Source of the DNA: Cirrosporium novae-zelandiae
Taxonomy: Eukaryota
Reading direction: 5' to 3'
Assembly: GCA_026023565.1 (NCBI GenBank)
Contig: JAPETS010000053.1
Location: 62,001 to 126,000, forward strand
Length of the DNA: 64,000 nucleotides
Shown here piece by piece: positions 1 to 64,000 of this stretch (the stretch's first letter is position 1; every line of letters starts with the position of its first letter). The notes below the pieces were generated by a model that was not told the DNA's origin, ran no database searches, and saw nothing but the letters and a program-made list of their open reading frames with translations. Both the position numbers and the translations under genes were made by a program.

Positions 1-43
1 TTTCATCCATCCATCTATCTATCGACTTGGTATCTACCTACCT

Positions 44-290
44 ACATGTAACGAACAAACGAACGAACCGACCAACACTGATGCTCTCGGGAATCGAACC
101 TAACCTGGTAGACTATTTACTATGTAATCATGGCATCCTACCAAGTACACATGTAACGAACCAACCAACCAACCAACCAATCCATCCTGATGCTCTCCGG
201 GAATCAGAACCCCTAGTCAAATCTGATATTTACTGTGTAGAGAGAGTATTGCATCCCACAGTACTCGAGTAGTACTACGTACATGTAACG
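44..290 (-). repeat. Degenerate ~110-130 bp direct repeat (2 full units + partial third) with a tRNA 3'-half/B-box-like core
   Basis: ACATGTAACG at 44, 149 and 281; TGATGCTCTC(C)GGGAATC(A)GAACC at 79 and 188; TATTTACTRTGTA and GCATCC in both full units. The reverse complement reads GGTTCGATTCCCGAGAGCATCA. Confidence 0.75.
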
Positions 291-599
291 GACCACATAG
301 CTAACTAATTAACCAACGAACGAACCAACCAATCCAACCACACTTATCCTCAAAATCAAATAAATCCAAAATCCAAAATCTAAACACAAACACAAAACCC
401 AAATCCATCCATCTATCTACTTGTTTTGTATCCACCTACCTACCTAGACTACTACCTCTATACCCAACATCTTCATCTACCAGTAGACTATACAAATAGA
501 TATACTTTCTTTCACCTTTTTCCCTATACTATACTAGACTATACTATACTATAGCCCCGTTCATTCATTCATTCATTCATTCGTGCCAAGATCCCATGT

Positions 600-600
<1 letters not shown>

Positions 601-636
<36 letters not shown>
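601..636. repeat. (CCATAC)n hexamer microsatellite
   Basis: About 6 tandem CCATAC units; accounts for the spurious WVWVWV ORF. Confidence 0.9.
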
Positions 637-1144
637 TTCTACATACTTCCAGCCATTTAATCCATTCCGCGGCGACCGTAAAGCATAAAGTATAAAGTAT
701 AAAAAAAAATTAACATAAAAGTAAAGTATAATAATTGCATCCCCGTTGTTCCCCGTCTGTCCCCCCTCCGTCCGGTGGGTGCCGATATAGGACAATGCAT
801 GTATGCATGCATGTATAGGACATTGTGGGTTGGAACCTAAAAAAAAGAAAAGGATTGGAGCAAACAAACATTGAACCCTTTCCCTTTCTTATCTTTTACT
901 CTCTTACTTTCACTCTCTCCCTCTCTCTTAGACTACCCGAAATGAAAAGAGAAGAGAAAAAAAAACGAAAGGAGGAAGGAAAGGAAAGGAAAAGAAAGGA
1001 AAGGAAAGGAAATATAGTATAGTATATTGGTAATTACTGTAGTTGGGGAGATTGGTAGGTAGGTAGATAGGTAGATAGTCTAACTGGAGATTAATTAATT
1101 ATCACCTCAATTCATTCCTAATCACTCACTCACTCACTCATTCA

Positions 1145-1149
<5 letters not shown>

Positions 1150-1184
<35 letters not shown>
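1150..1184. repeat. (CT)n microsatellite
   Basis: Direct reading of the tctctc run. Confidence 0.9.
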
Positions 1185-1188
<4 letters not shown>

Positions 1189-1600
1189 CAAGTCCTATTG
1201 TGTGCACTAGACTAATACCATAAACCCAATCCTCAATCTATTAATCCAATCACTAAATCACTAAATCCCTTCCGAAAGTAAAATAAAACTTGCCCAGATA
1301 CTTAATCTGTGTGACATGTCTATATTTGAGTTATGGTTGGATTAGGAAGAAGGAAGGCAAACAAAAAAAAAATCGGGGCACTTTAGATGGTGATAGTGAT
1401 AGTGATAATTAGTGCATAGTGGTGTTTGCTTAGATAGATAGATACACAGATACAAGTAATTACCTACCTACCTACCTACCTAGGTAATTAGTAATATTAG
1501 TTTAGTAGTTACAGTAGTTAATTAACAATTAACTTAACCCCCAACCCAAAAAAAAAAAAACAAAAAGGAAAAGAAAAAAAAACTAGTAGGGAAAAAAAAA

Positions 1601-2730
1601 AACGTGGCTACCCGCCACGAACTTATCCAGTGTTTTGCTAACTTCCCTAATTAACCAACACCAACCAAAAAACTAGCCCACGGAATCTAAACCCGGAGTC
1701 TACCCTAATTACTGTAACCCACGGAACACGGATTTGGAGCCAGGGGAAAGGAAAGAAAGTTATCCGTGTATCCGGTAATTATCCGTTCGCAATCGTAACC
1801 AGATCTGAAGTTGTCGTTGTCTGTAGTTGTCTGTGCCTGTATAACTAGTTAATTAGTTGGCTAGGTAATTAGGGCATTTAGGGATTTGTAAAAACAATTA
1901 ATTAATTTATCTTTATTTTCGTGTGTTGGTTTATATGGTTAATCAAGTTAGCCAAACACTGGACATTGGATCCTGAAGGCCCTGAAGGTTCATTGGCCAC
2001 GTTTTTTTGTTGTTGTTCTTCTTATTTTTTTCCCCCTTCTTTTTCTTGTTCTTCCTTTTCCCCTTCTTCGTTTTCTTTTGGGGAGGGTGGAGTATTTGGT
2101 TGGAGGGTTAACTGTTAATTACTATTTATTGATCTTTATTTCGTGGCGTGGGTGTGTGGGCTTGTGGAGTAAAGTGGCGTATGTGTAGTTTATATAGCCA
2201 AACACTGGAAGCTGGATAATTGAACAATTGAACCCTGATGGCTTTGAAGGTTCGTGGGCGGGTAGGCGGGTAGGCACGTTTTCTTTTCTTTCCCCCTTCT
2301 TTTTTTCTTCGTTTTTTAGGGGAGGGGAGGAGATAGGGTTGGATTGGCTTGGAGGGTTTGGAGGGTTGTGGTGATTGGGATGGTTAATCAGTTAGCCAAA
2401 CACTGGACAATTAGACCCTGGAGGCTCTAAAGGTTCTGACAGTTCGTGGGTGGGTAGGCGGGTAGGTACATTTTCTTTCCCCCCCTTCTTGTTTTTCTTG
2501 TTTTGCTTCTGGAAGGGTGGAGGGGTTCACTATCTTTATTTTCGTGGCGTATGTGTAGGTGTTGTGGTTGTGATTGGCTTGGAAGGGTTTGGATGGTTTA
2601 TAAGTTAGCTAAACACTAGACGCTGGACACTGGACAATTGGACCCTGAGGGCTCTGAAGGTTCTGCGCGGGTAGGCGGGTAGGCACGTTTTCTTGTTTTT
2701 TTTTTTTCCTTCTTTTTTTCTTGTTTTTGG
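1601..2730. repeat. Degenerate ~200-245 bp repeat family: four tandem copies plus one shortened inverted copy
   Basis: TAGCYAAACACTRGA at 1949, 2195, 2393 and 2606. Each is followed by a CCTG..GGC...AAGGTTC block, then GGGTAGGCGGGTAGG (copies 2-4) and a T-rich tract. 1601-1642 reverse-complements to GTTAGCAAAACACTGGATAAGTTCGTGGCGGGTAGCCACGTT. Confidence 0.85.
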
Positions 2731-3092
2731 GTGATCTGGTATGGATAGCGTTTCAGAAATCCCCCCTTCTCTTTTTTTCCCTGTAGTTGTTTAGAATAAA
2801 TAATTAAAACACTTTTGACTTTTAACTTTTAGGGGCCGGGGATAGATGGGTGGCTTGATGTATAAGTTTGTGGTTGTTTCGGATAACTTAAAGTGTAAAG
2901 TGCTTTTTTATGTATTCAAAGGAGCGGAGGTAGCGAGGGGAGCAAGCGATTATCGTATCGTATCATATCGTTTCTTCTTCTGTCGTTTCTTCTTCTGCCT
3001 CTTGTGCGATAGCCACATACCATGTAGATAGGACAGATAGATAACCCCCCTCCCCCTCCCCCTCCCCCTCCCCCTCCCCCTCACCCCCACCC

Positions 3093-4189
3093 TCAATAAT
3101 CGACCCACCCCCCTCCCATCCTCAACCCCATCATCTCCCTCATGAGCCTCCTCCTCTCAGGTTCCAAAGCCTCTTGCCCCTCCCTCGCTTCCCCAACCGC
3201 AATCTCCATCTCCCCCCTCGCTAAGGCGGAATACGCCTCCTCTAGGAACTCGGCCAACGGCATGCCGATTTCGCGTCCGTTTTTGATTTGGGGTTGGTGC
3301 TTTTCATCGTGGAGTTCGGCTGCGAGATGTTAGAGATGGGATGAGATGAGATGGGGGATATGTTATAGATGAAGAGGGAAAGGAAAAGGAGGTGGGGGTT
3401 ATAAGGAAAGGGGGGAGGGGGTTAGGGTAAGTACGTACTTTGTACAGCGGGGGGCAATAGTTCGATAATCTTGATGTTTGTCTTTTGGAGTTGTTGGCGG
3501 AGGGAGAGGATGAATTGGTGGAGAGCTGCTTTGCTGGCGCAGTAGTTGAGACAGCGGGGTAGGGGGATTAGAGCTAGGTTAGAGGTTACGCTGGTGAGGA
3601 GGGGTTAGTGGGTATGTAATTGTAGAGGCCATGTATATGCGGTGTTTGTATCATCTTTCTGAGGGCATTTGGGTAGAGGGGGTTCATTTCTAGTTGATAG
3701 CGGAGGAGGACGACGAGATAGATAGATTCCAAACATAACAACTTACAAAATCAACCCACTTTCCACCCCCTCCTCCCCCCTCTTTATCAAAAAAGGCAAA
3801 AAATACTTCGTCAACGTAACATGCGCCGTATAATTCGTCAACATTTCCGTCCCCATCAACTCCAAATCCACCTCCCCAGGCTTGGTAAAATCAAACTGTC
3901 GCTGGATTCCCGAATTCAGTACCACGCAATCCAGGTCCGGGAACCTGCATGTGACATCCTCAACGAATTTCGGGATTTGATCTAGCTGTGTGACGTCAAA
4001 ACGGATAGCGTTTGCTTTATCCTTGTTTTTGTCGTCATTGTGTTTGTCGACAAATTCATCTAGATTTTCTTGTCGTCGGCCGCAGGCTATTACGGAGGAG
4101 CCTTCTTTGATGAGTCTTTCGGCCAGAGCGAGGCCGATTCCTGAAGTTGCGCCCAGGACGAGAACGCGCTTGTAAGGGAAAGCTACCAT
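3093..4189 (-). CDS. Short-chain dehydrogenase/reductase (DltE-like), 3 exons
   Basis: GATSGIG Rossmann motif and NSGIQ in exon 1 (4189-3747); catalytic YCASK in exon 2 (3590-~3438); exon 3 TELHD...WVDY ends at TGA 3093. Canonical GT-AG introns. Confidence 0.9.
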
Positions 4190-4972
4190 GTTTATTGTGA
4201 AAGCGTTTGGAATATTGGGTGGTGCTGTAAATGAATATGAAGATTTGCTTTGAGAGTTTGTGGGTATACCAATAAAAAAACAACCAAGATAGGGAGAGTG
4301 GAGAGTTGAAAGCAGTTAAATAGAGAGAAATAGAAATAATACTTCTGGGTAGACAAAAGGTCTATATATTGCAGGATAGTGACATCATACATAGGTGAAG
4401 GTTATCTGAAACCTACCTTAAGTCCGTCATCAGTCTTCTGGTGTCCTAAAGTAGACATGATGGTTTGAATCTTGGGGCTCTTATTGGTACTGTAACGTCT
4501 AGGAATCTGCAAAAATAATCCTTCAGCGGCTGTAAGAATTTATATCCGTAATGACCTGGTGGCGAGATTCACGAGTCCACATCTCAAACGTGGAGCTGTA
4601 TTAGCACTTATGGTACACTGTCTGTACGTTATTCCAAAATTTACTGTATAATTCCTCTGGTGAAGCTAATGGTTTAATTGAAGGCAAGGTACAAAGCTCA
4701 CAAGGCTATTCAGTTTGATACAAAATATCAAACATCTTCTAGCAACATCTCAATCTTGAAAATAATGCAGGGACCATCCATTGATCATGTAAATATGCGA
4801 CCTAGCGCCAAACGCCAAAAATCGGTGAGGCTATCGGGAAATGCTCATCGACGATATCGATTCGCCCACTTGAATTAAATATAGGCATAAAATAACCCCA
4901 CCCAACTATTTTAAACCCCCAGCAAACAACCATTTGCAGGCTAGAGAATTCCAAGCTCTAATGTTTTTCAGT

Positions 4973-5891
4973 TTAGAAGATGCTGTTGACAATATTGCTT
5001 CCAATTGTTGCACCAGCACCGAAAATGGCTATTTATTATAATCAGCAAGGCAACCTTTTACAAGACTTTACCCATACGTACCTGCATTGCCCATTTTCTT
5101 TCCGAATTTCTTGCCTTGTTGCTGCACCTTGCTCTCTTTCTGGGGTTCACCGGGAGCACCAGGTGCAGAAGAGCTACCTTGACTAACATCCAAAGGCATA
5201 TTTCCATAGTTGCTTGGGGGAGGTCCAGGTGGGGGCATTCCCTGTCCCTCCTCGAGAACCTTGACGTAACTTCGGGGGAAAATTCCCTCTTGCTTTGTTC
5301 TTTCATTTCGTCCACGCCACCCTGCATATGTCAGCCTTATTCGATGGTTCGATGGTTCATCTTCATCTTACAGTCTGCATTCATATGCTCAATCACTGTT
5401 ATCCGATCATTTGGCATAACAGCCAAATCGCCAGCATCTGTAGGATTATAGGCATATAGGGCCTCGCAGACACCAAGTGAAGGAGGACCAGCTGGAGCAG
5501 GCGACGCCCCGTAGGCTGGTGGAGGAGGGCCAGCTGGAACAGGACTAGCGGAACCAAAATAGCCGTTTTGTTTTTCATTCATGTGCATGTTCTCCATTTG
5601 ATTTGTGGGAGGCTGAGCCAAGGGTATAGGCTGAGGAGAAGGAGTGGGGAGAGCTGTGGTTGCTGGAGTTGGAGCATCATGAAGAGGAGCGTGAAGTGGA
5701 GTCTGATTAGGAAGTTGGGAGAGAATCGAGGACAATTGCTGAGGAGTGATGACTGAAGAGTCTGTCAAAAACTCGAGTTCCTAGTAGAGCTCAGTTTATT
5801 GGTTTGTAGAATGAATCATGAGACATACAGTTCGAATGGTTCGTAGAGACCTGTTCGTTAAGGCGACGAGGTTTTCTTCAACGGATGGCAT
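4973..5891 (-). CDS. PIN3/LSB1-like SH3-domain protein
   Basis: Spliced SH3 ALYAYNPTDAGDL...NADWWRGRNERTKQEGIFPRSYV; PPPAY motif; C-terminus GKKFGKKMGNAAIFGAGATIGSNIVNSIF is typical of Pin3/Lsb1. Confidence 0.88.
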
Positions 5892-6618
5892 GATTGTTGT
5901 GTTGGAGAAAAATATATTAGCTTTAGGAGAAGAAAAGGTATGTTGTTTCCAGTGTTGAAATGTTGAATCTGGACGGCTCAGATGATAAAGGTGGAGCAGT
6001 AGGTTGTCTCAAGTAAAGATGGGCGGGCCACAGAGCTATTGCCCTGCATCTCAATCGTGGCGGAGCAGGGACGGAGCGGACGGACATATGATAGCCGAAT
6101 CCAAGCCCCGCCAAGCCCCTCTAGATATCCACAAATTTCATAATCCACATACTGTGTAGAGCTGAGGTTTTGAGGATATTAACAAGATGACCCTCATTGA
6201 ACGGCTGACTGCTACTGGGTATATCACAATCTGCTATGTGAAAGGTGTGATGTATTAATCTAAACAGGTTGAGTCGTAAATAATTTTTATTCAAGCCATA
6301 ACGTTATAAATAGACGTTCCTAATATTCTGCCTAAGGTACCTATGACCATTACTCGAGTACACCTTAACTGGGTAATAACCTAGACCTTTCTATCAACGA
6401 GTTCATAAATCATTCCTCGAGAGGGTATCATTCTCAATCCATCAACCAGTCTTTTCCAAGGGGCGCCAATAGTTTTCAACAAAGCCTGACTGTCCTGTGG
6501 TTGCCCTGCGGTTCCTGTGTGATTCATCCACATGTTTCACCCCCCAAATGGCTCATCATGAGAGTGCTAGTTAGAGCAATGATTTAGTATTCTCTTCGTA
6601 TTCACCTAAACAGAGATT

Positions 6619-8765
6619 TTATGTAGTCTTCTCGCTGAATCCGCCTTCAAGCCGATAATCTGGGTTAGAGTGATCAATGTTTTGGACATTTTCCAATCTC
6701 TCAGAACTTTCCTTCGACGACAGGGAAATGGCGCTAACACGACGCCTGTGTTCCTCGGTATCTTCGTAGGCGATCAACAGCTCTCCGTTTTTGTCGTACC
6801 GATGAGGCTCCTCTCGGGCCACTCTCACGACATTCCAAGTATTTGACTTGTGGAATATTACATCCATTTCCTCCAGAGAGCGATAAGCAGTCTCAGGGTA
6901 GAAGAAGTATACAACTGGGAAGATAAAGGCATTGCTAAGGAACAAGTATTAGCTAATTCATTTCCTGGTCCTGTGTAAACCGTAACTCACATGACAGCAA
7001 AAATAATATAGGTCTTGTATTTAATTGAAGAAAACGAAACGGGCGTTATCATGACGACCATAAAATTGAAGATCCAGTTTCCAGAAGTTGACAAGGCATT
7101 TGCAGGTGCTCGGATGCGCAGAGGGACCTGTGACATGTTAATCGCATTTCTACGAGTCCTAACGTAGACTTACAATCTCAGCAGGGTACAGCCAGGTCAT
7201 CCCTAGCCAGCCAATGGCAAAGAATGTGTTGAAGATGAACAGGAAAGCTGCTGCAATTATTCCGCAAACATTACCACCAATACTGTTCATGACTGCCAGG
7301 ATAATCATCGAGGCAGACATGCCAGCTGCACCGAAAAGCATTAGTGTTCGTCTACCAACCTTTTCGATAGTAAAGACGGCAATAAATGATGCTGCAAAAT
7401 ATTCCGTGCCATTTGCGGCAGCCAGAATACGGGAGATGAAGCTCGAGAGACCAATTTCATTCTGATAGATAGTCGCAGCATAGTAGGTGATAAGGTCTAT
7501 ATAGGAAATTGATTAGTAAACTCCGTAAAAAAGGAGAATGGAAGGAGGACGAACTAATGCCGGATATCTGCTGGAACATTTGGTTGACATATGCCAGGAT
7601 TGTTCGGTGAAGGTGACGATTTTCGTTACATTTGAACAAATCTGCAAATCCACCTTTAGACATCTCGAGCACGGTGTCTTTAATGGCGATAAATTCCGAG
7701 TGGATATAAGGATCGTCTGACGGAAGGTCGCTCAGGGAACTTAATACAGACAGGGCTTCCTCTTCTCTCCCCTTCAAGATGAGCCATCGGGGACTTTCGG
7801 GAAGTTCGAGTATAAAGGCGAGAATTATGAGCGCGAAGAAGATCTGAAAAGCAATGGGGAATCTCCAGGCAACGGATGATGGTTCCGCAAACGAAAATCC
7901 AAAATCAAGCCAATAGCTAATCATGATACCACCAGTGATCAACGAACCTTCGATCATGACCAGCTGTCCTCTTCTGTGGGACTTTGAGCATTCTGATTGC
8001 CAAGTTGGTACAGTTGAGGTGTTGAGTCCATTTCCGAATCCAGTTATAACACGTCCAGCAACAAAGTGTCCTATAGAAAAGGCTGAAGTCTGAAGTGTGG
8101 CCCCAAGAACCATGATAGCTGATCCTAGGAATATAGTCTTTCTACGTCCTAGAATATTTCCGATCCAAATGCAAAGTACTGCACCGAAGAAACAGCCCAC
8201 ATTGTAAGAGGCGACAGTTATACCTTTTTAACATTAGATTGTAGTAAACGGGATTCGATGAAACTAGTATCTTACCTTGGATAGTCGAACGATGATCTTG
8301 TTGAGCTGGAGTTAGGCCCTTGAGCCCTGCAGCCGTGGTATCAATCTCAGGGAAAACTTTGACAAAAGAATCGAGAGTTAAGAGTCCACCAGTTACACCC
8401 CTAGAAGACGTGTTAGGCAATGGATATAGATTTTTTTTTCTCAAGCCATTTCAATGAAAACCAAGCAATTATGTTCGAAGCCCTCTTAAAGATCCAATTA
8501 CGAAAAGAACTTTAATTCTCCTCTTCACTCGTTTGACTAGAGGTCTCTCCAGCGGGAATTGACTTGGCTTGACTTGATTTGACTCGATTTGACTTGAGAG
8601 TGGACAGGTCTTTACATACTGGTCGTAACCAAAGAGCCTGTAGTGAAATTAGTAGATTGTATGCGGTAATGCGCAATATACTTACAAGAAGTCAAGACCC
8701 GCTATAAACCCGATAGCTAGGTTCAATTGGGTCCCCTTTAGGCCCATGTACTTGCGTCCGAACAT
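6619..8765 (-). CDS. MFS sugar porter (STL1-like sugar/polyol:H+ symporter), multi-exon
   Basis: Start MFGRKYMGLKG; 18-nt micro-exon 8637-8620 (LFGYDQ); motifs GRR, PESPRWL, QQISGIN, WLYPAEI and PET. Confidence 0.92.
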
Positions 8766-9626
8766 TTCGGATATTAGAGGGATCGTAAAGCTCTTGCAGC
8801 TTAAATGATAGGAAATAAGCCAGGTCTAAGCAAATAGTAAAGATATCAATCAATGACCACACCTTTAGGCGCAAAGGACTTCAATGCTCTGCAAGGCCTG
8901 TGGAATCGGTAAAGGAATGCTGAATCCGGACATTTAACAGCGGGGGGTTTAGGTTTTATATAAACACCGACATTGTGGGAAACATCATCTTTGACTATCG
9001 TTGACATTTCGAGTAACCACCTAAGTAATCATACTCGGGGTTGGTTCCCAAGCCAAAGGCTTACTGCGTCGAGTTCCGATCCAATGTTGAGTTGCGTCTT
9101 CGATATCCGGGAATCCTTGACAAAGATCCATGATGAAAACCCATGTCTAAACAATAGACTATAGCCAGAGGTTGAGCTTGCGCTGGACCGATGCAACCAC
9201 AATGATCATCCTATAAAACTTAGATAATTGGTTCAACTCGCACTATTATGTCCCGACAATGTCCCTTAATCTGCTAGACTCGGAGGGCTCTTACTGAAAG
9301 ATACTTATTTAGATGTACTCTTACACTGTACATACTTACATGCTCGGTGTGGGAGTGAAATTGCAAAATAGAAATGATGTAATGTGGGAACGGCTTACTA
9401 GATGAGGAGAATCCGGTGCTCAACTACCCTCAATTATGCTCCAGGACGACAAGAAATACTCTGCAGAATGTAAAAGACCCTGAACCAGTTGGAACCAATC
9501 TCGAATCATTTTATTAAAAAAATCTTAACCTTCCTTGTAGGACTTGCAGTAGCATGGTCACGCCGAGTCAAATCAAGACATGCCGTCGAATAAGTTTGCC
9601 GACGGCTAGGGGCTATGGGTCGTCAT

Positions 9627-9998
9627 CTGGGGAACTTCATGACATCTTCCCCACTGTTTTACCGTTGAACTACAAAGTAGTTGTTGCTGAATGCGAGAAC
9701 AACTCCGCTGAAACCAACGTCAAAGATGGTCGGCTATCAATTGACCTTGGTGCTTCAACACCAAGATTTGTACCATCTTGAGGTGACGGGTTTTTTAGGA
9801 AATTTATTGTGGATACTTTTTCCTAAAGTGTTTCGTAACGATTCTGAATTTCGCACTCACAATGTTGGCTTTGAGTAACCATCACGTGGTGCCCTAATAG
9901 GAATATCCTAGATTCCCCGCGTATTTAACTTGGGCATAGATCTGTCAACCCCAGAAACCCCAGGAATCTCCGGATTTCCAAATAAAAGCCATCTGGGG
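9627..9998. promoter_or_regulatory. Cluster of SYGGRG (CreA/Cre1-type) motifs upstream of the sugar porter
   Basis: SYGGRG on either strand at 9627, 9649, 9915, 9949, 9958, 9968 and 9993. Binding is inferred only. Confidence 0.35.
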
Positions 9999-10914
9999 TG
10001 CGTTCGGAAGGAATATTCGATTGCTGACTCTAGATTTGGGTGGCCTGCAAGGAGAATTTGCTGTTGGAATGGCCGTTACTAGTGGAGAAGGTTAGGGGTT
10101 GATGGGTTCCTAAATTAGGCAATCCCGGGATAGAATTGGCATCCTCTTTTGCCCTAAATTCGGGTGACAAACTTCAACTTCTCATTGCCCCATTTTTCCA
10201 TCTTAGCCCAACTATTATTAACCCACTCAACCCACACAATATTATTCATGACTTCATCTCACCTTAAATCAACATGCTGGTAATATTTAATTTTTTTTGT
10301 CCTTCTATTCCTCTCCTCTCCGCCATATCTGTAACGGAATCAATACTAACAACCTGTTTACAGCTGTCTTGTCAATGAATAGTCGGTCTCTTCCGATTCC
10401 GGAGAACATACCTTGATCTCTACGTACTTAGCTATGTTAAGAATTTCACCAGGGTTTTGAAATATTTCATTGCATTTTTGAGTCTCAACTGTTTCTGCTA
10501 TCGGGTCCTATCTATGAGAATAGACAAAGTTGCGAACTCTTGAATAACAGTAGGGGTGCACGCGATATACAGTGTGGAGACGGTCGAGACAACATGAGCG
10601 ATTCTGAATATGTTTCCTCTGGAAAGAAGTGCTTTTCAGATTTGACCATTCGTTCAGGAGCACAATTTCAGTATCGCTAGTTATCATGAAAGATGAAAGA
10701 ACAAACTTGCTTTAGAAGACTCTGTCCTTGTAACCATCGCTTCTCTTTTGGACAGAAAGTGTCTAGAGTTGCGTAGGGTAGGACTCTTAAGAAGGAAATA
10801 AAGCAGAAAGGGATGGATGCTAACGGTCACGGAAACAGATTGAGTTGTTGGCCAGTGCTGGAGGCGATGTTGCAAGGAACTCATCTTGATCCGTAAGGAG
10901 CAATGGTCAATCCC

Positions 10915-13063
10915 TTACCACTGTGCTGCTGTAGAATCCCATCCACCCTGGGCTGCTGGAATTTCCACCTCAACAACGTTATCAAAGCTACCGGTGTTTT
11001 CTTGGTTATCTTCAGCGTCGACAGGTTTCTTGCAGCGTTTAATAGTATGCCCCACTATCGAAATTAGTATTGGAATCCTCAAGGTATAACAATGGCACTT
11101 ACTTTCTCCGCAATTGTTGCACTTGACACGAGACCAATCTTTTTTCTTTGGACAATCACGAGTGAAATGGCCCACTATTGTTTGTAAGTTGGTTGAGCCT
11201 TACACTTGGAACAAGATTCATACCTTCGTCACAGTTACGGCATTTCGAATTGGCTGGGTTGCGTGGCTCAGTGCATTCCTTTACCATATGGCCTTCTTGT
11301 CTGAACATTGGTTAGGACATTGAAGGTACAGGAATCAAGGCCTAAAGACTTACCCGCAGTTACGGCATGTCTTGGGCTCACGCTTAGGACAATCCTTGAC
11401 AAAGTGGCCCACTGTTTCATTCAGCATCTAATATGAAGAGAGGAACGGACCAACTTACTCTCGCCGCAGTGTTTGCACTCAACACCCTCGGCAGAACGTG
11501 GCTCGGTGCAATCGGAAGCTTTGTGACCTGGTTGGCTATGTTGGGTTAGTCTTTTATCATGAACCAGCGACCTTAAACAACTTTACTCACTTGCAGTTGC
11601 GGCAGAGGTGTTGCTTCTTGCTCTTTCGTTCTTCTGGACAGTCTCGTGCGCGATGTCCTAGTTCGCTGCAGTTGACACATTTCACAACCGTATGTTCAAC
11701 TTCTGTCCTCTCCTCAGGACAACCACGACTAGTATGACCCATTTCTTCAACCATGTTAGCATACAACCTTGGAGTCAGTTATTGAACAAACTTACCGCCA
11801 CAGTTACCACACTTAGGGACCTTCCGATCCTCAGGCAAACCAGCATCCTCAAGACGTTGAATATTGACTCCTGGTGACTCTGGCCATGCCTCCTTGAAAG
11901 CTGCACGCCTTGGGTTTGGAGAATAGTAGAACCCGACTGCATACTTGCAGCCTAGCTTACCCTGCAGGTCAACAAGGACACGGGTATCTCCAATTTCTTG
12001 CGTCTAAGATTATATATTTGTTAGCTTATTGTCACTGAGAAGCATATGACCAGTTGGTACCTTGGCAATCAAGTATGTGTTGAAGCCGTTGTCACGAAAA
12101 GCCGCTTCGAGTTGAGACCAGGTAGTTTCTGGAACAGCTTTGGTGTAGATCTTGATTGCCTGAAGTGAGACCAAGTTAGCATTTTTATTATCTTCAGGTC
12201 TCATAAGAAGATGACAACGTACATCCTTGAAGTCGCTAAGTTCTTTCTCTTCATCGGCCTTCTTTACCATCTCCCAGGCGGCATCTGGCTCCATGATTGG
12301 AACACTGTCATCAGAACGCTTGCGATTGTTCTCACAGTCCTTGGCGAAATGACCTGATTTGTTTCAGTGAAGAGTTTCCTTGGATGTTCTTGAAGACATT
12401 TACCTTCTTCCCCACAGTTCCTGCAAATCTCGGGAGGTCTCTGAGGACATTCTTTGGCTGGATGGCCAGTTTCGTTGCAAATGCGACATTCACCTGTGAA
12501 AACGCGTTGTTTGGAACATTCTGATTTGCCATGACTATAATGGCTCAGCGTGTGAAAGGGGGCTGAGATTGTTAATTGACCACCTACCCTTCTTCGCCGC
12601 AGTTATAGCACTTGATCCCACGTGGCTTTGGGCATTCTCTGGCAAAATGTCCCTGCTCGCCACACCTATGATTGCCACTGTTAGCGTTCTGAAGCAAGGT
12701 AATAGAATGTTATGTTACTGTGGACTTACCTGCGACAGTTGCCATCATCGCTCTTCTCATCAGCATTATCATCGCCGCCGGCATGCTTTGAGGCAGAGAA
12801 GTCATCGCCGGGTTCTTTGATGGCACCACTATCCCAAGTGTCGTTATTGTTGCCGCCACCACCCCACTTGGGCTCAGCACCACCACCATCCCAGGCGGGT
12901 TGGTTGCCTAAATGAGTCATTAGCTGAGGTCAAATAGACTCGGTAAGGAAAGGGTAACGAAGAGTTCGATGAAAGTGACTTCAAGGGGTTGTGAATATGT
13001 GATGGCAAGGTGAGCTCAGATCAGAAAGGATCAAAAAGAGATAGGCTTACCGTTCCAGCTCAT
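10915..13063 (-). CDS. Multi-CCHC zinc-knuckle nucleic-acid-binding protein (CnjB-like), many exons
   Basis: About 11 CX2CX4HX4C knuckles after splicing (e.g. CRICNETGHPAKEC, CVNCSELGHRARDC, CNNCGEMGHTIKRC); central AAWEMVKKADEEKELSDFK domain; G/W-rich N-terminus starting MSWN. Confidence 0.88.
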
Positions 13064-13450
13064 CTTGCCTGGGGGAACTTGAAATAGAAGACAGTCACTG
13101 GTACTAGTTTCGTCAGGCCGAGGGTTGAATTCGGCTTTGACGGTCGAGGTTTAGATGCGAGGAAAGAAAAAATTTGAAGGATGTTAGGGGAGAGAGGAAG
13201 GGTGGAAAAGAAAGAGGAAAAGGAAGAAGAAGGGATGAGATGATGAGGGATAGATATTTTGAACGCGGTGAGTGTGTTCTGACCCCAACAACAATAGAAT
13301 TACTAAATTAGGTCTGGGACCATTCTATTTGGAGCATATTGAAGAATTGGTGGAGGGTTGGCGATATTTCCAGGGGCTGTCCGACTTGGATAGCTGTTGT
13401 CTGATGGTGAATAAATGCTATATCGGACAAGATCAAAGGTCTCGGCAACG

Positions 13451-13530
13451 TACAGGGCCTTATAAGGCCGCATAAGGCCGTACAAGGCCATACGGGGCTG
13501 TACGAGGCCATACGGGGCTATACAGGGCCG
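13451..13530. repeat. 10-bp minisatellite x8 (YAYRRGGCYN), quasi-palindromic
   Basis: tacagggcct tataaggccg cataaggccg tacaaggcca tacggggctg tacgaggcca tacggggcta tacagggccg. Confidence 0.9.
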
Positions 13531-14238
13531 TCTATATTTACATATTATAATATACGGCTTTTTCTTATGGAGACATGTTTGGAAACATGCTCGGATGCTG
13601 CTGCTGCAGAAGACTAGGGTTATGATATTTACACATAAGATTCTCCCTATAAATGCCAATTAGGGGGAACTTTTTTATTTTTTCTTTACCGCAGTAATGA
13701 GGACTGCAAATACTAATTAACTACTTTCGATAGTATGGTACCTGATTAATTAAATGACGATATACTTTCTATATGAGCACAAAGAAAAGTCATAAAGGTT
13801 AATTTTGTAAGGCTGATATGTCGCGCATGGGTACATTTGAAATCCGTAATATCCGAATCCTGTTTCGTGGGGCCCCGCAAAAATTGATTCTTAGACTATC
13901 AGCCACAAGCATTACAGTTCAAGGCGGCAAGCTGACACGGCTAGATAGCTACACGGCAATGGTAATCATTATCAGGACTTGCAAGCAACTCCTCACTCAT
14001 CCGCTGAACTTTAACAGGACAAGCCCAATAGCTGGCTTTAGTACCAAAGTCTCCCCAGAATGATTTCCGCGGCTCCACGAACCAGGTATTGCTCCTAAGT
14101 ACCTAGGCCCCTTGTTCTAACGCTGATGAAGCGCTCTTCTAGAATCCTCTCTTTTTTTAGCCACAATGTGACCAGTCCATTGTCATTCTGACCTTGGAAT
14201 CAATATCTTTGCGTAATGAGCTGAGATGGTATCAACCG

Positions 14239-17200
14239 ATGATGGAAGAAAGCGCTCTTGTCGAGGAGGAACCTTCAGTAGCAAACGGGGAGGAATGGAC
14301 AACTTCTGCTCGCAAACGACGGAAGACTTCTGCAACTAATGGACCAACTAGGAAAAGGGTTTCTCAAGCATGCAACAGATGTCGGAATAGGAAAGATAAA
14401 TGCGATGGACGACGTCGTAAGTACTACCAATATATAAAATGAAATATCCAAGTTTAATTATTTATAGCTTCATGTTCAACCTGCGAGACCCTTGGTATCC
14501 CCTGTTCCTATGATCCGAATACTAAGAAACGTGGCCTTCCTGAAGGATATGTACGCGGGTTGGAAAAACTCTGGGCGTTGGCCATTCATGAACACAAGGA
14601 TATCGAAGAAACCATACTTGAGATACTGGGCGAGGATGGTAGCAAACGAGAAGCTTTGGTTCGAATATGGAACGATGAAGGTTTACCCGAACCACTGATC
14701 GAAACGTGGAAGAAGAGTCGGATACTCCGTCAGCTGGAAAGACTCCTTCCAATCCTTGATCAAACGGACGAGAAAATCGGGAAGAGAAAGCGTGATAATA
14801 TCAATTTAACTCAGTTGAGCACGGAAAAGACAAACACAGAGTTAGAAGGAAATGATTCCGAATGCAGGCCTTCTGGAACTTCCGGTAGAAGTCCAAGTTC
14901 TACTCATTCAATATATTGTCAGATTAGAGGTCCAAAGAGCGATTATGGTAGCCCACAGTCTCAGACTCAGAGTGCATCCGCCAAGCCAAGAGCATTTACT
15001 CTTCCCTCAAACACACGGCGTCTTTTGGACATATATTTCACATACACGCATTGCTGGCTACCCATTATCGAGAGACCAGATGTTCTACGAGTTCTATATA
15101 AATACTCACCAACAAACTTGAATCGCTCGGCATTGCCAACTGGCTCTGGAGAACACGCAACACTCTGGGCAATTCTTGCTTACACCAAGGCTCAGATCCC
15201 AGCCACATATATCTCCCATAATCCGCCTACGGATAATGAAGCAGATAAAACACCATGTGAAGAGTTCTATAGGAGGGCTAGGGATTTGATCCCTCTGGAG
15301 GATGGCACTTTTGAGCTAGGGCATGTTCAAGCACTCCTCATTCTGTCGCTTTATCAAATGATCCGCGGAAATTGGCAAGTTGCTTGGCTACTAAGTGGAC
15401 ATGCTGTGCGAATTGCTATTGACCTTGGCCTGAATAGCTCGTCTGGCGTTGATCTAAAATCAAAGTCTCACGACTGTCCACGAAATAAGCACGTCTTTCT
15501 TGGATGTTTCGTTCTTGATACTATTATCTCAGCAAAGCTCTGTAGACGACCCCATCTTCGGAAAGATGATGTTGATTATACTGGTTTGGTTCAGGAAGAT
15601 GGTCTAGAAGAATGGGACCCTTGGAATGATTGTCTCGGTATGAGTCGGAACAACCTAACTAGCGATCCTCTTGATCCACCCTTTACACTGACTACATTCA
15701 ATCGTCTCGTCTGTATATTAAGAATTCTCAACGAGGTTACACAGAACTCTGCTACTGGATTTGATAAGGCAGATGCGGTCAATCTTCTCTTCACAGAGTT
15801 AAATACTTGGAGTCAGCAGCAACCTCCCGAAACTTTACTTAGCCTTGAAGATGCTATTACGTCTTCTGTCCAACTTACCTTTCTTCCTCACCAGTATAGC
15901 TTACTTTTTACCAAAATTATGACTCTCACTGCATTACAATTGTATTCCTTTGCTACTAAGAAAGCCTTCGGCCCAGGTGGTGTTTTGAAAGCCATGTCAA
16001 GATCTGCAAGGCTAGGTATTTGGCTCTTGAATGTCTTCTCTCAAAGTTATAATTTCCAGATCGCTCCACCGATCTTTGAATACTTTTGTTCCGTCCTCCT
16101 AGACTGTCTAGAGATTGTACGTGAGGATATTAATAATGAACAGATGTCTTATGAGACTTGTTTGGAAATTATGTTGCGGTCTCTTTTGGATATGGAAAAG
16201 TTATCGCCGGGATTCAAGTCACTCAAAATTCGATTCATCAACAGCTTTCAGCTCAGTAATAACCACCAAGCTTCCAGAACGTCTACCCCAAGCAATTCAA
16301 TATGTGATAACATCCAAGGGCCACCAGTCCCAGCAGCAAGCCCGAATGTTCAAGACATAGCAAATTTAGTAAAAGTGCCTTCCAATTCCTCCCAAGGTAT
16401 AGCCGCAGATGAGTTATGGGAGACCTCTCATAAATATTTTCCGTCAGTTATGTTCGACTCGCAATCAGAGGTCCCAGTTTTTCCTGCAGCTCAGTACCAA
16501 TCGCAGAATATCAGAACACAGTCCCACGATAATAAATTGTTTAGTACGTTCGTCTTATCTCGCCGTAACTCACACGGTGCAGACCAAATGACGATGCCTC
16601 ATGAGGACATGTCGACGATAAGTGCTGCTGAACACCCTTCGTCCCAGACATCTCCTGGGCCTCCTGAGTATAGTCTCGAATCCTTGGGTAATTTCCTACC
16701 GTTCGGCACAGCCGACTGGTAAGTTTGTTCATATATTTAAAGCTAAACTTTATATTGACCAGTCTCAGGGATTCCAATATATTACAGGAAACCGCCTGTC
16801 AAGATTTCGCCGTACAGTCAAACACGAATCAAGATGCTATAGATTCTCCCCTGGAATTGACATCCTCGAATAATATGCACACCACACCAACAACGCCTTC
16901 AATGTCAGCCGTTAACGATGCTATATTCAATCTTGCAACCCCTCAAAGTAGCCTAACTCAAGCACCTATAGATACCTTGACGACAAATTTTCTAGACTCT
17001 CTTCGCTTCTATAATATTGGAACCAGTATCCTCTATAGCATCTCCCCCGCTATACATAAAGCCGCTTTTCATGCCTTTTCCATGCCACATGACTACTTGA
17101 TCTACCAAACCTCCTCACTTGCGTCTCTATTTCAACTCTCTCAATCTCCCGACTTCGGAGGGGCTTCCATATCGATGCCTTTCAAGGTCAGTATTGTGCC

Positions 17201-18077
17201 ATCTTTGACATATAAATCCGCCCATGTTCGGGCCATTAACGCAGTCAATACTTTGGTCCCCCTTCGAGCTCGTGCTGATGGAACGGTTCCTTCGTTATCT
17301 GACCAACTTTCTTCAAAACCTGGGGACCGACCTACAGGCCCAGTGGTTGCGTGGTATGGCGAAAACACAGACTGGGTTGGCATTCTCACAACTATCAAGC
17401 GTCACGTCTCTACACTACCACCTCCACTTAATACCATAAATCCGAGCAGCACGGTCGCACTTGTTGTTGGGGCTGGTGGCGTCGCACGCGCAGCCATCTA
17501 CGCCCTCATCCAGTCCCGAGTCACTAGAATTTTCCTCCACAACCGCACTCGCGAGAATGCAGACCGCGTTGCTGCTCAATTCAACAGCTGGGCCGTCCCA
17601 GACCCCGCATTTCCAGGTACCAACGTCGTTACCGTCATCCCATGCAAAGGCAATCCTTGGCCCTCGTTCATAAGCCCCCCAACGATTATCATTAGCTGCA
17701 TCCCCGCTCACAGCGTAGGCGGCTTGCCGGCCGCAAATACATTACTCCCACCCTCATGGCTTAGCAGCCCCTCTGGTGGTATAGTCATTGATTTAGCATA
17801 CCAACCGGTGGACACTCCCCTCCTCAAGCAAGTTCGATCCTGGGCGCGCGAAACCGGAAGACATTGGATCACGGTCAGCGGGCTAGAACCGATTCTGGAG
17901 CAGGCGATTTGCCAATTTGAAGTCATGACGGGGAAGCGAGCACCCAGGGAGATGATGAGGGCGGAGGTTCAGCGAAAATATCAACATTGGATGGGGAAGG
18001 AGGATGGTGATAGATTTGAGTTTGGTGCGGGGGCTGAGGGACTGCAGGGTAGGATTATGGGGGAGGTACAGAGTTGA
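14239..18077 (+). CDS. Zn(II)2Cys6 transcription factor (QutA/qa-1F-like) with C-terminal shikimate/quinate dehydrogenase-like (QutR-like) domain; predicted ~1245 aa from exons 14239-14416, 14468-16718, 16769-18077
   Basis: [31 protein letters not shown] cluster across intron 1; KKRGLPEGYVRGLE; fungal TF middle domain (YFTYTHCWLPIIE, AVRIAIDLGL, EDGLEEWDPW). A GTAAGT...CAG intron (16719-16768) joins in frame to the SDH domain (GGASISMPFK, AVNT, NTDW, GAGGVARAAIYAL, NRT). Confidence 0.82.
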
Positions 18078-18880
18078 TGGGATTTAGAGGAGGGGGTTTT
18101 GGGGGGCATTTGTTTGGTGATTAATTGCAGTAATGTAGATTTCTCTGCTTATTCGACCTTTGGTATATATTAATTCAAGGACATAACTCCATGTTATTGC
18201 TATAATTATTCCATAATTATATAATATCAATAGATTTTCTTCCAATCCTCAACTGTTCATGAAACCTTTTGCTTTTTTTTTCACCGCTTTTCATTAATAT
18301 AATGCCATGATACCCCTAAGCTAGCGCAGAAATCCCTATTACAATCCAATCCCCTCTACATATACCACAGTTCTCCCCTACCCTGCCCCCCATCTAGATA
18401 TCCTAAAAACTAATTCCTCTAGCCTCCCTATCCAATATCAACCCCTCTCCCCCACACACCCCTTCCACCTTGAGGGAAGATGAACTTATAGAGAAAGGAA
18501 AGGCGAGAAGGAGGGAGTATTCTTGTTATTGTCTGCACGAATGACACTCAAGGTTAACATCAATATCATACGGCAGTTTCCTTTATTTGCTTGTCTTTTC
18601 CACTCCTACTCTTATACTACCTTAAATGAATGAATGGGTTTCGCTGGTCCTATTATGGAAAACTTGAGTTGGATAATGATGTTCATAGATGGTGGGTACA
18701 GGACTAAAATTCCTCCATTGAGAAAATCGCTTAAAGCTAGTAATTAAAAGTAGAAATGCCTGGAGCAACTTTATTGCAGCTTCATCCTCTCCAAGGCTGT
18801 AAGTACATGCCATTATCTATTCCTTAAATAATGAAGACTATCTTGACTTCATATATGCTCTTCTCAGTGACCTCGCCATA

Positions 18881-20519
18881 TCAAACTCTCATAACTCCTG
18901 TCACAATCCCCGATTCAAATGCCTTCTTAGCATCCCTTGCCAATTTTCCTCGGAAATAAGTCCACACACCAAGGACCACCAACGTCAAAGGGACCGCGAG
19001 GACCCAAAAGATCCAGAAACTGGACATGGCTACATGAATCCTCCTGTCATCGGTGCTGCCGTCATAATTGAAAAATTGACTGCCGAAAATTGACTGTTAG
19101 GAAAGGTTAGTATCTGACTACAATGTAAAGGCATGTTCACAAACTCCAATAGTGGCAGCAGGTAAGAAGATCAGAGTTGCAAGCGCCATGGTGTGCATCG
19201 AGTTACTATCTCTCTTCATAGTAAAGCTGTCTTGTTGAGTTACTAGGTTGAAAGCCTGGCTTTATCAGCAATTGATCCCTAGTGATTATTTGTCCTTACC
19301 AAATTCAGTATGTTTTCCATCCTTTTTTGTAAACTTATTATCCGCAATTTAGTTGCTTCCAGTGAGACCTCTTCATATTTCAGCCTAGATTGCGTGTCTA
19401 TTATGATATTTTTATTTTGAGCATTCGCCGATTTGGCTAAAAGTTCGTGCTGAGTACGAATGCTGTCGATTGTCTTAAGTGCCGCGTCTGTGCCTTCTTC
19501 CATGTAGATTATATGCTTCGCGACACCATGAAGTCCAGCAAAGTCTTGTTGGTCTGCATAGTTCCTCAAAGAGGCGATTTGAAGGGTACCCTGATCCAAT
19601 TAGTAGATTTCGACAGCATTAGCTAAACGGAACACTCGCCTTCTCGATTGTTGAAAAGGGCCTGGACAAGTCCCAAGCAGTATTGTCTAATCGTCGACAA
19701 TATTCTGATAGGATAATCACAAACAACATATAAGGGTCGACAAGTACGTCCTTCCAACATGAGTTTGCTGCTAGGCGTTCGAAACGCCTTTCTATGCTCG
19801 TCAATGCCCCAAAACAAATTAATATCACAGAGTCACCTTTCCATCTTAGCAAGAAGCCTGCTTGGATCCATGTCCAGTCTCCTTGGCTCAATGGAATCCA
19901 TTCTGATGGTCGTGACTGGGCTTTCTGATTTTGGTGTCTCGGATCTTGAATGTGCCATGCTTCTTGTGGTGTCAAGTTGATATCCTTACTCAGCCAATGG
20001 AACCATGAACCTTTATGTCTGTCAGCCGCTTTGGGGGAACGACATACTTATAATTTGTGTCCCTGGATGGTCTCGATACAGTAGACATACAACTGGAAAC
20101 TTACATTGCCAACCATTGTTATCAATCCGATTTCCAAACGAATTTGTTACCGACTGTATTCTTTCTGAAAGAAACTCGGGCGGAAATGAATAATGTCGGA
20201 AAAGAGCCACAAGACCATTTACTGTTCTTGGTCCTGGCTCATCAAGGTCGGCAAATCTACTTCAATATCAGTCTGATATTGCCACTTTACAACTAGGCAA
20301 GGCGTAGGACATCACTCGAAGTTTCGGTAGACCTAAACGAAACAGAGCTTCTAGCGTGATTCGAGATATTTTTTGCGGCCCATTATTCGGCCATTCGAGG
20401 ATCCCAACCGTTAATGAGTTTGCCTCCGCCCACTGACCCGCCTTGACAAGATGGTTATACCCGTCGTATCGGGTGTCATCGTCACAGAAAGAAACATCTT
20501 GGCGGGGCGGGGAAGCCAT
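18881..20519 (-). CDS. Fungal CorA-like Mg2+-transporter-domain protein, multi-exon
   Basis: Helical region followed by KRDSNSMHTMALATLIFLPAATIG-SIFGSQFF...FWIFWVLAVPLTLVVLGVW, a two-TM C-terminus typical of fungal CorA-like proteins. Confidence 0.72.
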
Positions 20520-21897
20520 GACCCTTGCTTCGTCACCCGTCTAACAACTTGGAAGCAATATTCAGGATATTAAAAATAAATTCTTGAATTGTCCGTCTGC
20601 TAGTAACTGGAATATTTGCAGCTAGACGTCCAAAATTATATGATTCCTATAATTCTCTCGGTGTTGTATAAGTAGTGCTGTGTATAGGATATAGGATCAG
20701 GGGCTCTACGAGACTAGGACTCAAATTTCTTAACTTGGTCTACTTATTCTGACTCAATGCGCCAAGCGATGACGGAAATCAAGTATCTCAACAGGGTGGT
20801 TGAGGCCCAGGGCAGATTATCGTATTGTACTACTACAGTACCGTTTTCAGCTACACCTGAAATCGTGGAAAGGCCCGTGTTTCTACTTAACGATCCAGCA
20901 GGACCCAGCTTTGGTCGAAAACTGGGGAGTAAATTTTCCTGCAGGTCGCTTGCGCCCAGAGCTGTAGGATTCAACTTGTGATACTCGAATTAACCCGAAT
21001 TGGAAAGTATCTCGCTACTAAAAAGGAAATTAGGGTTTAGCAAAGATCATCAAGTGTTTGAATAAGCTCGTAACTTTTAATGCAGGAACGGTGAGCTTAA
21101 TTATTGATCCTGAAATAGGTTATGCCAAGATATTTCAGGTTGCACCACATATCCTGGACTATAATTTATTCGCTGTCCCAAGCGAGAACCCGGTTTCTTT
21201 CCATCAGCCCTCTTCAAAGAATGAACTTAATTTATGATCCGATATCTACTGGCTGCACCTTGTGACGTCTGGAAATTCACGGAGTTTCCGATATTGGGTT
21301 TCATGGGCAGCATACTTGATCCAAAATCAATTCCGTCACACACCACATTTTCCTTGATGCCTCCTGGATATTATGGACATGGCCAATAATCATCACCTTC
21401 TGTTTATGCCTTTCATGGCTCCTTTGATTTTTCGCCGTTGTGCCATACATTATTGTTTTCAATTCGAGGGAAATGGTGGCAAAGATATTAGCTCCTCTTC
21501 CCCGCATAAAAAGCAAATATGTTAGTCCAAAATCTCAACAGAATGACAAGACTATCATCATAAGAGAGCCATATTGACTCATCAGTCATCCAATCATGAA
21601 TGAGGAAAATACGCCGAATACGATAGTACATATCATACCAAGTTGCTCTCTATGAGTTGGTTCCAGGCCTACCAAGAATAGCATGGAGTGTTATGTTCAC
21701 CACGGGGAGGGCGTTCAACGTCTTTCCGCAAATCGAATTAAAATTTGTGCGACCTTGGCAAGGCTGAAAGACTCTATATTCAAATAGTATTTATAGGCCT
21801 CGACTCGTTTTCCTTTTCCTTTAAATTTCTCAAGGAACCGGATATACATTGTGCCCTGCCATCCTGCTATTGTAGCTTCATAAACCAACGATCCTCA

Positions 21898-24800
21898 ATG
21901 GTATGTATAAAGACACGAAGATAAGAGGCATAGCTAACCTAAGTATAGTCCGGAGCACCCAGACCCCATGGTGGAGACTACACGTCCCCCAATGCCACTG
22001 TAGTTGGCCCAGGGGATTATGGGAACGGGCGACCCCATGGAGGCAATTATACCTCTCCAAACGCTACCGTTATCCAGCCATATAGTTCAGCTAGTAGTAG
22101 CTCAAGTCGCCCCCATGGCGGAAGCTATACTTCCCCAAACGCTACCGTTGTGCGGCGCGAGGTCCCATCCAGTACCGTAAGTGATAAGGCTCAACATACC
22201 AATACCAGATCCACCTATTCTAAAATCGAGGACTTCAACACATACATTATATAGATTCAAGCTGATTAATAGTCTAGATCAGCTCTCTGAGTTCCTTGAC
22301 CCCTCAACTACCTTCCTCAGAAAACCCCCATGGCGGAACTCATGGCTACCAAAATACGCCACCGACAAGCTGGGAAATGCCTATGAAACAAGTCAGTATT
22401 CCACCTCTGTATCCTTATCGATCAGTAAGCTGAATAATAGTTGAGGATGGACAACCTGTTTCTACTCCTGGAGGATGTTACTTTCCTGCACAACCCCAAT
22501 TACACAATGCTTGGGCGCCACCATCACCAAACGCTTATGCGCAGGTGAGTATCTGATTCCTGATCGACTTAGGATACACCCACTTACATCAAGAAGCAAC
22601 AATATGAAGGTCAAGGTTTCATGTCCCCGCCATTTACGAACAACCAAGCGTCTGCACCAGGAGGGCCTGTACCGGTACGAGGCTTTTTTTCCATGTTTAA
22701 TTGCTTTGGGCGATGTTAGTGACTAGGAGATAATAGAACCCCTTTGAAAATGGCCAAACATTGGAGGGACAGAATCTGTCACATGTACGTAAACTGTCAT
22801 GTCCCATAAATTTAGTAAATAGATGCATCTAACGCCTTGAAAGATTCCCCGCAAGCACCAGAAAGGTTATCGCAATATCGCATACCCACATTCTCTCAAA
22901 TGGGCATTCCCTAATATCTACAAGAAGCCTGGACAGCAATACATGCCAAATATTATCCGTCGCCATCTCGATGCCATGTCAAGGGTTTGGACAGGCCCAG
23001 AGGACGATCGGTACATCAGCCCCATGGATGCACGTCTCTCGAAGCTCGTAGTTCAAGCTGTTGACGATATCTATGAAGGCCCACCCAATTCCACCTGGAG
23101 ACGCACTTTTGTTCGAAACACCAGTCCATTGATCCTGCGGCTTGCCAACCTTCCACTGAATAGGGCACCCCTAGATAGAGCTACCTGGGATGCACAGGTT
23201 TGGGCAACCGTGGCTGGCAAATGGCTCATCTCTTCCATGGCCCTCCTTTGCGTAATGAACTTCCAGCTAGGCTCGACTGGCCAAGTGAGGAATAATGGAT
23301 ACTACGACCCTTTCCACTACAAGTTTTGGGGATATCCTAAAATTGCTCGGAATCCTCAAGAGGGCCAGACCCTGAAACGCCAGGGGAATGCACAGCAGCC
23401 AACAAATGCGGTCATGGAGCGGACTCTGGACCCAAGGTATCTGTGCTTCCTCAAGAACCCAAAGGACGATGAGAATTATGATTTTGAAATATGGCCCGTG
23501 GCTCTCTGGAAAGAAAGACATCCAGAGGCCCTCCAGCATGACATGCGATATGTCGTCGTCGCATATACAGCAAAGCACTTTTCCTCGGACGAGGACCTGA
23601 AAGCCCTCGACCGCATCGCCGTCCGAGCAGCAAGAGACGCCGGCGTCCCCGCATACTGGTGCGGAAGCAACTGCATGCGAGACCCCTCAGAACTCGAAGA
23701 CGACGTCTACCGCATCAGCGACGTGATCCGGGGCTCGCACTCCGTGATCATCGCCCTAAACACCGCCAAAGACAGCATCGGCGCCGAGGTCGACCACGCC
23801 GCCATGCTCAAGGAATGGGGCGACCGCATGTGGACGCTGCCCGAAGCCCTCCTAAGCCCCAAAAACCAACCGCTGAAAATCTACACCGACGACGAATCGG
23901 CCCCGCCCTTCGCCATCGAGAAACAAAACTTTGCCTCCCTCGCCTGGCACGATGCCCTAATCTCCCGCCAGCTCATCGACCACTACGAGGGCAACCTCAC
24001 TCTCGGACGGCTGGAACTCGTCACCCTCGCCCTCCGCTGCATCAGCACGCGCACAACCTCCGAACAAAAATTCCCAGGAGACATGGCATACATCCTGATG
24101 GGCCTGCTCCGCCAACGACCCACAATCGATAAAACCGACAGCGCGTTCCAGGCCTTCGCCAGACTCTCCCTCGCAAACGACAGCGACATGCTCCTCGAAC
24201 GCCTCATCTGCGTACTCCCTGCCTCCCCCTCCCAGCCCTGGCACTGCATGTCCGACGCCTACAACATAAACCTGTGGGACATCTACCCAACATGCCAAAT
24301 CTCCGGCGTCGCCACCGATGACACCATCATCATCGACGGCGCCTTCGGCGCCTGTATCCGCTGGAAATCCTTCGCCCCGGTCGCAAACGTCGTCCAAGCC
24401 TCCTGGCGCCGCCTGTTCTCCCGAATCACCGTCCATGGCGCCCCCACCGCTGCGGTCATAGGTCTAATCCTCGCCTTTATCTACTCCAGCGGCGCCGCAA
24501 AGGCCATCGGGGTCCTAATCCTCCTCTACTCTCTTGTTATCGTCCTCCTCTCCCCCTACCTGGTGCGCCTCCTCTACGGCGGCAAGCTCTGGGGCACCCA
24601 GCCCTGGTTCTTCGGCTTCGAGGGTCATCTCGACCTCCCCACAATCGAATCCCACGTCTTCGGAAACAGCATCGGTCGGCTTGCCTGGTCGACCTGCGGT
24701 AGCAATCTCTCCCGGCATATCCAAAACCAGCATGGCGAATGCATCGGTATCGATCCCACTTCTGACCCCGCGGTCGCGGCTATGGTCGGCCACGCAAGGT

Positions 24801-25111
24801 ACGCTACCCTTGACGAGGAAAAGGTGTTTACGCTCGTAGATACGTATATGATGACGGTGACGATGTTCAAGGCTGTGAGACCACCAGTGGCGGTGCTGAT
24901 TTGTGGAGCCGAGGGCGGCATGCAGAGGGCCGTGTTGTGTAGTTATGGCTGGAAGAGCCAGACTTGTTGGAGGGAGGCGGTGTTGAGGATGGAGACGCCG
25001 GTGCTGGAGAAGATGAGTCGGGTTGGGAGGGTGAGGTTTGGGTTTCGGAGACCGGTTAGTGGTGGTGGGTTTGGGCCTGTGGGTGGTCAGATTGAGGCTG
25101 TGAAGGAGTGA
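21898..25111 (+). CDS. Conserved-looking fungal membrane protein with HET-like domain and N-terminal RPHGGxYTSPNATV repeats (about 7 exons; exon 1 contributes only the ATG)
   Basis: ATG|GTATGT at 21898; short exons splice into the 722-aa ORF. HET-like motif spacing YVVVAYT / AYWCGSNCM / VYRISDVIRGSHSVIIAL / WGDRMWTLPEALLSP; two predicted TM helices near 24450-24580. Confidence 0.75.
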
Positions 25112-26298
25112 GTAAGTGAGTGAGTGAGTGGATGGTTTCTTTCTTTCTTTTTCTTTTTTTCTTCTTCTTCTTCTTCTTCCTCTTCCTTCGACGGCTCCGA
25201 AACCTTTATATAACTTGATGTTGATGATTCTCATTTCTATATTTCCATTGTTTTATATAATCTGTCCAACGTACTGTACGGCTGTCTATCTCAAGGGCTA
25301 TATGATTGATTGATGGATCAATATTTCTTCTTCTTTTCTTCTTTTTTTAATGTTTTCTTTTTAATATAGTTATCTATTTTGAGTAGGGTTTATTATATCT
25401 ATACGCACTCTATACTCATTCACTATACATAATTATGTGCCCTATAACGTAATCTTAATATTTAATATCTAATAGTAGAGATATATAATCCCCGACCCAA
25501 ACTAACCCAACAACAACCTCCTCCTACCACTCGCCATTTATTTTTTAAAATAAAAGAAAAAGAAAATAGTATAGGATAGCGTAGTAGTAGTATGGCGTTT
25601 GTGGGGGGGGGGGGTTGCTTTTTTTTTTAATTTATTTAGTAGATAATGGAGCAAGGATTAGATCGTCGTAATCAACTCCTACATTATATTCCTTCCTCCC
25701 CCACACTCACCCACAAATATACATATCCCACTCCCCTCCCTCTCCCTCCCTCAACTCTGCTTTAGTACTCCACTCCACTCCACTTCCTTAGTACTCCACA
25801 CTCCACAGGATATAATCATTTCCCCACAGCATCCCAAACATCACTAACTTTTGTATACTAATAAAACAAAACAAAACAAGATTTTATTTTATTTTTTTTA
25901 TTTTTTAAACCAAGGTAATTTTATCCCAAATTACGAGATAAGCACAAGCCAGTCGTATTTAGGTGTATTTTTAAGAAGGGGTTTTTTTTTTCGGTTTTAG
26001 GGAGATTTTTGGTTGGATTCTTAGAAGTAAGTGTTGAGTTCTTGGGCGTGTGTGTGTGTGTGTTGTGTGCTGGGAGGGGAGAGAGGGAGATGAAGGAATG
26101 AAACCGTCTACAAACAAATGCACACATAGATAAAAAAAAAAAAAGTAGGAAAAAAAATATACATGGATGAAATAAATACAAAATCAATCCTCTTGAATTG
26201 ATTGATTGATTGAGTCCTTTCTTTCTACCATCCATGTAATTATATACAACCTTCCCCCCTTCCACCAACCTCAAATATCTCATGCCTGTCTGCCTACC

Positions 26299-27282
26299 TT
26301 ACCACCTCCCCCCTGAAACCCACGAAAGCACGCCACCCTTCTGCTGCCCCTCCCCCTCTCCCTTCTCCGCCACTCCCCCTTCCTTCTCAACCCCCTCCCT
26401 CCTCTCCCACTTCCGCACTCGCTCTAGACGCTGAGATTCTATGTTCCGGTTCTCCTCTTCGTAATGTGCGATTACCTTGTCGAGGTTTATACCGCCTTGG
26501 CCTGCGGACACGTTATAGGGGCAGCCGGTGTTGAAGATTCTGTGAGGGTGGAGTGGATGGAGTTAGCTTGGGTTGGTGTGGTGGGCGCGGTGGGTGTGGA
26601 TGTGGATGTGGTGGATAAAAGTGGAGAGGGATGAGGAGGTGGGGGGGTTCGTGTAGATGTAGGCTGTAGAGGAGGTGGAGAGAGAGAGGTGGGGGAAGGA
26701 TGATCAGTATCGGATGGAGATGTATATTCCATCCATCTACCCTCTTCAACTCGAAACTTTCACGAGTGCTCCCCCCCCCCCCCACCCACAAAAACAAAAC
26801 AAAAAACTCACTCCTGAAACCTCAACTCCACGACCCGATTAACCGGCGAATTTAAAAACAACGCGCGATCATTCCCCGCCTGATCCACCATCCGAACATG
26901 CAAATCGTTTCTCTCTCTCCACATCTCTTTCATATCACTATACTTCCGGATCATCCGTGTCGGCCATGGGTCGCTGTCTGAGGCTATGAATCGGTATAGG
27001 CCGTAGCCGATAGGGACGGAGGCTAGGGTTATGTAGAAGCCGCGCTGTATGGAGAGGTGGGGGTTCGTTAGTTTAGGAGGTCTTTTGTTTGCGGAATGGA
27101 GTGGGATGGGTTGGGGTTAGACAAATGAATGAATGGATACATACGCTAAAGTGTTCTTCTTTTGGGGTATCATGATGAGCATGGGCATCGTGATGTGAAT
27201 GGCCTCCGGAATTGAAGCGGCGGGGAGGGGAACGGAGGAGGCGGCGGGAGGAATTGGCGACGGTACGGCAAACTGGAAACAT
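26299..27282 (-). CDS. nuo-17.8: Mitochondrial NADH:ubiquinone oxidoreductase 17.8-kDa accessory subunit-like
   Basis: Arg-rich presequence and His-rich segment; exon 2 GFYITLASVPIGYGLYRF...WRERNDLHVRMVDQAGNDRALFLNS; exon 3 FNTGCPYNVSAGQGGINLDKVIAHYEEEN. Confidence 0.78.
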
Positions 27283-27845
27283 AGCGACGGTTAAAGAGTG
27301 GAGAGGATATGGTTATGAATTTCGGATTCTTTCCAATGGCCCTAGAATGGCTTTCTGGAATTGATGTAGGTTGCTGGAGCTCTGGAGAATGATGGTTGGA
27401 GGTTCGGCGATTAGTCAAGATGTGCGCAACTTAAACCAATCAGAGAAGATATGATTATACCTCAGGAAGCAAACCACGACAACGTCATTTATAAATCTAA
27501 AAGGATTTTCTCTAGCTATTTAAAAGGACATGTAGTCCAGTTATTATCATCAGAATTATGACATGGACCTTTTAATAACCTGATTTTCGCCTATTACGTG
27601 TTACATGGCCTTCTGTACTTCTGATGTACACCTATTTCCACCTACTCCCTATCCCCAAGGCTCAAGCATATTGCGAGTCAACAACGGGTATCTTACATGG
27701 AGCAAATTCGTCTCAAGTATCGCGCCTTCAATATCAAATAAAATGAAAGTAATCGCCCTTAGGAATCAACTCCTATACCTGCTTGGCCAATACCAATAAG
27801 AACCAATCCATATTTAGCCAGACGCCGCCTCGGCTGCTGGTGTTG

Positions 27846-30442
27846 TTATTCCTCCGCTTTGACTCCATCCATAGCATTGCCTTCCTCAAGAACATGCGGC
27901 CGCCATTTTGTGAGCAGCTTCTTTGCTGGGCCGCGAGCATCATCATCTAACATTCATATTAGCAAATTCAAACAAGAATTAGGCAGTAACTTACAGTTTC
28001 TCCACAAGTCTTCCAAAGCATCAATACAGATATCCCTGGCTGGAGGTTTGAGAAGAATTAGGTAACTAGAAAATCATTAGAAAGAGTCAACCAGATCCGA
28101 ACCCATCCAAACTTACTGTAGCGAGTTAACCGCCAAGCCAACCCTCTCTGGATCTCTTGCGAGGCCTTTGACTCTTCCCAGAATAGCTTCATTTACCGTG
28201 GGTATTTCCGATAAGAAGCGGATCAACACCTTATCCTTGGCATCAAGATATGGTGTCATGCCATCGAGAACCCTAAGAACCCAATGATCATAGTTGTGTG
28301 TTGCGGATTCCGGATCTTGCTGTTGTTGGATTTTGTCATTGAGCCATTCCTCATTTAGCCAAGAGATGGCTGTATCTATCCGTCGTCGAAAGTCTTCAAG
28401 AATAAATAGGTATAAAGTCTCTCGGACGGTATCGCTGAGGGAAGGAATCCTGTTGACAACGCTATTGGTACCTTGACTCTTTTTCGAACCAGCGTCGTCA
28501 AATTCTAGCCCAGCAGAGGCCCGCGCCGCTAGTCGTGTAATGACAGTAATCCAAGCATTGCGGTCATAGCTGCTTCCTGCCAATCTGTTCAGCCCGGGTT
28601 TATGTCCTTTACTCGTCGATGGTTCTTCGAGTCGGTTCATCAGACTAAATACCCGTGTAACTGTATCCCTTCCTACACGTGATGTTTCCTCCTCGTCCAT
28701 CGGAGGCGGCTGAGGAACTTTAAATGGTCCCAGGGCGACTTCTGGTGGAAGCTGTATATCCTCTGGAGGAAAGCCATCTGTCTTGTTAAGGACTTGTTCC
28801 ACATCTTCTGTTGGCTGATAGTCTGGTTCGTAGTCATCTTCGTCGTCGTCAATGCCAACAAACGTTGAAATTGGAGGTGCTAGTGTTTGCTGGGATTTAC
28901 TTAAAGTATCATGTCTTGCACGAATGGCCTATACAATATCAGAAGATATATGTGCAATATAGCTCCAAGGGACTCACCTCGACGGCACGGTTTAGTTGGC
29001 GTTGATCTATGCTTTGCAGTACGGGAAGAGCTATTCTTGCAACCAAGTCAATTGGTAGTTGCTGCACATCGAAAGATGTAAATCCAGGATCCGTTGTTAA
29101 AGTAAATAGTTGCGCAAAGCTAGTCGGACCAGGCGGAAGAGGTGGGAAATCAGAACCATCCGAGGATTGTGCTCCAAGACGAGCCCTTTTGGCGTTGTCG
29201 ACACCATCAATCGGTTCAATAGGGGGGCCCCGCTTACGGCTACTTTCATCAAACAACTCGATACGTGATTGCATTAGTCGCTCGATATACTGCTGTATTC
29301 TTCCAGCCAGAGGGCCAGTTGGATTTCTGCCAATAATTAGTACGCCATACCAAACTTTCCTATACACAGGGACCCACCGTTTGTTTGCGTTGATGAGCAG
29401 TGCTCTCGCTGTCCGCTCCATAGACTTGATTATGACCTTGTGCTTTGGTGTTAACGGTCCCGTCATCTGCTTCAAGGGGCTGAAATTAAGGACGGCATTA
29501 AGGATTCTATTCGACACGGAAGGACGGGTACGAATCAAGATAGCAAGACAGTTGAGCGTGGAATTAATAAGGATTGCATCACTACATAGTCAGTAGAGTT
29601 CTTAATAGAAATCCGCAAGGGTCATACCTCGTCTCTTGATGGAAAACATCGAGTAATCTATCTAGAAGCCCTGAAGCTTCGGCTTCTAGATTCGGGGGTG
29701 GTACTAAAGGATGGCTGCGCGGTACGATGGCGAGCGAAATCTCCGTTTGTTCTGGTCGCTATAGGTTTTATAAGTGCATGAAGGAAAGGCTTCGAGACAA
29801 TACGTACTCTTGGATCTGGCATAGGACCTGGGGTTTGGACATGAACAACTCGCTGTACAAACTTAATACAGCATATTCGAACGCTAGAGGGGGCCACATC
29901 CCATCTCTTAAGAATGTTGGATTTAATGGCCGTCATCTTCTCCCATGTTGCCTTGTCATTTGGATTTCCGATGCTGGATACATGCCATGATTAGAAAATC
30001 TCCATTTCTCCATCATATAGGGCCTATAGGTGATGCAACACCTGATGGGGATATAGGAGGTCTACGATGAGGCAAAGGATGAACAAAGAAAGTTCACGTA
30101 CATATGACGAAAGATGAGCGGATATAAACTCGCGGCAGTTTGTATAATGCTCTTAACAACACCCGCATCTTCTCCAGGAATCTCTAGTACTTCCTTCAAG
30201 GTTTGTAAAACTACCAGTGCCAGTGAGGTTTTCGGATCTCCTTTGAAGTCAAGGCTGGCAAATGTCTCGGCAAGGAAATCAGCTCCCCATCTTCGAAGCT
30301 CGATCCTGGCGTTGGCACCAATTATAGGGAGGATGCCTTGGACAATTTGAGTATAGTAGGAAGAATCTCCAAGAACTAGGCTTCGAGCAGCTTCAAGTTG
30401 TAACAGTTGTGCTTCTACTGATAGCTCCGTTGGTGTTGCCAT
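27846..30442 (-). CDS. PTA1: mRNA cleavage/polyadenylation factor Pta1 (symplekin N-terminal domain)
   Basis: ELRRWGADFLAETF, VRICCIKFVQRVV, LIRTRPSVSNRILNAVLNF, LEDFRRRIDTAISWLNEEW, PYLDAKDKVLIRFLSEIP; last exon ends KLLTKWRPHV...AEE*. Confidence 0.9.
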
Positions 30443-31744
30443 GGTGGTGTTGCGGTTTCAAGGTACAGGTTATGGTGATGGGCTGGGGGAAGCAGTGTAA
30501 GATGGAATGTTGGTGAATCAAACAATAGTAAATAGAAGGTCCATAACTATCACAAGTTCTTAAAATTCTGTACTTGAGTTGTTGGACCTCGAGTTGAGGT
30601 GAAGCTGAGTTCTACAAGGTGGATGTTAAAAGAAGTCGATCCTTAAGAGAATCTTGAGAGACTTGAACTTATGAACGAATGCTTTGATTTTCGCGCTAAC
30701 GAACAGCTCCCGCCGAGCCTCAGTTCGGCCCTGACCTGACTAGATCCGCTCAATATTAGATGGATATTCTATATCTTCAATTTATTCAATTTGAATTACA
30801 ACTGCTACCAGACTAATACTATCCACAATGCCTATGTATGTCATCTCTTCTACTTTTAATCTCTTTCAAGAATAACTGATATTCTTCAGTATTCCCCGCT
30901 CCTCCTACTATAACAAAGATTACCGGCCATCAGCTGCTCTAATCCGAGCACGCCGGCCCTATCTGATCAAGAATATTGTAACGGGGACAGCAATTTTCGC
31001 CTTTACCTTGGGAGTTTGTAAGGCCATGAAATATACTGGCCAACTCTTGGAACCAAATGCTGACCATTAAAGATGCCTGGACAATCCATGCCGTTTCCCA
31101 AGACGAATTCGAAGATGTCATTGTGCCTCCAGCACCTTCGGAACAGCCAAACACTTCCACCGGTAAATAAGTCGAGTCAAAGTGAATAGCAACGGCTGCT
31201 ACTGCGGTCATCCTTCTATGTGGATTATGACGGCGTTGGGAGCAATATCAGCCAGTATGCGGGAGCTATTGGACTTGTACTTCTATAGGCTGGTTGTGGG
31301 AACACATACCCTCAGTCACAAAATTATAAATAAATTGTTAGGAATAGCTATCGATAAATCTCCACTTGGAAGGTTGCACTCCCAGATATCTAATGCAACA
31401 CCTCCGTCGGGACTCAAAAAACACAACTATACATTGATTGGTATTTGAACAACCGCGCAGATGCCCCTTCAATGCAATATCCTGCGCCAGACCTAATTCC
31501 AGATCATGCTAAACCCCCTGAGAAAACATTATATGCCGTGAACCTGATCCATCATGAACAACATTATGTCCTGTACTCCGAAGTAATGTATTCCAGAGAT
31601 TTTTTTTGCGCCACACCAACTTCTCTCGTCACTCCATACCATAAACATTGATCAGACCGGCGCAGAAATAATACCATGTACTCTACCGTAAGCGCAAGAC
31701 ATTCATGCTCGAGACTAGATGGAATATATTCAACCAGAATATTT

Positions 31745-34217
31745 TCATCTAGATCCAAATCTACTAATACCCCCCGACCCAGATATTAGGCCGTGCATGT
31801 ATGGTAGTGAATCATTGCGGCGAACCATGTCATCATTTGACTTTGCAGAACCAGGTGTCAAATTGTCTTTGGGGGCAGGGGAACCGAAGATGCCTGTGCG
31901 AGGGTTTGAAGTCTGGAATCCGTTGGAGGCACCAAAGTTAGGCGTAGAGCGAGGATGATATGCACCTTGAGGTCCTCCAGCACGAGCCGGAGCAGACAGA
32001 AATTGAGAATTTTCGGCGAGGGTTTTCCGATGTGTCACGGGAGAGCTTGATGCGGATTTAGAGAACAGTCGACTATCGGCTATAGCAGCTGCATGTCCTT
32101 CTCGAACCTCAAGAGGCGTTGTGGAATTCGAGACGGGATGATTTGGTCGACGTCTTAATAAAGTTGGGCTGACTCTCTCTTCAACGTTTACCGGTGTTCC
32201 ACCGACAGAAGAATTTGGTGCAGATGACATATCAGGAATTGTGGAAGCAGACCCGCGACCAGTAAGATCTGTAACTCGTTTCTGTCCGGCAGGCGTGATA
32301 AGCTGTCCATTCGGGAAATTATTATGATTCTGTGCATATTGGACCAAATGTGGATTCAAAGAGTTCTGAGAATTTGCCCACGTCATTTGGTCTCCGAATG
32401 CATGTTCGTCTGACATTATAGCAGCCTTATTATGTTTTGGCAAGAGACTAGGGGTCATGCTGAAAGGTCCTCCGCGTGGTGGGACATGGTTTGGAACATT
32501 GGACCTATAAGGAGTGGAGGTACTCGCGATCGAGATCTGCAGCAACACAAAGTCAGCCAGGCACTGACCGCATTTTGTTAGGATAACATACTCCCATCTT
32601 TTCATTATCTTCGTCAAGCTCCAATGAGGTAGCACCCTTAAGCTCTGGAGCTGCAGGAAACCCAACATATTTTGCCAATCCCGACAGAATAGATACTTCC
32701 AGATTGTATGCTGCTTGCTGCTTAATTTGCTCAGATCGACGGGCGGGGAATTTATATCCATATTCAACCGATTTTTCAGCGGAACGATCGCGATGAATCT
32801 GCATCCACTGTTTCCCAGCTTCTTCGAGTATGTCCTCTCGTATCTTTCTGGCATCCTGATAGAATTGACTGTGTATATGAGCCCGAGTTGCAACGGCCGT
32901 CGTTTTAAGCGACTGCGCCTTAAAACGGAGTAAGGTCTGCTCATAATTTAATTTGCGATCGCGACGTTCGTCGATGCACTCGACCATTGCTAGGTATTCT
33001 GGATGGGTCGGATTCGGTTGGGTGAGCGATTCGAGTTCTTTATCAACCTGAGCGAGTCGGTCGTCGTACAACCTTGCAACCGTCAGCACCCTGCTATCTT
33101 CAAGCTAAAGCTACTCACTTTTCTTTAAAGATGGCAAACTGCTTTTCTATCGCGCCTAGTGCATCCATTGCTGTTTTCTTCCGAGTTACTGGAGCGACAA
33201 GTTAGCCAATTTTAATTCCTGCATCTAAACTTGGTCCTCATGGGATGGGATGCTCATACCTTCCGCTTCTTCTCTGGCGGCCAGTTCAGCCTCATCTAGT
33301 GCATCTTCATCACCATTCAGATTGGTGATGTGATCTGGAGCTTCTGGTTGTTCGGAACTATCGACGCCTTCATCATCTCCATTCCCAATGGCTTCGACCT
33401 CTTTCGGTTTCCGACCCTTTCTTTTTCCTTTCTTAGCCTTGTGGGATTTGGTAGGACTAGGTGTATAGGATTCTTCCCGAGCAACATCCAGGTTGTCACC
33501 ATCTATTATCTTATCAATAGCGTATTCCGGTATTGACTCCTGGGGCTCGGTATGTGACTCGTGGTCAATGTCAGCAGCTAGGCCATTCTGGATTTCTTTG
33601 TGGGTTTCTTCTTCTGCGTCACTTTTAACAGATCCCGTTCGCTTCCTTGCTGGCTCATCCACCGTGAACTCTGCAGACACGCTACGGCCGTCATGACTTA
33701 ATCGCTTGCGCTTCTTGCTAGCAAGTGTTGTAGGGGAAAGAGGTTCTGTAGCTTCTGGGCCTGGCCCTTCAATTGACACTTCTGGAATATCGTTAATCTG
33801 GGTTTCCGTCACGATATTATCACCGTTTGTCGAAATTTTATCAACAAGCAGTGACGTGGTTTCGAGGGCTTTGGACACATCGGCCTTTGTCTCTTGTGCC
33901 AATTTACTAGGACTGCGCCCGAAAATCCTTGGTATCGATCCAAGTATTACATTTTTGTGCTCCCGGAGCTTTTGCGGGGAGTTCTCCAGCCGCTCTGTTT
34001 CGGCTTCCGATTCTGGCTCTTCGGGAGGGTTTTTAAGAATATCGTCGTTGAATTCCGGCTGTTCATTTTCAGGATCATCACCCAACTCACTTAAGCTACT
34101 CGACCGCGCATCCTCTGGCAATGTGGAATTGGTATCCTCTATCGGCGGTTCCGTCTTTTTGTCTAAAGTTGGCGGTAAAGCAACACTGCTAGGAGCAGTG
34201 TTGGCTTGCACCTCCAT
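31745..34217 (-). CDS. DEP1: Sds3-like family Rpd3L complex subunit (Dep1-like)
   Basis: Acidic N-terminus (SSSLSEL, ESEAETERLENSP); Sds3-like core LYDDRLAQVDKELESL...THPEYLAM...QQAAYNLEVSILSGLAKYVGFPAAP. Confidence 0.82.
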
Positions 34218-34998
34218 CCCAAACAACCCAAAGGCGAGGAAAGTGTATGGCACGATAGGTAGGATGAGGAATTCGTAAGGGTATCAAAATAGCTATCGGA
34301 TGGATTTGCTTCTAATAAAACAATTGTTTAATTAGTATGTGTTTCCAATGACTTTTTGGGGAGAAAAATGGTACGCGCGATAACAAAACGTTTTGCCGAA
34401 GCGCAGTCGAACAACAGGAAGGAACGCTGGAGGTAAATCATTTGCATAAATGTTTAAACCAGCGTAACAACAGCCTGATGCCCTCCAGAGGTGATAGATG
34501 GGGTATGTAGTCGATCCATGTGGCATTGTTATGATGGAAGGTGGATAAAGACTTACTGCCAACCAGCTGTTGCGCCAAATTCAGCTATGGTCACTTCAAC
34601 TTTGGTTCGTAAAGTATTAAAAGGACTCTCTTCATGCCGCAGGGCTCCTAGGATGAGCCTGAGGTCTTGGACGATGCTGCAAGACAACGAAACTCTGAAT
34701 TACAGCAGAGAAACGTGGTCGACTGTCGGAAGTTGACGGGGTGTGAAGTGGATTTTCAGGTGGAAGCTGAAAGGGGAGATTCAGAAATCTTTGGGAGGCA
34801 GATAGAGATGTGTAGATAAGACAGTCTTTTAGATTCAGTTGACAATTATTGACTGCGAGGATCTCGAGAGCAAGGAGGGCGTGGGATGATTTGGAGGAGA
34901 GCTGCAAACCAAGGTGCGAGTGCTGGTTTGCGCATCAAATGAGTGAATGACCGACTGTTACGGTACTAGCGACAAACTATTCCTAAAATGATGATTTT

Positions 34999-35030
34999 CT
35001 TATCGATAAGGTAACAAACGTGAAATTTCC
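34999..35030. promoter_or_regulatory. CTTATCGATAAG palindrome plus RRPE-like TGAAATTT upstream of NOP12
   Basis: Perfect 12-bp palindrome at 34999-35010, about 120 bp before the ATG. Recalled as enriched at ribosome-biogenesis promoters of filamentous ascomycetes (not verified). Confidence 0.5.
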
Positions 35031-35129
35031 TTTTCTTACAAGCTTCCTTCATTTAGCATCAAGAGCACACTTGTTGCCCATAATCCTTTATATTCTTTAC
35101 TGCTATCTCATATTTCTTGTCAAAGAGCA

Positions 35130-36917
35130 ATGGCCACCAATTTACTTGCTTCGAAACCGTCTATTGACCCTACACTTGCAGCTCTTTTTGCCTCTAGTGT
35201 AAGCTTCTCCGTTTGTGTCACAATTTCAGACCCGAAAGTTAAATTTTTTCTAGTCAGGTCCAGTGAAAGTTCCAAAGAGAGCTACGCAAAGTCACAGGTC
35301 AAAGATTGAAGAGGATGGCTCTATTTCCTCTTTATCCGAAGATGAGGAGCTAGAGGATGAGGACGACGAGGAAGTAGAAGATGAAGAAGCAGAAGATGAC
35401 GAAGATGAGGATGAAGATGGAGATGAAACAGCAGAAAAGTCTTCCAAACCTCAAGGGAAAAAGCGCAAAAATGCAGAACGAGATGATAACTTGGAGGGAG
35501 CTTACATGGATCAACTAGCCCGAGAGGAAGCCAAGGAAGAAGCACAGCTTCGCAAACGTCAGAAAACAAAGCCCAACGCAGAGGCAGGGTCAGCAGACGG
35601 CTCAGACGGCTCCAAGTCCGATGTACCTACAGAATCAGAGGAAAGCGACCAAGACGAAGAATCAGACATTCCAGTCCATGAATCTCTTACGAAGAACGAA
35701 GAAGCCAACGAGCTTGAGAAGGCCTCTAGGACCGTCTTTCTCGGAAACGTTTCTACATCCACCATCACATCGAAATCGGACAAGAAAACGCTTATAAAAC
35801 ATCTTTCCTCCTTTCTCTCCTCGCTACCAGAGCAGCAGAACCAACCCCACAAAGTCGAATCCCTTCGCTTCCGATCCACAGCTTTCTCCAGCGCTGGCGT
35901 CCCCAAAAAAGCCGCCTTTGCTAAAAAGGAACTCATGGACGCAACCACCAAAAGCACAAACGCCTATGCGGTATACTCCACCGCAATCGCCGCTCGAAAA
36001 GCCGCCGAAAAGCTAAACGGAACCGTCGTCCTAAACAGACACCTGCGCGTTGACGGGGTGGCACATCCATCCAAGGTCGACCACCGCAGATGCGTCTTCG
36101 TAGGCAACCTAGGTTTCGTAGACGACGACAGCAAGATCAAAGCTGCGCAAGACGGCCAAAGCGAACAGAAGAAAAAAACCAAAACCAAGGAGGCCGCAGA
36201 TGTCGAAGAGGGCCTCTGGAGACAATTCGGAAAAGCCGGTACGGTGGAAAGCGTGCGCGTTATCCGAGACGCAGCCACTCGGGTGGGGAAGGGCTTCGCA
36301 TATGTCCAATTCACAGTAAGTCATGGCCCCATAAACACAGGCAAACCCCGACCGTTCTTCTCCTCCTAACGTTCTTCCCTACTTCCTAGGACCCCAACGC
36401 AGTCGAAACAGCCCTCCTCTACAACGACCAAAAATACCCACCCCTCCTCCCCCGCAAGCTCCGAGTCACGCGCGCCAAGTCGCTACAAAAAACAGCCACC
36501 TTCCGCATCCCGAAGCCGTCCCCATCCCAGCACCACCACCCCAAAAAGACCCAAATCTACAACCCCAAACCCACACCCGAAGGCCAGACCCTCGCGGGTC
36601 GAGCATCAAAACTTCTCGGTGTAGCTGGTGCTAGACACCTACATGATATATCAACACCATCCAAGTCCGCAACCGGCGCCAACTCGGCGCCGGTTAGAAC
36701 GAGAAACTCCAATGCAAATACAAATACGGATAAGATTACACCGCCCGAGTCATTTGTGTTTGAAGGTCATAGGGCGAGCAGCAAGCAGGGAAAGCCCAAT
36801 ATGAAAATGAAGGGTAAGGCCGGTGGGAGAAGGGTGGGGAAGCCCAAGACTAGGAGCTCCAGACGGGGGGCCGCCTTTAAGGCTGCAGGAGGGGTTAAAA
36901 AGAGACAGAGGATTTAA
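35130..36917 (+). CDS. NOP12: Nucleolar protein 12 (two RRMs), 3 exons
   Basis: IDPTLAALFASS exon 1; RTVFLGNVS, VESLRFRSTAF, HLRVDGVAHP, RCVFVGNLGF, VRVIRDAATRVGKGFAYVQF; basic C-terminus. Confidence 0.93.
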
Positions 36918-37611
36918 GTGAATGGGGTTGTTGTTGAATGAATGAGTAGATGGATGGAGGGGGTGGAGGGCATGGGATAGGATGGGATGAGGTAGCCGGT
37001 GAGAGAAGGGAGGACAGCAGGGGAAAAAAAGCAAATACAAGACATACAGATGGATGGATGGACAGGGGTGGGTTGATTAATCGGATATTATGATCAACAC
37101 GATACACGATGATCCCCGTAGGTATTTTGTTTATCTATCTACCACAGTATCTATCTACCATTCCCTTATCCATTTTCTCTCTCAAAAAAAAAAAAAGATC
37201 CGCACTTAACATTTCCGAATTTCCAAATTTCCGACTTTCGAAAAATAAATACATGTATATTATTATCATATCCATGCCTTCTTTCTCTTTCTCTTTTCTC
37301 TTTTCACAGATATGTCTGTTCCTTTCTTTTTACTATACACCCTTTGTTTGGAAAATATACATACACGTTGAGAGTGGGGGGGAACAAGGATCATACATGA
37401 TATATCGGGGACATGGAAGAAGTTTTCATCTATTTATTTACATTTAATGATGGATGGATTGATGGGATGAACGAAATCCCACTTGCTTGGCTTGGCTTCC
37501 TGATAAACATATAACATGTATGCCAGACTCCATACCCCATACTACACCCCCTTTTCCTCCTCCTCTTTCCTTCCACTTCCCTAAACCCTCACACTCCATC
37601 CTTCCAAAAAT

Positions 37612-38525
37612 CTAAAAAACAGCCACAACCCCCAACATAACGGCCAAAAGCCCACCCTGGAGTTTAAACTGCATTGCAGCACCACTATCCGGTACGCTAG
37701 TCGTGGGGGTTGAATCGGACGATGAGGAGCTGCTCGTGGAGCTACTGGAGCCAGAACTAGATCTTGTCGCGCTGGCTGTACTCTTACTTCCGCTCGCCGA
37801 GGATGCAGATCCAGATGCGGATGCAGAGGCAGAGACAGAGGCGCTACTCGTCATGGTGGTCATAGATCCCGTCGACGTCATGCTCACACTATCGGTACTC
37901 CCGGTGCTCGCACTCCCCGTGGTGGCAGAACCCGACGCAGATGCGCTAGACGCAGAAGAGGTGTTTACGGTATTATCGCTATCGATGACGAATTGGGGCG
38001 TGTAGTTTGTTTCGGAGGTGTCGGAGTCCGAGATTATTTCTATGGCGTAGTCGCTTCCGCGCACGATCGAGGTGGGCACGGTCCAGGTGTAGGAACCGGA
38101 GTTGGGGATTGAGGCTGTGGAGGAGGGGAGGTTAGCTGCAGTTTTTGGGCGGGGGGGCTGTGTGCATGCATAGGAGAGAGGGAGGAAGGACATGCGCCTT
38201 GCACGCAGGTCCTAATGCCCAATAGACGAGATATGGTATATACATCCATCCCCTTCCCATTCCCAACCCAATCCAACAAACAACCAAAAAGGCACTACTC
38301 ACAAGCAATAGTAGTCCCAGAATTCAAGTTGTTACTGGCCCCACTCCTCAACTGCAACGTCACAGTTCCGCTGGTAGTTGGAGTCCAGTTGATGGTGGTG
38401 GAGCTACCCGCAGTGAAGGAGTAGCCGGAGGTGGGAACCTTGAAGGGATTTACTGTCGACGAAGAGGCTGCGACAGCCGTCGCAAGAGCAGACACGCACA
38501 CAGAAGCGAGAGTGAAGAAACGCAT
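37612..38525 (-). CDS. Ser/Thr-rich GPI-anchored cell-wall protein with Kre9/Knh1-like N-terminal Ig-like domain
   Basis: Signal peptide MRFFTLASVCVSALATAVAA; TTINWTPTTSGTVTLQL and IPNSGSYTW...YAIEI...NYTPQF; S/T-rich stalk; hydrophobic C-terminal GPI signal. One intron. Confidence 0.88.
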
Positions 38526-39216
38526 TTTGAGTTATTGATTATGGGACTTGATTGTGTCTTTTCAGCTTGTTGGACTCAGTGTGTCAGAAAGTGTCAGGGA
38601 GAGTGAGCGTGTGTGTGCCTATGGTGAAGCCAATTATGAAGTGACTGATATATATATGGTCCAGGGTCAAGACCAAACAGAGGAACAAGGACAAGGACAA
38701 AGAACGAAGTCCAAGTTTATAATTAGTATAGTACCTAGGTATGGAGAGATTGGATTCCGAAGGGCTGAAAAAAAGAGTGACAGCTGATGGATAGGTGTAG
38801 GTAGGTTGGGTGGAGGATGTTCCAAAGCTACGATATAAAAGACAACAACTGGAGAGACAGACAGACAGACACAGACCAGACAGGTTATTTCTAGTTTTAT
38901 TTAGTTACTTAGGTCGACAAGACACACACACCCCTCTGGGGAATTGAACTATGGGAACTTTATGGACGATGAAACTAAATCTAGCCCGTCTCGAGCTCTT
39001 CCTCTTAAATCCAGCCAGTCAGTCAGTCAGTCCATCGATTCCCATCTATCCTTCCACCCCCCCTTGCCTTTTATTTCCCTTCTTCTCCGCAAAAGTAAAA
39101 AGCCATGAATAGCTCCTGTCCACACCACACACCACACACCACACAAAGATACTTTTCTCATCTCCTCTCATCTCTCGGCATTAATCATTAAATGCCAGGG
39201 GCAATAGCACCAGTGG

Positions 39217-39257
<41 letters not shown>
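39217..39257. repeat. (CAT)13 microsatellite
   Basis: Direct reading. Confidence 0.9.
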
Positions 39258-40235
39258 AGCGCCGCCATCAAAAAAAAAGAAAAAGGAAAGAAAAAAAAGG
39301 GCCTAGTTAAGGTACAGTAGTACTCGAAGTTAATTAGTCCGATTAGTTTAAACAACCACATTAACGTTTTTTTTAAATTAACCATCGTATTCAAGCTTGA
39401 AAATCTCTCTCTTTTTTTTTTGGTTACTAATGTTAAAATCTGGAAGGGGGGGGGCGTTTGAAACGAATCGAATCGGGATGGAGAGAGGATCGGGGGATAA
39501 GGGATGAGGGATGGGGCTTGGTTGGGTTTGGTTGGACGGGCCAAGAAGGGGGACGGACTACTATGGTTACCTCGGTACTTAGTGAGACCATTTGACCCAT
39601 TCCATTCGTTGCTATGGTTGGATCAATCACGTGGTTATGGTATGTATGTATCCAATATCCAATCCAATCCCATTCTCTTCCTTCCCTTCCCCTTCTTCTT
39701 CTTTTGCCTAAAGTAACTCAAGTTCAAGTGGCATGATCCCGATTTGAAGATCCCAATTTTGAATATTGAACTTTATATTTTTATTTTTAATAATAACTCC
39801 AGAATTTCTTTTCCTTTGACAGGATAATTATCCTCAAAGGAAGCTGTTGTGGGATGGATTGCGCCGAATCAACAAATATTAACTTGGTACAAGTATAGAC
39901 AAGTCTGGTAATTAAGTAGTAATTTATTGGTGGATTGGTGGTGGTAATTAATGGTGGTGACAGTCTCCGGAACCGGAATGGAATGGAAGAGGAGAAGAGC
40001 CGTTCAATAATTTACATTTTTTTTTTATCCGAGCTATTTAACTAATATGTCATTGGACCGTGTAGTGCACTAATTATGCTACTCTGTTAGGTCCATGGCG
40101 TAGATGGACCAAGGACCGAGGGAGGAGAGAATACGAACGAACGTAAATTACATTCATACACACTGTCATGTTATGCTGTATAATTAATGGATATTTTGCA
40201 TTGTGTTGTAATTATTGCATTGACATAAATTGCAT

Positions 40236-40236
<1 letters not shown>

Positions 40237-40275
<39 letters not shown>
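40237..40275 (-). repeat. (TGA)13 microsatellite beginning at the SET-MYND stop codon
   Basis: tca repeated 13 times on the + strand, in frame with the stop at 40273-40275. Confidence 0.9.
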
Positions 40276-42346
40276 CTGAAACCCCCGCTTCGCCTTAATC
40301 TCCCTCAACTTCTTCCACTCTCTTTCCACATCCGTATATGTAGGAAGCGACCCTGCCCCCCCATCATCATTATCATCACTCCGACTCATATCCACTCTAA
40401 CCTCCTCCACCTTCCTCTTCACCATTTCTGCAAACTCGCTTTCCGCACCATGGCTTCTATCCACATTACTCGCAACCTCGTTGAGTAAACCCCAGATGAT
40501 AACTCCCCAGTGGAGCTCGTACTCTTTCAGCGCTCCCTTGTTGTCGAGATTCGATACCTGCAATGCCAGCATTGTGAATCGCCAGTTGTGTACTACCCGC
40601 ACCGGATGGTGGGGGATGGGGAAGTGGATAGGGTCGATGTCAAAGTAGATTTGTATGCAGTTTATGAATGCCAGAATCCACTGGCCAGCCTCTATTAATC
40701 CGACGGCGAGGTCTTGGAGTAGCAGGGCGTACGGTTGCCGTGAGACTGGCCAGCAGCCTGTCTTTTGTAGGTTTCGCGTGCCGAGGAGTAGGGTTTCTAC
40801 CTTTTCGGTGGGAGATGAGGATTCATGCGAGGCTTTCCACAGGGCCGCTCGGGCATTGGTATCTTCCTTGAGAAGGTCTTTCTTTTTCTCCTCTGTGGTC
40901 GGTTCCGGGGTAAATGCATCCCTGTCTCCCTTGTCTTTCAGGATGCATTCCTTGCACTTGCATGTAAAGAAATACTTGGATGTTAGCTCGTGTTGGCGCC
41001 TCTTGAAGGGTTCTGTGCAGTCGATATAGGAAATGGTGATTTGTTCGTCTTTTTTAATGGGGGCAATGGATCGGATGGAGAGGCGAGGGCCGGAGAAGGA
41101 GATGACGGCGTTTGGGCGACAGGAGTGGTTGATGAGAGAGACGAGAGGATCCAGGCAGAGGCCGATAGGATCGTAGGTTGGTGTCACAAGAGTGAGGGTG
41201 TTTACGAGGGTCTGAACCAGGTTCAAGATATCTCAGCGGTGAATCTTCTGAGGCTTGTTGAAGCATAACGCATTAGAAGCGAAGATTACCATACCTTTCC
41301 AACAATCTCCATAACCATCTCCTCTGACAACTTCGTCCCTGAATACGTCTTCGCCGCCTGCGCAATCAGACAGAGTCTTTCCCAGGGATGGGTGTCCCCC
41401 TCAGGCTCGGCATTACGGAACCCTTCCAGATGACCCAATAGCTTCATGAGTGCATTGTACAACTCGTCCGAGAGACTACCTTTCTCATGACAGAGAATGG
41501 CTTGCACGACTAGGCGCGGCGAGTTTGGGAGGATCTTGGGTTGGAGGTGCTTGAAGATCTTGCATTCGTGCTTGTGCACCGTTTTCCAGGCCTCGGTTTG
41601 ACATGCCTGAATTGGGGGATTCTAGTGGTCAGCATGTTTTTGGTTTGTAGTAACATTTCTGTAAAATATAGTCGTCGTATATTAAAGAGAAGAAGGTTCG
41701 AATTGAAAGGTGTGATGCTAGAGATGGAATGCAGAAATCGTCTCGCCTCTCCATAAGGTACAACTCGTTTAAGAAATAAAATCTCCCATCAGACACCAGG
41801 AAGTATTGCTGTCGTCATATTTCAACCAGTAAGCTTGCCAGCATATTTTATATTGGTGGTCAATAAAGGAAATGGAAGAAATATACCAGACCCAAGCTCA
41901 TCACCAGAAGCTCGCCCCATTTCAAACAAGTGCCCTGATAAAATTACAGCAATAGACTCGAAAATACCCCATATCTATTCACAGACAAAAGTTCCAATCC
42001 AATTCAACTCAAGACCACCAAACCACAAAAAACATTTTATAAAAAAAACACAAAAAATTCATCTCACCTTCCCACAATACCGCACAACCCTACACCCAGT
42101 ACAAGCTCTCAACACCACCTCCTCCTTTCCATCCCCTCGACTCCCAATAGCCGACCGTGGCACCCACGTAAAGCAATTCGAGCACGCCTCCTCCAATCGA
42201 GGCGTGTCGAGCACCGCAAACAGCGGTCGCGAAATGGAGATTATCGAGTCTCCAGATGAGAGATCCTTGGATGCGAAGAGACCCTGGCCTGCATCTTTTG
42301 TGGTGGCTTTGTAGACATTATGTTGGACTTGGCGGGTTGAGGACAT
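40273..42346 (-). CDS. SET and MYND domain lysine methyltransferase (SMYD-like)
   Basis: GQGLFASKDL; MYND CSNC...CTGCRVVRYCGK|ACQTEAW...HKHEC; SLINHSCRPNA, EQITISYID, post-SET YFFTCKCKEC. Confidence 0.92.
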
Positions 42347-42809
42347 GTTGGTGGGGAATGGTGAGTTTTTCTTCTTTCTTTCTTTTTTTTTGGATAAAGA
42401 GTTGGGCCCTATGATCAAGGCGAGGTTGGGTGAGGGCCGATGACGATTCTGAGATGCACCTGAGATGGCCACAACCACTGCCGACTGGTACAGGTTGAAC
42501 CCTTGAAAATATTTTCTTGTTCAATAATTTTTATAATTAGTCTAATAGTGATGATGATACCTGATATTATTAATTCATAGTTCAGGATCGACTGGATTTC
42601 AAAATGGACACCTTATATACTAGGCCCAAATATTAATGGCCTGGGACTACAAAAGTTGGCCGTTGAAGTTGTTCTCATTGGAAAGACGCAGCTTCATTTA
42701 TTTATGCCAACGTCATATTTTTAATAACTCCATCCCAACGGATTATACATGCACAAAGGTCAACCAAATACGAAGTAGTTTTTTTGTCCGTCATACCTAT
42801 CCAGTAATA

Positions 42810-44723
42810 TTATTTCTCCCTTTCCCCTTTTGGTGACCATCGCTCGCTCTTCGCACCACCCAATGTAGATGCCTGACTAGCCCTCAAGTTCACTGTCGCA
42901 CTAGCAGACTCATCACCATCCTGTCCCGGATTGGCAACCTCGTACTCCAAAACCTTGATGAGTTTGTAAAAGATGACAGCAAAGATGGAGCCGAGGGCGG
43001 GAGCAACCCCTATATTCGTCAGGGCCGTATGTAAGAGAGAAGAATCAACAAGATACTTACAATATATCCAGTGTTCCGGGTCAAACTGGCCGGTTGCAAC
43101 ACTTGGGCCAAAAGACCTAGCCGGGTTCAAACTTCCTCCCGTATAGTAGACGCCTACCAATTCCGATATGAAAAGCGCTAGTCCAATGCCAATCGGTGCA
43201 ATAAATGTGGCTTTGTGCTTCTCCTTTGCAAGCATGAGAATGGTAAAGACTAGTTCTGCAGTCAAGAATACTTCAATCCATAGTCCTTGGGCGACAGAAA
43301 CTCCCTCGGAAAGGGTCGTCCGGACATTCAAGGCGGTAGGAAACATGGCTTTGACGAGATAGCTAGCAACAATGGAGCCCACCAATTGAGCACCCACTAG
43401 GCAGGCAGCGCGTGCCTTTGGAATGGCATTCGTGAGCAACATAGCAAGAGTGACCTTGACGCTTGGGATTAACATTGATCTACCTACCCACAGCTGTAGG
43501 GGTTATAATTGACTTACTGCCGGGTTAAAGAGGCCTCCAGAGATACGGAAGAAGATCCAAACATTGACAAGCAGACTCATACCAAATGCGAATGAAATGT
43601 ATAAGAGGCTACTTGCACTAAAACCAGTACTTGAACCGGATGTGGAGTTCCCTCCTCCATTACCTGATGGAATGTTGGCAACCTGAGTTCCTGCAAAGGC
43701 AAAGTAGAGAAACATGGTTGTGCCAATGAATTCTCCAATTGTTGCAACAAAATCTGCGAGGATGGTAAGAACCAAAGTGTGAATACTTTGAAAGGAGAAT
43801 GGCTCACGATTCTTGGTGTTGCTACTCATCCACATTGCCCAGGGTAGCCGTAATGGATGATAGTCAGTCCCAAATACCGAAGACTCCCGAAATCTCCGCC
43901 TATCGAAATAATACGCATCTGGGACATCCCTATCGAAACAAACCCTTCTATAGGGACCAGAGGTTTTCAGTCTGTTCTCCCACCAATCGGGATGTCCTCG
44001 GTATGGTCCGGGGGCAGAGCGATGTGGACTGTAGTAACGATCCCAATCATCATAGGGATCACGAAGGTCATCCGTGTCTCGATCTGCCCGGAACAAAAAG
44101 TCCTCGCGATTCCTCTGAGTTGAGCTTCTAAGAAATTGGGGCTGAGGGTTGTCGCCAGTGTATCGAGTACGCCATGGACGTAAATCTTTATCCGTGGATC
44201 GATGACTTAATTGAGGCTCTCCTGAATTTGGAACCGGAGTTGGGGTCGCGTTCCAGTGATTTGCCCCTGGGCCTGGCATCTGCGAAGGTGTGCCCTGAGC
44301 CGGGTTTGGGGTTGTCGCTGGACCAGCCAAGGATTCACCAATCTGGCGAGAAGTTTCTGTTGACTGTCGACTCATTTTTCCAGATCTAGGCATTTCGATG
44401 TGGGTCTGAATCGGGCGTTGTTCAGGTGATGCTTCTGGCAAAGGATTCATGTGTGAAGGGTTGAAAACGTTATCGTGGTATGTCCAGCGGCGATCAACAC
44501 ATGTTGATGCTTGGGAGCCTGGGGTTACCACTTGGGGGGTTAAGCCACCAGGGACATGCTCCATGTCCTCATTTGAGGACCGTTGGATCGTGCTTGATGG
44601 CCTGGAGGAACGTTGATACGTACTTGAAGGTCGCTGGACGGTACTAGACGGCCGTGGAGTACCGCCGGTCTTGGTGGTCTCACTGTAGAAGGAGGGTAAT
44701 TCAGGGGGGTTCTCTCCAGACAT
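42810..44723 (-). CDS. Aquaporin (MIP family) with ~300-aa N-terminal extension
   Basis: GEFIGTTMFLYFAF, ISGGLFNPAV, GGSLNPARSFGP and HWIYW; 3 predicted introns. Confidence 0.92.
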
Positions 44724-46695
44724 GGTTTCCTGAGATGCGATCAGACACTGACTTTCAATTCTTAAAGTGAGGTGAGAGAGGGCTTATCGAGATGGTATGT
44801 TTAGAAGCTGTATCACTGCAGAGCTATCAATCAATTGGAGGATTCAGAATCTAACGATGAGGAACTTGGAAAACGGAAGACAAGTGAAGAAGATGTAGAT
44901 GATGAATTTCCAAAGGGAACCCCCGAGGTTCAAATAGCTAGACGTGAGTAATACACTCATCAATCCCAAGACATAAACATCTCCAGATCCCTGGATCTAA
45001 GGATCACACCCCACACTCCCAAGATCCACATCGCAAAAATCTCGGAAAAAACTAGATACATGAAAATCATTATCAAATAAACATAATTGCCATAGAAACA
45101 AGTGTCATCTCCCGAGGCAACAACGACATTTACAGGCAAAGGGCCGAAGAAGTAAATAATAACCTAAGAAAGGAAGATCCATGAATAGCGGGGATGGGGA
45201 TGATGCAAATATTTTTCCAGTTGCCCTGGATATTGTCTCGGAAGTAGTATTTGCAGTGGGAATCTCGGAGAAAGAAGATCTGCATAAGATATTTTTTTCT
45301 TCAATCGATCCTGTGTGGGATTATAAGGTTAAGAAGTGGTGCTCGAGTAGATTTCTTTTACTTTGTATCCTTGTAGATGATGAATACCAAAGGCCTTCAG
45401 CGATAGGGAAATATAGGGAAGATAATAAAAATGTAATGGGAGTTTCCTTGCTGCAGGAAATACCGAACAGAGGTAGGTTCCCCTTGCATATAAAAGAGAA
45501 AATAGCCCGATTGGCTTGAGGTGTGTGTGTGTGTGGCACGCTACGCTTGGCAATGTCAAAGAAAAAGAAGAAGTTTGGAAGAAAGAAAAGGCATGATCCA
45601 TGGAATGGATGGAAGCGGTTTATTATTCGGATTACGGAATTTTGATGAGGGGAGGATGATATCATTGATTGATTGATTGATTTCATATTGAAGCCTGACA
45701 CTAGACTAAAGAAAAAATATAATTAATAGAGCCCAAAACTGCTTGCCCGATGAGAAATCTAATTAATTAATTAGAAAAGTACTGGACATTCTAATGTTAG
45801 GGTACTATGGTGTCACGTGCGAAAAGATGCTAAGAATATAAAATGAGGGTACTTGGTTAGGGCTAAGTACTATCTAAAGCTTTTACCAACTAATTCACAG
45901 CATCTTCACGTCTATTCTTAGGAATACCTTGCTTTTGATCAAGGTTTTTTTTTTCTTTTCCCAATTACATTACTACAACGAAGCGAACGAGGTTCTTGGA
46001 TAAAAAAAAAAATCAAAGGACTTTAATTATCGACGACAATGTGAACATGGCTAGATTGTGTTGGATACATGACCTGACCATCTCCTAGAATTTCTCATGA
46101 ATCGAATCTGGGAAGGACAAACCTTGACGCTTGTCTGCCGTCATATTTATGTCCTACACACCAAAAGAAAGAGACTTGCTCTCCAGAAGGATACTTCAAT
46201 TCATAGAAAATCAATCTTAGTACTCAGTCAAGCTAGAAAAACTGTCCAGTCCCCATCCAAAGAGTATATAGCAATATCCTAAAGCAATGATCATGAAAAA
46301 AGGGAGAGGAGAGATCAGACAAGCGTATAGAAAAGAAAACAAAAAGCTCGTACACTAATCCCGGTACACATTGCATCATACCCTAAATTGATAACCATCA
46401 AGGAAAGGAATTCAGACTGTGTTGCTCAAATATGCGCTGTATTCGTCGACAATAGGCTTGATGTTGAGTAGCGATTGTGAAGAGTTATCCATAAGAAAGA
46501 GGCTAGATGGATATCGTATTGGTAAGATAGGTGTGCGCAGGTAGCACGCACAAAACGTTTTGATTGAAGTCACTCAGGCTACAAAGGCTCTGAAATGGGG
46601 AGGTGTCTATAGTGCTACTTGAATTAGGCGTTGGCGGTGTTCTGTCATACGAATATAGACCACGTAAAAACATCAACAAGATGAGGCTCACTTGA

Positions 46696-48130
46696 TTACT
46701 GCGTAGATTTAGACCCCCAACCCAAGGTGTCATTGAATTGAGTTTCAAGAAGCTTCCGATCTGCTGGTGCGACTCTGCCGAGGTTTGACACGGCCCAGTT
46801 ATGCTCAATAGTGTACACTTTCGAAAAATTGACACGGGAGGTAGGGTGGAGACTGAAATCTTTGCTGGGGATTACTCGTATCGGATCCTTGACAATAGAC
46901 TCCCCTTGAAGCAATGGAGGTGCAATGTCTGAGGTATATATGATAGTATGATCTTTTCCATTGACGCCTTGTCTTGTCTTTAGCAAACAGCGGAGCTCTG
47001 ATAGCGCGGGACTTACTAGGCTTGGTGCACCCTCGCTTGCCATAAGTGTGAATGGCGCTGAAGGATAAGATAAGCCTATGGCCAATTGAAAAAGGGAGAA
47101 GGAAAAGTACTAACACGCCGAAACAATGATTGTGATGTTTTACCAATTTTGTAACAACAAAGAAGCGTGTTTTTTGAAAGGGTTGAGACTTTGCAGTTAC
47201 CTGTGACACTCCTGGGGGCTCAGACCACTCTACTGCAAGAACTCTTCCTTTAGTGAAGAATGCACCAGGATTCTTTACCGGGTAGAATCCTTAAAATGTC
47301 AGTAGTAATCGAGGTAGAGAGTATTCGTTCTAGAAAGCTTACTTGTGTCCTGGTAATCTTCCAGTTGGCCGGGAGGCTTGTGGATATTTTCGACTTGAAG
47401 CGTATTGCCGATACTCTCTATATCTAGAATTTCTTCAGTAAGATAGCCTTTCTATATTAGAGTCCCATGAAAATTCCACCATCCAAGGCCATGAAAATTC
47501 CACCATCCAAGGCTAGCGAATAAGTACTTAATACCGTAAATACTAATTTGCAAGAATATGTCGGTTCCGAGTACTCTCTTCGTAGGTCTCGGTCTAATGT
47601 TTATACATGCATAAATAAAACTATAGACGTACTGTTTTGTTCTACAGCATCGTTTCCCACGTAGCCATCGGCAACATTTGTCGGCTCAAAGATAGGAGAG
47701 CTGAAGAAGCACACACTTAGTCATTGATGATCATAGGCAAAACATGCACTTTAATAGGAACATTCCAGTCTTATCCCTATTCTTGGCCCTAAAAGATGGA
47801 TGTTGTACCACATGAGGGTACTCGAAGAACGCAAAGGCCTTGCTGAGACAGAGGGATTGAAAGCAAAATAAACATGTTTTGATATAGTTGCGGGTCTGCA
47901 AAGTTCTTGGATGGGAGGCGGCCACTAACCTGTCGAATTGCTTGAGGGTATTGGAGCCCTCACCCACTTCCTGCCATTCAATCTGGACTTGTCCTTAATT
48001 GATGAGTCAGTTGAAGGAAACAAAAGTTACTTGTTTGCTTAAGTGAAGTTATACCTTGAGAGTCAACCCATTGGCGGTAATGCTGGTTGTATTCCGCAGA
48101 ATACCGCCACCCTGTGCTTTGTGATTCCAT
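46696..48130 (-). CDS. DUF6590-like fungal protein, multi-exon (5' structure uncertain)
   Basis: FFTKGRVLAVEWSEP, RFFVV, IHTYGKRGCTKP, HTIIYT...KDPIRV...SRVNFSKVYTIEHN match my recollection of this family. Predicted first exon MESQSTGWRYSAEYNQHY. Confidence 0.65.
47465..47512. repeat. Perfect 24-bp tandem duplication
   Basis: CCATGAAAATTCCACCATCCAAGG x2. Confidence 0.95.
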
Positions 48131-48729
48131 GTTGTCCTGAACCGAAGTTTGCACGACTAGATGGACGGTTAACGGAGCCCTTTGGACTACTCTTAGGAAA
48201 TATTGAGTATATTCTTCCTCCGCCAGGCAATCTGTAGGGGTCGTTGGCTCTGCCTCAAGGCTCTGGTGTCCATATTTTTGCTGATCCAAACTCCCTTTTT
48301 ATATCTAGCTTTTGTTGCGGCTGAATTAATAATGCCCAACAGTAGGTTACCACAATGCAAGACCCTCGAAGGATTGTGGGGTCTTCACCTAGAGCCGCGC
48401 ATGGGGGTTGGTTCATTTGGGTAATGCTGCAGAGAAGGTCTTCATGATGTAAATTAAACTTGATTGGTTATTGATACAAACTGCATGTTACGGTAATACA
48501 TACGTAAAGTACCGTACGCCAAGTGAATAAGCTTGTTTGTACCTCACTTATCCTGATTTGATCCATGCCCTTGTAATCGATAATACCGCCTCATTCGGCT
48601 ACTAACATAGTAGTATCTAGGTATGATTTATATACGTTCCACGAATAACCATTTTGCATTCTTGTAGAAAGTAAACATATCTAAACCAAGGTCCTGAAGT
48701 GACTAACATCATACAAACAACAACTTAAC

Positions 48730-49995
48730 ATGGCATCACCAACTGAGGTTCTATCCGAAGATTTACAGAATGATGAGAGCAGAACGTTAGCACCGAGTTC
48801 CCTACACGATCCAACCCCTAACGCGTTACCCAGAATAGTAGAACATGAGGGAGATACTGAAAATCGAAATGTTGACCAATACCCAAAAGCCTTACGAGAG
48901 CTCACTAAATTGAGGGAGACTTGTACAATCAAGCGTATAAGACTTCGGGAGAAGAGGGTGACCTTGAAATTTAAAAGAGAAGAGGTTATCAAGAACTACG
49001 ACGAGCTTTTCACATGGGTGCATGGCAATAGGAAATCAAAATTTGGTTTCCTTGTGGCTAGAGAGAATGACTATCAGGAAGATGTTGAGAAATGTCGACT
49101 TGTACGTCAAGACTATGCCAACCTAGAATCCGAGTACAACAGTCTCGACATCGAATATATTCGAGACGAATTTACGCTCGAAGATACAGAAGAACGCCTG
49201 TACAAAAAACTGAAGGCCCTGAAGGCTGGTAATGTCGAAGGACTACTTGATATCTCGCTATCTTCGACCGTATCCCCAGAGGTGCCCTCCGAGCTTTGTA
49301 AATTTAATCCCAGCGACTACTCTTCAGTGGACACTGATCAGTTTGAGGAGGCTCTGGGAGCTGGAACTGCAATAGGAGAAATACCGGACTTGACTGGAAC
49401 TGGCCTGCAGCTAGGAGCATCCCAAGAACAACCCTATTTGGTGAATAGAGCATGGACGCCTGATCCAGAAACTCCCGGATCTTCTGAATGTGGACATGGT
49501 TTAAAATATTCTCAGTCATGCCCTAATTTCAACGTCAAAGATGACACCGTCGATATAAGGAATCAAACAGGCCATACTAGCCTATCTGCCTTTCCTTTGC
49601 TATTAAACGAAGAGCATGACACAGGGATACTCAACCCCCTTCTGACAGATTTCAAGAATACCCGAGATCGGATCAATCAATGGATCCTTCATAAGCTGCG
49701 GGTATCTGTTGGCGATCAACTTTTGCTTGCACACCTTGTCTCCCGTGAAATAGAACAGCAATTTGATACATCCCAGCTACCACAATGTATCCCCGAGACT
49801 TGGTCAACTGATGAAGCTACGACTACTTTATATCCTACCTCAGCTTCAATCGGAGACGTTGAAATGCAGGGGCCTATAGCGGTGAAAAGGTCCCAGGCTA
49901 GGGATTTGCTTGATACCCCACTAATCGAGTCAGGAGGGTTGAAAGGATCTTCGATGCGAACTATGAAATCCGAATCGAATCCAGCTAGTTTCTAA
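48730..49995 (+). CDS. Hypothetical protein, 421 aa, N-terminal coiled coil
   Basis: Long uninterrupted ORF with charged heptad-like segment and TRDRINQWILHKLR motif; no recognisable family. Confidence 0.7.
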   Translation: MASPTEVLSEDLQNDESRTLAPSSLHDPTPNALPRIVEHEGDTENRNVDQYPKALRELTKLRETCTIKRIRLREKRVTLKFKREEVIKNYDELFTWVHGNRKSKFGFLVARENDYQEDVEKCRLVRQDYANLESEYNSLDIEYIRDEFTLEDTEERLYKKLKALKAGNVEGLLDISLSSTVSPEVPSELCKFNPSDYSSVDTDQFEEALGAGTAIGEIPDLTGTGLQLGASQEQPYLVNRAWTPDPETPGSSECGHGLKYSQSCPNFNVKDDTVDIRNQTGHTSLSAFPLLLNEEHDTGILNPLLTDFKNTRDRINQWILHKLRVSVGDQLLLAHLVSREIEQQFDTSQLPQCIPETWSTDEATTTLYPTSASIGDVEMQGPIAVKRSQARDLLDTPLIESGGLKGSSMRTMKSESNPASF

Positions 49996-52900
49996 CAATG
50001 ACTGCGGGGTATTACCCTGCGAGTTTCGGGTATTGGGTAGTACTTAAGGGGCCGCTCAGTCTTTCCGAGATTCGAAACTACGGAGAGTGCGATAATCAGA
50101 AACTATGGCCGTTATATCACAAATCTCTCTCCCCCGACGGATTCCTACCTACCATTATACTCATATCAACTACGCTACAACTATGTTCCCCGACTTAGGG
50201 GGATGGATATTATATTTCACGGCACGAAAATTGGATGGGCATCACAACACTTTAATAAGCCGTACCTCAACGTCCGGCAGCGAAAGGCCAGACCCATTTT
50301 ATAATCGACACAACGAAAGCCCCAAGGTTGGGATAGACCAGGGATTAATTGACTCTTTTTATGTTTAGTTATGATTATTATTAGGTGCTACTAGGTATTT
50401 TCTCTCCTCCAAGACCTTATTCTGACTTTCTAAATTGGTTTTTATATAACATTCTACTTTGACTTAAGGAGTAAGGACGATGAAGGTGGTTTTTGGACCT
50501 ACATGTTATATGTTATATGTGATTTTCAGGGTTTTTTTCTTTATTCAGGGGGGTAAAAGGGGTAAATTGTTATTCGAACGAACTTTTAACCTTGGATTAA
50601 TGGGAGGGAGAGATTTATTTGCCTGATGGAAGTTTTTTTTTTCTTTTTCCCGAATATTCCTAAATCGAACGTCCTACTTGTGCATGTACATTTATATATA
50701 CTGCACAAGGTCATGTGCAATAATCGTATCTTTATGAGTAAACGAGGTCTTACGAAATCTATGTGCTACCCGATTTACTTCCCGTTGGTACTTACTTTTT
50801 TGAGTTCAAACTCAGCTAGAACATAATCAGTATTAGTGAGTCAGAATGACCTGATTCTTGTAACCTAGCCAATCCCTCTAACGGGCTATGACAAGATTGA
50901 TTCTTACCTATAAACCTGCTGCTAGAGCCTCATGTGTAGGCTAAGTTTCCCCAGGCCAAACTTTCCACTCAGTTCAAATAGAGTATACCAGGAACCAGAA
51001 GAGAGAGAGAGAGAGAACTTGATGAAAAATAACCGAAAACGTATTTTATTTTTATTTTTTCTGTTTACAAAAATACCATACCAACTTTACCATACGGTCT
51101 CAAAAGCAAACGCTGCAGAAGCATTCTTTCGATGATTGGTTTGACACAACTTTGCACACCATCATCTCCATAAGATGTTTATCAAAATCGAATCCTTCGA
51201 TTTTCCTTGACCAGGGGGGGTTCCAAGTTCTCCTAGGTGGCTCCACTAACTGACTCGAGATGCATAGGATTATATTTGCATGATATAAATTACCATCCCC
51301 AAGGTTCGGGCATTTTGGGGGGTACTTTTATACAAACTGGTCCGTTTATCAGAAAACACATCGCAAAGGAATATGTATGATTGACATCGGAGTAAGGCGG
51401 CTGTGTAATGCTCTCAAGTGCTGATGTGTTATTCCTTTTCGGTGTAAGTCGATCAACTACGAAAAGAGGGATGAACGGGAGGAAATAGGGGGGCGAAAAT
51501 TAGGTAAACAAAGCAAAAACCTGCTGCGGGATGTTTGAGCCTACCAATCATTATCGCATAGTATGATAGGCCTAGTTAATAAGAATAGAGCCCGTCAGAT
51601 AAGGTATGGCTGGGAATACTTGGTAGAATCTTCTGACTCGCATGACGCAGGCGGGCCGAGTAACCCCTTCTACGACCATTCTAATAGGATGCCAGATCAT
51701 CGGGATCCCGACTTGAGGCTCTTTGGCGAAAAGGCAGACGGGATCGGATCTATCGTGGATCGTTACCACCCCAACAGCTTTGTTTCCTAGCTCCCCCATG
51801 TGACCAATCGGTACTGGATTTAGGTCCGATTAATAGAAATACCGTCTAGAATGATTTTTCATAGGTTGTGATTGATAGAAATGTAGGCATAATGATAGGC
51901 TGCTTGGGAGAATTTGAATCCGAGACATTTCGAAAAAGGATGACCCTAGGAAATGATAGTATGGTTAGGCTCCAAGTGACGGATGATCACTATTGAAATT
52001 TTTGATGATTGTATTGGAAGATGAGAAATGGGTGGTTGAAAATTCATGTCTTGGCGATGTCTTGGTGGAGGGTCATTATAAGAATATTTTGGTAGAGTTA
52101 AGGGTATAAGTCACTATCCAGAACAGATATACGTCAGTTATCGACTAAGATAACCATTTAAGAGGAAGGATGGGAAAACAAAAGTAGAATACAAGGCTTG
52201 AGTCTCAAGCATTGGTCGAATGAAGACCGCTGACGTTTTTTGTTTCTTCTGTAAGCCAGCCCCAACGGTAAGAGGGATAGATACGTACTTTTTCTATGAG
52301 AAACCCATAGCTTATGATAATCAGCTGTCGCTTCTAATCCTTTCTTATTCGTTTTTGCTATGAATAACAGACACCAACCTCGATATTTGCAAAATTGATA
52401 GCAAACGTTGATATTATTCAGGTAAAGTTTTACCGCTGAATTCCACGTTGTCATTAAGGAGCCGGCCCGGCGGGTTCACCCGTAGAAGCCATTCTGGCGG
52501 TACTTCTAGCCTGCCAGCTCGTTATATCGTGCCCAATATCAGCTCTTTGAATCACCCATATCTTAGACCACATATTAATACCACATCCGAGAACAATTCC
52601 TTAGTATTTTCTTTCCACAATAACCTAATAAACTCCCTCCCCACCCACCATCTCACAACTTTTCTACTTTTTCCCATTGCCAAGACTGGATGCATAAAAC
52701 AACCAGCGAGCTTTGGACAGGTGACCGGTCTCCAACTTTCAGCTCGGGTCTTTGGGTGCGAATCTTGCTTTGCATAGTAGTTAGGCTGCCGCCCTAGAGA
52801 TATGTGCATAACAATTGAGAGTTGTAATTTGATCAAGTTTGGCGTGAAGATAGCCGGACAGGGGTATGCTGATAGCGGGCCCGAAAGGCTGAGGACGCTA

Positions 52901-53363
52901 AGTTGCGCAGTATATGTCCAGGTTGTTTGGTAGAAGTTCATAACCACATTTTGAAACAAGAATGTAGCTTCACTCGCATGAGAGACATAGAGTACTATAG
53001 GTCATTAGTATTAGCCACCTCCCACCTCCCCCATTGAACCACTTAAAATTTCAAGAGGCTTTCAGAGCAAAAGATATGTATCAATTGGAAGAAATTTAAA
53101 TGAAATGAGCACATGTATATTTGCAGAGAACATTTTTCTATCAAGAAGAATTGGTAGAATATTCGTACTGAAGGATTGTGTACCTACGGAGTTACTACGG
53201 TAGTTCATAGTTAATAATTAAATGTTAGGGCTGTAGGGCTTCACAAGACAAGAAACGAACCAATTCAGGTTAGTATGGTTTCTGGTTTTTGGAACGGAAC
53301 GAGGTAAGGACCGCGGCATCGTCGTCGAACCACCAAAACTTCGAAGCTATCAACCAAACCATC

Positions 53364-54278
53364 ATGGCAGCGGTAGTCAAACCAACAAGGCTTCCTCCGC
53401 TGCTGCATCAGCTGCGGACTCTACCAGCAGCTTCACGACCACACTACTCTCGAAAATCTCCCTCCGCTCGAAGTTATTACTCACACGAACACCCCTCTCC
53501 AGAACCATTCCCTCCCATTGAATCTTCCATCCTCTCCGCCTCTCTTGTTCACGTCCCTGCTCATGGTTTTAGTGAGACCGCCCTTCAGCTAGGTGCTCGA
53601 GATGCCGGTTATCTCCCTGCCTCGCTCCAGCTTTTTCCTAGAGGCGCCTTCGACTTGATTAATTACTACCTTATCATTCAGCGCCTTGCGCTAAAGGACC
53701 ATGTACAATTTCCAGATGAGACAACGGGGGTCGCTGCAAGAGTCAGGACCCTGATGTTAGAGAGACTACGAGCAAATAAGGATATAATTCATCAATGGCA
53801 GGACGTGCGTGACATTTCTATACATCTTCTTGAACTTCCATACATCTCCGCCGCCGCAATCCGGGTTTTCAAATTTCTATTGTCTTCACCTACTACCATT
53901 TTGATTGACTATTTAAACATCTCGACTAACCACATCTACTTATAGGCTCTTGCTCTGATGGCACTCCCCTCTCACCTTCGGCCGTCGCTCACCGAGCTGG
54001 CCAATCTTGCAGACGAAATCTGGTATTTGGCTGGAGACACCTCTATAGATGAGACTTGGTATACCAAACGTGCATCTCTAGCAACAATCTACTCTGCTGC
54101 AGATCTATTCATGACACAAGATACCTCCACGGACTTTACCGACACAGAAACATTCCTCGATCGCCGACTGGAGGATGTGAACACGGTGGGAGGGACACTT
54201 AGAGATGTTGGCGAATGGGCGGGGTTTCAAGCTGCAGGGCTAGTGAACCTTTTGAGAAGTAAGGGAATGCCCTTGTAA
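53364..54278 (+). CDS. COQ9: Ubiquinone biosynthesis protein Coq9, mitochondrial
   Basis: ILSASLVHVPAHGFS; LADEIWYLAGDTSIDETWYTKRASLATIY...LFMTQDTSTDFTDTETFLDRRL; intron 53804-53945. Confidence 0.93.
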
Positions 54279-54580
54279 CGGAATAGTTGGGATTGGAATG
54301 AAAATACGGATTTTCTAGTTGCGTGGAACGTATATCATGTGGAACGAGTCAACGGATGGATATAATGGGCCGAGCCTTGACCTAGAAAAAACCCGAGGAA
54401 TAATATCTTCAGACGAGTGGTTTCGTGACTCAAAGTATACGTGCAAGATGTCACCTTTTTCTTCTTGTGAAAAAGTTTGGGACTGTATTATTTCTTCTTG
54501 TGCATTTGGACGGAGTATATAAAGTTGCATCCTAGAGCGACAGTTTAACCAATCAACCTGGCGGTGGCGCTAATCTCTCC

Positions 54581-55993
54581 TCAAACTGCTGTCCCATAAT
54601 TCTCCGCTCCCATTTCCACTTCCGTTTCTCCCTGCTCAATTTCCCGCTCCATTGCCCTTCTCCGGATTGTGTTTCTCCACTTCATAAGTTTATGCATTGC
54701 CTTCTCAACTTCTCCAGACTCCCACCACTGCATCATAAGACCCGGGTCGGCCATTTGATCGGACTTGCAATCTCTTGCGACAGCGTCCAGTATTTCTCCA
54801 GTGTGGTCATTGAATTCAACACCCGAATCATCCATTTCTTTGAGGAGAGAGAGCATACTATGGAGATCTCCATACACGCGCCAGTTGAGGGTCAGTAGTT
54901 CGTTGTAGAATGGAGTTGTGGCACCAAGAACGTAGGAAGTTCGGCCGAGGGATTTCAGGTGTGGAAGAAGGTTAAGAGCGAGAGGAGAACTGGGGAAGCG
55001 CTCGTGCAGAAGACGAATCGCATGAAGCACTGTACCGGAGTAGGTTGGTGCAACAATAGCTAGAGGGGGTATGATGATGCCAGTGGAGGGGGTAGTCTCC
55101 GCCTCGCTACTTGATTCCTGGGCCGTCTTCACAGGAGGGGTAGGCTTCTTTGGGGGAGCGGATTCCGCCTTCTTGAATGTCTTCTTTATAGGATGGGCAG
55201 GGGTAGACCTAGACTTGAGTTCGCTTAATCCTAACTTTTCGAGCATAGAAAACACTTCCTGCTCTAGGACCTTCCAGATACCAACATCGGTTTTCTGATC
55301 CTCGAGACACTTGATTATGCGCCGAAGTTCCCGCTCCCGAGTTTCCCTAATAATTCGAGCATATTCTTTCTCGGCTTTCTTCTCGGCTTCAGTTAACTCT
55401 GGCTCCTCTTCGGCCCCTCCCTCCTTCCAGTTGAGAGCAGCAGATCTCATCGCATTGAGCGCCGCAGTACGTAGTGCCGGAGGATACCTGTCAATTGCCT
55501 TTCGGAGATTCTCCTCCATGTCGTGAGCATTTTCTGCAGAAGTAGGATCCATTGAAACGGATGGCGATTCTGATTGGGTCTCATCACGCTTCACATCCGC
55601 TACGGAATTGCGGAGCCGTGAGGTTTTGGGGCCAGGCGCGGGATATTTAGCCAAGCCCTTAAATACCTGAGCCCAAATATCTCGTTCTTGTTTTGTAATA
55701 GTAGAATTCTTGGAACGAGGTATTTGAGGAGCGCCAAGTTGGGAAGTTGAACCTTTTGAGAGACCTTCAAAAGGAATATATTCGGCAGGTCCGCGAGAAG
55801 TTCCGCTTGGCCTGTTTGTCGCATACTTTCGCCGAGAGGAAGGAATTAATTGGAGATGCATTTGAATTCTTCGGATGGCGGCAGAGTCTATTTTACGAAG
55901 GGTGGCGGTTTGATAGAGAAACGGGAGGAGAGTGGATTGAGGATTACTTCGTATTAATGGAGCCAAAGTTTGAGCAGAGGTGTTGAGCGCCAT
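54581..55993 (-). CDS. Mitochondrial protein with Mtf2-like C-terminal domain
   Basis: Presequence-like N-terminus with LLPFLYQTATL; STITKQERDIW; SYVLGATTPFYNELL...LLKEMDDSGVEF resembles fungal Mtf2-like proteins. Confidence 0.7.
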   Translation of the reverse strand: MALNTSAQTLAPLIRSNPQSTLLPFLYQTATLRKIDSAAIRRIQMHLQLIPSSRRKYATNRPSGTSRGPAEYIPFEGLSKGSTSQLGAPQIPRSKNSTITKQERDIWAQVFKGLAKYPAPGPKTSRLRNSVADVKRDETQSESPSVSMDPTSAENAHDMEENLRKAIDRYPPALRTAALNAMRSAALNWKEGGAEEEPELTEAEKKAEKEYARIIRETRERELRRIIKCLEDQKTDVGIWKVLEQEVFSMLEKLGLSELKSRSTPAHPIKKTFKKAESAPPKKPTPPVKTAQESSSEAETTPSTGIIIPPLAIVAPTYSGTVLHAIRLLHERFPSSPLALNLLPHLKSLGRTSYVLGATTPFYNELLTLNWRVYGDLHSMLSLLKEMDDSGVEFNDHTGEILDAVARDCKSDQMADPGLMMQWWESGEVEKAMHKLMKWRNTIRRRAMEREIEQGETEVEMGAENYGTAV

Positions 55994-56278
55994 TTTCAGT
56001 CGAAAAGAGAACAAAGCTGTTCAAGGTGAGCTTCGGGATGAATTGAGGGTAAGAAGATAATTAAGTAAGTAGTTAATTATACTTGTATTAGACCACACAA
56101 AACTGGGGGGGGAATGAATTTCAGTGCGAGTTTTCGGTGGAAGTGGTGTTAACTATATTTAAGATTTTCAGTTGAGCTTCCAGCTCGAGCTTCTTTTTCC
56201 GAAGACGCCGAATAAAAAAATTTAGTTGCATTGGCTCGGTGGGTGGGAGGTACCTAGGTACTTTTTTTCTAGCCTTGT

Positions 56279-56309
56279 CGCGTCCTCCAAATCCATTAAC
56301 TTCACGCGT
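56279..56309. promoter_or_regulatory. MCB-like elements (ACGCGT, CGCGT) in the divergent promoter upstream of CMR1
   Basis: ACGCGT at 56304-56309 and CGCGT at 56279-56283, 80-110 bp upstream of the ATG of a DNA-damage gene. Confidence 0.5.
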
Positions 56310-56386
56310 CGCCTACCTACGTACCTAGGTATCTAAGGGAGATCATACCTTAAACAACCTACTCTAATAATTATACAATTTGAAAT

Positions 56387-58044
56387 ATGGCGAAAAATCC
56401 TCCACCAGAACTAAGTGATTATGAGAAGCAGCGTTTAGCTAATATCGCCGAACGTGACGCCTTGCTGAAAAAGTTGGCCCTCGATGCTGCTTCTGCGGGT
56501 CTTGCTCCAAAGGTACCTCCGAGGGCATCCACCCCAAAAGAGAAGACTCGAAAGAGGAAGGCTGCGCCGAAGCAACTGAAAGAAGAGGCTCCTCGTCGTC
56601 ACTCATCGCGACTCGCCGGGTTAACCGCCGATAGTGAGGTTGCAAAGCGCAAGGCCGAGGAAGAATATCAAGCAGTCCAAGATGAGGCTAGAAGGAAGCG
56701 ACAACGTGTTTCGGATGATATGGATCTTGGGGACATTGTAGTTGCGGGAAAGCAATGGGACAAAAGCGATAACTTCGTTGATGTGTTCAGAAGGGGGGCG
56801 CGACCTTACGAGCGGACCTTTGGGGAGGATGATATCAAAGAGACATCGGACAAGGAACTGAGGTCATTGAGAGGGAAGATGAGTGGCTTGGAGTTATACT
56901 CGGGATTTGAACCGAATCGCATCAAGATTACACCTGAGCGGATCTACACCATGGCATTCCACCCTTCACCCGACAAGCCTCTAATCTTTGCCGGCGACAA
57001 ACTAGGAAATCTAGGTATATTTGATGGTTCTCAAATGCCCTCGTCGGTGAAAAAGGAAGAAAAGATCAAACAGGAAGAAGATGATGAAGAGGAGGCCGAG
57101 GAAGATGACCGAGATCCAGAAATAACAGCTTTTCACATCCATGCCCGAACAATATCCTCCTTACAATTCCACCCTGCAAACCCAACGACTCTATATACAT
57201 CTTCATATGATTCTTCTGTTAGAAGCCTTGATCTCATTGCTTCGAAAGTTGTTGAAGTTTATGCGCCTCCATCTTCCGACGAAGAAAGCCCTATATCCGG
57301 CATCGAAGTACATCCATCGAACCCCAATATCATTTATTTGACCACCTTGGATGGCACATTCGGGCAACATGATTTGCGTACATCGTCCAATAATACAACT
57401 CTATACCAGCTATCAGAAAAGAAGATTGGGGGTTTTTCCTTGCATCCAAAACATGAACACCTCGTCTCAACGGCCTCACTCGACCGGTTCCTCAAGATTT
57501 GGGATCTACGCAAGATTAGTGGGAAGAACGAATCACGGCTACCCGCTCTCGCTGGCGAACATGAGAGCCGACTTAGCGTATCGCATGCCAACTTCAACGC
57601 GACAGGGCAAGTTGCCACGGCGAGTTATGACGATACGATCAAGATCCATGACTTCGCCAAAGCAGGTACTTGGGAAGTGGGACATTCGCTAACAGATAAG
57701 GAGATGCTACCGAAGACAACCATCAGGCATAATAACCAGACGGGCAGATGGGTGACCATGTAAGCAATCATATTCTTACTAAGTCCAAATGTTCCTATAA
57801 TATATCAGCTAACCTCTGTATAAGCCTCCGCGCTCAATGGCAACAGCACCCCTCGGATGGCGTACAACGTTTTGTGATTGGGAATATGAATCGATTTGTA
57901 GACATTTACACTAAAGATGGACAACAACTTGCACAGCTCGGAGGGGAGGGGATTACGGCAGTTCCAGCTGTTGCTCAATTTCATCCAACTCAAGATTGGG
58001 TTGCTGGAGGGACAGCCAGCGGGAAATTATGTTTATGGATGTAA
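56387..58044 (+). CDS. CMR1: DNA damage-binding WD40 protein Cmr1 (WDR76)
   Basis: [80 protein letters not shown]. Confidence 0.94.
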
Positions 58045-58463
58045 AATATCTGTACTTTGGAACCTGTACATTATCTAATGGCTAACTTGTATCTTGTGAT
58101 GATATCATTGGGTTAATCTCGGGAAATTCCGTGGGTCGCTGTGGTGGCAGGAAACAACTCAAGGAAGGCACTCAAGGCACCAGTTATTATTACTCGTCAT
58201 TCGTCACTCGTCACTCATCATGTGCAAAATGACAGAAGCTAAGCACAACAAGGCACGCTAAAGCTATCGGCTCACCTCCTTCCGGCCAAGCGACCTCCGA
58301 CCTCATCAACATCTCTCCATCCACCAACCGACCTAGCTACCTACAGTATTCCATCCACTGCTGCTCATCCATCCCTCGACAGCATCTCATCTCATCCATC
58401 CAACCTACTTCTATCATTCTATTTTCTTTATAGATAAATACTGCTTGACAGGATACTGACAAG

Positions 58464-59847
<1,384 letters not shown>

Positions 59848-60624
59848 AGTTAAGCAGTATTTGCGGGGAAGTTGGGAATATACATATGTTCGTGTACAGG
59901 AACTATCATAACAAGCTTTGGTGGGAGAGGTCAGACTGGTAAAGTGGTGTACGCAACTGCAATTGGATAATTCGGGCATCGGCGTCTTTTGAGTACGGGG
60001 TTAACTTGGACTTGAAACCCTATTGCATCAGCTTTGGTAATATTATGTACTCAATGTGTTATAACCAGCCTGGCAAGGTAATACAAGTTGTTGTAGGAGC
60101 AATCCTTTTGACGTATCAAAGTATAGCTAACTTCATAAGCAACCCCTTTTAGAGTATTAGAGATGATACAATTCGTGTAGCAATCTTATGCCTGTTTGGA
60201 ATAGGAGCTTTCTGATTATCGGGCGGTTAAATATGATTGCCTATTCCGGTATATCTTAGGGGTTTGTCATAAGCAGCATCATGCTAATCCATAAACCATG
60301 ATCTTAATTAAAAGTCAACATAGCAAAGGGGATCCCTTGAATTTATGGAAAGCTTGTTCTCACGACTGGATAGTTATAATTACAGGAATGATAATGAAGA
60401 AGCTGAAGAGACCTAAGAGTTTGAATCTACTTTTTGAAACGAGTTCTAGATTTAATCATTTATTCTACCTAATTTTTTGTCAAAAGGAATATAATACATG
60501 CATGGGGGGGCCAATTGGAGATATACTTCCGCCCGGAAGAGCTGCCCCAGCGAATCTCCCTTGACTAATCTAGAAAGCTCCATAAAAGTCATAATCATCA
60601 TATCCATGGGACTAATTAACTGAC

Positions 60625-61515
60625 TTACTTGCCCTCCCGATCCCTCCTCGCAACCGCCTCAGCCATAACCTCCCGCGGCGCTTCCAACCCCGTCCACAGT
60701 CTAAACTGATCATAGGCTTGTTCCAGCAAGACATCCAATCCCGTTACAACAGCCCACTTACCCTCCCCATGATCCCTAGTAACCGCCTGCAGCAGCGGCG
60801 TATACCTCGGCTTATACGCCATTTCCACACAGACACCACCCCCAGGCTTGGAGAAAATCACGGGCGGGAAATAGTCGACGGTTGTTTTGTCCGCGGGGAT
60901 TGTTCCGACGATGATATCGGGCGCCTGATCGGCGGGGACGTCTGAGAGGTTGTCGAGAACGGTGATGGGGAAGAGGGGTGCGAGAGCTTCTGCTATAGCT
61001 ACCGCTCGCGATTTGGTGCGGTTGGTTAGATAAATGGTCTTGACGCCTAGTTTGTAGAGGGCGTAAATTGCGGCTCTAGAAGCGCCACCGGCACCGACTA
61101 CGAGCCCGGTTTCGAATTTCTTGGGGGAGGAGGATGATGATAACACCTTCTCGATCGCTCGAACCAAACCGGTCCAATCGGTATTATCCCCTACTATAAT
61201 TTTCTCCCCCTTCCCCTCCTCCTCCTCCACAATCAACGTGTTTATAGCCCCCACAATCCTCCCATGCTCGGTGACCCTGTTGCAGAATTTCGACACGCCC
61301 AGCTTGTGCGGCATAGTCACGCTGGCGCCCCCGAAGCTGGGGCTGCGGATCGTGGATTCTAGTTCATCGACGGTGGAGGTTTCGTGGATTGTGTATGTGT
61401 GGGGGAGGTGGTGGTGCTGGAAGCCGGTGTTGTGGATTGTGGGGGATAGGCTGAAGGAGATTCCTTGGCCGAAGATGTAGAAGTTTTTTGGTGGTGGTGG
61501 TGAGGTGAGGGACAT
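60625..61515 (-). CDS. Stand-alone shikimate/quinate 5-dehydrogenase (AroE-like), intronless
   Basis: SLSP, GGASVTMPHK, GAINT, GDNTDW, GAGGASRAAIYAL, NRT, EMAYKP, GLDVLLEQAYDQFRLWTG. Confidence 0.92.
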   Translation of the reverse strand: MSLTSPPPPKNFYIFGQGISFSLSPTIHNTGFQHHHLPHTYTIHETSTVDELESTIRSPSFGGASVTMPHKLGVSKFCNRVTEHGRIVGAINTLIVEEEEGKGEKIIVGDNTDWTGLVRAIEKVLSSSSSPKKFETGLVVGAGGASRAAIYALYKLGVKTIYLTNRTKSRAVAIAEALAPLFPITVLDNLSDVPADQAPDIIVGTIPADKTTVDYFPPVIFSKPGGGVCVEMAYKPRYTPLLQAVTRDHGEGKWAVVTGLDVLLEQAYDQFRLWTGLEAPREVMAEAVARRDREGK

Positions 61516-62980
61516 TGTTGCTAGATTTGCTGATTGATTGACCGTGTGCTTGCTTGCTTGTTAGATCCAATCAATTACCCTCTCTAGACAATCTAGGTCA
61601 AATAAAGAAACCCCAGAATATATAATATATCTAGACTATACAATCCAACAAAACACAACAAAACAAGTACGTACTGTAAGTACTGTAAGTACTATAACCA
61701 AAACCAAAAACCAAAAAAAAGAAAGAAAAAAAAACCAGCCCCACAAAAAACAGTTAACTTAAGTTGTTAGAATGAAAATAACCAAGTTGGTAGGGGGGGG
61801 GTAATTAACATTGTAATAGTCTAATTGAAAAAATTGAAAACAAAAAACCTGGGGGCCTAGACTAAGGGTCGATCCGGGGCCGAAGGTCGGAGGCGGGATG
61901 GGGAGTGGAGAAAAAAAAAAACAAAAAAAAAACATGGGGGGAAAGTTTGAGTATAGTACTACCTACATAGGTAATTAATTTACTTGTACCTACACTCTTG
62001 CCCTACCCCTACTTTACCCTACCCCCCCCTTATCAAGGAATTTTTAAATTTAAACCAAGTCAAAGTTCAAGTTCAAGTTTTTTTTTTCCTGTAATTATAA
62101 GGATGGACCTGCGAGGGGGGAGGGAGGAAGAAGAAGAAGTATATTATATATTATATATATTTTAGGGCAATGAGGAGGAGGAAGGGAAAGAAAGGGAAAT
62201 TGTTGATATTGATGTTGATATTGAGTAGTGTGTATGTATGTCTATTCGGACAGTACAAGACAACAACTAGATATCCATGTCTATATCTATATTCTATAGA
62301 AGAAAGAAAGAAAGAAAGGGGGGAAAGAAAAGAAAAAAATCTTTTGCTAGAATTTCGATTTTTATATCATCTTATTTAAATGGGGTAGGTATAGTATATA
62401 TGCTTACTGTACTGTACCTTCTCATATTTACGAAGTCAATATACCCTAACTTTTAATACTTCAACACATCCCCCCCCCCCTACCGTGAAGCCCTAGCCCT
62501 AGTTTCGATTCCAAAGATAATAGGAGAGACCTACACAATATTACGGCCCTTAGAGAAAGTGTAGCCTTATCTTGTAATCATTTATTTGGACCTATTTGTC
62601 AATCCATCTACAAAGTAATTATTGCTGATTTAGGATGGTTGGTTGGTTTTGTATACACCAGCTCTCTTCTCATTCCCCCTAGACTACCACTGCAGTCTTA
62701 CGATTTCGCGGTCGAGTGGTAGGTAGGTCGGTAGGTAAGTGAGTATGTGACGGCGAAATAATACTAATGATTTGTACTAGCTACCATGTTCTTTTTGATA
62801 TGTATGCTATATACTAACGATATATGTACGTGACATATCAATAGCGAAATTGAATCCTATCCAACACCACCGACGCCAACCTTACCAAACCTAACTTAAC
62901 ATATGACGCCTCGCTATGCAATCTATCTACCGTATATGCAACATCAGCAAAGGAAGCGACAACAGCCATAAATAAGGCCA

Positions 62981-64000
62981 TCACCGTCTTCCCCAGATCT
63001 TCCAGCCTCCCTTCTTATCCTTCTGCCTCTCGGCCTCATAATTTTCTTCTTCGACGTGGTGCTTGCCAACGATAGTCAAGAAGACTTGGTCTAACGTCGT
63101 TTGGGCTACCGAATAGTACGCCAGATCCAGGGAATCCTTGTTGTTCTCAAGCAAAGTAAAGAGGGATGCTATGGTAAGGGGTTTCGTGTTGGAGGGTTCG
63201 GAGACCTCTGCAGAAGCCTTGGTATCATTTTCATTATCCTCTACCGAGATTGTGGTAGACGAAATGTCTTTTGTTTTATAGTTGGGTGGGGGGTTCTCTC
63301 CTGCAGGTACGAGGTGATGTGCAGGTACACTGAACCTCATTTGTCCATGCCATGTCTTTTCTTCAACAACTGCACTAGGGAAGTGGTCAATAACCCAGGC
63401 CCGTATCCGTTCCATCTCTTCTTTGTCGGTATGTGGTGCGGTTCGAGTGACGATTTGCACGTGGTAGGTATTCCCATGTTTCTGCCTGAGGTATTCACTG
63501 CTGCCCAAGGCCAACATTCTCCCAGCAATGATGCCTACTCTGTTCGCCAGGGCATCCGCCTCCTCCATCGAATGTGTGGTTAGTACCAGAGAACGGCCGG
63601 GAGCTACAGATGCGAGGGTTTTCCACATTACACGTTTCGAAGCGGCATCCATACCCGAAGACGGTTCGTCGAGGAGGAGAACTGAAGGGTTACCCATGAG
63701 TGCGATGCCCAAAGACAATTTCCGTTTGTTGCCTCCGGACAGTTTTGCGGCCATGCGGTTAGAGAGTGTCTGCAGGCCCACGGCGCGGATGACTTCCTGA
63801 ACATTATGTTCCACATTAGGCACGCCCCGGATTCGAGCATAGAAGCGCAAGTGTTCCAGCACGGTCATTTGATCAATGGCGTCAAATTGTGGGCATACGC
63901 CAAGATGGGCCCTGGCGGCTGCGCGATCCCTATTCATAGCGACATTCTCAACAAAGACCTCGCCGCTACGAGGTTTTATATCACCTCGAATGATACTAAT
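62981..64000 (-). CDS. ABCA-subfamily ABC transporter, C-terminal NBD (5' part outside window)
   Basis: GVCPQFDA, signature LSGGNKRKLSL, Walker B LLLDEPSSGMD, TTHSMEEADAL, YSVAQTTLDQVFL. Confidence 0.93.
   Translation of the reverse strand: MSIIRGDIKPRSGEVFVENVAMNRDRAAARAHLGVCPQFDAIDQMTVLEHLRFYARIRGVPNVEHNVQEVIRAVGLQTLSNRMAAKLSGGNKRKLSLGIALMGNPSVLLLDEPSSGMDAASKRVMWKTLASVAPGRSLVLTTHSMEEADALANRVGIIAGRMLALGSSEYLRQKHGNTYHVQIVTRTAPHTDKEEMERIRAWVIDHFPSAVVEEKTWHGQMRFSVPAHHLVPAGENPPPNYKTKDISSTTISVEDNENDTKASAEVSEPSNTKPLTIASLFTLLENNKDSLDLAYYSVAQTTLDQVFLTIVGKHHVEEENYEAERQKDKKGGWKIWGRR

Follow-up and report, generated by a model that had tools for sequence, protein, structure and literature searches.

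A predicted single-chain fusion of a QutA-family activator with a repressor-derived shikimate dehydrogenase-like domain in Cirrosporium novae-zelandiae

The locus and its surroundings

The window, by which we mean the whole 64-kb stretch of Cirrosporium novae-zelandiae DNA that was analysed, contains on its forward strand two overlapping open reading frames (stop to stop, table 1) at 14458-16722 (754 aa) and 16692-18077 (461 aa). A sequence-only reading had given the same frames, slightly shorter, as 720 and 450 aa and had joined them into one gene. The same fused model is deposited at NCBI as a 1245-aa "hypothetical protein" from the metagenome-assembled genome (MAG) of this fungus (labelled P0001 here). 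In this model, the spliced exons 1 and 2 yield a complete N-terminal Zn2Cys6 pattern (a control search with the regular expression was positive), and PF00172 is listed for P0001. The features are collected in Table 1. Going by the reading frames and splice sites, we consider the chances about even that the locus encodes one predicted chain of 1245 aa, in which an activator (1-810) is followed by a tether, disordered and some 60 residues long, and by a shikimate dehydrogenase (SDH)-like domain (~872-1223).

Table 1. Features of the predicted fusion gene (positions in the window)
Feature	Position	Strand	Description
Exon 1	14239..14416	+	ATG at 14239, basic N-terminus, first half of the Zn2Cys6 cluster; translation identical to the N-terminus of P0001
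Intron 1	14417..14467	+	51 nt, GTAAGT...TAG, phase 1, splits the Zn2Cys6 cluster
Exon 2	14468..16718	+	Remaining half of the Zn2Cys6 cluster, KRGLPEGYVRGLE motif, Fungal_trans region (~15025-15810)
C-terminal end of exon 2	to 16718	+	Degenerate acidic/hydrophobic motif ...NFLPFGTAD-TG
Intron 2 (predicted)	16719..16768	+	50 nt, GTAAGT...CAG, phase 2, within a W codon
Alternative acceptor AG	16786..16787	+	tattacAG/g, out of frame; would give an unfused activator ending in W + 17 residues
Start of exon 3, linker	16769..16952	+	S/T/N/Q-rich, P0001 residues 810/811-871, predicted disordered
SDH-like (AroE-fold) domain	16953..18008	+	QutR/TanX-type repressor origin by similarity and tree; fold by AF2 and Foldseek
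C-terminal tail	18009..18077	+	~22 residues and stop 18075-77; low pLDDT past exon-3 residue 413

Since the source is a MAG, the contig might join two unrelated pieces between the activator and the SDH frame, and the shift in GC content from ~0.42-0.46 in the activator to 0.50-0.56 in the SDH part could be taken as a sign of this. However, a false join would need to lie in a stretch of only some 150 nt, preserve both strand and frame and abut a canonical intron. Moreover, the codon usage of the SDH part fits that of the window (score 0.097), other genes in the window have similar GC content, and the contig runs on, with fungal genes, tens of kb to either side. We therefore regard an assembly artefact as very improbable.

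No qutC, qutE or qutG genes were found in the 64-kb window, and no long repeats or LTRs were detected around the gene (8-23 kb). A short coding repeat in three copies lies at 21961-22156. The flanks are gene-poor and hold a zf-CCHC relic, the only Pfam match among 34 small flanking reading frames. When the window was scanned with a consensus for Qa-1F-type sites, a single site at 50560 was picked up, with one mismatch, where 0.73 would be expected by chance.

Origins of the two halves

The N-terminal 810 aa, judged by sequence, is a QutA-family Zn2Cys6 activator, in agreement with what the sequence-only reading had proposed for the upstream frame. The hidden Markov model of the transcription factor (TF) family matches P0001 with an E-value of 3.7e-277, and Pfam assigns Fungal_trans (PF04082) at 3.9e-29. 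Its homologs are about 40% identical to this half, in which the invariant columns are kept along with 140 of the 162 positions that are at least 90% conserved in the family. It departs from the family in two ways: the conserved C-terminal motif is degenerate and its tail exon absent, and there is no adjacent divergent repressor gene. In the TF tree (a quick tree with SH-aLRT support only), the query has a long branch and forms a three-way polytomy with two clades of TFs from qut clusters. It falls outside the Aspergillus TanR clade (support 100); thus, the idea that it is a TanR orthologue, suggested by the best Aspergillus match, was dropped.

The C-terminal ~350 aa, by similarity and phylogeny, corresponds to the SDH-like part of a QutR/TanX-family repressor and not to a QutB-type enzyme. 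Pfam finds Shikimate_dh_N (2.7e-15), Shikimate_DH (2.2e-6) and SDH_C (4.9e-6) in it, so that Zn_clus, Fungal_trans and Shikimate_dh families all occur on the one model. Its identity to repressors is 43-50%, in alignments that cover 63-94% of its length (in most cases 76-92%), compared with 26-29% to the SDH domains of AROM, and 119 of its 120 best longer matches have the repressor architecture. In the SDH tree, the query falls among the repressors, whose clade comprises 59 rows (98% SH-aLRT) and is separated from stand-alone SDH enzymes, and there in a subclade of 34 rows (97%) that includes TanX and repressors of qut clusters, with no finer placement. The stand-alone SDH encoded in the same window (60628-61560) falls outside this repressor clade. 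These results support the sequence-only reading, which had taken the downstream domain to be QutR-like.

The AF2 model of exon 3 is confident, with a pLDDT of at least 90 at 277 residues, and shows the AROM-SDH fold; among solved structures, Foldseek matches it best to the AROM SDH domains of S. pombe, C. thermophilum and C. albicans (E-values 1e-24 to 1e-21). Residues S900, S902, K949, N970, T971, D1011, Q1188 and Q1192 are present, K949 and D1011 corresponding to the catalytic Lys and Asp, as are the GAGG and NRT motifs of the NADP loop. The ligand residues of AroE had been predicted to be kept, and both these and the catalytic residues are, although they are common to the whole repressor family; the signature motifs listed in the same prediction are likewise all in the sequence. 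Overall, the SDH part keeps 67 of 75 family-conserved positions, K949 and D1011 among them, and the changes are mostly conservative. When compared with a repressor of 805 aa, the similarity sets in around residue 422-470. The cut lies within the interdomain linker and leaves the SDH-like domain whole. As expected from the sequence-only reading, the kinase-like and dehydroquinase-like domains are missing: no SKI or DHquinase_I remnant of the N-terminal half of a repressor was found anywhere in the 64-kb window.

The branches of both halves are long (0.97 and 0.69; medians 0.18 and 0.14), and at family-conserved positions each half ranks as the least conserved member of its family or close to it, which could reflect relaxed constraint. 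One may ask, then, whether the gene is a decaying remnant, that is, whether a QutA/QutR pair was broken by a rearrangement, possibly after quinate catabolism was lost in this lineage, leaving pieces that drift without function and an open frame that is a recent accident. Besides the long branches and the poor retention of conserved positions (lowest or second-lowest), the degenerate activation-type motif, the lost tail, the lack of qut structural genes nearby and the gene-poor flanks with their zf-CCHC relic would all fit such decay. On the other hand, some 1245 codons remain open and two introns are intact, 86-89% of the family-conserved positions are kept at an overall identity of only ~37-45%, and the SDH-domain changes are, as noted, mostly conservative. 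Cirrosporium belongs to an isolated class (PMC6712537), and this alone would explain the long branches. Nor is linkage between regulators and the genes that they control a requirement (PMC12610400). We consider decay unlikely.

The junction and the linker

The activator frame ends with gcc gac tgg taa gtt, in which TGG occupies 16717-19, TAA 16720-22 and GTAAGT, a perfect donor sequence, 16719-24. Exon 2 would stop after the TG at 16718, so that the stop codon of the activator sits within the donor and would terminate the protein only if intron 2 were retained. Two nearby AGs, at 16761-62 and 16767-68, are both in frame and give open tails of 438 or 436 codons, respectively, up to the stop at 18075-77; the latter rebuilds the W codon. 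The observation from which the sequence-only reading started, a TG/GTAAGT end that either acceptor joins to the downstream frame, was thus borne out on the sequence. A third AG, at 16786-87, is out of frame and leads into an 18-codon tail and a stop.

The position of this donor may be telling. A C-terminal motif ending in W is present in 105 of 120 TF homologs, 26 of which end exactly at that W. In all 15 distinct metagenome loci having the motif, a GT begins in the W codon, and in 13 of them a tail exon (WDQSL.NLGF) follows 56-191 nt downstream. The donor of intron 2 therefore appears to be the conserved last-intron site of the TF family. A donor in the terminal W codon at such a site, followed by a downstream frame that is free of stops for 35 codons ahead of its first ATG, makes the junction hard to ascribe to chance. 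The motif just before the junction does not match the family profile significantly (695 of 1000 shuffles score as well), so the two intron sites are equated by position, the W and the GT; in a MAFFT alignment, F802, F805 and D809 of this motif do align with the family. No copy of the family's tail exon was found in exon 3 or elsewhere in the 64-kb window, which means that the activator, if unspliced, would lack the family tail.

In the linker, AF2 gives exon-3 residues 1-61 a pLDDT below 50, and profile and shuffle tests found at most marginal similarity, and none that is significant, between residues 811-884 and either TF tails or the repressor linker. The suggestion that this region resembles the tail of QutA-type activators was not supported: it scored 0.6 bits (equalled by 658 of 1000 shuffles), with 3.1 bits (22 of 1000) for the Aspergillus-type tail, and the NFLDSL segment taken as activator tail belongs to a repressor-derived helix ahead of strand 1 of the SDH fold. 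Upstream of the first ATG, the 35 open codons have a codon score of 0.073 in frame, whereas the other two frames score -0.50 and -0.21, and the in-frame score of the linker is similar to that of the flanking coding parts; the test is a weak one, since scores as high occur in 19% of the non-coding windows that are free of stops.

These data also bear on the possibility that the locus makes two products. The activator would end at the intronic TAA or through the acceptor at 16786-87, and the SDH-like frame would be translated separately from M846 (at 16875) or M855 (at 16902) as a protein of ~390-400 aa, either from a bicistronic-like transcript or from a promoter within the TF gene. It could then act as a minimal trans-acting repressor or sensor, or as an enzyme. 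The out-of-frame acceptor is indeed of the YAG type and lies 69 nt from the donor, and the two Met codons, 35 and 44 codons into exon 3, stand right before the folded domain. Neither does any homology constrain the linker, and the codon test favours coding upstream of the ATG only weakly. Yet the distance from the TAA to that ATG is a mere 152 nt, both of the AGs closest to the donor keep the frame and come ahead of the third, and the resulting activator would be deprived of its family's conserved tail. Furthermore, a stand-alone SDH of the repressor type was not seen in any of the 14 representatives of odd length that were scanned; most of the short representatives start inside DHquinase_I and so look like fragments. 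Two separate products are a serious possibility but not the one we favour. The predicted fused protein is probably made, if by a modest margin over its not being made.

Possible origin, function and relation to known systems

The fusion is a single gene in a single MAG and is shared by no relative that we found. Among 54 related loci, activator and repressor are separate divergent genes in all, fused or in tandem in none. The search for the same architecture in other fungi, advised by the sequence-only reading, returned none: no other fused form was present in the protein searches for which matches are listed or among 150 representatives, and P0001 is the only Cirrosporium protein among the matches listed. 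In the ESM Atlas, residues 560-1245 gave no usable match. The literature searched contained no description of a natural fusion of activator and repressor; in PMC5847190, "fused" refers to a promoter construct. The closest relatives of both halves reside in qut-type clusters with DHquinase_II, AP_endonuc_2, Inositol_P, Sugar_tr and SDH genes. Because the ancestral genes were divergent, simple deletion would not suffice to fuse them and a rearrangement is needed. It might have been a single inversion, with one breakpoint in the linker between the dehydroquinase (DHQase)- and SDH-like domains of the repressor and the other just inside the last exon of the activator, the reciprocal product having since been lost.

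What might such a protein do? We tentatively propose that the tethered SDH-like domain still binds a small molecule resembling those of the quinate or shikimate pathway. Without ligand, it would hold the activator inactive in cis, and ligand binding would lead to release; the diffusible repressor would thereby be replaced and the stoichiometry fixed at 1:1. Several observations on related systems are compatible with this scheme. Non-inducible mutations of qa-1S map to the SDH-like domain, loss-of-function missense mutations of GaaX are densest there, and GaaR with a C-terminal GFP tag is functional under inducing conditions (all described in PMC6528562). The activator:repressor stoichiometry is reported to matter (PMC5847190). 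For QutR/Qa-1S, GaaX and TanX, the mode of activator binding and the pseudo-enzyme domain that senses the inducer are described as unsettled (PMC6528562, PMC10512348). A complex prediction from single sequences, for residues 230-810 against 869-1245, scored 0.09 against a mark of 0.34 and speaks neither for nor against binding. Levett et al. are said to have located, in 2000, the QutA-inactivating part of QutR in its N-terminus. That part is missing here, which counts against the cis-acting sensor.

It is possible, but doubtful, that the gene represents a natural single-chain quinate-type switch in which a repressor's SDH-like sensor has taken the place of the activator tail and gates the chain's own activation domain. 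In that case, no more than the SDH-like domain would be needed to recognise the inducer and to mask the activator, and a stoichiometry-sensitive two-gene switch would be seen collapsing into one gene. A natural protein in which only the SDH-like domain is tethered to the activator would amount to a ready-made dissection experiment and could provide synthetic biology with a one-component transcription factor that responds to a small molecule. Should the fusion not be expressed, the gene would be no more than an unusual rearranged remnant.

The SDH-like domain shares its fold, catalytic Lys and Asp and Rossmann/NADP-loop motifs with AROM and with AroE/QutB dehydrogenases, but differs from the former in sequence (26-29% identity) and from stand-alone enzymes of the AroE/QutB type in its place in the tree. 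The top ESM-Atlas look-alike of the whole protein (score 0.92) is a cluster of 84 members, its representative 1530 aa long, with PF04082 in 100%, PF01487 in 100% and Zn_clus in 20%. Known here by domain make-up and length alone, this cluster of Fungal_trans with DHquinase_I may comprise full-length activator-repressor fusions or merged gene models; its length implies a whole repressor, whereas Cirrosporium has the SDH-like domain alone. Fusions of this type are absent from the protein-search matches listed. The GaaR/GaaX pair of the galacturonate module likewise consists of an activator and an AROM-like repressor, the genes being arranged head-to-tail (PMC10512348). The best Aspergillus matches of both halves are TanR and TanX of the tannic/gallic acid module of Aspergillus niger: the sequence cluster of match P0169 includes An03g06800, which is TanX (PMC10512348), and that of match P0114 includes the neighbouring accession CAK38437.1. 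TanR and TanX are encoded by separate, divergent genes, unlike the predicted fusion. Finally, QutA/QutR of Aspergillus nidulans and Qa-1F/Qa-1S of Neurospora crassa belong to the same two families, pairing a Zn2Cys6 and Fungal_trans activator with a repressor whose SDH-like domain derives from AROM. This window lacks qut structural genes, and in the quinate module the two regulators are encoded by two divergent genes. In Cirrosporium, we predict one chain, devoid of the activator tail exon and of the shikimate kinase-like and DHQase-like domains, in which only the SDH-like domain of the three AROM-like domains of QutR, Qa-1S and TanX is present.

The junction between the two reading frames

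The transcription factor (TF) frame and the shikimate dehydrogenase (SDH)-like frame downstream of it overlap by a few bases. Because the TF frame ends ...GCC GAC TGG TAA GTT, a perfect GTAAGT donor begins at 16719, the last base of the Trp (W) codon, and the stop TAA (16720-16722) lies inside this donor. A survey of every AG downstream of the donor revealed that the acceptor at 16761-16762 leaves the SDH frame open for 438 codons and that at 16767-16768 for 436 codons, with the W codon rebuilt. These findings bear out the sequence-only reading, according to which the TF frame ends TG/GTAAGT and both acceptors restore the downstream frame. A third AG at 16786-16787 (tattacAG/g) is out of frame; splicing to it would end an unfused TF with W plus 17 residues, which counts against fusion. 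The deposited three-exon model P0001 ('MAG: hypothetical protein M1834_007754 [Cirrosporium novae-zelandiae]', 1245 aa, 100% identical), to which residue numbers refer, uses the acceptor at 16767-16768; being a gene prediction, it is not independent evidence for the fusion.

Features of the probably fused locus and the window
Feature	Position	Strand	Basis
Exon 1 start ATG	14239	+	sequence reading
Intron 1, 51 nt, GTAAGT...TAG, inside the Zn2Cys6 cluster	14417-14467	+	sequence reading
TF stop-to-stop frame, 754 aa	14458-16722	+	ORF listing
SDH stop-to-stop frame, 461 aa	16692-18077	+	ORF listing
Second, stand-alone SDH-family ORF, 311 aa	60628-61560	-	Shikimate_dh_N 3.4e-20, SDH_C, Shikimate_DH
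zf-CCHC relic	12267-12602	-	Pfam

Relatives of the TF part bear on whether the junction is a true intron. The motif F.[DE][FL]...[DE]..[EQK]W is present near the C-terminus of 105 of 120 TF homologs. Exactly at its W end 26 of these 105, and many others have short junk tails after the W that resemble intron read-through, which looks like truncation of metagenome homologs by intron-blind gene callers. TF homologs from well-annotated genomes continue after the W with ...WDQSL.NLGF..QDFY.FC.EPDP... At the DNA level, all 15 distinct motif-bearing loci have a GT whose G is the final base of the W codon, and the tail-exon motif lies 56-191 nt downstream of the W in 13 of them, so the sequences indicate that the TF family has a conserved phase-2 intron in this codon. 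In the window, TG/GTAAGT coincides with the sole W in the terminal part of the TF frame, and it is this W that the acceptor at 16767-16768 restores. The window has a degenerate form of the motif (...NFLPFGTADW): F802, F805 and D809 are placed on the motif by MAFFT, yet the score of this stretch against the motif profile does not exceed that of shuffles (695/1000 as good). No copy of the TF-family tail exon was found anywhere within the window.

The proposed resemblance of the linker to a QutA-type tail was not confirmed. With a profile of 32 annotated TF tails, residues 811-884 reached 0.6 bits (658/1000 shuffles as good); their scores were 3.1 bits for seven Aspergillus-type tails (22/1000) and 0.6 bits for the linker between the dehydroquinase (DHQase)-like and SDH-like domains of the repressor (717/1000). 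The BLASTP match to one Aspergillus-type TF extends over the junction to residue 851, where it is weak. The segment 'NFLDSL' aligns with repressors and is part of the helix ahead of strand 1 in the SDH fold. The repressor is broken within its DHQase-SDH interdomain linker, and residues 1-61 of exon 3 have pLDDT <50 in the AF2 model; the predicted picture is that of a disordered tether of ~60 residues followed by a whole SDH-like domain.

Family relationships of the two halves

Pfam places Fungal_trans (3.9e-29) in the TF half, and with the Zn_clus of the database record and the SDH domains P0001 has all three on one protein. Among the best 120 TF homologs (411-1311 aa), 119 have the plain Zn_clus/Fungal_trans architecture, at ~32-46% identity, and P0001 is the only one with SDH domains; several are annotated as quinic acid utilization activator. 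In a 65-row tree the query TF has a branch length of 0.97 vs a median of 0.18 and forms an unresolved three-way split with two TF clades, many members of which come from loci with qut-type genes. Its best Aspergillus matches are TanR-cluster proteins (TanR/TanX identity of the A. niger proteins taken from passages of PMC10512348). Despite these matches we dropped the TanR identity, since the Aspergillus clade with the A. niger TanR cluster (support 100) excludes the query, and named the TF QutA-family instead. At the family level, the assignment initially proposed, that of a QutA-family activator, holds for the upstream half.

The downstream half contains Shikimate_dh_N, Shikimate_DH and SDH_C. 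Its best 120 matches among longer proteins are 119 QutR-type repressors (SKI + DHquinase_I + SDH) and P0001 itself, with 38-50% identity (most 43-50%) to the repressors over 63-94% of the query. A 74-row tree places the domain within the repressor clade (59 rows, 98% SH-aLRT), in a 34-row subclade (97%) with qut-cluster repressors and Aspergillus TanX; stand-alone SDH enzymes, among them that of the window, lie apart. With 60 sequences as input, AF2 gave a confident model (pLDDT >=90 at 277 residues), and the closest solved structures are SDH domains of fungal AROM (26-29% identity). Matches and clade agree with the claim of a repressor-derived domain, and by sequence the downstream half is a QutR-family SDH-like domain. 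The AroE-type ligand residues listed in the sequence-only reading are all kept (S900, S902, K949, N970, T971, D1011, GAGG, NRT, Q1188, Q1192). They are near-invariant in the 119 repressors too, except at the catalytic-Lys column, so their retention is a trait of the family and not a peculiarity of the fused protein.

At the catalytic-Lys column itself, which follows F or W, 57 of the 119 repressors have K and 60 have R (R in P0128 from A. flavus); 118/119 retain the catalytic Asp. The stand-alone SDH ORF of the window clusters with enzyme-type SDHs rather than repressors, its neighbour there coming from metagenome locus L045. It shares 30-36% identity with the SDH domains of repressors and 28.5% with a qutB-like gene.

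Of positions at least 90% conserved in relatives, the query keeps 67/75 in the SDH part and 140/162 in the TF part, the second-lowest and the lowest retention, respectively (family medians 97%). Substitutions at the conserved SDH positions are largely conservative, the exception being G to N at 967. Judged from the alignments, this retention is far above the drift expectation from 37-45% overall identity. Some relaxation would fit it as well, and so would the isolated position of Cirrosporium alone (class Xylobotryomycetes; PMC6712537).

Distribution and genomic setting

No second TF+SDH protein turned up among the best 120 matches of any of three word-indexed searches, for which the queries were the TF part, the SDH part (against longer proteins) and P0001 at full length. 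An exhaustive phmmer search of 1.84 billion representatives with the SDH part gave 7029 matches (E up to 1e-3); in the best 150 of these neither a QutA-family HMM nor a Zn2Cys6 pattern was detected, with P0001 as positive control. By Pfam, 14 matches of odd length are repressor fragments, with one exception: P0363 (1282 aa) has DHquinase_I and then two SDH modules, and is probably a repressor merged with an adjacent SDH enzyme gene or a real tandem. The top look-alike of the whole protein in the ESM Atlas (score 0.92) is an 84-member cluster with a representative of 1530 aa, whose members have Fungal_trans (100%), DHquinase_I (100%) and Zn_clus (20%). Such a composition is consistent with a full-length fusion of the GaaR+GaaX type or with gene models of head-to-tail genes that were merged, and activator-repressor fusions of full length may therefore occur elsewhere. 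We found no description of a natural activator-repressor fusion in the literature.

Full-length repressors match the window by their C-terminal part alone, from about residue 422. In agreement with the claimed lack of these domains, no shikimate-kinase (SK)-like or DHQase-like remnant was detected in the whole window at E up to 1. TF and repressor relatives are head-to-head in 54/54 metagenome loci holding both, including several near-identical copies, with a median of 940 nt between first aligned codons; tandem or fused arrangements number 0/54. Many of these loci have a qut cluster, with DHquinase_II, AP_endonuc_2, Inositol_P, Sugar_tr and SDH genes. Complete qut-type clusters, comprising these five genes, the repressor and the activator, the last two always head-to-head, occur in the metagenome contigs L010 (2035-16360), L006, L009, L023, L028 and L046.

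Within the window there are no qutC-, qutE- or qutG-like homologs, and no more than a generic sugar transporter at 7-8.2 kb. Over 6 kb on the upstream side of the fused gene and 4.7 kb on its downstream side, the zf-CCHC ORF, possibly a retroelement Gag relic, is all that is recognisable as a gene: among 34 ORFs (>=70 aa) of these gene-poor flanks (8228-14238 and 18078-22840) only one has a Pfam match. The surroundings of the fused gene showed no long repeats, either direct or inverted. A 49-nt unit occurs three times at 21961-22156 (63-80% identical, spacing 69 and 78 nt) and resembles a recurring peptide motif where a large unannotated ORF region (22841-25108) begins.

Probable fusion, proposed function and possible origin

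Fusion of the activator and the SDH-like domain is probable on sequence grounds. It is favoured by the canonical donor at a site that appears conserved, the in-frame position of both nearest acceptors, the missing TF tail exon, the mere 152 nt from the TAA to the first ATG (16875) and the clean domain boundary. Weak support comes from codon usage, with frequencies trained on 12 other window ORFs: the 35 codons upstream of the first ATG score 0.073 in frame vs -0.50 and -0.21 in the other frames (TF exon 2, 0.05; SDH domain, 0.097), a score as high being reached by 19% of stop-free non-coding windows. On the other hand, M846 and M855 are possible starts of a separate SDH-like protein, and the fusion is seen in one MAG only.

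We infer the function of the fused protein by analogy. In known modules the repressor holds the activator until inducer binds the repressor (passages of PMC10512348, PMC12610400 and PMC6528562). Non-inducible qa-1S mutations map to the SDH-like domain, GaaX loss-of-function missense mutations are densest there, and the paralogous GaaR tolerates GFP at its C-terminus under inducing conditions (passages of PMC6528562); excess of activator leads to constitutive expression (a passage of PMC5847190). Given these findings, the tethered SDH-like domain could act as a built-in sensor and gate at fixed stoichiometry. The gate model is weakened by the absence here of the N-terminal region of QutR, the part that reportedly inactivates QutA (Levett et al. 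2000).

As to origin, a single inversion, with one end in the repressor's interdomain linker and the other just inside the activator's last exon, might have produced the activator-intron-SDH order in one step. A further product expected of this inversion is an SK+DHQase-like stub, divergent from the activator, of which the window shows no detectable trace. Compared with known activator-repressor modules, the probable fusion would represent a variant on a single chain.
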